Shown: positions 1-64,000 of the stretch, in pieces | Numbering within the stretch: the stretch's first letter is position 1 | How the letters are laid out: each line of letters starts with the position of its first letter | From: Podarcis muralis | Taxonomy: Eukaryota | Length of the DNA: 64,000 nt | NCBI RefSeq assembly: GCF_964188315.1 | Contig: NC_135670.1 | Span: 11,408,001-11,472,000, forward strand | Reading direction: 5' to 3' | Notes under the pieces: model-generated | Databases searched by the model: none | Told to the model about the DNA's origin: nothing | Seen by the model: only the letters and a program-made list of their open reading frames with translations | Made by a program: the position numbers and the translations under genes

Positions 1-177
1 GTTGCGGAAGATGAATACTGAGCTAGGTCTTGACTCTGTACAAAGCAGTTTCCTTTTTGCCGCTGGGATAACCCCATTCTTGACACCAAGACTGCTCTCA
101 AATGGTGCTCTCTTGTGATTGAGTTGCAGCCTCCTTTGCTCTCCTCCCCCCAACATAAAAACTCTTCTCCTTTCCAG

Positions 178-229
178 GCAGCGGGTGCGAGAGAAGATAG
201 AGCGCGACAAGGCCGAGAGAGCCAAGAAG
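178..229 (+). CDS. UBXN1: UBX domain protein 1, internal exon (RQRVREKIERDKAERAKK)
   Basis: ttccag acceptor and gtaagc donor; 52 nt; peptide matches the human UBXN1 coiled-coil as recalled. Confidence 0.93.
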
Positions 230-396
230 GTAAGCAAGCAGCAGAGGCTGGGAAAGGGGTGTGCTCTGAGAGTCGTATTTTTGCTTGTGGCTTCCTTCCA
301 CGAGAGATGTGGGCCCCACAGGTGGAAATAAAAAGAATTAAAAATCGAAAGGAATAATCAAGGTAACGGATGTGCTGTCTCCAGTCTGTTCTGTTT

Positions 397-397
397 C

Positions 398-441
<44 letters not shown>
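397..441. repeat. (AAT)n microsatellite; other (ATT)n runs near 18560-18630, 25995-26035, 35409-35441, 44029-44073
   Basis: Read directly. Confidence 0.95.
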
Positions 442-443
<2 letters not shown>

Positions 444-1779
444 CCCTGCTCATCTGGCTGGGTTTTCCCAGCCACTCTGGGCAGCTTCCAACAAAATATT
501 AAAATACAGTAATTCCAATCTCCTCATGGCTGACCCAGAGGGAGAGAAAGGACAGGGGAGCGAGTGAGCTGAGGCTGATTCACATAGCATGTATCCAAGA
601 CTTGGGGAAACGGCCCTCCAAACATTATTGGGCTCCCATTTGCTATCAGCACTGACCGTTGACCATGTGGCCCGGGGCTCATTGGAGCTGGGAGTCCAAA
701 CAGCACCTAGCTATCTGTATTTCAGCACTGCATGCATTTTAATGGAGTATTTGTAGGAGGGATGTTACGGGAGAGAACTTTCAGAAAGGCCTACTCCCAC
801 CTTCCATGCAAAACGGTGGAAGCCAGCAACAAATGCATTGCAAGCTGCTCCTGCTTGTTTGCCCAAGCTCTTAGGCCAAGGCCCTGCCTGTTGGGTAAAC
901 CCTCCAGTGTTGTTAAACTTAAATTGTAGAGTTGGAAGGGACTCCAAGAGTCATATAACAGACCCTGCGTTTATCATCCAAGGCCTTTTTCATGTGCCTC
1001 CTTCACAAACGATCTGAAGGGCGGCAATACAAGAACGGGCCTTTTCTGTGGTGGCTCCCCGCTTGTGGAACGCCCTCCCTGCGGAGGCTCCCTGGGTGCC
1101 TTTGTTACATATCTTTAAGCATCAGCAAAAACATTCCTCTTCTCCCAGGGTTTGACTATTTAAACCATCTATAGCCTTTTAAACTGTGGGGGTGGGAATT
1201 CCTTTTGTTCGTTGCTATGGTATGGACTTCTGTGTTTTCCTATTGTAAAGCACTCTGTGACCCTCGGATGAAGGGTGATGTCAAATTTAATAAATGGTAA
1301 TAGTAATAACAACCTAGTCCAACCCCTTGCAATGAAGCAGTTGCCACTACAGACTCCTTGACAGATGGCCATCCCTCCGCTTAAAATGAAGAAGAGACCA
1401 CCGCTTCTCATGGGAGTCCGTTCCACCATCAAACAGAAAGTTCCAGAACTTTCTGCTGCCAGAAAGTTCTTCCAGATGTTTAGTCGGAATCTCCTTTCTT
1501 GTCTTTTGAATCCATTGATTTCAAATCCCCCCAGAGCACCATCTTCTCTGTGACAGCCCTTTAAATAGCTGAAGACTGCTCTCTGTCTCCTTCTCTGGGC
1601 TAAATGTTGCCCACCTCCCTCAACCGTTCCTCATAAGGCTTGGTTTCCAGACCCTTGATCATCTTATTCGCCCAGCTCTGCACACTTTTCAGCTTGTCAA
1701 TATCCTTACGGGGTCCTCACCGCGGGATCACATTCACCCGGTGTTATACCAGCTGCACTGACTCCCGGTGGAGTACAGG

Positions 1780-2270
1780 ATCAGGTTTAAGGTGCTGGTT
1801 TTTACCTTTAAAGCCCTGTACGGCTTAAGACCCTCGTACCTACGGGACCGCCTCTCCTAGTATGTCCCACAGAGGACCTTACGGTCTTCAAATAAAAACA
1901 TCTTTGAGATCCTGGGCCACAGGGAGGTTAGGCTGGCCTTGACCAGAGCTAGGGCTTTTTCAGCTGTGGCTCCAATCTGGTGGAACGCTCTGTCACAAGA
2001 GACTAGGGCCCTGAGGGACTTGACATCTTTCTGCAGGGCCTGCAAGACAGAGCTGTTCCACCAGGCCTTTGGTCCTCACAGAACTCTAGCCCAATGGTTG
2101 CCATTAATTTGATTTTGAATTGATTTTAGAATGAATTGGTTTTAGAATGCATTTCAATCAATTGATTGTGATTTTATGTAAATTGTGTTACTTTTATTGT
2201 TGTTAGCCGCTCTGAGCCCGGCTTTGGCTGGGGAGGGCGGGATATAAATAAAATTATTATTATTTATCAT
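1780..2270 (+). mobile_element. L2/CR1-clade LINE 3' fragment with (ATT)n tail
   Basis: Degenerate VL.FKAL.GL.P.YL.DRL reverse-transcriptase C-terminus and microsatellite tail. Confidence 0.6.
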
Positions 2271-2386
2271 TAATTTGCGAACAGGGCTTTCTGCCCTAGA
2301 GTGCAAGCCTGCCCTGAGAACATACATCAGGGTGATGCTGGGCGGCAGTCTTTTGTCCACTGACCCACCTCTCCTTTTCAATTCAG

Positions 2387-2515
2387 TTTGGCGGCGGCTG
2401 CAGCAGCTCTTCCCAAGGCTCCACCCTGCCTGAGCAATCGGCCCCCACCCCGGTTCCCTCGTCACCCAGCCAGGAACCCCCCGTCAAGCGAGAGTATGAT
2501 CAATGCAGGATACAG
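2387..2515 (+). CDS. UBXN1: UBXN1 internal exon (FGGGCSS...PVPSSPSQEPPVKREYDQCRIQ)
   Basis: attcag acceptor and gtaac donor; 43 codons, phase 0/0; PVPSSPSQEPP.KREYDQCRIQ motif. Confidence 0.93.
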
Positions 2516-2926
2516 GTAACTGACTGCGGGGCAGGCTGTGTGTTTGTGTTTGTGTGCAGAGAGCTGCTTGTTCCCATCTGTTTCTTGCACACACCATAAG
2601 CCACTCTGCTTGCAACATACAGCCATGTGGTGGCCGGCCTTAACCTTTTGCATTCCTGCCGTAAAAGACTCCCTGAAATCTTCCCTGCCTAATGCAAGCA
2701 GAAGTAGACCGTGCCAGGTTATCAGCGGTCCAGCCATGCAAACTGGAGGAGACTGCAGTTCCAAATTGGTCCCTGCTGTGAGCCTCCTTTCACTTGTCCC
2801 CTTTTAATTTTATTGATCTTAAAATAAATACAGAAGTAGAACCATGTCGGAATGCAATTAACAGAAAATGCAAACAGCAGTTCAAGCTCTTTGCCCAGGA
2901 TGCACAACCAAAAAGGGACAGCCTGA

Positions 2927-3263
2927 TTGTTGTTGTTGTTTAGTCGTTTAGTCGTGTCCGACTCTTCGTGACCCCATGGACCAGAGCACGCCAGGCACTC
3001 CTGTCTTCCACTGCCTCCCGCAGTTTGGTCAAACTCATGCTGGTAACCTCGAAAACACTATCCAACCATCTCGTCCTCTGTCGCCCCCTTCTCCTTGTGC
3101 CCTCCATCTTTCCCAGCATCAGTGTCTTCTCCAGGGAGTCTTCTCTTCTCATGAGATGGCCAAAGTATTGGAGCCTCAGCTTCACGATCTGTCCTTCCAG
3201 TGAGCACTCAGGGCTGATTTCCTTAAGAATGGATGCGTTTGATCTTCTTGCAGTCCATGGGAC
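2927..3263 (-). mobile_element. BovB (RTE) LINE 3' fragment with (CAA)n tail
   Basis: WTARRSN...LQYFGHLMRREDSLEKTLMLGK...RWLD...VHGVTKSRTRLND. Confidence 0.93.
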
Positions 3264-4350
3264 GTTAGATAATACTAAATCTATACATCCTATTCTTTGA
3301 TCCTTATTGGCACATCTCATAAAACCTGTCAGAGAGTAAAGAAGGGGTATTCCCCGGGACCCACACAAAGGATAATGGGAATATGAACCTACTTTTTCCA
3401 AAATAATGGTAATATTTCTTAGTGTTTCTGTAGTGCTTTCAAGTACTTCGGTGTAATATCTAGCTGTAATCCTTACACAACAACCCTGCAAGATATTATT
3501 ATTCACCACATTGCAGATGGGCTGGTGGGGGGGGTGGACTGAGATTGAGGGCTTGCTTAGTAAGGCCACCTAGTATTTTCATGGCAGAGGCAAGGCTCCA
3601 GATGTTGACTTCCTGACTGCAGCTCAGTATACTTTGCATGCAGAAATCACCAGGTCCAGTTCCTGGCATCTCCCAGTAGGGCTGGGGAGCCACTCCCTTC
3701 CGAAACCCTGCAAAGCTGCTGCCGGTCAGTGTAGACAGTACTGAGCTGGATGGACCAATGGTCTGACTAAGGAAAGGCAGCTTCTGTGGCTTCCTGATGA
3801 TTTTCTGGAGTTCGTGGTGGTGTCACTTGAGGTAGCTTTAGGCAGGTCCCTACTTCTGATCTCCATCCCCACATTTGCAACAAAATAGGGATGATGATGA
3901 TGATGATGATCATCATCATCATCTACCCTGTGGTTAAGGATTATCAAGAGTGTGTGCAGGAAGCATATGAACCACATAAAGCACTAACAATCCTTAAACC
4001 TTAACATTCTTAATTATTAAAGAAATAAGCAATTACCATTGCATGGTTGAAACCTTTGGCAGATAAGAAATCTCCAAGTTCTGAATGAGGGTCTTTAGTA
4101 AAAACAACAACACAACAACTTAAAATTACATGTGCATTGTCATCCCAATGGCTGCAGTTAAGATTAACCACAGTTTAGGGTTCAGGTGTAACGCTAAACC
4201 GCAGCTAGCCAAAAACGTACGTTTTCCCATCTCCCCTTGGCCGTGCTGGAAGGAGAGGGAGGACAGCCCAGAAGCCCCAAGGCTTATTCATGTTCATGGA
4301 TGCGACAATCATGCACCATTTCAGATCCTCTCCCCCTCTCTTTTCCTCAG

Positions 4351-4534
4351 GTGAGACTGCTGGACGGCACGTCGCTCACCCAGACGTTTCGAGCCAAAGA
4401 GCAGCTGGCCGCCGTCCGGCTCTACGTGGAGCTGAACCGCAAGGACAATGGTGACGAGCCTTTCCACCTCCTCACCAGCTTCCCGCGGCGTGTCTTCACT
4501 GAGGAGGACATGGAGAAGCCCCTGCAGGAGCTGG
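4351..4534 (+). CDS. UBXN1: UBXN1 UBX-domain exon ([27 protein letters not shown]...[18 protein letters not shown])
   Basis: cctcag acceptor and gtgagt donor; UBX R...FPR signature. Confidence 0.95.
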
Positions 4535-4730
4535 GTGAGTCTGAGATTGCTGGGGCAGGAAGAGGGAAGGGGGTGAGGGTTGCTTGGAGTGTTTCCCTCC
4601 TGCTACTCCGTGGAGGATGGAGGAATTCTTGGGCAGGCGCTGGGAACCTCTGGGTCACGAGCCCAGTTTGTCCCAGCACAGCTCCCAGTTTGGCCTACGA
4701 TGCCCACCAAGCTACGTCCCGCTCCTAATA

Positions 4731-4947
4731 CAGTGGTACCTCGGGTTAAGTACTTAATTCGTTCCAGAGGACTGTTCATAACCTGAAGCGCCACTTTAGC
4801 TAATGGGGCCTCCCGCTGCCGCTGGAGCACGATTTCTGTTCTCATTCTGAAGCAAAGTTCTTAACCCGAGGTACTATTTCTGGGTTGGTGGAGTCTGTAG
4901 CCTGAAGCGTATGTAACCTGAAGCGTATGTAACCCGAGGTACCACTG
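4731..4947. mobile_element. Tc1/mariner (pogo/Tigger-like) MITE; further copies 5774-5999, 12390-12631, 18259-18469, 25653-25894, 36616-36809, 44201-44597, 45392-45614
   Basis: TIR CAGTGGTACCTC, TA target duplication, shared internal sequence. Confidence 0.88.
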
Positions 4948-6122
4948 TACCTTATGTGACGTCAGGTAGAGATGCAGTCGGTCAGGCTGTGTGTGGGGAG
5001 CTCAGTTGCGCAGCCAGTCCCTGCAGAAAGCAGGCTTGAAATCATTGCCTATTAGCTCACACGTTTTGACTTCAAGCTTGTGAATTAGTTGTGTGCTGTA
5101 TAAAGCGCTTGCAAGCCCAAAGTCCTGACAATCGTCACCCCAAGTCAGGTGATTGACAGATGAGCCAGGGGAGATGAGGACCCGCCCCCCGGCAACACCA
5201 GGTTCCCGAACCATCCTAGGCCAAAGCACTGTCTGTTGAAAGCTGACCCATTTTATGCTACATCTAAGAACAGAGAGAGCCTGTACCAGAGGAACTGGTG
5301 ACCTAATTTTTTTAGTTGCTGTTTTGTTAATATTGTTTTATAGATTCTAAGTGCCATGTTGATTTGTTGACCATATGATATGACTTTTGCTGTAAATGTG
5401 ATGGTTAGCTTTTTTTTTAGTTCATTTTGTTAATAGCGTTTTATAGGTTGCAATTGTTTTATTGAGGATTTGTTAATTATTTCATACGATTCACGCTGCA
5501 TTACGTTATTATGTATTGTTGGTAAGCCGTTTTGAGATCCATTTGAATGAAAAGCAGCCTAGAAATACATCAACTCAACCCAGAAGCTGCTGAACTCCAG
5601 CTCCCATCAGCCTCTGCCAGAATGGCCCAATGCTCAGGATGGGAGTTGCAGTCCACCAATATCTGGAGAGCCAGTTTTCCCCCAGACGCAATTGGAACAC
5701 ACACATTTCATCATCCCCGACTGTTGCCTGGCCCAGTTCTAGGGAGCCAGTTCCCAACTTCACCAGAACAGTACAGTGGTACCTCGGGTTACATACACTT
5801 CAGGTTACAGACTCCGCTAACCCAGAAATAGTACCTCGGGTTAAGAACTTTGCTTCAGGATGAGAACTGAAATTGTGCTCCAGCGGCGCAGTGGCAGCAG
5901 GAGGCCCCATTAGCTAAAGTGGTGCTTCAGGCTAAGAACAGTTTCAGGTTAAGAACAGACCTCCAGAACAAATTAAGTACTTAACCCGAGGTACCACTGT
6001 ACATAAATATTGACTGTTTTGCTTTGACCCAAAGTTCTAACACCACATAGGCCCTGCTAACTGCTGAATGTGAGTTTTCCCCATTACCTCCCACTCTCTG
6101 CCTCTCTCTGTCTCCTCTGTAG

Positions 6123-6172
6123 GTTTGGTGCCTTCTGCTGTGTTGATCGTAGCGAAGAAAGGCAACAGCTGA
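6123..6172 (+). CDS. UBXN1: UBXN1 last coding exon (GLVPSAVLIVAKKGNS*)
   Basis: ctgtag acceptor; phase 1 continues the previous exon; AATAAA at 6479-6484. Confidence 0.93.
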
Positions 6173-6640
6173 AGTGGCTCTCCTCCTCGCTCTCTCAGCC
6201 CCCTCCTTCCCTTGCTGCCGGAGGTGACTCTCACCTGACCCATGTGCTCTGTCTCTGGGGGAAGCGCACATGCCAGCCCCTCCTGGTTTTCCTAACCAAC
6301 TCTGCCCACAGAGACTCCAAAGCACCACCATGTCTTGGGGCTGGGATTCCGAATCAATGGCGACGATCGGGGTGGGGTTGGATGCGATGGAGAAAAGTGT
6401 TGGGCTTCCCCTCCTGTCGGGGAGGGAGGGGCAAGGTTGCAACTTGACTTCCTCTCTTCATGCCACACACACACCATGAATAAAACCTATTCTCTCTTTC
6501 CTTGCTTCTTGCGAGAATTCTTTAATCCCATTTGTTAACAGGTAGGGCACTCGGAGTCATCTAGTTGGCATTGGGAGGGCAGTGCCTGGGGCTCTCATCC
6601 AGGAAAAGGCTGCTATCCTGCCTTGTCTCTCTACTCCGGG

Positions 6641-7798
6641 GTAAAGGTAAAGGGACCCCTGACTGTTAGGTCTAGTCGTGACCGACTCTGGGGTTGCGGC
6701 ACTCATCTCACTTTATTGGCCGAGGGAGCCGGCGTACAGCTTCCGGGTCATGTGGCCAGCATGACTAAGCCGCTTCTGGCAACAGAGCTGTCAGCGGCTG
6801 CCTCAGGTCCCAGCTCACAAAGGACCAACGCCAGTTGCTCTTTATAAACAAAAGTCTTTATTGTGGTTCATTGTTGGTTTGATATCCGTGGCGCGCAGCG
6901 CTACGTCTGAGTCCTTAGACCGGCGAAGTCCCGTCTGAATCCGCCCCTCCTTTACACCAGTTCAATACCCGAGCTTTGCTCCACCTCTTCCTTTCCTCCC
7001 TCTGCTCCTTTCGCCTCCGGGTCCTCCTGCCCTCTGGGGTCCCAACCCTCCTGGACTCTTCGGAGGCGGATTCTTCTGACTCCTCCCCCTGTCTCCGGCG
7101 GGCTTTGGGACCTGGCTCCCAATCCGGATTTTCTGCTGTCCCTCGCGCCTCTACATTTGAACTTGGCGCGCGCGCCCAGCCGCCCACTTTCCTCCTAACG
7201 GCTACACTGCTCCCTTCACTGCTTTCTCCTTCAGGGAGGCTGGCCGGCCCTGCTCTCTCCTCCGCCCCTCCACTCTCTGACGGAGGCTTGGTCAGTCCTG
7301 CCTCCCTCTCCTCCTGCAGGAGGAGGCTTTTGTTCTAATCTGTGGGATTCTTCCCCCCCCCCCCGCTGCGCTCTGGTGGGGAAGCTACCCCTGATTTCCA
7401 GCTGCCGCTTGGCGACTCCCCACTGGCCCCCCTTGCCCTGACCCTGGGGGCCTCCTTCTGGGAATCTTCTGATTCGCTGGAGAGACTCAGGGAATCTCTC
7501 TGGTCACTGTCACACCCTCCTGCGCTCCCCTCCGATTGTTCCCCTTCGCTCTCCATCTCCTCCTTCTCCTGTGGCTCAGTCCCTGAGCCCCTGACAAGAG
7601 CGCACGGAAACGCTGTTTACCTTCCCGCCAGAGCGGTACCTATTTATCTACTTGCACTTTGACAGGCTTTCAAACTGCTAGGTTGGCAGGAGCTGGGACT
7701 GAGCAACGGGAGCTCACCCCGTCACGGGGATTTGAACCGCCGACCTTCTGATCGGCAAGTCCTAGGCTTTGGTTAACCCACAGCGCCACCCACGTCCC
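6641..7798 (-). mobile_element. Sauria SINE split by a solo LTR
   Basis: tRNA-like head, (ACCTTT)n tail, flanking TSD tctactccgggg. Confidence 0.9.
6789..7596 (-). mobile_element. Solo LTR (808 bp, Gypsy/ERV-like)
   Basis: TGTCAG...CTGACA termini; 5-bp TSD AGAGC; AATAAA near the 3' end on the minus strand. Confidence 0.85.
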
Positions 7799-9452
7799 TT
7801 CTACTCCGGGGACTTTGATGTATTTAATAGGTTTTTTAAAAAACAACAACTGAACTTTCTAAAAAGAAAGAAAAATGCAGACAATGCAAACCAAATCTGT
7901 GGGTACAAGCAAAGGGAGGAAAGCTGGTGGTCCAGACCAACCCAGCGCTCAACCCAGAATAGATCTGTACAAAGAATCCAGATATCAGAGAATTTCCTGG
8001 TCACCTTCTCATATGCTGCCAGTTGAGTCATGGCTTTTGTCCTCTGTAGGGGTGGTGAGGATGTCACCTTTCTGTATTAGAGTGTTAGACATTTAGCCAC
8101 CCTGAGTGCCCTTAGAAGCCATTTACATAGTCCCTCTGTCAGGTTCCAGAAGACTGGTGCATAATTCAAGAGAACATCCATAAATCTCAAGGTGCTGAAA
8201 ACTGTATTTATGCCGCTGATGACCTCTGGCCAAAAGGGTGTGACTTCATGTATTCATGAATGAAGTTTCTACCACACTCTCCCCTCCCAAGCAATTAAAA
8301 ATGTAGTAAAGAACATACTTTGAAACACCCCTTCATCATTGTCAGCTTTTAGGCACCAGGTTAAGACAATTGTATATACCAGGCCTTTGATAGTTAAATT
8401 AGCCTCTACAATGGTATTCACATTTTTGTAGGCTCAGATTATCATTTTAGGAATTTTGTGTTGTACATCATTTTAATTATTTCTGGTTTTTATATTGTGT
8501 TTTTTATTTTTTTAAGTTGCTTTGAGACTTCCTGTCTAAAGCAATTGACAAATGTAATGAATAGCAACAATTTTAAAACATTAACATCTGAAAGCTTTTT
8601 AAAAAACCAGCCACTTGCCCTCTAAAGTTCCTAGAAACTACATACCAGATATCAAAAGACCTGGGTGAAGAGGACTGTTTTTAAATGCCACCTGATTGCT
8701 CATAATGAGGAAGACAGATGCATCTCAATGGGGGGGGGATTACACAAATGAGGAGCCACCACTGAGAAGGCCATGCTGCTTATGGGGGTCACTGCCAATT
8801 GGACAAACCTTCCATCAGGGTCCTGGATGGTTGGTATTTGAGCTGCTATTTTAGATGTCATGTTGTGCAATTGTAGGAATTGGTGTGTCTTGCAACTGCA
8901 GCAGCCTCTTTTAACAGCACTCAACAATTAGTTTTGCATCCTTTTAAATCCCCTATTGAAGCCAGTGGCCCTCCTTGACCTCTTTCACAAATTGTGTTGT
9001 GGGAGGGAGCAAGGAACCTCTTCCTTCCACTTCTCTTTGCATGCTGCTGCAATTAAGATAAAAACCAGGGAGGGGGACCCCTAAGTGAAACTATAGCCCC
9101 TGATGCGGAAACAGAGCTTGATTTAATTAAAACAAATCCAGTTAAATATTTACATAGAATACATGGTGCTTAGGGTTGGGTTTTTTTAATGCAGGAGGAA
9201 GCAGATTTTCTCCCCTCCCAGCTATGACATACATCACAGCTTCTACTGACAATCTCCGTCGTAAGGAAAGCATGATATGCTAAAGTCTCTGCAGAGGGTG
9301 CACGGTGCCTTCTTGGCATATAAACCAGCTTGCCACGGACATCGCAAACAAATCCAGGGTATTTCCCTCCATTAGTCTTTTATTGGCTACGGTCTGAACT
9401 GCTGCCAGATCCGGAAAAAGATTATGTGCATCCAGTAATGGGGTATTGCTAT

Positions 9453-9517
9453 TCACTCATCTTTCTTGTAGCTTCCAACTGGGTTTATCCACACAGTAAC
9501 ACCCCAACAGAAGAGAC
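9453..9517 (-). CDS. DMAC1: DMAC1 (TMEM261) exon 2 (CLFCWGVTVWINPVGSYKKDE*)
   Basis: Pyrimidine tract plus CAG acceptor; phase 1; WG-hydrophobic-P tail like human GIATWGIVVMADP; AATAAA at 9379-9384 (-). Confidence 0.8.
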
Positions 9518-9948
9518 CTGGAAGGGAGAAAAAGAAAAGCGTGTGAGGGGTGTGGCCTGAGGAAGAGTTCCAAGGGCCAGATAGAGGGGCCCATTTGGCC
9601 CCCTGGTCCTGAGGTTTCCCACTCTTGATCTTAAGTCAGCCAAGGATGTATGCCACAAACAGCAGGAAGAAACAAAGGGTGCCAGTGGCAGAGCTGACTT
9701 CGAAATAGACATCGCCAATACCCCGCAAGACGAGGGAAGAGAAATGATTGCTAGTCTATCTGATTTAAGGGCAGATTTCCTGCCCCACATATGTTGAATG
9801 ATAACTAGGAGAGAGATTAGCACTCCCACTGAATCAACTTTCCCAAGTACAGTTTGTGGGGGAGGGGTCACCCTAGAAAATAAGGTGCACCTCTCAGCAT
9901 AGATCAACCTCTGAATAAGAAATGGGCCTCAGTAATCAGAGCAGTAAT

Positions 9949-10305
9949 GGGACGCGGGTGGCGCTGTGGGTAAAAGCCTCAGCGCCTAGGGCTTGCCGAT
10001 CGAAAGGTCGGCAGTTCGAATCCCCGCGGCGAGGTGCGCTCCCGTCGTTCGGTCCCAGCGCCTGCCAACCTAGCAGTTCGAAAGCACCTCCGGGTGCATG
10101 TAGATAAATAGGGACCGCTTACTGGCGGGAAGGTAAACGGTGTTCCGTGTGCGGCTCTGGCTCGCCAGAGCAGCGATGTCACGCTGGCCACGTGACCCGG
10201 AAGTGTCTCCGGACAGCACTGGCCCCCGGCCTCTTGAGTGAGATGGGCGCACAACCCTAGAGTCTGTCAAGAGTGGCCCGTACGGGCAGGGGTACCTTTA
10301 CCTTT
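9949..10305 (+). mobile_element. Full-length Sauria SINE in the DMAC1 intron
   Basis: Head, body and ACCTTT tail; TSD taatcagagcagt. Confidence 0.92.
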
Positions 10306-10794
10306 AATCAGAGCAGTGGAAGATAAAAGTAATGACAATGGTTATTCACCATGACAACAGAGCACCCATGGTCAACAGCTGTCTACCCACTGAGGGCCAG
10401 GTGCTGGGAACAAACAGGGTGGGAGAGGGACGAATGCCCTGACGCCCAGCTGAAGAGCTAATAAAACACCTGGCCGTAAAGAAGTCGCTGGCCTAGACAG
10501 GGATCTGATTACTGAGGCCCATGCTCACAGAAGGTCCCAGGGGCTGAATCCCCCAAAGGCATCCCCAGAAAGGGCTTCCTATGCTCCCGTCTGAAAATAG
10601 TGGCTTCAGTTCACAACCATGAGGACTAGAAACTTAACTTTTCCAAGAAGCAGAGGCAGTGGGTGCCCCCTGGGACTGGCAAGGTAAGGTCTGAAATCCA
10701 CACCAACTGGCTCAGAAAGGCAGACCTAGGTACCTATATGCTCAGAGGCAACATCACCCAAATGTCAGTCTCCCAGTCGGTCCTGGCACTGAGC

Positions 10795-11327
10795 CCAGGG
10801 CCAGATTTATGTATATGCTAAACAAGCTATAGCTTAGGTCCCCCGTCACTTGGAGGCCCCCCAAAAAATTAAAAGAAAAAAACTGGATGTACATTTCTAA
10901 AATATAAGGTAAAAAACAAATAAAATAAAACCTACATACAGCAAGAGTGTTTTGTGTTGTGTAGGCTCCTATGATGTAAGTAATGGGCCCTGCCTGCTAG
11001 CCTGCTCCCTAAAATATCACTGGTTTGCTCCTTTCTATATATAGGGTGCCTACATTCTGCATGGACTGGTTGCAGGGCAACATGTAGCATGCAGCTGCAG
11101 GCTGCAGTGCAGCACAGTTGAATGTAGTAAGTCAAGCTGTTGTACCTGCTATCTAATATTAAAGAGTGCTTGCAGACTGATGATCAGGCAGCACAGACTA
11201 AGGGTACGAGCATATATTCAACACACAAAAACAGCGACAATTTGTTGTTGACAAAGGACAGCTGGACACATAAAGGGTCCCATTACCTTCAGTAGCTTAG
11301 GGCCTCATCAAGCCTAAATCCGGCCCT
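10795..11327. mobile_element. Non-autonomous hAT element in the DMAC1 intron
   Basis: TIR AGGGCC(A/G)GATTTA; approximately 8-bp TSD (a/c)ctgagcc. Confidence 0.65.
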
Positions 11328-11413
11328 CCTGAGCCGCAGCTCAGCCTGGAGCCGCCGCGCCCCCCCCCGCCCCCAGAATTGGGCTCCCGCCCCTCTCTGC
11401 GCCCCCCACTTAC

Positions 11414-11612
11414 AGACGGCGAAGGTCATCTGGGCGATGTTGCCCATGCTGGGGGGGATCCTGTGGCTCATAATCCGGAGGGGCCCCGAATAGACGAACA
11501 AGGAGGAGGCGATCAGCGCCCCCCCGCTCAGGGCGCGGCAGCTGAAGCAGGACCAGAAAAAGGACCGTTTCTGCTCCGGTGAGGAAGCGGCGCGCTCGAC
11601 GCTGGAAGACAT
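11414..11612 (-). CDS. DMAC1: DMAC1 distal membrane-arm assembly component 1, exon 1 (MSSSVERAASSPEQKRSFFWSCFSCRALSGGAL...PPSMGNIAQMTFAV); 87 aa in total
   Basis: CxSCRxLSG motif and PPS..I.QM segment of DMAC1/DUF4536; GTAAGT donor; CpG island. Confidence 0.85.
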
Positions 11613-11630
11613 GCCGCGGCTTTCCTGCGG

Positions 11631-11671
11631 GGGCGGGAAGATGGCGGCGCCCAGGACACCGCGCCGGAAGC
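11631..11671 (-). promoter_or_regulatory. DMAC1 CpG promoter/5'UTR: GC box, YY1 site (aagatggcggc 11638-11648), ETS/GABPA site (ccggaag 11664-11670)
   Basis: Consensus motif matches inside a CpG island just upstream of the ATG. Confidence 0.55.
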
Positions 11672-13694
11672 GGCTTGCGCCCAGAAGCCGCTCTGCTTCC
11701 TGTCCCTCGTCTCGGTGGAAGCAGAAAGCGCGGCGTGCACTGCAATGGATGTCCGGCATGCCAACAACTTCCCGATCGATTGGTTCCCCCATCGATTTGA
11801 ATGGTCATGCTGGCTCCCGTCAACGTTTGCAGGTGGAGGCAAATCTCAAGAAGAGAGGAAGGGGGAATTTCCTCCCTCCAGGAGATATTAGTTAGTTAGG
11901 GAACATCAAGCTGATTACGTCCAGCTTTTTGTCCACTTCTCCATCTGTATAAAAGCCAGCTTTCCAATATTCTTCAGTGGAAGAATAGAACTGAGGATAA
12001 GGCTTTTGCGAGGGAAAGGGGCTTATGCAGGCTGTGGCGATAAAAGCAGGTTTGATTCTGATGGGTGGGCTTCACAGAGAGCAGGTTTAGACCATGCTTA
12101 GGCAGACCTGCTAGGGCAAATCATAGAGTAGGAAAACTCCAAGGGTCATCTAGTCCAACCCTCTTGCAATGCAGGAATCTCAGCAAGAGGGCCCACATTC
12201 AATGTGAAACCATACCGGGGGGCGGGGGGGGGGGCTTCCCTGTCAATGCGTCATCCCACAGCTAGCCGCCACTTGCCTGCCTTCTGATATGCAACCAGTC
12301 CAGGAGTTAGCCCTGCCTGTCAGATTCCTACTCTTTTGTGTCAGTGTTGCTTCTTGTAAAACTCAACCAGGAGGAAGATGGGGACAGTACAGTGGTACCT
12401 CGGGTTAAGTACTTAATTCGTTCTGGAGGTCCGCACTTAACCTGAAACTGTTCTTAACCTGAAGCACCACTTTAGCTAATGGGGCCTCCTGCTGCCGCTG
12501 CACCGCCGGAGCATGATTTCTGTCCTCATCCTGAAGCAAAGTTCTTAACCTGAAGCACTATTTCTGGGTTAGTGGAGTCTGTAACCTGAAGCGTATGTAA
12601 CCTGAAGCGTATGTAACCCAAGGTACCACTGTACTAGAATTAGATGGTTCCAGCTTCTGTTGGGCTCCCTGCCTTCTGCCCAAGCAGTTCCAAGGTTCAC
12701 CAGCCACCACAGTCTGCACCCAAATGGTCTTCATAAGATTTCTCATTTTTTTTCACCCATGCCAATGAATAGCTGTCATTCAGTCTAATGGGGAAACATT
12801 TAAGTCAGGGATGAGGAACCTGTTTCTCCAGGTGATGACAAACTCAAACTTCTACCAGCCTTATCAGCATACTGAAAGAACCATGGATTATGGGAGTACA
12901 GCAACTTTCAGCAGTGCACAGGTTCCCTAAGTACTGTTCATGGCAATGTCACGGCTGTGAGGGCCCAACCTACCATTCCATGCCTGGCAGTGGGTGGCCT
13001 GAACCTCAAGCGATAAGAGGTCATGGAAGACGGGTAAGGAAGCTTTTTTCTGTACAAGAGGACCACGTTCCTTTCTGGGCAACCTTCTGAGCACCACATG
13101 CCAGTGGTAGGCAAAGCCAAAGGCAAAAGTAGACACAGCAATGAATGTTACCTTGGTACAGTGGTCTAGTTTCTACGCAATTACCTCTGTATCCTCCACC
13201 CAGGCAAACAAGACACAGGATCAGAATCCAAGGCTGCATTCCAGCCAGGCAAACACTTGTGGGGCACAAAGCAGGTGAGAGGTGCTACTTGAAGAAAGTT
13301 CTGAGAATCAGATAGGGAGGCCTGAAGGTCTGCATTCGGCCCCTGGGGCTGAGGTATCCTGCTCTGGCTGGAACGTGTATGTTGTCATTGTACAGACAAC
13401 TTGGCAAAATATAAGCCCCCCCCCCTCTCTACACATGTATTACTTTCGTAACTACAAACTTCTTTTTTGTTGTTGCTAGTTTACAACAAACCCTTAAATA
13501 AGTACAGGTGTCGTTGTGATGTACAAAGGAAATTTTATCGCTCAATGTTTACACCAAAGCAACCCTTACAGCAAGAAGACAAAACAGAAGAATCTCTCCA
13601 TTGAAGACACAGTAAAGTTCTCCTAGATCCAGCTTCTGCAAAGTTCTCAGTTTAGAATAGAGTCCAGCCAGCACAGACTCTTTCTGTTTCACTG

Positions 13695-13826
13695 CTATTT
13701 TTTCCAGGGCCATGGCTTGTGAGCCACATTCTCATCTGTCTTCGATGCCTCTTTCAGGATCTCCATTACCATGGCGTTATGTTTTTGCCGCTCAGTCAAC
13801 ACCTGTGGGGTAGCATCAGCAAATTC
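13695..13826 (-). CDS. UQCC3: UQCC3 exon 2 (EFADATPQVLTERQKHNAMVMEILKEASKTDENVAHKPWPWKK*)
   Basis: ttcttttctccag-type acceptor; phase 0; LKEA..T.ENVA.K.W motif of UQCC3. Confidence 0.88.
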   Translation of the reverse strand, partial: EFADATPQVLTERQKHNAMVMEILKEASKTDENVAHKPWPWKK

Positions 13827-14129
13827 CTGGAGAAAGAAATAAAGATGTTTAGAAGATCCAAGAGAGGTGCCTTCAAGGGTGAAGTCAAACCGCTGGAGAG
13901 CTGCAGCTACGGCTATAGAGACAGACACGGGAGGACTACATGTGCCCATTGGGGCCAGTATCCTCTACTCTGACTGGCAGCAGCTCTCTCAGGATCTCTG
14001 GGGTCTCTTTCTCTTCAGCTGCTACCTTTAGCCGGAAACGCCACGGGCTGAGCCCGGGGCTCCCCGCAAGTGCACCCTGGCTTCCTCTGACCTCCACCGC
14101 AAACCCCGGAGACTGGAGCTTTCGCCCAC

Positions 14130-14249
14130 CTTCGCCATCTCCTTTCTGCGCGCTTCGTCCGGCGCGACCACGGCCCAAAGCACAAGCCCCGCGCCCGTGA
14201 ACCCCGCCACGAACAAGATCCCCTTTGCTACGCGGTAGGCAGTCTCCAT
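14130..14249 (-). CDS. UQCC3: UQCC3 exon 1 (METAYRVAKGILFVAGFTGAGLVLWAVVAPDEARRKEMAK); 83 aa in total
   Basis: 40 codons; TM helix followed by P..RRKEM.K as in human; GTGGGC donor; syntenic position. Confidence 0.88.
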
Positions 14250-15426
14250 GGAAGCAAACGACACCCCACCGCTCCTAAAACACTCCCCAAAAGACAAGCA
14301 GGAAGGACCAGCCTCCCTGTAAGGGAGAGGGGAAGAAAAAAGGTGGCGCACCACCTAAAGAGCAGAGGTGTGTCTGGGCTAGAGTGTCCCGGCCACAACA
14401 TAGAGATAAGAAAAGGAGAGAGTTATGGAGATGTTAAAGGAGCGCCAAAGAGGGAAGGGAGTCTTGCTCTTTCTAACTCGGGTCTTCATTTGTGTTAGAA
14501 GAATTATTTCGGATTTGGTTTTTAAAATTGGTTTAAAAAATTGCCCTGAAAATGCCGTAGCTCGATGGCAGAGCATCTGCGTTGCAATGCCCAAGGTTCA
14601 GTCCCCAATGGCGTCTATGGAAGAAGCTCCTTGCCTGAAACCTTGGAGAGCCGCTGCCAGTCAGTGTAGGCAGTATTGAGCTAGAAGGACCGGTAGATGT
14701 GACGGGTTTCTTTTCCCCTGGAAAAATAAAGCACAAGGGGGGTGGGAATCCCACCTCACATCACTGGTAAAAAGATGCCAAAGGGATGATTTTATGGTGC
14801 GCTGGAAACCGTATACAGTATCGGACATTGCAGAAAGAGCTCACAGCTTCCTCCCGCGAAGGATCTTATTCTCTCATAATGACCAATGAGCAGAATGAGA
14901 TTATCCTCGTATTCATTATTTTATATAATATTTATTGAGTTTTCCAATTTAACAATCCAACAAAAACCACATTAAATACATTCCAAATTATAATACAACC
15001 AAGAAGACCAAATTTTATGCCAAATTATATATCTTTGGGTGACTTCCCATGCTCTGAAGTTCATATTCATTATTTTAGGAATGAGTAATTAACAATAGAA
15101 ATAATTAAAGTGCATCTACTGTGAATGCAGCAGATTGCAGGTTCAAGCCCCAGAATCTCCAGATCTGAAGCCTCAGAGAACCACTACCAGTCATAGAATC
15201 AGAATTGTGTAGGGTCCTGAGGGTCATCTAGTCCAACCCCTGCAATACAGGAATCTCAACTAGATCATACATGACAGATGGGCATTGGATGGACCTCTGC
15301 TTTAAAACCTTCGGGGAAGGAGAGTCTACCCCCCTCTCGTGGGAGTCTGTTTCCCTGTCTAGACAATCCTGAGTTAGACGGACCAATGGTCTGACTCAGT
15401 GTAAGGCACTCCCTATGTTCCTTGAC

Positions 15427-15681
15427 TCCTGCCCACCTAGCAGTTCGAAAGCACATCAAAGTACAAGTAGATAAATAGGTACCACTCTGGCGGGAAGGTA
15501 AACGGCGTTTCCGTACGCTGCTCTGGTTCGCCAGAAGCAGCTTAGTCATGCTGGCCACATGACCCGGAAGCTGTCTGCAGACAAATGCCGGCTCCCTCGG
15601 CCAATAGAGCGAGATGAGCGCCCCAACCCCAGAGTCGGTCATGACTGGACCTAATGGTCAGGGGTCCCTTTACCTTTACCT
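15427..15681 (+). mobile_element. 5'-truncated Sauria SINE
   Basis: Body plus tail; TSD tatgttccttga. Confidence 0.85.
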
Positions 15682-17070
15682 TATGTTCCTTGAATGGGAA
15701 GTTGGGTTTTGGCTAATATTAGCTTGCATCCAACTAAATTCTGCATACCCATTGAGATTCGTGGACTTCAGTTAATCATGTTCATTAATTCCAATGGGTC
15801 GACTCTTGAGTAGAGCTAGCCCTGGTACAACCTACTGTTTTGGATTTTTGCTGGAAGCATGTTGTATACTCTGAGCAATTGTATTTCCACTTTCAATGCC
15901 TTTTCGTTGCCTTACAGAAAACTGTTACACAATAATAATATCGGTAATAGGGTAGTATTAAGCTAATAATTATTTTAGAATAAATAAGAACATCGGAAGC
16001 TGCCTTATACGGAGTCAGACTGTTGGGCCATCTAACTTCGTATTGACCAGCAATGCCTTTCCGGGTCTCTTTACACACTATAGCACATTCAAAGCAATGT
16101 TTCCTTTTGAATAATTTTGGGCATTGTGGTTTGTTCAGGGTTGATGGGAATAGTAAGTCTGTGAGAGGTAAAGGACAGTGCCCAGAATTCTTTGAAGGAA
16201 AGAACATGTTTCAAATGTGGTTTAATGGTGTAAAGGTAAAAGGTTTATATGCCAAAGGCTTGAGGGGAAGATGGGATACATGACGGAGCTTGGAAAGAAG
16301 GAACGACTGTCATGTACATAGGTGTTCCAGGAGGTAGTTGCAGGCAAAGGGGTCAGCAACTGGGAAAGGGCTGTTTCTTTGCCCTGCCTTCTACGCAGAA
16401 CAGAGTGCTCTTTGTTCCACGGCAACCTAAACAACCTTAAGCAAAAATGGGGAAAGGTAAAAGGATTCCCTTGGCAATTTAGTAAGGCAGTGGTACTCTG
16501 AGGGTGTGGCATGCAACATTGGTGTGGCAGGAGAGTCTGGCAAGTGTTGTGGGAAGATTCAGGGACAATCAAAGAAACCTTTAAACATTTCAGCGTAGTA
16601 TAGTATCAAAATAATTATTTTTATTTGCAGAATGTGGATCTTTTCAAAACGAGAGCTAGAACATCAAGTGATACTGAAGACCATCGTAGCTGTGTTTTCC
16701 AACGTATTTATTATCGATTAAAAAATTGGTGTGGCACGAGCACATTTTCATTCCCAAGAAAAAAGTTTGGGAACCATTGTTATAAGGTGGTTTTAGCCTG
16801 GAACACTCTGGCGTGGAGAGAAAGTTATCTTCTTCACCGCTTCAGTTTCTGGGAGATAAGTTGCTTATGAAGGGCCAGGGGTGGGGCCGGTTAAGAACAA
16901 AGAAGCAACTGGGAAAATGTGGCAACCGTACACCTCACTATTGGCTTGTCCAGTGAAATGTCACCTTGTGCATTAAAAAACAACAGTATGATATCACAAT
17001 GTACTTGAGTGTGTCCGCAGTCGGGTAATGTGATTTTGTGGCTATGTACAAATTGAAACATGTGGACATA

Positions 17071-17422
17071 GGGACATGGGTGGCGCTGTGGGTTAAACCA
17101 CAGAGCCTAGGACTTGCCGATCAGAAGGTCGGTGGTTTGAATCCCTGCGATGGGGTGAGCTCCCGTTGCTCGGTCCCTGCTCCTGCCAACCTAGCAGTTC
17201 GAAAGCACGTCAAAGTGCAAGTAGATAAATAGGTACCGCTCCGGCGGGAAGGTAAACGGCGTTTCCGTGCACTGCTCTGGTTCGCCAGAAGCGGCTTAGT
17301 CATGCTGGCCACATGACCTGGAAGCTGTATGCCGGCTCCCTCGGCCAGTAAAGCGAGATGAGCGCCGCAACCCCAGAGTCAGCCACGACTGGACCTAATG
17401 GTCAGGGGTCCCTTTACCTTTA
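17071..17422 (+). mobile_element. Sauria SINE
   Basis: Full head-to-tail match to the other copies. Confidence 0.9.
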
Positions 17423-18590
17423 CACACTGAAAGGCCCCATCGGTCGCGCTGCGTTTCAAGTCAAATTTCTGCATTCCTGTACACACCAGAGAGGGGAACA
17501 GTGTCTTCACCCGATACTGCTTACCTGATTTGTTTCCCTGAACTGGCAAACCCCACCTGCCACAGAATTCCTATTCTAGGAAGACGTCTTCTTCACATGT
17601 GTGCCGTCATCTGCCTGAAGAGCACACATCTCAGCTTGCACTTTCAAATCGGGTGGCAGGTGGTTTGTGGGGAAACGCATCAAACAGCAGAATTTCTAGA
17701 TAGACTCCAGGATACAGATGAGTGTGAGGCTTTAAATGCCGGTGTTGGGAGCACGTTGGAGACAGAGTTTATGACAATGTGCACACAGTCAATGATGGGT
17801 TCCCTTCTCTCCTTAATTGGATTATCATCAGATCTGGGAAATCCAAATTAATTGGAGGGCAGGGGACTTGACTGAGGATGCTGGGAAACCAGGCACAAGT
17901 AACTTAATATCCACATTAAATTTATGAGTGGATGAGCCCATATAATCTCAAGAGGATGCTTCACAAAAATGGATCACATGATAGGAGATGCGAGGTTGTT
18001 GCCTGGATGAACTGAAGGTGGATAATGCTGTTAAATGTTGATTGCCCCTTGAGGGGCAATCCTTCAGGTGCCATATTGTTTACCAGCCCCTGCTCCTGTG
18101 CTGTTAGAGATGTTGGCTTGCGTGCGTCAGCAGACTAGCACACTCATCTCCGTGCCGTTTAAATAGAAGCCCCAGAGTTTGCTCTTGCCTTGCTGCCTGG
18201 GTGGACAACATTCTGATTTGAATATCGTTTTTCATCACTCGTACCTTCTTCCACAGTACAGTGGTACCTCAGGTTAAGAACTTAATTCATTCTGGAGGTA
18301 CGTTATTAACCTGAGGTACCACTTTAGCTAATGGGGCCTCCCGCTGCCGCGCGATTTCTGTTCTCATCCTGAAGCAAAGTTCTTAACCCGAGGTACTATT
18401 TCTGGGTTAGCGGAGTCTGTAACCTGTAGCGTCTGTAACCTGAAGCATATGTAACTTGAGGTACCACTGTAATTTACTGATGCTGGGACTTTATTGTGAG
18501 GTTGCCTTTTTTAAATCAATGGATGCACATGCATCAGAAAGGTTAGATACAAAAATGTATTATTATTATTATTATTATTAATTTTTTTTA

Positions 18591-18631
<41 letters not shown>

Positions 18632-20450
18632 CTAAAAAACCCAGAAGTCTCCCTTGAGGGTCAAGCCACTATTAAAAGCAGAGGTGCAGGCCCAGCTGGG
18701 TTTGTCCCATCAGTTGGCAACCCACTTACACCTTGATATTTGCGATGAGGCACACACAAAGGACAGGCACCACCACTCTCTGCTTTAAGTAAGGCCTTCC
18801 CCACCCTTCGCACTAGCCCTGTGACAATCTCTGCCTTGAGCTCATTAGCTGTGCTTTGAGTTTCCATGATCTCAGAGGGCGATTAATATCCAGGGAATAG
18901 AGATGGATGGCCAGTGTCCTGGGGTGACCTCACCCCCTGGATCTGGAAGCCCCTCCTTCTCTCCCCCCCCCCCCATTGCTCTGTTATTCTGTCCAGAGCC
19001 TGGGGAAGCAAACACCCTCTCTGCCTCACCAATTCCACCAGACAAGGAAGAGGATATTTCCCCTTCTGCCGGAAGAAGGTGAGCCCTGGGAACTGGAAGA
19101 GGATCCACCCAAGATCCCACAGGACCGATTTCCAGGAAAAGGTGAGAAACTGAAGGGGAGGGGTGGAGAGTTCCTCCTGGCAGATTCCCAACTGAACCTG
19201 CTCTCCTGCCTTGCTATTGAGGAGTTCCTATAGGAACATAGGAAGCTGCCTCAGGCTGTGTCAGGCTGTCAGTCCATCTAGTTCAGTATTGCCTGCACTG
19301 ACTGGCAGCAGCTCTTCAGGGTTTCAGAGGGGAATCTCTTCTTCCCAGCCCAACCTGGGTTGAATCAGGGACCTTCCACATGCAAAACATGGAACCACTG
19401 AGCCATGGTTCCCTCCTCCCAAATAAAGTAAGGTTCCATGGTTCCTCATAGTTCTGAAGGCAGAGCCGATTTATTTCATTTAATTAAGTTTATATCCAGG
19501 CCCAGGGTGGCAACCAAGAAGTAATAAAACAATTAAGAAATACGGGAGGGGGGGAGCCAGTATAGGTGCAGACTGGGAAAGGCTTCTTCAAAGATGAATG
19601 CTTTTAGCAGGTGTTGAAAATAAAATATAGGAACATGTGAAACTCCCTTTTAGCTCAGTCCATCTAACTCAGTTATTGTCTACACTGACATATCACCCAT
19701 AGATAAATAGGTTGAAGGGTCAGTTCTGGCAAGGAATCTGTAGCCTCTTTAGTTACACCAGCTACCTGTTAATTCCCAGACCCAATTTCAACATGCTAGT
19801 AAATGAGGACTTCAGTATGGTATACTGTACTACACATTCTGCAATTGCAACTTTCCCCTCTGTGCCTCGTGCACCAGAAATATTTTTAAGAAGAGTGAAG
19901 CTTTTATTCAGGGTAGAGACAAAATATTCAAGGTGGGGAGGAAGAGCTTCACCTCTTTAATTTCTGCATGTCAAGAAAATGTTTGTTTGTTTGTTTGTTT
20001 GTTTGCTTTTTAATGTGGCAAAGTTCCCAAACAGCTTCTCTTGAGAGCGCTCACATCCACACTCTCCATTTAAATCACATCTCTACCACTTTGTGCCTTC
20101 CCTCTAATAATCTTGGGAGTTGTAGCTTGCTATGGGTGCTGGGAACTATAGCTCTGTGAGGGGTCTCCTCTCAGCACCCCTTCGCAAATGACAGTTCCCA
20201 GGATCCTTCAGGGGAAGCCACGACTGCTTAAAGCAGTATAGGAGCGTTTTCAACATGTGGTGAAGATGTGACCTCAGGTTCTGACCAGCCCAACTTTGAC
20301 ACTGCTGCAAATCTCTTAGAGTTTAGGGTTGCTTCAGGAGTTGAAAGACTCTGCATTTAATGAGTCTGCCATGCTTCGGAAGAGGATAATATTTCAGTTC
20401 CAGGGAGAGAAGGCTCCCCCAGCTGGAATATTTTTGCCACAATAACACCC

Positions 20451-21786
20451 TGTTGTAAGAAAAAACTGCTCCTTTTTCCCTTATGGGGTACCCAAGAGCC
20501 CGTATAGAGTCCTTAAGTAGGTTCTCTGTCGGTAGGAGAAAATAACAAGAGGCCAACCAGAGAATATTGAGAAGCAAAGCAGCTAGTAAGCCTGATCTCT
20601 ATTAAACTGCCGCAACAGGATCCCCCACTCCCCCCATGCAGAGAGGGAGGAGGGGAACCCAGAACATTGGTGTGCAAGCTCTTATATAGACTTTTGAAAT
20701 TGCCCACCCTGTAGCTCAAGACCACCCCCCAAAATATCATACATACATCACAGAAAGAGGTGGTCCCCAGCAAAAATGTGAGTGTGTTGCTTCTCTCCTG
20801 TCTGCCAGGATACCTGATAATGCCTTATCTGATTGCCTTTTCTGGGTAGCCTGGCCATTCCTTGGAGATGGTAAATACTTCCTGAATCAGATACTTGCCA
20901 GACTGTATTTACAGGGAGGTGTAAGCCCCTACAGTCCAAAGACAATTGGAAAGCTTTTCCCATTTCCTTCCTCCTTGCAGAGAAATATCTGAAGTCAATT
21001 TGGGAGAGTCAAAATGGTTTCAGGATTGCTCTTGTTGTAAACAAAACTCTGCCCAATTTCCCTTATGGGGTATCCAAGGACCCATATAGAGTCCTTACGT
21101 AGGTTCCCTATTGGTAGGAGAAGATGACAGAGGCCAACCAGAGAATATTGGGAAGCAAAGCAGCTAGTAAGCCTGATCTTTATTGATCTGTTGCAACAGG
21201 GTCCTCACTCACCGCACGCAGGAGGGAGGAGGAACCCAGAACAATGATGTGCAAGCCCTTCTATAGACTTTTGAAATTGCCACCCTGTAGATCAAGACCA
21301 CCCCCAGAAACATCATACATACATCACAGAAGGGGTGTAGCTCAAGACCCCCCCATACATCATACCTACATCACAGAAAGGGCGGTCTACAGCAGAAATC
21401 TGAGTGCTTTGTTTACCTCCTGTCTCCCAGGTTACCTGTTTAATGGTCACTTGATTGGATTGCCTGAGGAGCCTGACCAGTCTTTTGTAATGATAAACAC
21501 TTAGTTCCTGAGCCAAATGTGCCCTTAAGACAGGATTTGTGAAGGAAAAGACAATGGGGAGGCTTTTCCATTTTCCTTTGACCTTGCAGAGAAAACATTT
21601 GGTCAGTTTGGGAATCAAAATGGTTTCAGGTCGGTCTTCCTGTGCTGATCTATGTACGTGCTTGGTTGGTACACTTATGAACATTTAACATATATCTAAG
21701 ACCTCAAAATTCCTATCACACTCTCCTGTACTATTTCAGACACTATACTTATGCATATGTGTTTGCCTTGTACATTTATGAACATT

Positions 21787-21851
<65 letters not shown>

Positions 21852-21871
21852 ACCTTACAATTCCTATTACA
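20451..21871 (-). mobile_element. Solo LTR (TSD ACCC) containing a nested related solo LTR at 21033-21720 (TSD CTCT)
   Basis: TG...CA termini; two 4-bp TSDs; collinear similarity between the two units. Confidence 0.8.
21790..21849. repeat. (TC)n microsatellite inside the outer LTR
   Basis: Read directly. Confidence 0.95.
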
Positions 21872-22745
21872 ACCCCTTCACGCAGCATGTTCCACGTGGG
21901 CCTCCTCTTCTCAGAGGGAGGGAGCAGGCTGCGTATGCAGCCAGGGTCACGTCACCACAGACCCTTTGCTCCACATGCAGTGATGGGATATGTGGGCATA
22001 TCTTATGGCTGAAGGATTATCTGGCCACGAGGACAAAGCGCTTTAGCGCTTCCGTGAGATCCCAGGCCAGAGTCAGGGCACTCAGACCCTAATCCTTCTT
22101 AAGCGGCCGCACCCTGAGCTCTCCGCTATCAGAGAGGGACACGATTCTGAGGCCGCACGCACACCACACATTCAAAGCAAAACATGAAACAATCATGGCT
22201 TCCCCCTCAAAAAAAAAGGGGGGGAGCCATTGTTTGTTATTACAGACCCTCCAAGTGTCCCTGTTTTCCAGGGACAGTAGTGGCTTTTCAGAAGCCATTC
22301 TGGTTTCTGATTTGATGTGCTGCTTTTCCTTCAGACATCCCTATTTTTTATCAGATTAATGTTGGAGGGTATGTGTTAAGGTTGCTGAAAGTTGCTCAGA
22401 GACCTCTCTCTTCCTCCCACAGAACTACAAGTTCCCCGTGAAAAGATATTGATTGTTATACCTCTTTGGGAACTGTAGTTCTGTGAGGGGTTTCCCAACA
22501 TATCTCTGCACCCTTGACAAAGGACTGCTGCCATAATTCTTGTCGTATTAAAAGAGTTTCAAATGCTTGTAAAACTGTTGGTTCTGATGACACAAGATTA
22601 GGCTGTGGTGACTGCGTCCCCTCAGATCTTGTTTTGCTTTCGTGTGTATTCATTTTTATTTTTTGTTTCGGATAGGGGCCTCAAAAGCTGGAAGGGGCCT
22701 GAGTCTCTCTGGATCTCTCGAGAGAGCCTGCTCCCAGATGCAGTC

Positions 22746-22934
22746 ATGACTGAAATGATGAGGGGCTGTGAGGGCCCTGACACCCAGGGCGAAACGTGTG
22801 CTGCGTGCCAGATGTCTACAGGAGGTCTGGATCCTGCCATGAGTGGTGAGCCTGGTCCGAACACTGATCAGGAGATGCAGTGGATCTCAGCCAGGGAGGA
22901 CAGCTCCCACCAAGCGCCTTGTTTGAACACCCAG
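22746..22934 (+). CDS. LBHD1: LBH-domain protein exon (MTEMMRGCEG...WISAREDSSHQAPCLNTQ); the true start may lie further upstream
   Basis: MTEMM and SAREDSSHQ resemble LBH MTEVMM and SPRKDGLSYQ; gtaaga donor; phase 0. Confidence 0.7.
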
Positions 22935-23197
22935 GTAAGACGGGAACGCTCTTTCGAGCTGCTGTCCACCTCCGTCTTCAGATAATAGAATTCCCTCCTA
23001 TGCAAGTTGAGGAACTTCCCTTATCCTTCTCATCCAGTGTGTAAAGCACGAATCAGAAAGCCAGTGAATGTCCTCCATGACGTTCCCTGTTCACTAGGGT
23101 CTTGGCAAGTGGGACATCCAAATGCAAGCTTTGCAGGAGTTGAACTGCTAGCTCAAAGCAGAGTCTCTGTGTGTGAGCTCAGCTGCTTTGTCTACTG

Positions 23198-23697
23198 CAG
23201 GGGTCTGCAACCTTTAAGACAAAAAGAGCCACTTGGATCCGTTTCCGAAGAGGAAAAAAACTGGGAGCCGCTAAACTCGTCATTATAAAAATAACTTTTT
23301 TGTCACTTTTTAAAATTATTTCTTTGTTTGACCCCTCAGAATTACTCCTCCTCATAGAAATAAACATTAAATTAACAAGTTACCTTTTTGTGTGTGTGTG
23401 TGTGTTCTTCACTCCCCTTCAAAACAGTGACCAGCGTACATGCCCCCTTTCAATGCAGTGACCAGCATACATGCCCCTTACAATGTAGCGGGCGGGCGGG
23501 AAGGTGACGTCAGGACGGTGCATGACTAACGCACGCACCGCCCCCATGCGACGCCACAGCCAGTACAGCGCCCACCACAGTGGGGAGTGTCGGGGCGCAC
23601 AATGCGCCTCCTCCCCTCGCTAGTATCCGCCCCGGAGCCGCGGCAAAGGTGTAAAAGAGCCACATGCGGCTCCGGAGCCGCGGGTTGCAGACCCCTG
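23198..23697. mobile_element. Non-autonomous hAT element; shorter copy at 58690-58953 with 8-bp TSD gactaaat
   Basis: TIR CAGGGGTCTGCAACC at both ends. Confidence 0.85.
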
Positions 23698-24397
23698 TAG
23701 CTAGCTCAAAGCAGAGTCTCTGTGTGTGAGCTCAGCTGCTTTGTCTACTGCAATTGGAGTCTTTCCCCCCCAAACAAGTTTTAGTTATCAGAAGAGTTTT
23801 ATTTACCAGAAAAGGAAATGGCAAACTGAAGATGACGTGAGCAACGTAAACCTTATCACAATTTACTAACTGCAGAATTGTAAAATTGGAGGTCAGCTAC
23901 GTTGCAGCTGGCATAGCTGATGGTCAGGGATGATGGGAGTTGGAGTCCAGTGAGGTTTTCGGACTCCAACTCCCATCGGCCCCTTGCCAGCATGTCCAAT
24001 GGTCAGAGATGAAGGGAGTTGTAGTCCAACAACATCTAGAGGGCTACAGATTCCCCACAGGTGAGCTAGAGCAGCCCAGCAGGTGGTTGTCTGGCTTCCC
24101 CTGGAGGGAGAACCCACCCCTTCCTCTAGGGCAGGGGGGTCAGCAAACATTTTCAGAGGGGGCCGGTCTACTGTCCCTCAGACCTTGTGGGGGGCTGGAC
24201 TATATTTTTTGCGGGGGTGGGGGGATGAACGAATTCCTATGCCCCACAAATAACCCAGAGATGCCACTGCATCTCACCACACATTCTACTCATGTAAAAA
24301 CACGCTGATTCCCGGACTGTCCGTGCTGGATTGAGAAGGTGATTGGGCAGGCACCAGCCGCTGGGCCTTAGTTTGCCTACCCCTGCATTGTCAAACT

Positions 24398-24787
24398 TTT
24401 TTTTAAAAAAAAGATATTAAGATTTTACAGAATGAAAAAAGAAAAATACAAAATAAAAATAGTTAAAAATCAATTCCATCTTTCCATCACTTATTTTTCA
24501 TTTGCTTGTTTCCCAGACCTCCTCACACCTCCCTTTTTTGTATTCCAATTCAATTCATTAGTTCAGCAAATCCTTTCCCTCTTTGTTTATCCTAGTCTTT
24601 AATCTTAAAATATTATAACATTAAATTTTTACCTGTTAATAATCCATTTTTTCATATTCCTTATAGCGTTATAGCTAAAAACCACTTAACTTTTTATCCA
24701 ACATCATTCTAACATTCATTAATTTTACAATATTTCTGTAGATAGTCTTTAAATTTCTTCCAATCTTCTTCCATCTTCTTCTTCTTC
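24398..24787 (-). mobile_element. L1/Tx1-type LINE 3' fragment with poly-A tail
   Basis: ORF2-like end WKKFKDYLQKYCKINEC*, A-rich tail, TSD ccctgcattgtcaaact. Confidence 0.65.
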
Positions 24788-25132
24788 CCTGCATTGTCAA
24801 ACTTGCTCTGACCATCAATAAGCTGCTTGAAATCTACACCCCGCCCCGTAACTTGTAAAGCCCACCTTGGCTGCATGCACACCACACATTTAAAGCATGT
24901 GACTTCCCCCAAAGAATTCTGGGAGCTGCAGTTTTGCCCCTATTAATACCCGCACCCTTGCCGAACTACAGTTCCCAGGATTCTTAGGGGGGAAAATCCT
25001 GCGCTTTAATTAAACACAGGGTGCCCAGCACCAGCCTCTCTCTAAGTCCTGAATTCAAAAAATTGTCAGCGTGTGAAAAGGCCTTCCGTTCTTTAATTTG
25101 GGTTAAAACTTCTTCTGCACTTCTCTCTCCAG

Positions 25133-36182: not shown

Positions 36183-38326
36183 GTCTAAAACATCTTGACA
36201 AGCGGTTTTTCAAACTTGTTACCGTCCAATTCCATATAGCACAGTGCAGGAAAACTCTCAGTAGGCATAGTAACAAATTAAAAAATATATACTTTAGCTG
36301 AGCTCAGTCCACTCTTGCTTTTAATTGTTGACCATCTGTATTCTGTATGAATAAGAGCTGCTGTTACTTCTGATAGTAGAGCATTGCTAGTGGGGTGTGT
36401 GTGAAATATACTGCAGTTTCCAAAACTTGAATGGAGTTTGAATCAGAACCTGAGTTTCAACACCATAGAGCATTTGGGTAAGCGCTTTACTACCAAATAT
36501 CTTCAGGGAAGCTTTAATCAGCTGCCCTCTCCCTTACTGTTGACAAAACTTCGCATCAATGCCCTATGCTTTTCTGTGCTTTGACTTTCACTGCTTCCAT
36601 ATGACCAAGACAGTACAGTGGTAGCTCTGGTTACGAACTTTATTTGTTCTGGAGGACCGTTCTTAACCTGAGGTACTTTAATGGGGTCTCCCGCTGCCGC
36701 TGGCATGAGATTTCTGTTCTCACCCTGAGGTAAAGTTCTTAACCCGAGGTACTACTTCTGGGTTAGCGGAGTCTGTAACCCAAAGTGTTTGTAACCTGAG
36801 GTACCACTGTACACCCAGGTATCTAAATGAGCAAGTTCGTTCTCGAGCCTGCTGATAAAACACGCATCAGCATACTTAGGGCTGTGTCTGCCAAAACTCA
36901 CGATATCGTGATAGGTGCCGAACACCTCCAAGAGAGGCCAAAACGAGGAGAGCACAGCGGCTTTTTCTTCACCACCTACATCATTCAGCTTCATTGGCTG
37001 TCCACATATTCTAGAGAAGTTTCCCAACCTTGGGTCTCCTAGCTAGCAACACCAGTGGTCAGGGATGATTGTAGTCCAAAAAAACAGCTGGAGACTAAAG
37101 GTTGGGAAACACTTGATCATTGTGGTTGCCCTTCCCATCACTGGGCACTGCTCCCCACACCACCCAATGGTTTTCCATGTGACCTAGAACATGTCCTTGA
37201 AGGCTAATAATGCCTCTTACTTGCCTGGAGCTAAGAGGAGTGTGCATAGAAACTGACCTACCGTACAAACTTAACATTTTTATCAATTGCTCCAACCACT
37301 TTTGCCTGTGGCCCCTGGAAGGTTGCAGAAGGGAAATTGCCCTCGAGTTGGAAAAGGTTTCCCACCCAGTTTATAGTGCCACATTTAGAGTCCAGAGGGT
37401 AGTTTTCAGCCACGTTTATTATAAACATATATAACACACATACATGCCCATCAGCAAATACTTCATGGAAGACAACAATGTAAGATAGCAAAAAAATCAA
37501 AGAGAAAAGTTTACAACAGAGACAGCCTAAAATGCTGAATTTAGCACAATTACAAGTCCTGGGGGAACTTTTAAGACTGCCATACCTGCCACTGAAGAAT
37601 ACAGTGAGGGTGCCAGGCAAGCCACTAACAAGGTAACCTATAATCTACAGCGCTAGCTGAAAGGCTAGTGACAGCATCCCATCAAAGCCTAGTTCCGTGC
37701 ATGAAAAATCAAGGAGTTCAACATTAACGCTTGAATTAGATTTTGGCTGCTGTGTAAAACCTATGCCAGGACAAAGCCAGCTACACAATTGTATTTATAT
37801 CCAGCATCATTTGAACCCGGATTCCCAGGGGCCCTCAGCAGACTAGCTGCTGCCCCTACTGCCAATATCCACCTCCCTGTAACTGGACACCCCACCCCAC
37901 TGGGTCTGTGCCTTTCTCTTTGTGGCATCGGCCTCGCCACGCCCCTCTTCCCTCTCGTATTTTTGGCACCATCGGGATCAAGGGCTTCTCTACCACTTCC
38001 AGGCTCTGAGAAATGGCATGGCAGGTCAAGCCAATTAGGGAACTAGGGACTCTTCTAATCCCTGAGGCCTATAGTCAGTGCCCAGTAGGGCTGCATGCTG
38101 GCACCTGGCCTGCTAAACCTCCTGTCCAGATTCGGGGGCCCAGCCTTTAAGACCCTTGGGCACCAATGCATTCTTCTACAGTAGCCTTTAGCAGCTTGAA
38201 TAGTCTTGCGCCTTCAGTTCCACATCTCTGCAGAAGTCTTAAAAAGCCCTGTGGAGAAAAAAGAGAAAATATGCTTAAGGGTTTCTCCCCACACACAAAA
38301 TGGCCCCCTCTCTATAGGCTCTAGCT

Positions 38327-38460
38327 CAGGCATAGGTAAACTCGGCCCTCCAGATGTTTTGGACTACAATTCCCATCATCCCTGACCACTGGTCCTGTTA
38401 GCTAGGGATGTTGGGAGTTGTAGTCCCAAAACATCTGGAGGGCCGAGTTTGCCTATGCCT
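38327..38460. mobile_element. Palindromic hAT MITE; second copy near 51660-51795
   Basis: TIR CAGGCATAGG(T/C)AAACTC; 8-bp TSD ctctagct. Confidence 0.8.
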
Positions 38461-38950
38461 GCTCTAGCTGTTACAACCAGCCACAGGTGCCCCCCCATTT
38501 CCACCGGCTCTAACCAGGATGGCCAAAGGCCAGGGCTGAGAAGGGGCTGTAGTCGTCCCTTGTCTGAATGGGCACCATGTTGGAGATGACTGTGGTAGAG
38601 CCTTGACAGGTATAGTTTGTACCTGATCCAACATGCCTTCTGTCCCAGTGCTTGAGGATAGAACCAGCAGATGGCAAAGCCGCTGGCACCGAAGACAGAA
38701 CACTGGGTGGGCATTCCTGTACCTCCGGACATTACAGAGCCGGGCACTGGGAGACCCGGGCCTGCCAAGAAAAGGAGGAGCTGGACTGAAGTGAACCCCC
38801 ACCTTTGTAGCAGCTACACAGTTAAGCAGTAAGCAAAACACCCTCTTTATAAGCCATAGAAAGAGATCAAGAGTAGCCAATGCGGCTTTGCAACTCCTAT
38901 AATCTATGACAATATTGGCCTGATGGGAGATGCAGTCCTAACAAAAAGTA

Positions 38951-39161
38951 CAGTGGTGCCTCGCAAGACGAAATTAATCCGTTCCACGAGTCTCTTCGTC
39001 TTGCGAAGCACGGCTATTAGCGGCTATAAGAAAAAAGAAACAAACTCGCAAGACGTTTCGTCTTGCGAAGCAAGCCCATAGGGAAATTCGTCTTGCGGAA
39101 CGACTAAAAAAACAGAAAACCCTTTCGTCTAGCGAGTTTTTCGTCTTGCGGGGCACCACTG
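38951..39161. mobile_element. pogo/Tigger-like MITE (second family)
   Basis: TIR CAGTGGTGCC; TA TSD; internal tttcgtcttgcg repeats. Confidence 0.8.
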
Positions 39162-39338
39162 TATAAACAGGTGGCTCTCCAGATCTTGCTGAACTACAAC
39201 TCCCATAATCCCTAGTCATGCTTGCTGGTGCAGATGGGAGTTGGAAGTTCAGCAAGATCTGGAGGGCTAGAGGTTCCCCATATCTTTATAGCTAGATGCT
39301 TGAAAGCAGTGTTCTCATAACGTGAAGTGTTAATAAAG

Positions 39339-41580
39339 TAGGGTTGTCATATTTTGAACAAAAAAGGGGACACATTTGCAGACTTTTACTTTTAACTACG
39401 GATCACTATGGCAGCTCTAATTTTAAACACCCCTACTATATGTAGGCTATAGAACCTGTGATATATTGCTAGTACTAATGCTCTTAACTTTCAACAACAA
39501 AATAATAACAATTTAAACTCATGTATCGGTACAAATATAAACCAATACCTTTATGTCACTTTCAGATGCACTTTATTCTTCTTTCTGACACTGTCTGGCC
39601 TAAGCCTATTTCTCTGTAGATCTGATCTTGTTCAACAACTGCTTATTGCTTAAGAGATAGGCATGAAATTCCTTGCAAGTAAAGTGCTCATAATTATATT
39701 GTACTAGCAATATACTTCGCAGTGATTCAAAAGGTAAGTTGCCTCCTTCTTTGCTCCACTGACTTTGCATCAGAGAGAAGATGCGTTCCACAATCGCATT
39801 ATGTGGTACAATAGCAAAAAAAAAACTGTGCAATTTTCAGAAGTTCTGACTGGCACATGTTTTTGGAAGTCTCAAAGTATTTGGCCCACTTCTGATGCGC
39901 CTGTAGATTAATGAATTCATCATCACCTTTGTATTGATTTACAAACTTCCGGAGGTTGAAGAATTGATCAAAGCACTTTCCATAATCTATGGAGACATGC
40001 CTGTCCAGGAGAAATTTCATGGAAGATTCTACCTTGTCCCACTCTAGTGACTCACTAAGAGACATCCACATGAAGCATGAAAACTCCTTCATGGGCTCCA
40101 TCCATTTTTCCAGATATTCTATGCACCTGTCGTATAAGCTATTTACTTCTGCACGGAATTTGTCACACTCCGCACTAAGACCATGCTTACGCTTTTCTGC
40201 TAGGAGGCTCTTAACTTTGAGGCACATAAAGTTGTTGCTCTTACGTTCAGTAAGCATGTTATGAACACAAAGCAGAACTTTCAGAACCTCTACAACTGAA
40301 TTATTTTCCCTCTCGAGTTCCAAAATATTTGAGTGAAAGATACTCATGAGAGACTACAAGTGCAATAAATAAACCTCACTGAACTCATGTTCAAAAAAGT
40401 CTTTTAACACTGTTGGTGGTTTATTCTGCGAGAGGAAAAACGCCTTGACAGCTGGAAACAGGTGAATGAGTCTAGTGATACTTGGAAATAATGACAACCA
40501 CCTTGTTTTGCTATGCGATAGCAGCTGTTTGTATTCAATGTCCACAAATTCACAGTACTCCTTTAACTGCTCTGTTCGGACTCTATAGATATGAAAGTAC
40601 TGGTATATCCTGAAAAGGATGCCCTCAACATCGACGTCCAACGTTTCTGCTGCCTGCTGTACGCAGTTATTCAAAATGTGTGCTGGACATTCCACACCAA
40701 TTAAAGTTTTGTTATCTAGCTCATTCTTCAACTTTGCAAACACATTTCTTCCTTCTGAATCCCATGGCATCCCTCCAAACATTGTGTTGCAGTTGTCACC
40801 TGTGAACGCTATACATTTATTTAGTAGTCCTTTACTATCAAGAGTTTCCTTCACATATGAGGAGATTGTATCTGCACTCTCGTTGGGTTGGCTTTGCATT
40901 TCAATTATTTTGGACTGCAAACCACCACTTTTCCAGTCAAAATATTGAATAACTATCGGAAACACCTTTACCGAACCATGGTCACTCCCACCAGTAGAAA
41001 CTCCGCAAAAATCTACTTCATTTTCTTCAATGCTTTTCAAAACGTTTTCTAAACAATCAGGTGCCAAGACAGAATTTACAATTGCCTCAGTCTTGGTTTT
41101 TGCACTTGAAAATATCCTTGCAATATCGTAATCTGGGAACGTGGTCCTCAGTGGGCCTGATGTGCACACCATCATGTTATAATTGCTGTGGTGCCTAACA
41201 GTGTGAAAAGCGAAAGTTCCCTCTGCTGCGGTTACTTCATCTTCCAAACTGCTACCTGGTTTCACGAAAAAGTCTGTTAAGAAAGAAGCTTCTCCCTGAA
41301 TTGCTCTTTTGTGTTTTTCGGAGTCCACATGCGATTGCAGGTTGAGTCCTCCTTTACATGCCACAGAAACAAACGTACCTGGTTTACATATCATGCATTC
41401 ACCTTCGAAATCATCTCTACCTCTTCTAAAACAGGTATACTTCTTCTGTAGCTTGACACGTAGAAGTACACCTACAAAAAACAGTTGTGAAATAAGTTAA
41501 TACAATGCTACAGTACATGACCATTAACTTTCCCAAGAGCACCTAACAGAGGGACACGGGATTGTCCGTGTGGCATCTAT
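39339..41580 (-). mobile_element. Decayed autonomous hAT transposon (Blackjack-like TIR); transposase broken into ORFs 41394-40354, 40347-39799 and 39833-39606
   Basis: BED finger CxxC...H..SxKH; DNCNT, C.AH, TRWLS and NA.VERIFS hAT motifs; one terminus tagggttgtca. Confidence 0.85.
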
Positions 41581-41970
41581 GGTAAATGAAGCACATTCTG
41601 CAGCTTATGTTGAAAGCCCTGTAAAAAAATGGAATGATCTTGACCCACACAGAAGTGGGTTGCGTTCACTTCAGGATGCGAATGGGACTCCAGAATGGAT
41701 CCCATTCGCATCCAGAGGTACCACTGTATTCTAATACATTAAAAATCCACCCCCATTTCCCTCCCACCCCACAGGCTTCCTTCCTTCCCGCAGCCCAGTT
41801 TTAGAGGAAGGGCGGGGGAACTCACAACTGTAAAAAAAACACAACACAAATCTTTTGTGGTCTATTCCAAGCAGCCTAGAGATCCACCGGCGGCAGGAAA
41901 AATCTGAAACCAGTGAGATCAATTATTTGAAAAGGACTGGAGTTAATTTATACAATGTTTGAAAGATTAT

Positions 41971-42120
41971 TACAGATGGGTAGCCGTGTTGGTCTGCCAT
42001 AGTCAGACCAACTGAATACATAGTCATGTATCTGAAGAAGTGTGCATGCACACGAAAGCTCATACCAAGAACTAACTTAGTTGGTCTTTAAGGTGCTACT
42101 GGAAGGAATTTTTTTTGTTT
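41971..42120 (+). mobile_element. Penelope-like element terminal fragment
   Basis: ctgaagaagtgtgcatgcacacgaaagctcatacc...ggtctttaaggtgctactgg motif; TSD tttgaaagattatt. Confidence 0.65.
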
Positions 42121-42823
42121 TGAAAGATTATTGTAAGCAATTAACATCACTAGCAGGGTTGACTTAAGACTTGTAATGAGAACCCTTCTCCCTTTTTATT
42201 TTAAGTAAAACTTGAATGTCTTTTCGTAATGAGTGAAATTAGAACTGGGAAATGTATAAAAGGATATAAAAGGTTGACTTTGAAAGCCATGAGGCGGGAG
42301 GAAAGGAAGTCGACCGGCTCTGAAGAGCCAGAAAGATAAAGTGGATAATAATGTTATGATTGTATATCACTAAATGGAAAACTAAAAAAAAAACTATATA
42401 TACACGTATATAAAGATCCACCGGCGGACCCCCGACCTGCTCATTAAACAACTTTCCCCGGTGCTTGTTTACCCAGGAGGAGGAGGAGACAGGAAGGCTC
42501 GATGGCTGAATTTCGGCGGGGCTTATGATCCCTGCTATGGCGCGCAGGACGAGCCGAGGAGCAAGCGGGAGACACGAGAGGCAGCGCGGGGGAAGCGAGG
42601 ATGGACAACATGGAGGCGCGTAAAGGCGCACAGGCCTCCAGAACCGCCACGTGGCTCCCCTGCACCTGCCCTATATAGGCTCCCCCAGCCTAGCAAATAG
42701 GAAAGAGGATCAGGCCACCTGCACAAACCCGACCCAAATGCCCCTGCGGATCCCATTTGACCCCCAGCCTCTGTAGGCCAACTAAACCCAGGCAGCCTCC
42801 CTCCCTCCATCTTTGCTACTCAC

Positions 42824-43110
42824 CTCCCTTGCAGAAAAGAAAGAGGGATCCTCCGCCTCCTCAATTTATATTTCAGCCTGGAGCTCTCGGGCGCCACCAA
42901 GTGGTCATTTTTTAAAAAGAAGAAGTACAGTAGGAGGGGGAAATAGTGAGGAGCCGATGCACAACTCCTCCCTGATTGGCTGTTTCAACGAATCAGGGGT
43001 GTGGCCTTAATGAGGGGGCGGTCCTTCTAGCGGAGGTTCTCGCTATCCTACCCGGAAGTTAAACTACACAGGGCAGTATAAGGAAGTAGGCGAGGGAGGG
43101 CGTCACGTGG
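42824..43110. promoter_or_regulatory. Bidirectional CpG promoter: C11orf98 (+) and a TATA/TCT(5'TOP) exon (-); CTCF-like site 42891-42907, CCAAT 42975-42979, ETS ccggaagt 43052-43059
   Basis: Motif matches; head-to-head arrangement as for human C11orf98/CSKMT. Confidence 0.6.
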
Positions 43111-43117
43111 GTGAAGC

Positions 43118-43153
43118 ATGGGAGCCACTGGAAAAATCAACCGGCCCCGGACG
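43118..43153 (+). CDS. C11orf98: C11orf98 exon 1 (MGATGKINRPRT)
   Basis: Matches human MGAPGGKINRPRT; gtaatt donor. Confidence 0.9.
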
Positions 43154-44029
43154 GTAATTGATCTTTTCTCTCCCCCTCCCGCATCTTGTTCCGGGCTTTT
43201 GTTTTGTTCCGTTTCCTGGCTCTTATTTTTTTGATGTTTTTCCCAATGGGGCTAATAATGTCTAGCATTAGTCTATAGGAGGGAGGCAGAGCCCGCGGCC
43301 TCTCCCATGTTGTTGGACGCCACCTCCCGTCAGCACCAGCTAGTATGGCTAGCGATTGGCGATTGTGGGAGTTCAAGTTCAGCAGGGGCTTGGAGGGCCA
43401 CAGGCTCCCCTATCACATTTGCATCCCATGTAAAAAAAATTAATATTTCTTAATAATTAATAATTTTTTAAAAATTAATAATGCTTTCAAAAAAGACATC
43501 ACACACCAAATGCAGCTCCTTGGAGTAAAAAAAATTAATATTAAGGAGCTTAAGGTGCTATACGTGATTCCCTTCCTCACAACCACCCTGTGAGGTAGAT
43601 TAGGCTGAGAGACTGACTGGCCCCAGTGAGTTTCATGGCAGAGTAGGGGTTTGAACCCTGGTCTTCCAGGCCCTCCCTTTAAAAAAGCAGCATATGAAAT
43701 GGGAAGAGTCGTGAGGTGGTAGACTGAGCTGCATTTGGTGGGTGATGTCTTTTTTGAAAGCATGCCTAGTTTCAGATTTCCTGCCTTTTGAAAACTAATG
43801 CACAGGGAAGATAAACTGAAGGCCATCCTTCTTCCTTGTGTGCTAGCTTTTTACTTGTAAGGATGATGGTTGAAGCTGAGCTTTTAAAAATACCCTCAAC
43901 CGTCAGTCTCAAGTATTGTAGTATAATCTATTATACTGCATTTAATAGGTTATTGTATTTTAGTGTTTTGTTGGAAGCCACCCAGGGTGGCTGGGGAAAC
44001 CCAGCCAGATGGGCAGGGTATAAATAATA

Positions 44030-44074
<45 letters not shown>

Positions 44075-44222
44075 CCTCCCCTTTTGTTCTGCTGCCCTGT
44101 GTGGATCCAACATTGAATTGTGGTCATAGGTTGGTGTGGATGTCCTGTTCTTGAATGCTTCTCTGGTAAGAAAAAAACACCCTGCTTATAGGACTAAATA
44201 CAGTGGTACCTCGGGTTAAGTA

Positions 44223-44391
44223 CCGTATTTTTTGCACCATAACACTCACTTTTTTCCTCCTAGAAAGTAATGGGAAATGTCTGTGCGTGTTATGGAGGGA
44301 ATGCCTACGGGTGGCATGCCTATGGATTTTCCTCCTCTAAAAACTACGTGCATGTTATGGTCGGGTGCGTGTTATAGAGCGAAAAATACGG
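44223..44391. mobile_element. Tc2/pogo-like MITE nested in the TIR region of another MITE
   Basis: TIR CCGTATTTTT; TA TSD. Confidence 0.8.
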
Positions 44392-44746
44392 TACTTAATT
44401 CGTTCCGGAGGTCCATTCTTAACCTGAAACTGTTCTCAACCTGAAGCACCACTTTAGTTAATGGGGCCTCCTGCTGCTGCTGCACCGCCGGAGCACGATT
44501 TCTGTTCTCATCCTGAAGCAAAGTTCCTAACCTGAAGCACTATTTCTGAGTTAGCGGAGTCTGTAACCTGAAGCGTATGTAACCTGAGGTACCACTGTAC
44601 ATTAAAAACAGTACAAAACAGAAACAGCATAACCTGAGATTGGACCGCCAACTAAAGATCAGGCAAATTCATGGAGGCCAAGTGGCTACTGGGATGTTGT
44701 TGAGATGGTGACTTGTGTGTGTCAAAGTGACTTCTCTCTATTTTAG

Positions 44747-44871
44747 GAGCTACAGAAAAACCTTTTCAAAAGGCGCCGCGTCCTTAGCAAGCAGAAGAGG
44801 AAGAAGCACCGGATTGTAGGTGCTGTGGTGGATGAGGGGCTCATCACCATTCATCACCTAAAGAAACGCTG
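44747..44871 (+). CDS. C11orf98: C11orf98 exon 2 ([13 protein letters not shown]...[18 protein letters not shown])
   Basis: ttttag acceptor and gtgagt donor; LFKRRRVL and HHLKKR motifs. Confidence 0.92.
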
Positions 44872-45211
44872 GTGAGTTATGCTTTGCCTTGGAAGCTCTG
44901 GGAGAGTTAACCCACTGAGAAACCAATGAAGAAATCAGAGTGTGGTCATTAGGATAATTTGGAGGAAGGCAGTGCCCAGTCCTGCTCCCAGCCTTGAGAT
45001 GGGCATGGGGACTAGAATCTAGAGAAGTGGGGAGAGTGTGAGCTGGGTTGCTTGGCTTTTTTCTGTCATACTTGCAAGAAGAGTGGATTTGGCTGGGGGT
45101 CACATCTGTGCCGTGCATTTTAAAGCACATTGCAATCCAGCAATGCGTGGTTTAAAAACCCAAACTTCTCCTCTTTGCGCATCACCACCTCCCTGCCATT
45201 TCCCTCTCCAG

Positions 45212-45309
45212 TTCTAGCTCCCGAGCGAACATTACCCTCTCTGGGAAAAAGAAAAGGAAACTGCTGAAGCAAATCCGCCATTCCACAAAGGAGAAGACAG
45301 AAATGCAGG
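45212..45309 (+). CDS. C11orf98: C11orf98 exon 3 ([22 protein letters not shown])
   Basis: [14 protein letters not shown] motif; phases 2/1 consistent. Confidence 0.92.
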
Positions 45310-46668
45310 GTAAGCATTTTTTAGGGCCAGTCCTTCAATTGTCCCCCACCTCCTACCCTTGTCCCTTAAGCAGGGAAGCCTTAAATCAGTACAGTGGTAC
45401 CACAGGTTACATACGCTTCAGGTTACATACGCTTCAGGTTACAGACTCCACTAACCCAGAAATAGTACCTTGGGTTAAGAACTTTGCTTCAGGTTGAGAA
45501 CATAAATTTTGCTCCGGCGGCGCAGTGGCAGCAGGAGGCCCCATTAGCTAAATGGTCTTCAGGTTAAGAACAGACCTCCGGAACGAATTAAGTACTTAAC
45601 CCGAGGTACCACTGTTTTTTTAAATACTGAAACGCTTAGGGGCCATGAACTATTTTATGCATTCAGCAGATGTAATGGGTGGGACTTTTCTTGGATTTTG
45701 CCACTTTAGGTTCTGGAAGGGGTGCTTGCATATTTGAATGACCCTGTCCCTGTACAGTAGAAAAAGATTTAGCTGAGTCCACTTTCTGGGCGTGTTGGTT
45801 TTCTGCATGCAGGAATTATTATGTTTTGTTTCCAAGGGGTGAGGGTAAGGCAGATGGGAGCCCCACTTACACTCTGAAGTGGTGCTATCAAAGAAGAGCT
45901 TTAGATAGTATTTGGTTTTGTGGGATGTGTAAAATTGGTTCTCTGCTACAGCCTGATTAGTTATGATTATATGAAGCCTCCTTTTAACAGGGATCTCATT
46001 GCCCCCCAACTCCCATCAGTTCTAGATATCATGGCCCAAAACATCAGGGCTGATGGGAGTTGGAGACTAGCGACATCCAGAGTGCCACAGACTTTGCACC
46101 CCAGTCCTTGACACATGTCCCAGCCAACCTGGGATTACATATGAAAGGCACCGACAGAGGTGCAAAATAGGAATGGGGCTCCAATCCCCATCAGCCCCAA
46201 CAAGTATGGCCAACAGTCGTGGGTGATTGGAGTGGCAGTCCGGTAACAACTAGAAGGCCACAGTTCCTCCACTCCTACCTTTGTTGATGCAGAGAGCAGG
46301 CAATTTTGCTGCTCAAATGAGGGACTGCTCAAAGGAGTACCTTGTTCTCACAGGTGTACTTAGCTTTTCGTGTTGCAGTTCCAGCCCTCTGGATACAAAT
46401 GATTGGCTGAAATCAGGGGGGTGCTTGATGTCATGTTTTTTGGGTACCCATTGAAGACATGTTTTGTTCAAGGACGCTTCCCTTGATAGGTGTTACAGTC
46501 ATGTATGAAAATTGATTGTCTGTTTATGGATAGTTTTATTGTTTTTAGAAATTACAGCTTTTAGAAACTGGGGTTCGTGTTTTATCCCATTTTTAAATTG
46601 CTTTCATGGCAGTTGCTGTACCACTGAGCTACTGTTTTTAAAGTTCCTTTTCTCTCTCCGTATTGCAG

Positions 46669-46832
46669 TTGACCTTTCTCCAGGTCCAAATAAAAATGCC
46701 CAGAGTGGCAAGCGGCAGAAGAAGAAGAAGAATGGGGGGGAAAGAGCTGGCCCAGATGTAGAGATGGCAGAAGTGGCAGAAGTGGAGCCTGCAGCAGAAC
46801 CAGGGAGCTCAGATCTTCCTTTGCAGTCTTAA
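46669..46832 (+). CDS. C11orf98: C11orf98 last coding exon (...KRQKKKK...DVEM...); 140 aa in total
   Basis: ttgcag acceptor; phase 1; KRQKK and DVEM motifs; AATAAA at 47510-47515. Confidence 0.88.
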
Positions 46833-47683
46833 AGCTCAGTCTCTTCACTCTCTTTCGTTGCCTGCTGGCAGAACTCTGGGGTTAGCAGCAAAGGCCATCC
46901 ATGGCTGCAGAACCAGGAAAGTCATATGGATTGGGCTTGGAAGCTCTTTAACCCCATGGACTTTGATGTGGCTAGATTTCCGTTAAAAACACACATAGTC
47001 TTGAGAGGTTTGCTAGACAGGCTGCAACTGTCTAGTTCCTTTGGCTCTCCAGATATTGCTGAACTACAGCTCCCATCATCCCCTGGCCTTTGGCCATCTA
47101 GATGGGGGCTGATGTGAGTTGATGTCCAACAACTTCTAGAGGGGCCCAAAGTCCCCATCCCTAAACTAAAAGTAAGGGTGAGGAACATTTTTCTCTCTCT
47201 GAGGATTGCATGTTGATGTTGGGTGGGGTGTCAAAACAAAAGTGAGTTGGTGAAATGCATACCATGGATACTGTGCACACTTCTATCATCCCCCCCCCCC
47301 CAGCTATGGGGCTTATTGAGGCTAAAGCATTTTGGGAGACTACAGCTGAGGAGGGACATTTTCTGCGCAAAGATCTCACACCCTCCTGTGCAATAACTGG
47401 AAATGCTGGAAAGCAGTCTTCGTTTGGCACCAATATAGAAGGCTTTCCCCCCGAGCCTAATTTTGGGGTACAATTTTTGGCAGATGTTCCAAGGTTGAAA
47501 TATTGTCCCAATAAAATAGCAGAAAACCAGTTCTGTGTCCTGGCTTCTAATTTCTTCCTTGCTCTTTGTGTGATTATAGGTGGTGGGGAACAACATGTTT
47601 ATGGGTTATTGGAAGGAGGTCTCTGGATCAAAAATAAAGGAAATCTGAAATCTATAATTTACTATACAGTAGTTTAGAAAAAT

Positions 47684-48038
47684 GGACGCGGGTGGTGCTG
47701 TGGATTAAACCACAGAGCCTAGGACTTGCTGATCAGAAGGTCGGCGGTTCGAATCCCTGCGACAGGGTGAGCTCCTGTTGCTCAGTCCCTGCTCCTGCCC
47801 ACCTGGCAGTTTGAAAGCATGTCAAAGTGCAAGTAGATAAATAGGTACTGCTCCGGCGGGAAGGGAAACGGCGTTTCCGTGCGCTGCTCTCATTCACCAG
47901 AAGCGGATTAGTCATGCTGTCCACATGACCCGGAAGCTGGACGCCGGCTCCCTCGGCCAGTAAAGCGAGATGAGCACCGCAACCCCAGAGTCGGCCACGA
48001 CTGGGCCTAATGGTCAGGGGTCCCTTTACCGTTACTTT
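47684..48038 (+). mobile_element. Sauria SINE
   Basis: Match to the other copies. Confidence 0.9.
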
Positions 48039-48190
48039 AGTTTAGAAAAGGAGGGAGTGTAGCAACTGTTTACCAAGTTGGGAGCTGCTTATGTGAATTG
48101 ATTGCCACCAGCCCAAGTGCTGGCGCTTAGTTGACATATCAATAGAATGGAACCCCCTCAAATCACGGGAGTAAGTCCCTGTGAACTTGT

Positions 48191-48524
48191 AAAGGTACCC
48201 CTGCCCGTACGGGCCAGTCTTGACAGACTCTAGGGTTGTGCGCCCATCTCACTCAAGAGGCCGGGAGCCAGCGCTGTCCAGAGACACTTCCGGGTCACGT
48301 GGCCAGCGTGACAAGCTGCATCTGGCGAGCCAGAGCCGCACACGGAAACGCCGTTTACCGTCCCGCTAGTAAGCGGTCCCTATTTATCTGCTTGCACCCG
48401 GGGGTGCTTTCGAACTGCTAGGTTGGCAGGCGCTGGGACCGAGCAATGGGAGCGCACCCCGCCGCAGGGATTCGAACCGCCGACCTTTCGATGAGGCTTT
48501 TACCCACAGCGCCACCCGCGTCCC
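48191..48524 (-). mobile_element. Sauria SINE (second subfamily, internal deletion)
   Basis: TSD gtgaacttgta. Confidence 0.9.
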
Positions 48525-48599
48525 GTGAACTTGTACTGTGTGTCAAATAAAAAAACAACTCCAAAGGGGTCTTGCGGCACCTGAAAGGTTAACAAGGTA

Positions 48600-49670
48600 A
48601 TGAATAATGCAACAGCGAGTGGGAGGGACCCGCGGCGGAGCGGCCGGCCGGGCGATTTGAGAAGCGAAGGGGCGGGCTCATGCCGCGGGATCCAATCAGA
48701 AGCCTCGGTGGTGATAGCGCTCTGCGAGACGGGGGAGTCAAGCGGGATCCAAGATGGCGGCGGTAGCCGCGGAGAGGTGAGAGCCGGGCTCACTTGTGGG
48801 GTGGCGGCTGTGGGGGGAGGGCTGTTTTCAGAATGGCTTCCCTCCCTCCCCACCGAAGACCACCAACTCTTCATTCCTCCTGAATGACCCTTCAACTTCC
48901 GGGGCTCCCCTTCAGCCCCCGCTCCCTTCCCACCGTCGCCTTATTCCCGCCCTCCAGCCCCACATGGTCTCCCCGCCCCCATTGTGCTTCCACGTCGCTT
49001 CTGGAAGTGACCTCCTTCCCTCAGGGCGCCCCACAGGTGCGCGTGCTGCTCCTTGCCCCGCATCGCCAGCCCCTGCTCACCCAGCCAGCCCATGGTCCCC
49101 GAATCCCTTGCAGGACCCCTTTCCATTTCTGCACCCCCCACAAGCCCCTTCTAAGGCTTGCAGACCCCTTACAATGCAGCCACCTGCCTGCACGTCTGTC
49201 TACCTGTGCTGTGCGCAAACCATGCATTTAAAACACCCAGTGCAAAGAATCCTGGGAGCTAATTTACCCTGTCAGGGATCTACAATTCCCAGCGCCCTTA
49301 ACCAACTGCACTTCCCTGTATTCTTAGAATCACATAATTGTACAGTTGGAAGGGACCCTGACAGTCATCTAGTTCCGCTCCTTGCAATTCAGTTGGTCAT
49401 CTAGTCCAACCTCTGGCCACCCCCAATTCTTTGGGGAGAGCCGTGTACTCTAAATGTATAGTGTGGATGTGATCCATCTCTGCAATTATTTTTTATTATG
49501 AGACAGGTAATCCAATATCTCCATTTGACAGACCGAGTTCAAGAGACACTGGCCCAGGACCCCCAAACAAATCCGTGGCTGCACGGTGATTTTGAATGCA
49601 GTTTCTGATGGGCATCTCCTTTAGACATGAGAACAGGATGTTGGACTAGATGGACCTTTGATCCAGCAGG
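48600..49670 (+). other. Segmental duplicate of the GANAB promoter, exon 1 and intron 1 start (partner 59370-60390); exon ATG 48754 to donor after 48776 (MAAVAAE+AG)
   Basis: Direct sequence match to 59370-60390, near-identical in the core. Confidence 0.9.
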
Positions 49671-50651
49671 ACTTTTCTTATGTTCATATGTTGTATTCCA
49701 CTGGTCCGTCTAAAACAGGGTCCCTACCACCCACTAGTAGGCGTTTCAGGATTCTAGGTGGGCAGTAGGGGGTTCTATGGCACAAGCTGAACCCTCCTTC
49801 CATTGAGCACTGGTGGGCGGCAAGGAAATTTTACCATCGAAAAAGATGCATTAGTGGGCGGTAGGTATAACAAGGTTGACTACCCCTGGTCCAAAAGAAG
49901 TCATAATGACACCTTTCAAATTACAGGCCCAAAGCCTGTGTGTAAAGTTGCCCCCACACCTTTTGATTTTCAGAATTATTTTTAAATAGTGTAAGTCAAC
50001 GAAATGTATATTCCTACCCCATTTGTTTCCCCGTTTGAGGCCCTTGAGGTCAGGGATCTGTTTTGTTACTCTGCCGCCTGCTTCTTTCCCTTCCTGGTTA
50101 ATTGATTACTGTCTTTTGTTTTCCCTTGTATTTGTACAGAAATCTGAAAGGACTGGTATAAACCGGGGGGGTGGGGGGGTGGAGGGTGAGAATGTGTCAT
50201 GCACTTTCATGATGGTGATGATGATGATTAATGATAATACTAAAAACAGATCATGTAATTAAAAAAAACCTGTTGGGCTTTTAAGGTGCCACAATTTTTC
50301 TTCTTTTTTTAACAGGTGACACATACACCTCAGTTTTGGCAACTGCCCTGTAAAAGAAGCAAAAAACCATTCTGACTGGCAATTGGCAAGTCAAGGCAAT
50401 TGAGGAACGCTCCTCCGGCCAAAGCAGAGTGACACGGCGCTTGCCTTCCATGGGTGCCAAGCTTTATAACGGAAAGTGGAACGCTAATCTGAAGGGACGG
50501 CAGGCCTGCACGGAACTATTTTCCAAGGGGGCCCTTTCTGTGTGCTGTTTGTATGCTTCCCTCAACGCCACTCAACCGCGCGCAGGCGCAGAAGGGAAGT
50601 AGGGGGGACAAAGGGACTGGTTCTTCTGCAGCTTTTCTCCCCCTGGGCGGT

Positions 50652-50740
50652 ATGTCTGCTCTGTGCGATCCCCCAGGGGTGGCAGGGCATCCGGGGTCCA
50701 CCCCCAGCCCCAAACCAGCAGCTGCTTCTCCATCGCTCAG
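50652..50740 (+). CDS. INTS5: INTS5 exon 1 (MSALCDPPGVAGHPGSTPSPKPAAASPSL)
   Basis: MSALCDPPG as in human INTS5; phase 2 donor gtactg; NRF1-like gcgcaggcgca upstream. Confidence 0.9.
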
Positions 50741-51937
50741 GTACTGATTCTCTTACCTCTTCTCTCTCCTCCCTGCCACCTGTAAGGGACTAGGACACCC
50801 CCTTTACGCTGGCACCACCCAGTCCCTTCATCTTTGTACAGAGGGTGTGTTGATGGTCACTTGCTCTGGTGGCTCTGGAAAGGAATAATTACGCTTGTGA
50901 CATTTTACAGAGGTCCCTGCCTCAAAGAGCATGCAGTCTAAAATCCGAAGAGAAGTGGTAGCAGGGAGGGTTAACACAGGGAAAGCATATGTACCATTTA
51001 TGTGCATTTTGGGTGAAGTTGCGGCTACTATTGTGCACAGCAACGGGGGTTGGACTAGATGACCCGTGGGGTCCCTTCCAACTCTGCAAATCTATAAGGC
51101 TTGTTGGGAAATTCAGAAGTGACAGATAGGGTGCCTTGGGATGGGAAATAGGACTGGAGGCAAAGCATCTGCTTTGAGCTCAGAAAGTACTAGGTTCTGT
51201 ACCCAGTAGCATCTCCAGGCAGGGCTGGGAAGAACTGCCTGAAGCCCTGGAGCTACTGCCAGTCAGTGTAACCAATACTGAGCTAGATGGAGAAAGGATC
51301 TGACTTGGTATAAGGGAGCTTCCTATGTTAACATGCTGGATCAGACTCAGGGCTAATAATTACAGAATAATTTTTGAAAGGAAGCTCTCACCACTGGACA
51401 ACTTTCCCCTACCCTGGTCATGTTTTTCTTGTGAAAAGACACATGCATAAGTTCAAATATTTAGCAAATCACATTTTAAAGCAAATTTTAAAAATCATTA
51501 ACACCAGCCATCGTTTATAAAGTGGACTGTGAGCTTATGAATTAAACAGAACACTTTTTCAAGCTGGATAGGGGGGGGGAATTGAAAAGAGAGAAATGCC
51601 TCTGTGGGAACACATGGCGATAAACCTAGTTTCTGTTGTGAGATGGTAATAGAGTAAAGCAGGCATAGGCAAACTCAGCCCTCCAGATGTTTTGGGATTA
51701 CAACTCCCATGATCCCTAGCGAACAGGACCAGTGGTCAGGGATGATGGGAATTGTACTCTCAAAACATCTGGAGGACTGAGTTTGCCTATGCCTGGAGTA
51801 AGCCCTTGCAAGCAAATTAAGGCCCCACCTGTACTACACATTTAAAGCAGTATCATACCACTTTAAAACAGTCTTGTTTAGGAACATTGACCCAGGAATG
51901 ATGCTATGTTTCCTTCTTTTTCCTTTGCCTCCTGCAG

Positions 51938-54746
51938 TTCGCAAGAGCTGGCCCAGGAAATCAAGGCCTTCCTTAGTGGTGTAGACCCTTTGCACGGCAA
52001 CAAACTCACCCTGAAGGAGCATGCCCGATGCGCCATCCTGCTGCTGCGCAGTCTGCCACCTGCTCGCAGCGCCGTCCTGGACCACCTCCGGGGTGTCTTT
52101 GATGAGTACGTGTGCACCTACTTGCTGGACCTGGAGAGCAGCGAGGGTGGGCTGGGCTCCATCCGCTCCCAGGGTCCCAACCTGGACGACGTGGTGCAAG
52201 AGATCCAGGCCGTGCTGTCCGAGTTCGTCCGCATGAACCCCAAGGCGTGGGCAGGCTTGGTCTCGGCCTGGTCCATCGACCTGATGGGACAGCTGAGCAG
52301 CAAGTATGCTGGCCGGCATGGCGTGCCCCACGCCAGCAGCCTCAACGAGCTGCTGCAGCTGTGGATGTCCTGCAAGGCGACTCGGACGCTGATGGAGATC
52401 TACACGCAGTGCCTCTCCTCCATGATCAGCACCTGCCCGGACGCTTGCGTGGACGCCCTGCTGGACACCTCGGTCCAGCACTCTCCGCACTTCGACTGGG
52501 TGGTGGCCCACATCGGCTCGTCCTTCCCCAACACAATCATCAACCGCGTGCTCTCCTGCGGGCTGAAGGACTTCTGCATGCACGGCACGGCCTCGGCCGA
52601 CCTCCTCCTCTTCCCTAGCGCCACAGCGGCAGACAAGAGGGTGCCCAAGATCGCCTCGGTGGTGGGCATCCTGGGCCACTTGGCCTCCCGCCACTCCGAG
52701 AGCATCAGGCAGGAGCTGCTAAGGATGTTCCATGGGAGCCTGGGCCCCACGCGGGACCAGCAGCAGAAGGCCACTGTGCCCTTCTTGCTCCAGCTGGCCG
52801 TCATGTCTCCCACTCTGCTGGGCACCATCTCGGCCGAGCTGGTGGACTCCCTCAAGCCAGGCGTGCTCAACCAGCTGCACCAGCACTTCGCCTCGCTCCC
52901 TCGGGAGGACCTGGAGAACATGGTCAGCATCGTGGTGCACCTCATCTGCCAGACATCGGGAGGAGCTTACCGCACCCTGCAGTTCCTCATCAACACAGCC
53001 ATGCCGGCTTCTGTCATCACCACCCCAGGCCTGGCCGTCCACGACAGCGTGCGGGAGGCTTGCGACCGTGTCATCCAGCTGCTGCTGCTCAACCTCCAGA
53101 AACTGGTGTACAACCGGGGCTCGGCCAGCTTGGCGGAGGCCCCTCCGCGGCCGGTGCCTTTCCTGGACGAGCTGAAGGGCCACGTGCGGGAGCTGTGCGT
53201 GGAGACGCTGCGGCTGGAGAGGAAGAGGTTCCTCTGGCAGCACCAGCTGCTGGTCCTCCTCTCCGTCTACTGCACCCCCAGCTGCGCCAGCGAGGCCCTC
53301 TTCTTTTTGCTGACGCTGGCCAAGAGCCAGGAGGAGCTCAGCCTGGCCACTCAGCTCTACGCCGTGCTCAGCTCTTGCATGAGCGACCTGCTGCCGGCCA
53401 CCGTGAAGAAGTGCGTGTGCCAGATCCACGCTGGCGGCCTCTCGGAGCAGCACATGGCTCAGCTCTTCCAGAACCTGGCCTTGATCATGCAGAGGGAGAG
53501 TGAGGGCCCCGCCTCCATGGGCCACCAGCTGGGTGAGGCTGTCGCGGCGCACCTCTATGACTTCGGGCAGCTCCTGCTGCACTGCAACCCAGAGGTGGCC
53601 CAGGTGGCGGCCTTGCTGCTCTCCGTCTGCCCCATGCCAAAGGCCATCCGGCCGGCTCACCTCCTTTTCCTCATCCGCTCGGCCGTCCACCACTTCTTCC
53701 TAGTGCTGCGCTGCAAGTGCCCCACGGGCATCAGCTACGGAAGCCGCCTCCTCTGCTGCCTCAGCGGGGCTTCGCCCACCGCTGGCAAGGCCATACTTCA
53801 GTACCTGGTGGAGGGGGCCCTGCACCCAGGGAACGCCGAGCTCTTTGGTGGGCTGCCCGAGCCTCCTGCAGTCGGGAACGACCCTGCCGCCCTGGAAGGC
53901 ACCAAGGTCTCCCTGCTGGATATCAACCGGCGATTTATGGCCGCGGTGAACTTCTCGGGGAGTGTGTGGTCTGTCTTCCATGCCGGCGTGATTGGGAGGG
54001 GCCTGAAGCCGCCCCACGCCCCCTACCAACGAGAGCCGGAGGAGGTCTCCCACAACGTCCAGACCTTCCTGGGGTTGCTGCTGCGGTGCTGCGGAGCTGA
54101 GCGCTGCAGCCCGGAGCCCTCCCAGCACGCTGCCGTCAGCCCCGAGGCGGCGAAGACGGTGGCGGTGGTGCTGGTGGAGACCGTCTGCCCTGACATCACC
54201 AACAGCGAGTTGGCGTGGCCTCCGGAGGAGCACACCCGCAACACAGTGGAGCGGGATATCCAGATCGGGAGGGCTTTCCGCGACAACCCCCTGCTCTTCC
54301 AGCTGCTTAGCCTGGTGGCGGCGGGGAGGCCGGCCCTCTGTTACTGCTCGGTGCTTCTCCGCGGCCTCCTGGCGACTCTGATGGCGCACTGGGAGGCTTC
54401 GCGGGAGAACGACACCACCAGCTCCCCCTGGCACCTGCAGGCCTCCTGCGCCCTGGTGGCCTGCATGGGCGAGGGCCACCTCCTCCCGCCCGTGCTCAGC
54501 AACATGCATGAGATTTTTGACCAGCTGGCGCCCTTTGAGGTCCACCTCTTGCTCCTCAGCGTCTGGGACTACATGCGCGACAACAGCCCGCTGCCGCAGA
54601 AGTTCACCTTCAACGCTGGCACAGGACTCTTCTTCCGGGACTTCAGCAGAGACACCGACATTGGCAAATACCTTTGCGTTCTGCACAGCGTCCTGCATAA
54701 AAACATTGACCGGCTGGGGTTGCTCTCGGGGCGCTTCCAGATCTAG
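51938..54746 (+). CDS. INTS5: Integrator complex subunit 5, large exon 2; 965 aa in total
   Basis: [46 protein letters not shown] motifs; two-exon structure as in human. Confidence 0.97.
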
Positions 54747-56906
54747 CGCCCCTTTTGGTGCTTTTGCCCTGTGGGATTGGTCAGCCCGCCTGCCACTGTC
54801 AGGGGAGGGAACATCCTGCCTTTCTGCCTTTTTAAAACTCTGCTTTTGATTGTAAGCAAAGGGGAAACTGTCATATGACTTGTCCAGGTGTGCAGCAGTT
54901 GGGGGTTGTCATGAGAAAGAAGGAACAGAAGGTCCTTCTTTCCCAGGCCTCATCTCTATCCTCAGCTTCAATGCAATGCCACCCCAGCTGGTGTTGGCAG
55001 CTTAGTTTGCAGAAGGACCTACGAAGTGTGAGCTGAAAATGCAGTTGTAAGCCATGAGATGTTGCTTCAAAAACACAACATGCAGCAAGTAGAGAAGTTG
55101 CCAGGATGACCTGGCACTTGAGAGGGTCAGAGGCCTCGGTTAAAGCCAGATGGTACCAGTATGGACACAGTCTTGTGTACTCTGCTGTGTGCCATGTGAT
55201 ATGGCTGTCAGTGTCAGTTGACATGGCCATATCCAGGTAGCCTGAGGGCCGAATGCCTGAAACTTTTGCATTTCTCTATCTTGTTTTTCCAGATCTGTTA
55301 GCTCACTTCCTATGGTCCTATATGGCTGGTTTCTCAATGTCTTGCTATGATCTGGAAATCTGTTAAGATTCCCACGGAGGTTACAATCGCTGAGCAGGTA
55401 CACATTCCTAAATGCACAAGAATGGGGAGGGGACAAGGAAGGAAAATTTGGTGAATAAATTCTGGTACAAACCACCCCTCCCCGCAAAAAAACCCAAACC
55501 CATTTCCCTGTAATAAAGGACAAATAGATTAAGTAATAATCACTTACTGGGCTGCTTGGTTGGTGAGTGGGTATAAGAATGTGCAAATATTTCTAGTTAC
55601 ACAGAGCTGGTGAAATGTTGCCCTTCTGAAGAGCTCTGCATAACTTGGAAGACTCATGTTTCTGGGTTATGCAGAGCTCTTCTGTGGGCCCAAAATGCAA
55701 ATGCTTCAACACGAGCAGGGCCCAGTCAGTACTGCCTTGCTTGACGTGAGAGTGTTTTCCCCAGACTGCTTCACTAAAGTAAGGATTTGGGCAGGTGAAG
55801 CCTTTTGCCTGTTGGGCTGCTTCTTAGAGTGGCTCTGAGCTGGCCATTGATTGCCCCCTACTACAATTCCTGTGATGGGGGTTTGCCACATGGGGTTGTA
55901 GCCAGCTAAGTCCTATTCATTGAAGCTTTGATTTCAGTGGGCCTTCTCTGAGTAGCACTTGGATACAACACTTTGCATAAACAGATGTGGCCAGCTTATC
56001 TTACAAAACAGAGGGCTCTTCTCCAGAAGGTTTCTGATGCTGTTGTGTGGGAACAACTGACCATAATGCCAGAACTTGCCTAAACTTATCCATGCATACT
56101 TGAGCACCGATCTATATAGCCAGTCCAAAGAGAGATGTCCCCCTATTGGTACCAGAGCTCCGCTTGTGTGTGACAAGAGTCCTGCTTGACCTCTTTGTGC
56201 CTAAATGCCGTCTGGGCAATTACTACTTTCCTTTTCAGGGACGATTCAAGTGCTACAAAGAGGTCATGTGTAGCACGGGGTTCTTGCTGTCAGTCATTTT
56301 CAGCAGGGCTGGAGGGTTGCTGGCCTTTCTGCTTTTGCATCATCACAGCCCAGTTGGGTGGTTTTTGTGGGAGGTGATGGGTTAAACCGTTTTCTAAATA
56401 ATAAAAAAAGTGAAGAAGGAACTTCTGTCCCTTTGCTTTTTCAGTTAGAGACAGAGGGCTAAGAGAATTTCCATCTGGATGGCGAAATAAGCAGTTGCAA
56501 CAATGTGGTTGAGCAAATTTCAATTTCTTTTTTAAAAAAGGAAAAGGAGCTTATATGACTCTGCAGCTGGCTTGGCATACAAAGAGCAGCTCACACAGCA
56601 CTGGCACTTTTATCCAGAAAGAGTGTTCCTGCAAATTCTTTGTCATTTGTAAAAAATCATCATCATAATTAAATGACAAATTCCAGCCAACGAAAGAACA
56701 CCAGCGGCCTTCCACCTGGGTTTGCTCAGGGGTTTAGGAAGCCAAAGAAGATCAGTGCAATTTTGTGATCTGCGGTTAGAATCAGTGCTGTTTCAAAAGG
56801 TTCAGTCTGCCATCTTGATTTAAAAAACCTGTCCAAACACAGAGAAAAACTTGTTCCTTGATCTCGGGAAGCATTGTGCAAAATTTGGTTATGGTATTTT
56901 AAGAGG

Positions 56907-57489
56907 TGTTCAAAATGCAGAGCGAGCCAGCAGTAAATCACACTCTGCAAGTTGGAGTTAACTCTTTATTAGCAAAAACACAATCTGCACAGGAGTGTCA
57001 GGCCTAATGAGCAACTCATCTCCAGTAGATGTTGCCTCCATGAAGCAGCTGCTGAGACTAAAGGTCCCCGCCTCCCCACAGCTGCCTACGTCCCCTCCTC
57101 TCCAGGGTTTTCCCCAAGCAATTGGCGATGGCGACTATGCGTCACCAATCCTTTCTCCACCCTTTTCATGTCTCTTCTGGTTCTGGGAGGCAGGGAGGAG
57201 AGCTTGTCGCAGCAGGAGTGGGAGACACCCTTGACCTCTCTCCTCCCACCCTCCTGCTTCAGCTTCTGCCTCTGATTCCAGACTTCTCTCTGACACAGAC
57301 TCTCCAGCTCACTAGGCCCTGTTACCTCTTCGGCTTCTGACACCTCCTCTTCCCAGTCTTCTCCTTTGGGCTACTACTCATTGTTATCCCACCACCACTC
57401 CCCATTCGCCAAGTTCTGATCCTTCTCCCCTTGGTGCTTCTCCATCTGGTTTCTCCCGCCATTCCTTTGTGTCCAGCCAGTCCATAACA
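56907..57489 (-). mobile_element. Degenerate Gypsy-like solo LTR
   Basis: Starts TGTTATGGAC; AATAAA about 60 nt before an AACA end; purine-rich acidic frame; no TSD recognised. Confidence 0.5.
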
Positions 57490-57525
57490 ACAAAGAACTG
57501 TCCAAAATATGTAGTAGATATGCAT

Positions 57526-57874
57526 AAAGGTAAAGGGACCCGTGACCATTAGGTCCAGTCGTGGCCGACTCTGGGGTTGCGGCGCTCATCTCGCTTTACT
57601 GGCCGAGGGAGCCGGCGTACAGCTTCCGGGTCATGTGGCCAGCATGACTAAGCCGCTTCTGGCGAACCAGAGCAGCACACGGAAACGCCGTTTACCTTCC
57701 CGCCGGAGCGGTACCTATTTATCTACTTGCACTTTGACGTGCTTTCGAACTGCTAGGCTGGCAGGAGCAGGGACCGAGCAATGGGAGCTCACCCCGTCGC
57801 AGGGATTCGAACCACCGACCTTCTGATCAGCAAGTCCTAGGCTCTGGTTTAACCCACAGTGCCACCTGCGTCCC
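57526..57874 (-). mobile_element. Sauria SINE
   Basis: Full length; TSD agtagatat(g/a)cata. Confidence 0.9.
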
Positions 57875-59537
57875 AGTAGATATACATACATACATACATA
57901 CATACATACATACAAACAAACATATAAGAACCCTGCTGCATCAGGCCATTGTCTCATCGAAGTCCAGCCTCCTGTTCACACTGACTGATCAGATCCCTCG
58001 CAGGAGGACAGAGTGCTGTTGTGCTCATGTCCTGCTTTCAGGTTCTCCACAGGCTTCTGGTTGGCCACTGAGAGAACAGGATGCTGGACTAGATGGGTCA
58101 ATGGCCTGATCTAGCGGGTGTGTCTTACCTTCTTAAGACATTCTTACCCAGGGATGTGTTGCCCTCCAGGTGTCATTGGGCTTTAGCTCTCATCAGCCCC
58201 AGGCAGCACAGGCAACAGGGAAGTTGCAGTTCCAGAGCACCTGGAAGGCCACAAGGTCACCTCAACTCTAACCACTACACCACACTGCCTTTCTTGATAG
58301 CTTAGAATTCAGTGCGGCTTTTACCATGTCAAACTTATTGGCAGCAGCTCTGTAGGGTTTAATTCGGGGTAAATTCTTAGCCCTACATGGAGACACTAAT
58401 GACTGAATTATTGGGACCTTCTGCATGCGAAGCAGGTGCTCTGCTGTTGAGCTATGGCCCTCTCGCCATCGCCAGCTACCTGATCCTGTTAACTGATGAC
58501 TGGTGCCATATCCACACTGTACATTTAAGCCGCATGGCTTCCCTTGAATAATAATGGGAACTGTAATTTAAGGGTGTTGGGAATTGTAGCTCCTAAGGAT
58601 AAACTGCAGTTTCCAGGGTTTGGGGTTGGAGAAGCCACGACTGTTAAAGGGGTAGGTCTTTAGCTTTTAAAAATTTTATTTGACTAAATCAGGGGTCTGC
58701 AACCCGCGGCTCCGGAACCGCATGTGGCTCTTTTACACCTTTGCCGCAGCTCCGGGGCGGATACTAGCGAGGGGAGGAGGCGCATTGTGCGCCCTGACAC
58801 TCCCCACTGTGGCGGGCGCTGCCCGCTGTCAGATCGCGGCTCCCAAGATATATTTGTTTTAAATGTCACAATGGTTTTGTGGCTCCCAGTTTTTTTTTTC
58901 TTTCGGAAACGGGTCCAAGTGGCTCTTTTTGTCTTAAAGGTTGCAGACCCCTGGACTAAATCATTCGAAGGGAGATGTGTGTTGGAATAAAAGAGGATAT
59001 ATACAGCCCCAAATGAACAGAGTTTGGGGCATTGCGGTGGGGGACAGCTGGCTTCTCGTTTTTGGCTAGATGAACACACATCCTACTGCTCACTTTCTAA
59101 GATTTCAGAAAGGGGCCAGGACCAGTCCAAGACTCCTTTCTCAGAATCGGATCCCTGACGTTCATTTCCCCCAGGACGGGACCCAGGCGTTCGAGTTTCC
59201 TATCTCACAATAGGATCCAGGCACCGAAGCTTCGTGTCATCATGATTTCCCAGAATGGGACCCAGGCGTCCGAGCACTGCCTGCCCCCATCCCCCGCTCC
59301 CGGGAAACGTGCCTTTGCCGCCGTGCCTTAGCGGCCTCCGGTGTACGCACGCGCCGGGAAAGCCCGCTCATGAATAATGCGACAGCGAGTGGGAGGGACC
59401 CGCGGCGGAGCGGCCGGCCGGCCGATTCGAGAAGCGAAGGGGCGGGCTCATGCCGCCGGATCCAATCAGAAGCCTCGGTGGGGACGGGGTGGGGCAGATA
59501 ACCCTCGGCGGGAGGGGGGAGTGAAGCGGGATCCAAG

Positions 59538-59563
59538 ATGGCGGCGGCGGCAGCAGTAGGGAG
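59538..59563 (+). CDS. GANAB: GANAB exon 1 (MAAAAAVG+AG)
   Basis: aagATGG Kozak; gtgaga donor; phase 2 joins exon 2; CpG promoter with CCAAT and GC box. Confidence 0.8.
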
Positions 59564-60744
59564 GTGAGAACGAGGCTCACTTGTGGGGTGGCGGCTCTGC
59601 GGGGTAGGGCGTGGGGGGAGGGCTGTTTTCAGAATGGCTTCCCTCCCTCCCCACCGAAGACCACCAACTCTTCATTCCTCCTGAATGACCCTTCAACTTC
59701 CGGGGCTCCCCTTCAGCCCCCGCTCCCTTCCCACAGCCGCCTTATTCCCGCCCTCCAGCCCCACATGGTCTCCCCGCCCCCATTGTGCTTCCACGTCGCT
59801 TCTGGAATTGACCTTCTTCCCTCAGGGCGCCCCACAGGTGCGCGTGCTGCTCCTTGCCCCGCATCGCCAGCCCCTGCTCACCCAGCCAGCCCATGGTCCC
59901 CGAATCCCTTGCAGGACCCTTTTCCATTTCTCCACCCCCCATAAGCCCCTTCTAAGGCTTGCAGACCCCTTACAATGCAGCCACCTGCCTACACGCCTGT
60001 CTACCTGTGCTGTGCGCACACCATGCATTTAAAACACTCAGTGCAAAGAATCCTGGGAGCTAATTTACCCTGTCAGGGATCTACAGTTCCCAGCGCCCTT
60101 CACCAACTGCACTTTTCTGGATATTTTGCGGTGTAGCTAGGCCTCCCAATGTATGGTGTGGGTACGACCTTTCTCTCATTCATCTCCACAGTTACTTTTT
60201 ATTATGAAGCAGATAATCCAATATTTCCATTCTGGCAGACCGAGTTCAGGGGACACTAGTCCAAAACCACCTAAGCAAAACCAAGGCTGGGCTTTGATTT
60301 CAAACTTAGTTTGCAAGATTCCTCTGGGGATCTGGTTTGACTGTGAGAACAGGATCTTGGACTAGATGGGCCTTTCACTTGATCCAGCTGTCCTTTGTAG
60401 CCCATTGGCTAGCCTGCCGTGCTCTGTACCAGTTATTAAGAAGCACAGCACTGACCCTTTTTGCTTGTTGACCATTTCATTTTCAGTTACTTTTATTTTG
60501 TATGTTCTTGAGGACTAGAAACTTTCTTCTGCTGAGATTTACAGAAAACTATGAAAATGATTTGTACTGTGGACTGTGCTCTGCGCAGTTGTGAACACTG
60601 ATCTGCACATTTTTGCATAGCCATGGGTCTGTGCTGTAGAGCATCTGATTGGAGATGCCACTGGCAGTCAGTGTCAAGAACGCTGGGCTAGGTGGACCGT
60701 TGTGCCAACTCAGTACAAAGCAGCTTCCTATGTACCTGTGCTGT

Positions 60745-60925
60745 GTTCACAGCTCAGTGGTAGAACATCTGCTTTGCATGCAGAAGGTCCCAGGTTCAGT
60801 CCGCAAAATCTTTAGACAGAGCTGGAAGAGACCCCTGCCTAAAACCCTGGAGAGCTGTTGCCAGTCAGCTGAGCTAGGCAGACCAATAGTCTGATTCTAT
60901 ATAATATGGTTTCCTATGTTCCCTA
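60745..60925 (+). mobile_element. Squam-type tRNA-derived SINE; further copies near 3625-3790, 14556-14700, 19225-19400, 51160-51330, 62545-62722, 63640-63765
   Basis: gctcagtggtagagcatctgctttgcatgcagaaggtcccaggttc head plus shared body. Confidence 0.7.
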
Positions 60926-63023
60926 ATAGCTATCCCAATTGTAGTTCTTGTGAGTGAACCATGGCATGGTTGTGATGATTTCCCTTAGTTTTGTTCTTGT
61001 TCTGTGCTTCAAAATACTTTTCAAAATAATGTGAACCACCAAAAAGGACAGATCCCTGCCTCAAGAAACTATGTTTTGAAAAAGACGAGGAACCAAAAAA
61101 TAAAGGGGCAGTTTTTCTTTTTATCTTTTTACTGAAACTTTCTTCAGAACTTCATGCTTTTGCATGTGAGGTCTTGGCCAGCCCAGTGTGCTGATCCTGC
61201 TATTAGCACATGGCTCCTGCATTTGAGCCTTTGATCACTCACATGCAGCATGTGTGGAAATAGGCACTGACCTTCACACCAGCAGTGGAGAGCTCTGTTT
61301 GCCCTTTGCACTCTCCCTGTGCCCATAGTTTTGTCTCTAGAAGCTGCTTCCTGATCACTGAATACACAGCAGATGGCTGGATCACATCTTGGCATTCCTG
61401 CTATGAATGAGTCTGTTCTTTGAGAACAGGTGTTGGCAGATTTTACAGTCGCATCTACTCTATACATTGAAAGCACTCTCATGCCCTTTTAATAATCATG
61501 ACTCCCTGTTTACCGCTCAAGAATCCTGGGAACTGTAGTTTGTTAAGGGTGCTGAGAATTGTTGGGAGAACCTTCAAGACCTATGATCCTCTACATCCTT
61601 CACAAAACACAGTTTCCAGAATTCTTTGGGGAAGCCTTGATTGCTCAAGTGGTATAGAAATGCTGTTCTTCATATGTATTAACATATCAATTTATTTATT
61701 AAAGTGTTTATAGACTGCATTTTCAAAAAAATATATAGCAGGTTGGTATACAGTGTACAAAGTTACATTAAGAGACATAAAAACATCAGTAAGAATATCA
61801 GTAGATATTCATTGGCAAAAAGAAATCCACATTGCAAAGGCCTGTCTGAATAACAGTTTTTTGGAGATACATGAAAGGAGGCGGAGATGATTCCTGCCAA
61901 TCCTTCACTGGCAGGAAGTTTCACAGAGCAGGGGTCACCGAAACCCAGGGGCATGGGGGGCCACGAGAAGCACCCCATTGCAGGACGCCAGTGATCAAGG
62001 TAGAACATAATGCTGAGGCAGGGCTTTCAGCGTGTTGTGGATGTGAGCAAGGGCCGTTTAGGCGGAATCCCACTCTGGTGTTTTTACTAAGGCCCCAAGC
62101 TCCACCATTCAGAGACAGGTATAGTGGCTGGAGAAGAGGAGGATGCACCTCATGAGCCAGAAATGGGGATAATGTACGTGTACAAGTACAAATCCCCTTG
62201 AATGAGCTGCATATGTGGAATTCTAACTGCCTAATTTTGAGAGAGAGAAAAGCTTTTTCTTGTTGCTGTTGTTAAATAATTAGGAGCCAGAACCCCTTGT
62301 TGATGTTCTGCCAATGCTGATTTGTGTGTGAGTGCATTTTTGCATGCCTGCCCAGACATATAATTTGGTTACCTACATTTTACTCTTTCATTCTGCGTTT
62401 TAATCATAATGGTTTTGTGCATTTCTAATTGGTTAGTAGATTTCAGCTGTTGTTTATCTATAGTTTTAGTTGTACACCATGTAAAGAGGTTTGTAAAAAA
62501 ATATGTGATTTATAAATCTCCTGCATCAAAAAAAAAATCATGTTGCGTAGATCAGGCACATGTTTAGTGCTCTACAGATCCTAGCTTCGATCCCCAGTAC
62601 ATCTAGGTCAGGCTGGCAAAGCCTGTTGTCTGAGACCCTGGAGAAACGATGCCAGTGTAGACAGCAGTGAGCTAGATGGAGCAATGGTCTGCTTTGGTGT
62701 AAAGCGGTTTTCTGTGTTCCTATCTGGTGATCTTTCTTTTCGTCATTACTACACTACAGATGAGATAAGGCAATCCAGAAGCCATCTTTCAGTTGAGAGC
62801 TTGCACAGGACCTGTGTTTTTTAAACACTGTGGGGAAGGGCTGTAGTTCCGTGGTAGAGCATCCGCTTTGCATGCAGATGGTCTCAGCAGTCCTGATTAC
62901 CCCCCACCAAAGGATGTTGTTTAATGCTAGAGTATGATTCTCTTAATGTCAGAGCCAAGGGTTTGAGCCACACATTGGGCAAAAGATTCCTGCATTGCTG
63001 GGGTTGTACTTGATGACCCTCAT

Positions 63024-63361
63024 TTGTTGTTGTTTAGTCGTTTAGTCGTGTCCGACTCTTCGTGACCCCCTGGACCAGAGCACGCCAGGCACCTCTGTCC
63101 TCCACTACTTCCCGCAGTTTGGTCAAACTCATGCTGGTAACCTCGAAAACACTATCCAGCCATCTCGTCCTCTGTCGCCCCCTTCTCCTTGTGCCCTCCA
63201 TCTTTCCCAGCATCAGGGTCTTCTCCAGGGAGTCTTCTCTTCTCATGAGGTGGCCAAAGTACTGGAGCCTCAGCTTCACGATCTGTCCTTCCAGTGAGCA
63301 CTCAGGGCTGATTTCCTTAAGAATGGATGTGTTTGATCTTCTTGCAGTCCATGGGACCCTC
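63024..63361 (-). mobile_element. BovB LINE 3' fragment in GANAB intron 1
   Basis: Near-identical to 2927-3263. Confidence 0.93.
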
Positions 63362-63872
63362 ATGGTCCCTTCCAACTCTACAATTCTGTGACTCCATTAT
63401 TCTATCTATCTTCTGTAGACCATTCCCATTCTCGTTTCCCTTTTTCATTGAAGCAATTGAGCAGCCTGTGTCAGTGGGATCTTAGCTTTGAAAAGGCATT
63501 CTGTGTCTGTGCTGCTTGGGTTAGGCTGGTGTAGGAATTCCAGATGGCACCTGGGCCTTAAACATCCCTTTTGAGCACAATCCAGGTAGTTGTAGGATGA
63601 ACCTTGGTGGTTAATGCTAGCTGGCCTGGAGCAGGCACCTTGAGTGAGACCCTGGTCCATCTAGCTCAGTATTGTCTGCACTTACTGGCAGCAGCACTCC
63701 AGGGTTTCAGGCAGGGAGTCTGCCCTACCTCTGCCTGGAGATAAATCCGGGGCCATTTACATCAAAACACACTTTCTGTCTCTGTGAGCCAGCAGCCCTC
63801 AAGTACAACTGGTGGTGGGGAGTCTGCAAGTTAACAATGTGTTGCATGGAGAAATGTCTTCCTTCCCAATAG

Positions 63873-63974
63873 ACTCGAGATGGCAGCTCTTGCTTGGTTA
63901 GCTCTTTCCCTGGCTGTTGTCACTGCTGTGGACAGAAGCAACTTCAAGACATGTGACCAGAGCTCTTTTTGCAA
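63873..63974 (+). CDS. GANAB: GANAB (glucosidase II alpha) exon 2: signal peptide plus [17 protein letters not shown]; the gene continues beyond the window
   Basis: [15 protein letters not shown] signature; aatag acceptor and gtaagt donor. Confidence 0.95.
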
Positions 63975-64000
63975 GTAAGTTGGGCGTCTTATCTCTGCTG

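Follow-up and report, generated by a model that had tools for sequence, protein, structure and literature searches.

By sequence comparison, the long minus-strand frame of a solo LTR in the lacertid lizard Podarcis muralis is the C-terminal end of Pol, about 225 residues in length, and not an accessory gene. The LTR lies in a stretch of 64,000 nt (contig NC_135670.1, positions 11,408,001 to 11,472,000), hereafter the window, to which coordinates refer. The Pol frame of full-length copies stays open for 1540–1550 codons, past the integrase and the remains of a chromodomain, across the polypurine tract (PPT) and to the end of U3. We consider it probable that the end of Pol coded by the solo LTR is an integrase tail, under selection and predicted to be disordered, that likely acts as a nuclear-import and chromatin-tethering arm. 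The solo LTR itself is a recombination leftover that carries the code of the tail without a start codon or promoter for it.

The solo LTR and its frame

The LTR (808 bp, 6789–7596, minus strand) reads U3-R-U5 from 7596 down to 6789, its orientation being set by the PPT and Pol of full-length copies, and belongs to a self-priming Ty3/Gypsy retrotransposon. Its termini (TGTCAG at 6789, CTGACA at 7596) and a 5-bp target-site duplication (TSD) on the plus strand (left copy 6784–6788, right copy 7597–7601) bear out the earlier note, which had described a solo LTR of this length. The LTR splits a SINE-like repeat at 6641–7779 (parts 6641–6788 and 7597–7779, no strand assigned), which we take to be a Sauria SINE; intact relatives are found in the window at 17101–17422, 47713–48034 and 57525–57846, and RNA reads from other copies of the repeat jump from 6780 to 7599, matching an insertion of the LTR into it. 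A preference of the LTR family for SINEs as target was rejected, with 1 of 101 junctions as compared with 7 of 656 control points.

The frame reported earlier, running on the minus strand from ATG 7556 to 6915, was verified with its 214 codons, its single TAG at 7335–7337 and its C-terminal peptide, as was the AATAAA after the stop (6857–6862, minus strand), likely the poly(A) signal. ATG 7556 does not mark its start, as no stop interrupts the frame between the LTR edge and this codon, and the Met is replaced by Leu or Thr in sister subfamilies. The coding sequence of the Pol tail (6915–7595, minus strand), interrupted in the window copy, fills the whole U3 and stops 22 nt within R. Comparison of the window copy with an open copy showed that the TAG is not a point change: two length differences that cancel each other, one of them in the variable G run near 7355–7364, throw residues 69–84 of the reported frame out of register, and the TAG lies among these. 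This homopolymer (7352–7367, minus strand) measures 7–17 bases among copies and is the source of most frame interruptions in the subfamily. The codons of a basic block and a hydrophobic/Trp motif, a predicted helix, occupy 6942–7030 (minus strand), and a TATA-like word at 6961–6967, which by its position may act as TATA box, overlaps the codons preceding the Trp; the Trp codon of the window LTR precedes the putative RNA start by 23 nt. The 11-nt self-primer, corresponding to the putative RNA nt 1–11, is located at 6926–6936 (minus strand), with R starting at 6936.

The coding strand of the LTR is poor in T (99 in 808 bases). In the shuffled controls proposed by the earlier note, a span of ≥213 codons with one stop appeared in 378 of 1000 dinucleotide shuffles of the LTR, and a stop-free one in 78 of 1000; the length of the frame is at chance level and was discarded as evidence of coding. 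We count the frame as real because it is conserved across subfamilies, not because of its length.

A search of the lizard's own genome with the LTR returned 40 full-length matches with 98–100% identity, and an exact 26-mer of the window-subfamily LTR occurs 120 times. Thirty LTR copies were fetched; a PPT on the left marks five of them as 3' LTRs, and another two are 5' LTRs. Collecting family copies had been suggested as a test of the TAG: 12 of the 30 are open to the terminal stop, 16 are shifted, nearly all at the G run of 7–17 bases, and the window copy is one of two that are net in frame with an internal stop. Among 30 copies of the window subfamily that include internal sequence and LTR, register is kept into the LTR in 15 and four are open from the chromodomain to the C-terminus; in 12 a 1-base shift falls at one or the other of a pair of G runs preceding the PPT, and three are shifted otherwise. 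The window subfamily is either mostly broken by slippage or mis-assembled at homopolymers.

Pol from the integrase to the end of U3

The internal region flanked by LTRs of this kind, which the earlier note had asked to be identified, consists of gag and pol of a Ty3/Gypsy element, with Pol entering the LTR in frame. The integrase frame is continuous with the LTR frame in three loci (L013, L015, L019), and a natural copy of the window's own subfamily (L114; 805-bp LTR, stop at LTR position 679) has 1542 uninterrupted codons that end in the C-terminal peptide of the window. In sister subfamilies with 86–90% identity in RT-IN (L098–L103, L107–L110), uninterrupted Pol comprises 1540–1550 codons, 209–220 of them within the 3' LTR; in one of these subfamilies a 1544-codon frame is present in 85 of the 109 best matches listed, a list biased to intact copies. 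U3 is thus protein-coding as had been proposed, but not for a separate protein, the frame being part of the same chain as Pol in L114 and the sister subfamilies. Nor does the idea survive that solo LTRs spread an independent accessory protein, since the frame is the C-terminus of Pol, has no conserved Met and lies upstream of the putative RNA start. Such Pol chains are already annotated automatically in UniRef as 'Gypsy retrotransposon integrase-like protein 1' of Podarcis muralis (P0006–P0010, P0035–P0037), and P0008 (1498 aa) includes the entire tail; these entries name the same chains and are silent on LTR overlap, selection and location bias. The parallel drawn earlier was with MMTV Sag and lentiviral Nef, which are coded in U3 and expressed only from the 3' LTR side. 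In env-bearing retroviruses Sag and Nef are each a gene in its own right, with a start and an mRNA to itself, whereas the lizard frame has neither a conserved start codon of its own nor a reading frame apart from pol and is the Pol end of an env-less retrotransposon; coding in U3 is common to both.

Full-length elements measure 6.5–6.7 kb and are filled by gag and pol, with no room for env, and no env family was found among their domains. Two of them (L033, L036) show the order gag (Retrotrans_gag, Ty3_capsid, CCHC), protease, RT, RNase H, integrase and SH3_Tf2-1, and the closest PDB match is Ty3-G Gag-Pol (E 3.9e-135). This order of gag followed by PR-RT-RNase H-integrase between LTRs, together with TG...CA LTRs, PPT and short TSD, is that of Ty3/Gypsy elements (Metaviridae). 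From the Gypsy/ERV lineage suggested before, the Gypsy part is retained and the ERV part dropped (no env; best solved relative Ty3 Gag-Pol). The heptamer GGGAAAC is present at the gag/pol overlap in seven of ten elements checked (L114, L033, L108, L098, L100, L103, L182). It is a slippery heptamer as in PEG10, and Pol would be translated by a -1 frameshift at this site.

No tRNA primer site was found after the 5' LTR; in its place, 2 nt downstream of the 5' LTR, begins an 11-base stretch complementary to 11 bases inside the LTR. Both partners co-vary: the long-tailed clade has four variants of the pair and short-tailed families have another three, and the complement is absent or shorter in L099, L116 and L036. 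Self-priming is described as typical of the Tf1/sushi group (PMC6317226), and Tf1 RNA is reported to act as its own primer with its 5'-terminal 11 bases (PMC7175516); by this likeness we infer that the RNA starts at window position 6936. Pfam Chromo scored above cut-off in all three short-tailed families and below cut-off (E 0.013–0.019) or not at all in the window's clade, where the domain is alignable and has Glu or Arg in place of its conserved Trp. We class the window element as a self-priming (Tf1/sushi-like) Ty3/Gypsy retrotransposon; the tree built here covers the families of this lizard genome.

Selection on the frame was estimated by Nei-Gojobori dN/dS on natural copies in 11 pairs. 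The earlier note had named this check, and the LTR-coded part gave 0.19–0.27 in the seven deepest pairs, between subfamilies, which indicates purifying selection on the LTR frame, and 0.26–0.56 in the four closer pairs; the enzyme core gave 0.04–0.09 (deep pairs) and the tail before the LTR 0.23–0.46. Fisher p values for three gap-free pairs were 1e-5, 7e-6 and 0.006, and in codon-blind DNA alignments third-position mismatches were 1.5–2.5 times as frequent as first-position ones in most pairs (e.g. 38/192, 39/191, 86/190). The frame-preserving indel bias that had also been proposed as a test was not seen in the codon-blind alignments (25 of 92 gaps multiples of three), counts that are uninformative because the aligner splits gaps; the lengths from LTR start to stop (631, 658, 679) differ by multiples of three. 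Short-tailed families with about 60% identity in RT-IN share the layout with LTRs of 367–437 bp, and 70–110 LTR codons are found in five of ten full-length loci, the other five being truncated or shifted; their U3 dN/dS is 0.14–0.41 (seven of eight pairs computable). Their Pol closes with L-x-W or C-W after a basic block, so the basic/Trp C-terminal motif picked out by the earlier note is conserved between families about 60% identical in RT-IN. The whole U3 doubles as selected protein code, and LTR length tracks tail length between families.

Self-priming short-tailed families are also present at L178–L187, L150, L155–L157, L161, L167 and L173, where the PPT/att junction itself codes for an E-G-G-x-D-V-R-like stretch, the Pol stop lies about -5 to +25 nt from the putative RNA start and a Cys is always beside the terminal Trp. 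The terminal Trp codon is located 23 nt upstream of the putative RNA start in six of seven elements measured, and 28 nt in L182; TTA is the usual form of the preceding Leu codon, which falls on the TATA position, and the Arg, Leu and Cys codons of the motif vary synonymously. The terminal motif probably serves at once as a DNA signal and as peptide code, and with its overlap of the core-promoter position part of its conservation may be at the DNA level.

The residues after the chromodomain number 353–381 in the window's clade and 160–199 in the short-tailed families. The tail consists to about 55% of S/E/G/P/D and has a net charge of about -43; its last 45 residues carry +6 to +9. AlphaFold gave a mean pLDDT of 43.7 for the tail, with one low-confidence helix over the basic/Trp end, which is consistent with disorder. 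Pfam returned no family for both pieces of the window frame and ESM Atlas no usable match for the LTR-coded part. A profile search of 1.84 billion representatives yielded 12 matches, the named ones being Podarcis or generic chromodomains, and identified no relative outside lacertids; two distant matches (P0015, P0017) end in a similar basic and LLCW motif. Homologue searches, limited by length windows and a word index, returned Podarcis or unnamed records only.

Genomic location of the copies

Copies were located by exact-pattern searches, complete for chromosomes C1–C4, and counted as near an end if within 1 Mb of it. On C1–C4, 37 of 99 full-length copies of a young sister subfamily lie ≤1 Mb from a chromosome end (1.6% expected), as compared with 2 of 75 copies of an equally young short-tailed family (Fisher p 7e-9), which has LTR pairs with 99–100% identity and none of nine copies near ends on C5. 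The excess on C1–C4 falls mostly at one end per chromosome. Lacertid chromosomes are described as acrocentric (PMC10654178), so that one end would be centromeric. The other 62 sister copies are interstitial. Near ends we also found 36 of 76 copies of other long-tailed subfamilies and 21 of 91 window-subfamily LTRs, some of them paired; the best matches of the window LTR, mostly solo, are dispersed, with 2 of 31 near ends. In a second short-tailed family (L180), 18 of 29 copies lie on C20, and 4 of the 11 located elsewhere are near ends.

Twenty terminal copies, picked from 47, were examined, of which 13 flank a 395-bp satellite and one lies in telomeric repeats. Among the 18 with both LTRs, 16 have perfect TSDs and 15 show 0–1 LTR differences. 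The satellite-hosted copies occupy about seven monomer positions, some of them reused, and two copies share flanks. Contact with the satellite was seen at 12 of 120 loci in four long-tailed sets, some being the same element, versus none of 40 loci of other families. The satellite is a tandem repeat of 62% AT with 1518 exact matches to one 35-mer, found at one terminal region of several chromosomes (e.g. L130:2760–4131, L198–L206, C13:59.33–59.50 Mb), and is a candidate centromeric or pericentromeric repeat; a search for the CENP-B box gave at best 6 of 9 positions, no better than shuffles. We read the distribution of copies as targeting with a partial bias. The presence of L180 near ends and on C20 implies that retention contributes as well and that tail length is no clean predictor of location.

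Several further observations were made on the copies. Insertions into TTAGGG arrays are present at L051, L052, L071, L074, L091, L140 and L197 (6 of 101 junctions), the one at L197 with its own TSD. Tandem and nested insertions among families occur near ends at L037, L050, L051, L058, L076, L078, L093 and L124. On C20 (30.4 Mb, 2% of the genome) full-length copies of several families pile up (17/40 and 18/29), a behaviour that would resemble that of a W chromosome. The L108-type subfamily has 424 exact 5' junctions; its LTR pairs are identical and open Pol frames recur unchanged in many copies, to judge from which it is a very recent burst.

Expression, proposed role of the tail and alternative readings

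RNA from four runs was mapped on a full-length sister element (159–337 reads each). The reads are sparse and come from both strands; no canonical splice joint on the element was found in these four runs of low depth, and no transcription start site was seen in the RNA data. Depth over the interior of the window LTR is 1–3.6 with all family copies pooled, and 0–0.9 at 8001–9000, the sole side from which sense read-through could enter the LTR. The RNA check put forward in the earlier note turned up background only, with no dedicated or read-through transcript of the LTR frame, and there is no sign in the RNA reads that the solo LTR in the window makes the peptide. As the frame lies upstream of the putative RNA start (6936), a solo LTR should not express it.

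The proposed mechanism begins with an RNA that would start at the self-primer (6936), with U3 entering the RNA only at the 3' LTR, and the tail would be produced only from RNA of full-length elements. The protease would leave the tail attached to the integrase, the acidic spacer (about -43) would present the terminal basic/Trp helix (about +9), and this helix might bind a host factor, by analogy with Ty1 integrase and plant CRM elements. As nuclear-import and chromatin-tethering arm the tail would likely help to steer new copies, and by the same analogy it may be the link to the excess at chromosome ends and satellite. More tentative, and in our view possible but doubtful, is the wider reading that lacertids carry an active vertebrate counterpart of plant CRM elements, with a decayed chromodomain and a U3 coding for a 380-residue arm that homes to terminal (probably centromeric) satellite and telomeric arrays.

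An alternative accepts the continuity of Pol and regards the tail as a tolerated spacer with an NLS, the end excess being due to survival of copies or their duplication with satellite arrays. It would account for the short-tailed L180 family being near ends and on C20, for the dispersed best matches of the window LTR (2/31 near ends), for the interstitial majority of the sister copies (62/99) and for the several satellite copies with a common monomer position, two of them with common flanks. We find it unlikely given the age-matched short-tailed family (2/75 near ends, 0/9 on C5), the terminal copies with own TSDs, about seven satellite positions and 0–1 LTR differences in 15 of 18, and the satellite contacts of the long-tailed sets (12/120 loci, some the same element, versus 0/40). 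A separate accessory protein, made by full-length elements only through cleavage of the tail by the protease or from a spliced RNA, appears improbable. The long, predicted-disordered linker past the chromodomain would be accessible, the tail contains conserved short motifs and a GT donor-like word lies right after the 5' LTR, but this word is the partner of the self-primer and is missing in short-tailed families, no canonical splice joint on the element was present in the four RNA runs (low depth), and a conserved Met is lacking. Expression of the frame by solo LTRs from ATG 7556 as an LTR-borne protein is hardly credible and already contradicted at the window locus, where depth at 8001–9000 is 0–0.9 and the copy is interrupted; in addition, the frame lies upstream of the putative RNA start and the Met is lost in sister subfamilies. 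These points outweigh the purine-rich context of the ATG, the 12 of 30 copies open from ATG 7556 and two automatic Podarcis gene calls (P0012, P0013) that begin inside such tails. With the reading as a Pol tail, gene-like solo LTRs and automatic gene calls are corrected to pieces of Pol.

The closest known arrangements differ from the lizard element in several respects. As described for Tf1, Sushi-ichi and Amn (PMC6317226, PMC7175516), Tf1/sushi chromoviruses share the 11-nt self-primer, an SH3 and chromodomain-like region after the integrase, the Ty3 order and a 5-bp TSD, whereas lizard Pol runs 160–380 residues beyond the chromodomain, filling U3, and the window's clade is without the conserved chromodomain Trp. 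Plant CRM elements of group A are likewise described with a Pol that extends into the 3' LTR, as found here, and with priming by tRNA-Met and a CR motif that replaces the chromodomain (PMC3059260, PMC3605345). The lizard element has a self-primer and no tRNA-Met primer binding site, keeps a chromodomain remnant and has a much longer tail, which resembles no Pfam family; it works like the CRM arrangement without CRM membership. The excess at ends and satellite would likely be a vertebrate parallel to plant CRM elements, with the satellite centromeric only as a candidate. For Ty1 integrase, a disordered linker of about 230 residues is reported, at whose end lie a bipartite NLS and a targeting segment with a Trp (PMC8487063, PMC10050235), and the long disordered linker, basic clusters and short Trp segment at the integrase C-terminus are alike in both. 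Ty1 is of Copia type, with the tail between integrase and RT and binding to Pol III, and the analogy is one of architecture only.

In the freely accessible literature covered we found plant and yeast precedents and no vertebrate account of Pol filling U3 or of a bias to ends or satellite. How retrotransposons find centromeres has so far been examined chiefly in plant and yeast systems. Should the tail drive the satellite and telomeric bias, the element would offer a vertebrate system for this question, with young copies and a dispersed control family of matching age within one genome, and would also mark lacertid centromeres.

The window LTR is located between two convergent genes. On the plus strand, a UBX-domain gene spans 227–6500 (spliced exons 2385–2512 and 4348–4533, last exon from 6122), with the LTR about 300 nt past its reads, and on the minus strand a spliced gene with a DMAC1/Dmo2-like domain covers about 9000–14300 (joints 9515–11412 and 13825–14129). 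The window further contains a single-exon methyltransferase frame (28178–28879, minus strand), a 564-codon frame with one break at 40354 and no clear Pfam family (39799–41496, minus strand) and a long coding exon of INTS5 (51891–54746, plus strand).

What the first reader, a model, noticed from the sequence alone, without database searches (positions are those of the whole stretch)
48600..49670. Duplicated GANAB promoter and exon 1 placed in front of INTS5, in frame with INTS5 exon 2
Seen: about 1 kb matching 59370-60390 retains the GC box, CCAAT, CpG density, aagATGG Kozak/YY1 site and GTGAGA donor. Its coding part is 23 nt (MAAVAAE+AG, phase 2), the same phase as INTS5 exon 1 and GANAB exon 1. 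Splicing to 51938 would give [17 protein letters not shown]..., an INTS5 with a new N-terminus; splicing to 63873 would give in-frame GANAB with INTS5 nested in its intron. The ATG and donor are preserved although the adjacent 5'UTR has diverged. Inference: promoter capture that could put an Integrator subunit under the control of an ER glucosidase promoter.
Basis: partly seen in the sequence, partly recalled or inferred. Interest (0 to 1): 0.8.

Follow-up and report, generated by a model that had tools for sequence, protein, structure and literature searches.

The report
Old GANAB promoter duplicate before INTS5
Wall lizards and their relatives carry an old 1-kb extra copy of the GANAB gene's start (promoter, first exon, start of intron) just upstream of the neighbouring INTS5 gene. 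Repeated copying from the real GANAB start keeps it GANAB-like, and there is no evidence yet that INTS5 uses it.

Summary
Window 48600-49715 is a true paralogue of the GANAB 5' end at 59370-60422: core promoter, 23-nt versus 26-nt coding exon 1, donor, and the start of intron 1. The frame arithmetic to INTS5 exon 2 (51938) and GANAB exon 2 (63873) holds.

It is not an assembly artefact. The window is Podarcis muralis, and both copies sit at the same two places in P. raffonei, P. lilfordi, Zootoca vivipara and Lacerta agilis. Rhineura, Elgaria and Hemicordylus have only the GANAB copy.

New here: the 5' 720 bp evolves in concert. A and B pair by species, and A-monophyly is rejected (AU p=5e-7). 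The 3' ~290 bp, beyond a ~105-nt transposable-element (TE) insert found only in A, separates into old A and B clades at about 76% identity. So this is an old duplication homogenised by gene conversion.

All five A copies keep CCAAT, the YY1-ATG motif, the donor, phase 2 and CpG-island density. However:
- conversion and triplet slippage can explain this;
- copy A is no more conserved than its neutral flanks;
- INTS5 keeps its own conserved promoter and exon 1;
- no lacertid protein starting with copy A's exon is on record;
- no ER-stress motif is present.

Promoter capture remains possible but unshown.

The parts
48600..48753 (+). Copy A: duplicated GANAB core promoter and 5'UTR. GC box 48669-48676, CCAAT 48692-48696, YY1 motif from 48751.
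   Evidence: Alignment with 59370-59537. Motif scan. CpG o/e 1.11 at 48600-48799.
48754..48776 (+). Copy A: exon-1-like coding part, ATG + 20 nt (MAAVAAE + AG, phase 2). The donor GT follows at 48777-48778.
   Evidence: Phase 2 is kept in all five lacertid A copies (20, 23, 23, 23 and 26 nt).
48777..49321 (+). Copy A: intron-1-like part of the 5' stratum, homogenised with copy B by gene conversion.
   Evidence: 96.9% identity to copy B within P. muralis. A and B pair by species in all five species. A-monophyly is rejected, AU p=4.6e-7.
49322..49427 (+). TE-derived insert of about 105 nt, present in all A copies and absent from B copies and Rhineura. It marks the 3' limit of the converted tract.
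   Evidence: alignment. Part of it matches another repeat copy at 63360-63394 on the minus strand.
49428..49715 (+). Copy A: 3' stratum, unconverted old paralogue of GANAB intron 1.
   Evidence: 75-76% identity to 60123-60422. A clade 98/98 and B clade 100/99. Homologous to the single copy in Rhineura GANAB intron 1.
59370..60422 (+). Copy B: the resident GANAB core promoter, exon 1 (ATG 59538, 26-nt CDS MAAAAAVG + AG, donor GT 59564) and the start of intron 1.
   Evidence: The annotated GANAB CDS start in L003 is 18986, which is window 59538.
50463..50740 (+). Native INTS5 promoter and exon 1. The conserved start MSALCDP is at 50652, with an upstream in-frame ATG at 50553. The donor follows 50740.
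   Evidence: 75% identity to Rhineura and 73% to Elgaria. 95-98% identity among lacertids.
51938..54746 (+). INTS5 exon 2, a phase-2 acceptor carrying the rest of the CDS to the stop.
   Evidence: 100% identity to Podarcis INTS5; Pfam INTS5_N and INTS5_C.
63873..63975 (+). GANAB exon 2 (phase-2 acceptor; signal peptide and [16 protein letters not shown]).
   Evidence: Neighbouring gene called with GH31 domains.
50290..50316 (+). Candidate acceptor (T-rich tract + AACAG|G; the exon would start at 50316) between copy A and INTS5 exon 1, conserved in five lacertids. Use is untested.

Best explanation
What it is. Copy A is an old dispersed duplicate, specific to the lacertid lineage, of the GANAB 5' end. 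It was about 1.0 kb originally and is 1.1 kb now. It holds about 150 bp of core promoter, exon 1 and the first ~0.85 kb of intron 1. It was inserted in the same orientation into the spacer between the DUF5564-family gene and INTS5, 1.9 kb upstream of INTS5's own exon 1 and 10.8 kb upstream of the resident GANAB start.

Shown:
- The duplication predates the split of Podarcis, Zootoca and Lacerta.
- Its first 720 bp has since been repeatedly homogenised with the functional GANAB copy by interlocus gene conversion.
- The converted tract is bounded on the 5' side by the end of homology and on the 3' side by a TE fragment that entered copy A early.

Inferred:
- The preserved ATG, donor, reading phase and CpG-island character of copy A are mainly by-products of three things: conversion from a copy under selection, triplet (GCN) slippage, and probable germline hypomethylation. 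Selection for an INTS5 chimera is not needed to explain them.
- The copy probably still behaves as a small unmethylated CpG-island promoter able to start some transcription.
- Any such transcripts would use the 48776 donor and join INTS5 acceptors (50316 in the 5' leader, or 51938 in frame) as minor forms beside the native INTS5 promoter.
For: Presence and position:
- Both copies are present and syntenic in five lacertid genomes.
- Copy A is absent upstream of INTS5 in Rhineura, Elgaria and Hemicordylus.
- The flanks of copy A are collinear with the Rhineura DUF5564-INTS5 spacer, so this was a simple insertion.

Concerted evolution:
- In the intron part of the 5' stratum, A and B pair by species in all five species, with support 92-100.
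- They share species-specific indels: a 14-nt deletion in Zootoca and a CAGCAG insertion in Lacerta.
- A-monophyly is rejected, p-AU 4.6e-7.
- The adjacent 3' stratum gives the opposite tree: A clade 98/98, B clade 100/99, and species pairs rejected at p<=7e-5.
- A-B identity there is about 76%, against 91-93% for Podarcis-Zootoca orthologues. The duplication is therefore about 3-4 times older than that split.
- The ~105-nt insert found only in copy A sits at the boundary.

Conversion mosaics: in P. lilfordi the A exon is B-type, while in P. muralis and P. raffonei the A 5'UTR/exon patch is A-type.

CpG-island state: o/e is 0.88-0.94 in A against 0.98-1.04 in B. Only 0-2 of 23 consensus CpGs have decayed to TpG/CpA in either class.

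No excess constraint: orthologous identity of copy A equals that of its flanks, while the native INTS5 promoter is more conserved. The GC box is lost in Zootoca A.

No chimeric INTS5 protein is on record in any lacertid.
Against: - The 5'UTR/exon patch that escaped conversion in P. muralis and P. raffonei (A vs B 84.7%) still keeps the YY1-ATG motif, the donor, phase 2 and as many CpGs as B. This is what a used first exon would show, although the sites are few.
- Zootoca INTS5 has two consecutive NCBI protein accessions with the same sequence. That would fit transcript variants differing only in UTR, possibly in an upstream 5' exon.
- No RNA, CAGE or methylation data could be consulted, so activity is neither shown nor excluded.
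- The annotation-based null is weak: 5'UTR-only variants leave no trace in protein databases, and Logan holds no lacertid INTS5 fragments.
Confidence: 0.5

Rival explanations
1. True promoter and first-exon capture. Copy A is a selected alternative INTS5 promoter, and its 23-nt exon splices to 51938. The product is an INTS5 with a 7-residue N-terminus ([17 protein letters not shown]), expressed with GANAB-like core-promoter logic.
For: - Intact CCAAT, YY1-ATG and donor, and phase 2, in all five A copies.
- These features persist in the unconverted Podarcis patch.
- CpG-island state with no decay.
- Strong, conserved acceptor at 51938.
- A short N-terminus is tolerated in nature: caecilian INTS5 starts [17 protein letters not shown] and frog INTS5 is also short.
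Against: - No such isoform is annotated in five lacertid genomes.
- No excess conservation over neutral flanks.
- GC box lost in Zootoca A.
- The native INTS5 promoter and exon 1 are fully conserved.
- Conversion and triplet slippage explain the retained features.
Confidence: 0.2
2. Inert relic. Copy A is silent DNA, neither transcribed nor bound. It looks like a promoter only because GANAB's copy keeps overwriting it.
For: - Gene conversion is demonstrated.
- Divergence between species is at the neutral level.
- No gene model lies over it.
Against: - CpGs are not decayed even in the patch that has escaped conversion since before the P. muralis-P. raffonei split, and A copies carry 2-5 private CpGs. 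Silent, methylated DNA in this genome has CpG o/e of about 0.2-0.4.
Confidence: 0.22
3. Alternative GANAB first exon. Transcripts start at copy A and splice to GANAB exon 2 at 63873, with INTS5 nested in a 15-kb first intron.
For: - In frame (AG+A = R).
- In some other tetrapods (Heteronotia, Pelobates, Rhinophrynus), INTS5 proteins are filed as 'GANAB isoforms'. So INTS5 and GANAB gene models can share transcripts.
Against: - Such transcripts would have to run through the INTS5 acceptors and polyadenylation region.
- Lacertid INTS5 and GANAB are annotated as separate genes, and the GANAB CDS starts at copy B in all five.
Confidence: 0.05
4. Assembly artefact, or independent recent duplications in each species.
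For: High within-species A/B identity (95-97% over 720 bp) on its own could suggest a recent or false duplication.
Against: - Same insertion site, same boundaries, the same insert found only in copy A, and an old A clade in the 3' stratum across five independent assemblies.
- A and B differ by indels and about 5% substitutions within each genome.
Confidence: 0.01

Closest known systems
Concerted evolution of short linked duplicates by interlocus gene conversion with a sharp tract boundary. The textbook case, recalled from memory, is the human G-gamma/A-gamma globin genes (HBG2/HBG1), where conversion stops at a sequence discontinuity in IVS2.
   Same: - Paralogues a few kb apart are more alike within a species than orthologues are between species.
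- An adjacent segment keeps the old paralogue-specific divergence.
- The boundary coincides with a heterology, here a ~105-nt TE insert.
   Different: - The unit here is only a promoter, first exon and partial intron, not a whole gene.
- One partner has no demonstrated function.
- An unrelated gene (INTS5) lies between the two copies.
Alternative first exons and promoters created by duplication of a 5' gene end. Examples are variable-first-exon genes such as UGT1A and clustered protocadherins (from memory), and the Drosophila gene hydra with duplicated alternative first exons (PMC1904467, title and abstract only).
   Same: A duplicated promoter plus first exon with an intact donor lies upstream of a constant exon with a phase-compatible acceptor.
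   Different: - The duplicated first exon comes from the neighbouring, unrelated gene, not from INTS5 itself.
- Use of the exon is not shown.
- No chimeric product is annotated.
Orphan (non-annotated) CpG islands.
   Same: - A GC-rich, CpG-undepleted block outside any annotated TSS. The CpG-rich stretch (o/e above 0.8) runs about 48200-48800, but its upstream ~350 bp is the adjacent P. muralis-specific SINE, so copy A's own share is about 200-260 bp.
- It carries GC box, CCAAT and YY1 motifs.
   Different: Its origin is known: it is a copy of the GANAB island. Its CpG content may be topped up by conversion rather than by its own protection from methylation.

Membership tests
Interlocus gene conversion / concerted evolution | Paralogues within a species are closer than orthologues between species | tested here: met
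   In the intron part of the 5' stratum, A/B identity is 95.6-98.6% within species and 91.6-94.7% between genera. A and B pair by species in 5 of 5 species. A-monophyly is rejected, p-AU 4.6e-7.
Interlocus gene conversion / concerted evolution | A neighbouring segment of the same duplicate keeps orthology, so the tree is discordant and there is a tract boundary | tested here: met
   In the 3' stratum the A clade has support 98/98 and the B clade 100/99. Species pairs are rejected at p<=7e-5. The boundary lies at the TE insert found only in copy A.
Interlocus gene conversion / concerted evolution | Derived indels shared by both copies of one species only | tested here: met
   A 14-nt deletion occurs in both Zootoca copies, and a CAGCAG insertion in both Lacerta copies.
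Promoter / first-exon capture (alternative first exon of INTS5) | Foreign promoter and first exon upstream, with an intact donor and a phase compatible with the next exon | tested here: met
   Phase 2 in all five species.
Promoter / first-exon capture (alternative first exon of INTS5) | Chimeric spliced product exists | tested here: not met
   No lacertid INTS5 of about 943 aa or with an MAA... start is found in NCBI, UniRef or Logan proteins. A fragment search found nothing. Power is low, and UTR-only variants cannot be seen this way.
Promoter / first-exon capture (alternative first exon of INTS5) | Transcription initiates at the captured promoter | not testable with these tools
   No CAGE, RNA-seq, ATAC or methylation data are available. 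CpG retention is only indirect evidence.
Promoter / first-exon capture (alternative first exon of INTS5) | Purifying selection on the captured elements beyond the neutral rate | tested here: not met
   Copy A shows 88-96% identity between Podarcis and Zootoca, the same as its flanks, against 95-98% for the native INTS5 promoter. The GC box is lost in Zootoca A.
ER-stress-responsive promoter (ERSE/UPRE-driven) | ERSE (CCAAT-N9-CCACG), ERSE-II or UPRE motif in the duplicated promoter | tested here: not met
   No match on either strand in any of the ten copies (first 260 nt). None in window 48000-48800 or 58700-59600.
False (assembly) duplication | Seen in one assembly only, or the copies are identical | tested here: not met
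   Present in five species' assemblies. The copies differ by about 5% plus indels.
Retrocopy | Lacks promoter and introns | tested here: not met
   Copy A contains promoter and intron sequence.

The most novel reading that the evidence does not exclude
Copy A is a working second INTS5 promoter in lacertids. Under this reading, a GANAB-derived core promoter and 7-codon first exon have been kept in register with GANAB's own start by gene conversion for tens of millions of years. The conversion partly couples expression of an Integrator subunit to that of ER glucosidase II and yields a short-N-terminus INTS5. That N-terminus would be almost the same as the natural caecilian INTS5 N-terminus ([17 protein letters not shown]), hinting that a 'MAA' YY1-type first exon has been recruited to INTS5 more than once.
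Probability: 0.13. Interest if true: 0.55.

Novelty: new member of a known kind. Interest (0 to 1): 0.33.

Why it matters
This is a clean, datable natural example of a duplicated promoter-plus-first-exon module kept in concerted evolution with its source across an intervening essential gene. The conversion boundary is set by a TE insertion.

It also shows why preserved ATG, donor and frame in a young-looking duplicate is not evidence of function when a selected paralogue can overwrite it.

If the copy proved active, it would be a tractable case of one housekeeping gene borrowing its neighbour's core promoter. Junction reads and CAGE in any of five sequenced lacertids could test this.

As it stands, it is an ordinary kind of structural feature. 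It has modest interest, mainly for people studying gene conversion and promoter evolution.

Tried and rejected
1. Assembly artefact: rejected, because both copies are present in five independent assemblies.

2. The weak 3' similarity being two unrelated TE copies: rejected. The segment is collinear, has no other copy in the window, and is orthologous to a Rhineura GANAB intron-1 segment. A even keeps 17 nt that B has lost.

3. Tandem duplication of [INTS5 + GANAB 5' end] followed by loss of one INTS5: not needed. Both flanks of A are collinear with the Rhineura DUF5564-INTS5 spacer.

4. The SINE at 48189-48539 as the vehicle of the duplication: rejected, because it is specific to P. muralis.

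5. The duplication being shared with Rhineura: Rhineura has its own 657-nt paralogous pair in the two analogous places. That pair lies inside a Rhineura-specific insertion and has no similarity to the lacertid copies.

6. Searching for the chimeric INTS5 product:
- full-length search and cluster listing found none;
- the fragment search returned no lacertid fragments at all, so it has low power.

7. Caecilian loci, to test whether their MAAAVVG exon is GANAB-derived: DNA was not retrievable.

8. Literature: nothing on INTS5/GANAB duplication or read-through in reptiles.

9. Rooting the A/B/Rhineura triplet with Elgaria: too little alignable sequence, about 60-120 nt.

10. I did not check lacertid GANAB isoforms for an MAAVAAER start, because no full-length GANAB protein reference was obtainable within the tools' length rules.

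Full report
**1. What is in the sequence**

Reading 48400-49900 and 59200-60600 and aligning them shows a genuine paralogous pair. A self-BLAST of 48000-50600 against the whole window gives two collinear matches and no other copy:
- 48600-49321 vs 59370-60122 (753 columns, 91% counting gaps);
- 49472-49675 vs 60178-60396 (74%).

The element upstream, at 48189-48539, is an unrelated multi-copy SINE.

Copy A carries these features:
- a GC box at 48669-48676;
- CCAAT at 48692-48696;
- AAGATGGCGGC at 48751-48761, with the ATG at 48754;
- a 23-nt coding stretch (MAAVAAE + AG);
- the donor AG|GTGAGA, with GT at 48777.

Copy B has the same layout, with the ATG at 59538, 26 coding nt (MAAAAAVG + AG) and GT at 59564.

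**2. Gene context**

- The 946-codon ORF at 51906-54746 is INTS5 exon 2. It is 100% identical to Podarcis INTS5 and its relatives carry Pfam INTS5_N and INTS5_C.
- The native INTS5 exon 1 is at 50652-50740 (MSALCDPPGVAG...PSL + AG, 89 nt, phase 2). An in-frame upstream ATG at 50553 is the one used by the 998-aa lacertid models.
- INTS5 exon 2 begins at 51938 after a strong pyrimidine tract.
- GANAB exon 2 begins at 63873 and reads (R)LEMAALAW...[17 protein letters not shown].

The window equals P. muralis GCA_964188315.1, record OZ076970.1 (0 mismatches over 23,448 nt). In that record the annotated INTS5 CDS starts at window 50553. The GANAB CDS (GH31 domains) starts at window 59538, which is copy B. 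The gene order is DUF5564-family gene, copy A, INTS5, copy B/GANAB.

**3. Not an artefact, and not young**

I retrieved the INTS5 loci of these species:
- Zootoca vivipara (L001)
- Lacerta agilis (L002)
- P. raffonei (L005)
- P. lilfordi (L006)
- Rhineura floridana (L004)
- Elgaria multicarinata (L007)
- Hemicordylus capensis (L008)

All four other lacertids have both copies at the same two positions. The three outgroups have the GANAB promoter only at GANAB.

The flanks of copy A are collinear with the Rhineura DUF5564-INTS5 spacer: 47416-47452 and 50045-50135 match Rhineura 7957-7993 and 9301-9393. The event therefore looks like a simple insertion of about 1 kb.

**4. Two strata and gene conversion**

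*5' stratum.* This covers the promoter, exon 1 and about 540 nt of intron. Here the two copies within a species are more alike than orthologues are between genera.
- In the intron part, A and B pair by species in all five species. Support is Zootoca 100/99, Lacerta 96/93, P. raffonei 92/95, P. muralis 93/93 and P. lilfordi 93/91.
- Both Zootoca copies share a 14-nt deletion, and both Lacerta copies share a CAGCAG insertion.
- Forcing the A copies into one clade costs 111 log-likelihood units (p-AU 4.6e-7).

*Boundary.* Immediately 3' of this stratum, all A copies carry a ~105-nt TE-derived insert (49322-49427). It is absent from every B copy and from Rhineura.

*3' stratum.* Beyond the insert (49428-49715 vs 60123-60422) the picture reverses.
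- The A copies form one clade (98/98) and the B copies another (100/99).
- A-B identity is only 75-77%.
- The single Rhineura copy, in GANAB intron 1, is 70-74% identical to both.
- Species pairing is rejected at p<=7e-5.

*Dating.* I applied the Jukes-Cantor correction by hand to the identities.

| Comparison | Distance |
|---|---|
| A vs B | about 0.30 |
| Podarcis vs Zootoca orthologues | 0.076-0.095 |
| Lacertid copies vs Rhineura | 0.32-0.37 |

The duplication is therefore about 3-4 times older than the Podarcis-Zootoca split, and nearly as old as the lacertid-amphisbaenian split. This dating is an inference from only about 290 columns. It assumes a molecular clock and no conversion in that stratum.

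*Mosaics.* Conversion tracts are also visible as patchworks. The 5'UTR/exon patch of P. muralis A and P. raffonei A is A-type: 94.9% to each other and 84.7% and 85.7% to their own B copies. In P. lilfordi A the exon has been overwritten to B-type, MAAAAVVG.

**5. Does copy A look used?**

For:
- All five A copies keep CCAAT, the YY1-ATG motif and the donor. Their coding length is 20, 23, 23, 23 or 26 nt, always phase 2.
- CpG o/e in the first 260 nt is 0.88-0.94 in A and 0.98-1.04 in B. The window average is 0.44, and the flanking non-island DNA is 0.2-0.4.
- Only 0-2 of 23 consensus CpGs show TpG/CpA decay in either class, and A copies have 2-5 private CpGs.
- This holds even in the Podarcis patch that has escaped conversion. 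It points to germline hypomethylation, that is, a live CpG island.

Against:
- Conversion from a selected partner preserves features passively, and GCN-repeat slippage naturally changes length in threes.
- Orthologous identity of copy A between Podarcis and Zootoca or Lacerta (84-96% per 100 nt) is no higher than in neighbouring spacer and intron. It is lowest over the promoter and exon. The native INTS5 promoter and exon 1 are 93-99% identical and alignable to Rhineura and Elgaria.
- The GC box is destroyed in Zootoca A.
- Only about 150 bp upstream of the ATG was copied.
- None of the ten copies, nor their upstream flanks, contains an ERSE, ERSE-II or UPRE motif.

**6. Product evidence**

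- Among 424 INTS5 homologues, every lacertid protein is either 998 aa (MLPSTPLN...MSALCDP...) or 965 aa (MSALCDP...). None starts with copy A's exon.
- No coding gene is called over copy A in any of the five lacertid records.
- A search for shorter N-terminal fragments returned no lacertid sequences at all, so transcript-assembly coverage of these species is too poor to count as a test.
- One hint remains open. Zootoca has two consecutive accessions with the same INTS5 protein, which would fit transcript variants differing only in UTRs.
- A conserved candidate acceptor at 50316 lies between copy A and INTS5 exon 1. In P. muralis that junction would close the copy-A reading frame after 8 codons, making a uORF.

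**7. Verdict**

The functional inference of promoter capture by INTS5 is neither shown nor excluded. My estimates are:

| Reading | Probability |
|---|---|
| Conversion-maintained duplicate CpG island of at most minor transcriptional consequence | about 0.5 |
| Selected alternative INTS5 promoter and first exon | about 0.2 |
| Silent relic | about 0.2 |
| Alternative GANAB first exon | about 0.05 |

Comparable phenomena are well known, including concerted evolution of linked duplicates and alternative first exons created by duplication. I therefore rate it a new member of a known kind, of modest interest.

Noticed in passing
window 48189-48539: A tRNA-derived SINE sits 60 nt upstream of copy A. 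It has several copies in the window at 77-89% identity. It is present in P. muralis but absent at this site in P. raffonei, P. lilfordi and L. agilis, so it is a recent insertion next to the duplicated promoter. It is itself CpG-rich (o/e 0.8-1.0).
   Followed up: partly
window 50553-50651: All lacertid INTS5 models (998 or 996 aa) start at an upstream in-frame ATG (MLPSTPLNRAQAQKG...), 33 codons before the conserved MSALCDP start. Hemicordylus and Paroedura models also start with an MLP... extension. It is unclear whether this is real N-terminal extension or 5' leader.
   Followed up: partly
proteins P0005 (Heteronotia binoei), P0044 (Rhinophrynus dorsalis), P0061 (Pelobates fuscus): Proteins that are plainly INTS5 (INTS5_N and INTS5_C domains) are named 'neutral alpha-glucosidase AB isoform' by NCBI. 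In these species the INTS5 and GANAB gene models were merged, which suggests shared or read-through transcripts between the two neighbours in other tetrapods.
   Followed up: no
proteins P0128 (Microcaecilia), P0130 (Geotrypetes), P0024 (Rhinatrema isoform X2): Caecilian INTS5 begins MAAA(A)VVGSS(Q/K)ELAQEIK. This short MAA-type first exon, 8.7-18 kb upstream of exon 2, is nearly the same as the hypothetical lizard chimera [17 protein letters not shown] and resembles GANAB exon 1 (MAAAAAVG). The DNA could not be fetched, so its origin is untested.
   Followed up: partly
L004 (Rhineura floridana) 8667-9296 and 16765-17421: Rhineura has its own 630-657-nt paralogous pair (80% identity), one copy upstream of INTS5 and one in GANAB intron 1. 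These are the same two neighbourhoods as in lacertids, but the pair is not homologous to the lacertid duplicate. It is partly SINE-derived and lies within a Rhineura-specific intron insertion. It may be an independent TE insertion or an independent exchange between the two sites.
   Followed up: partly
L005 (P. raffonei) about 9240 onward; L002 (L. agilis) copy A: Copy A has lost most of its 3' stratum in P. raffonei, through a deletion after about 100 nt. In L. agilis it has several internal deletions (21 nt and 9 nt in the intron part, and part of the TE insert). This fits relaxed constraint on the non-promoter part.
   Followed up: no
window 54747-56514: Long stretches downstream of the INTS5 stop remain alignable to Rhineura at 70-74% (54700-54902, 56067-56514). 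This suggests a long conserved INTS5 3'UTR, or regulatory sequence between INTS5 and GANAB.
   Followed up: no
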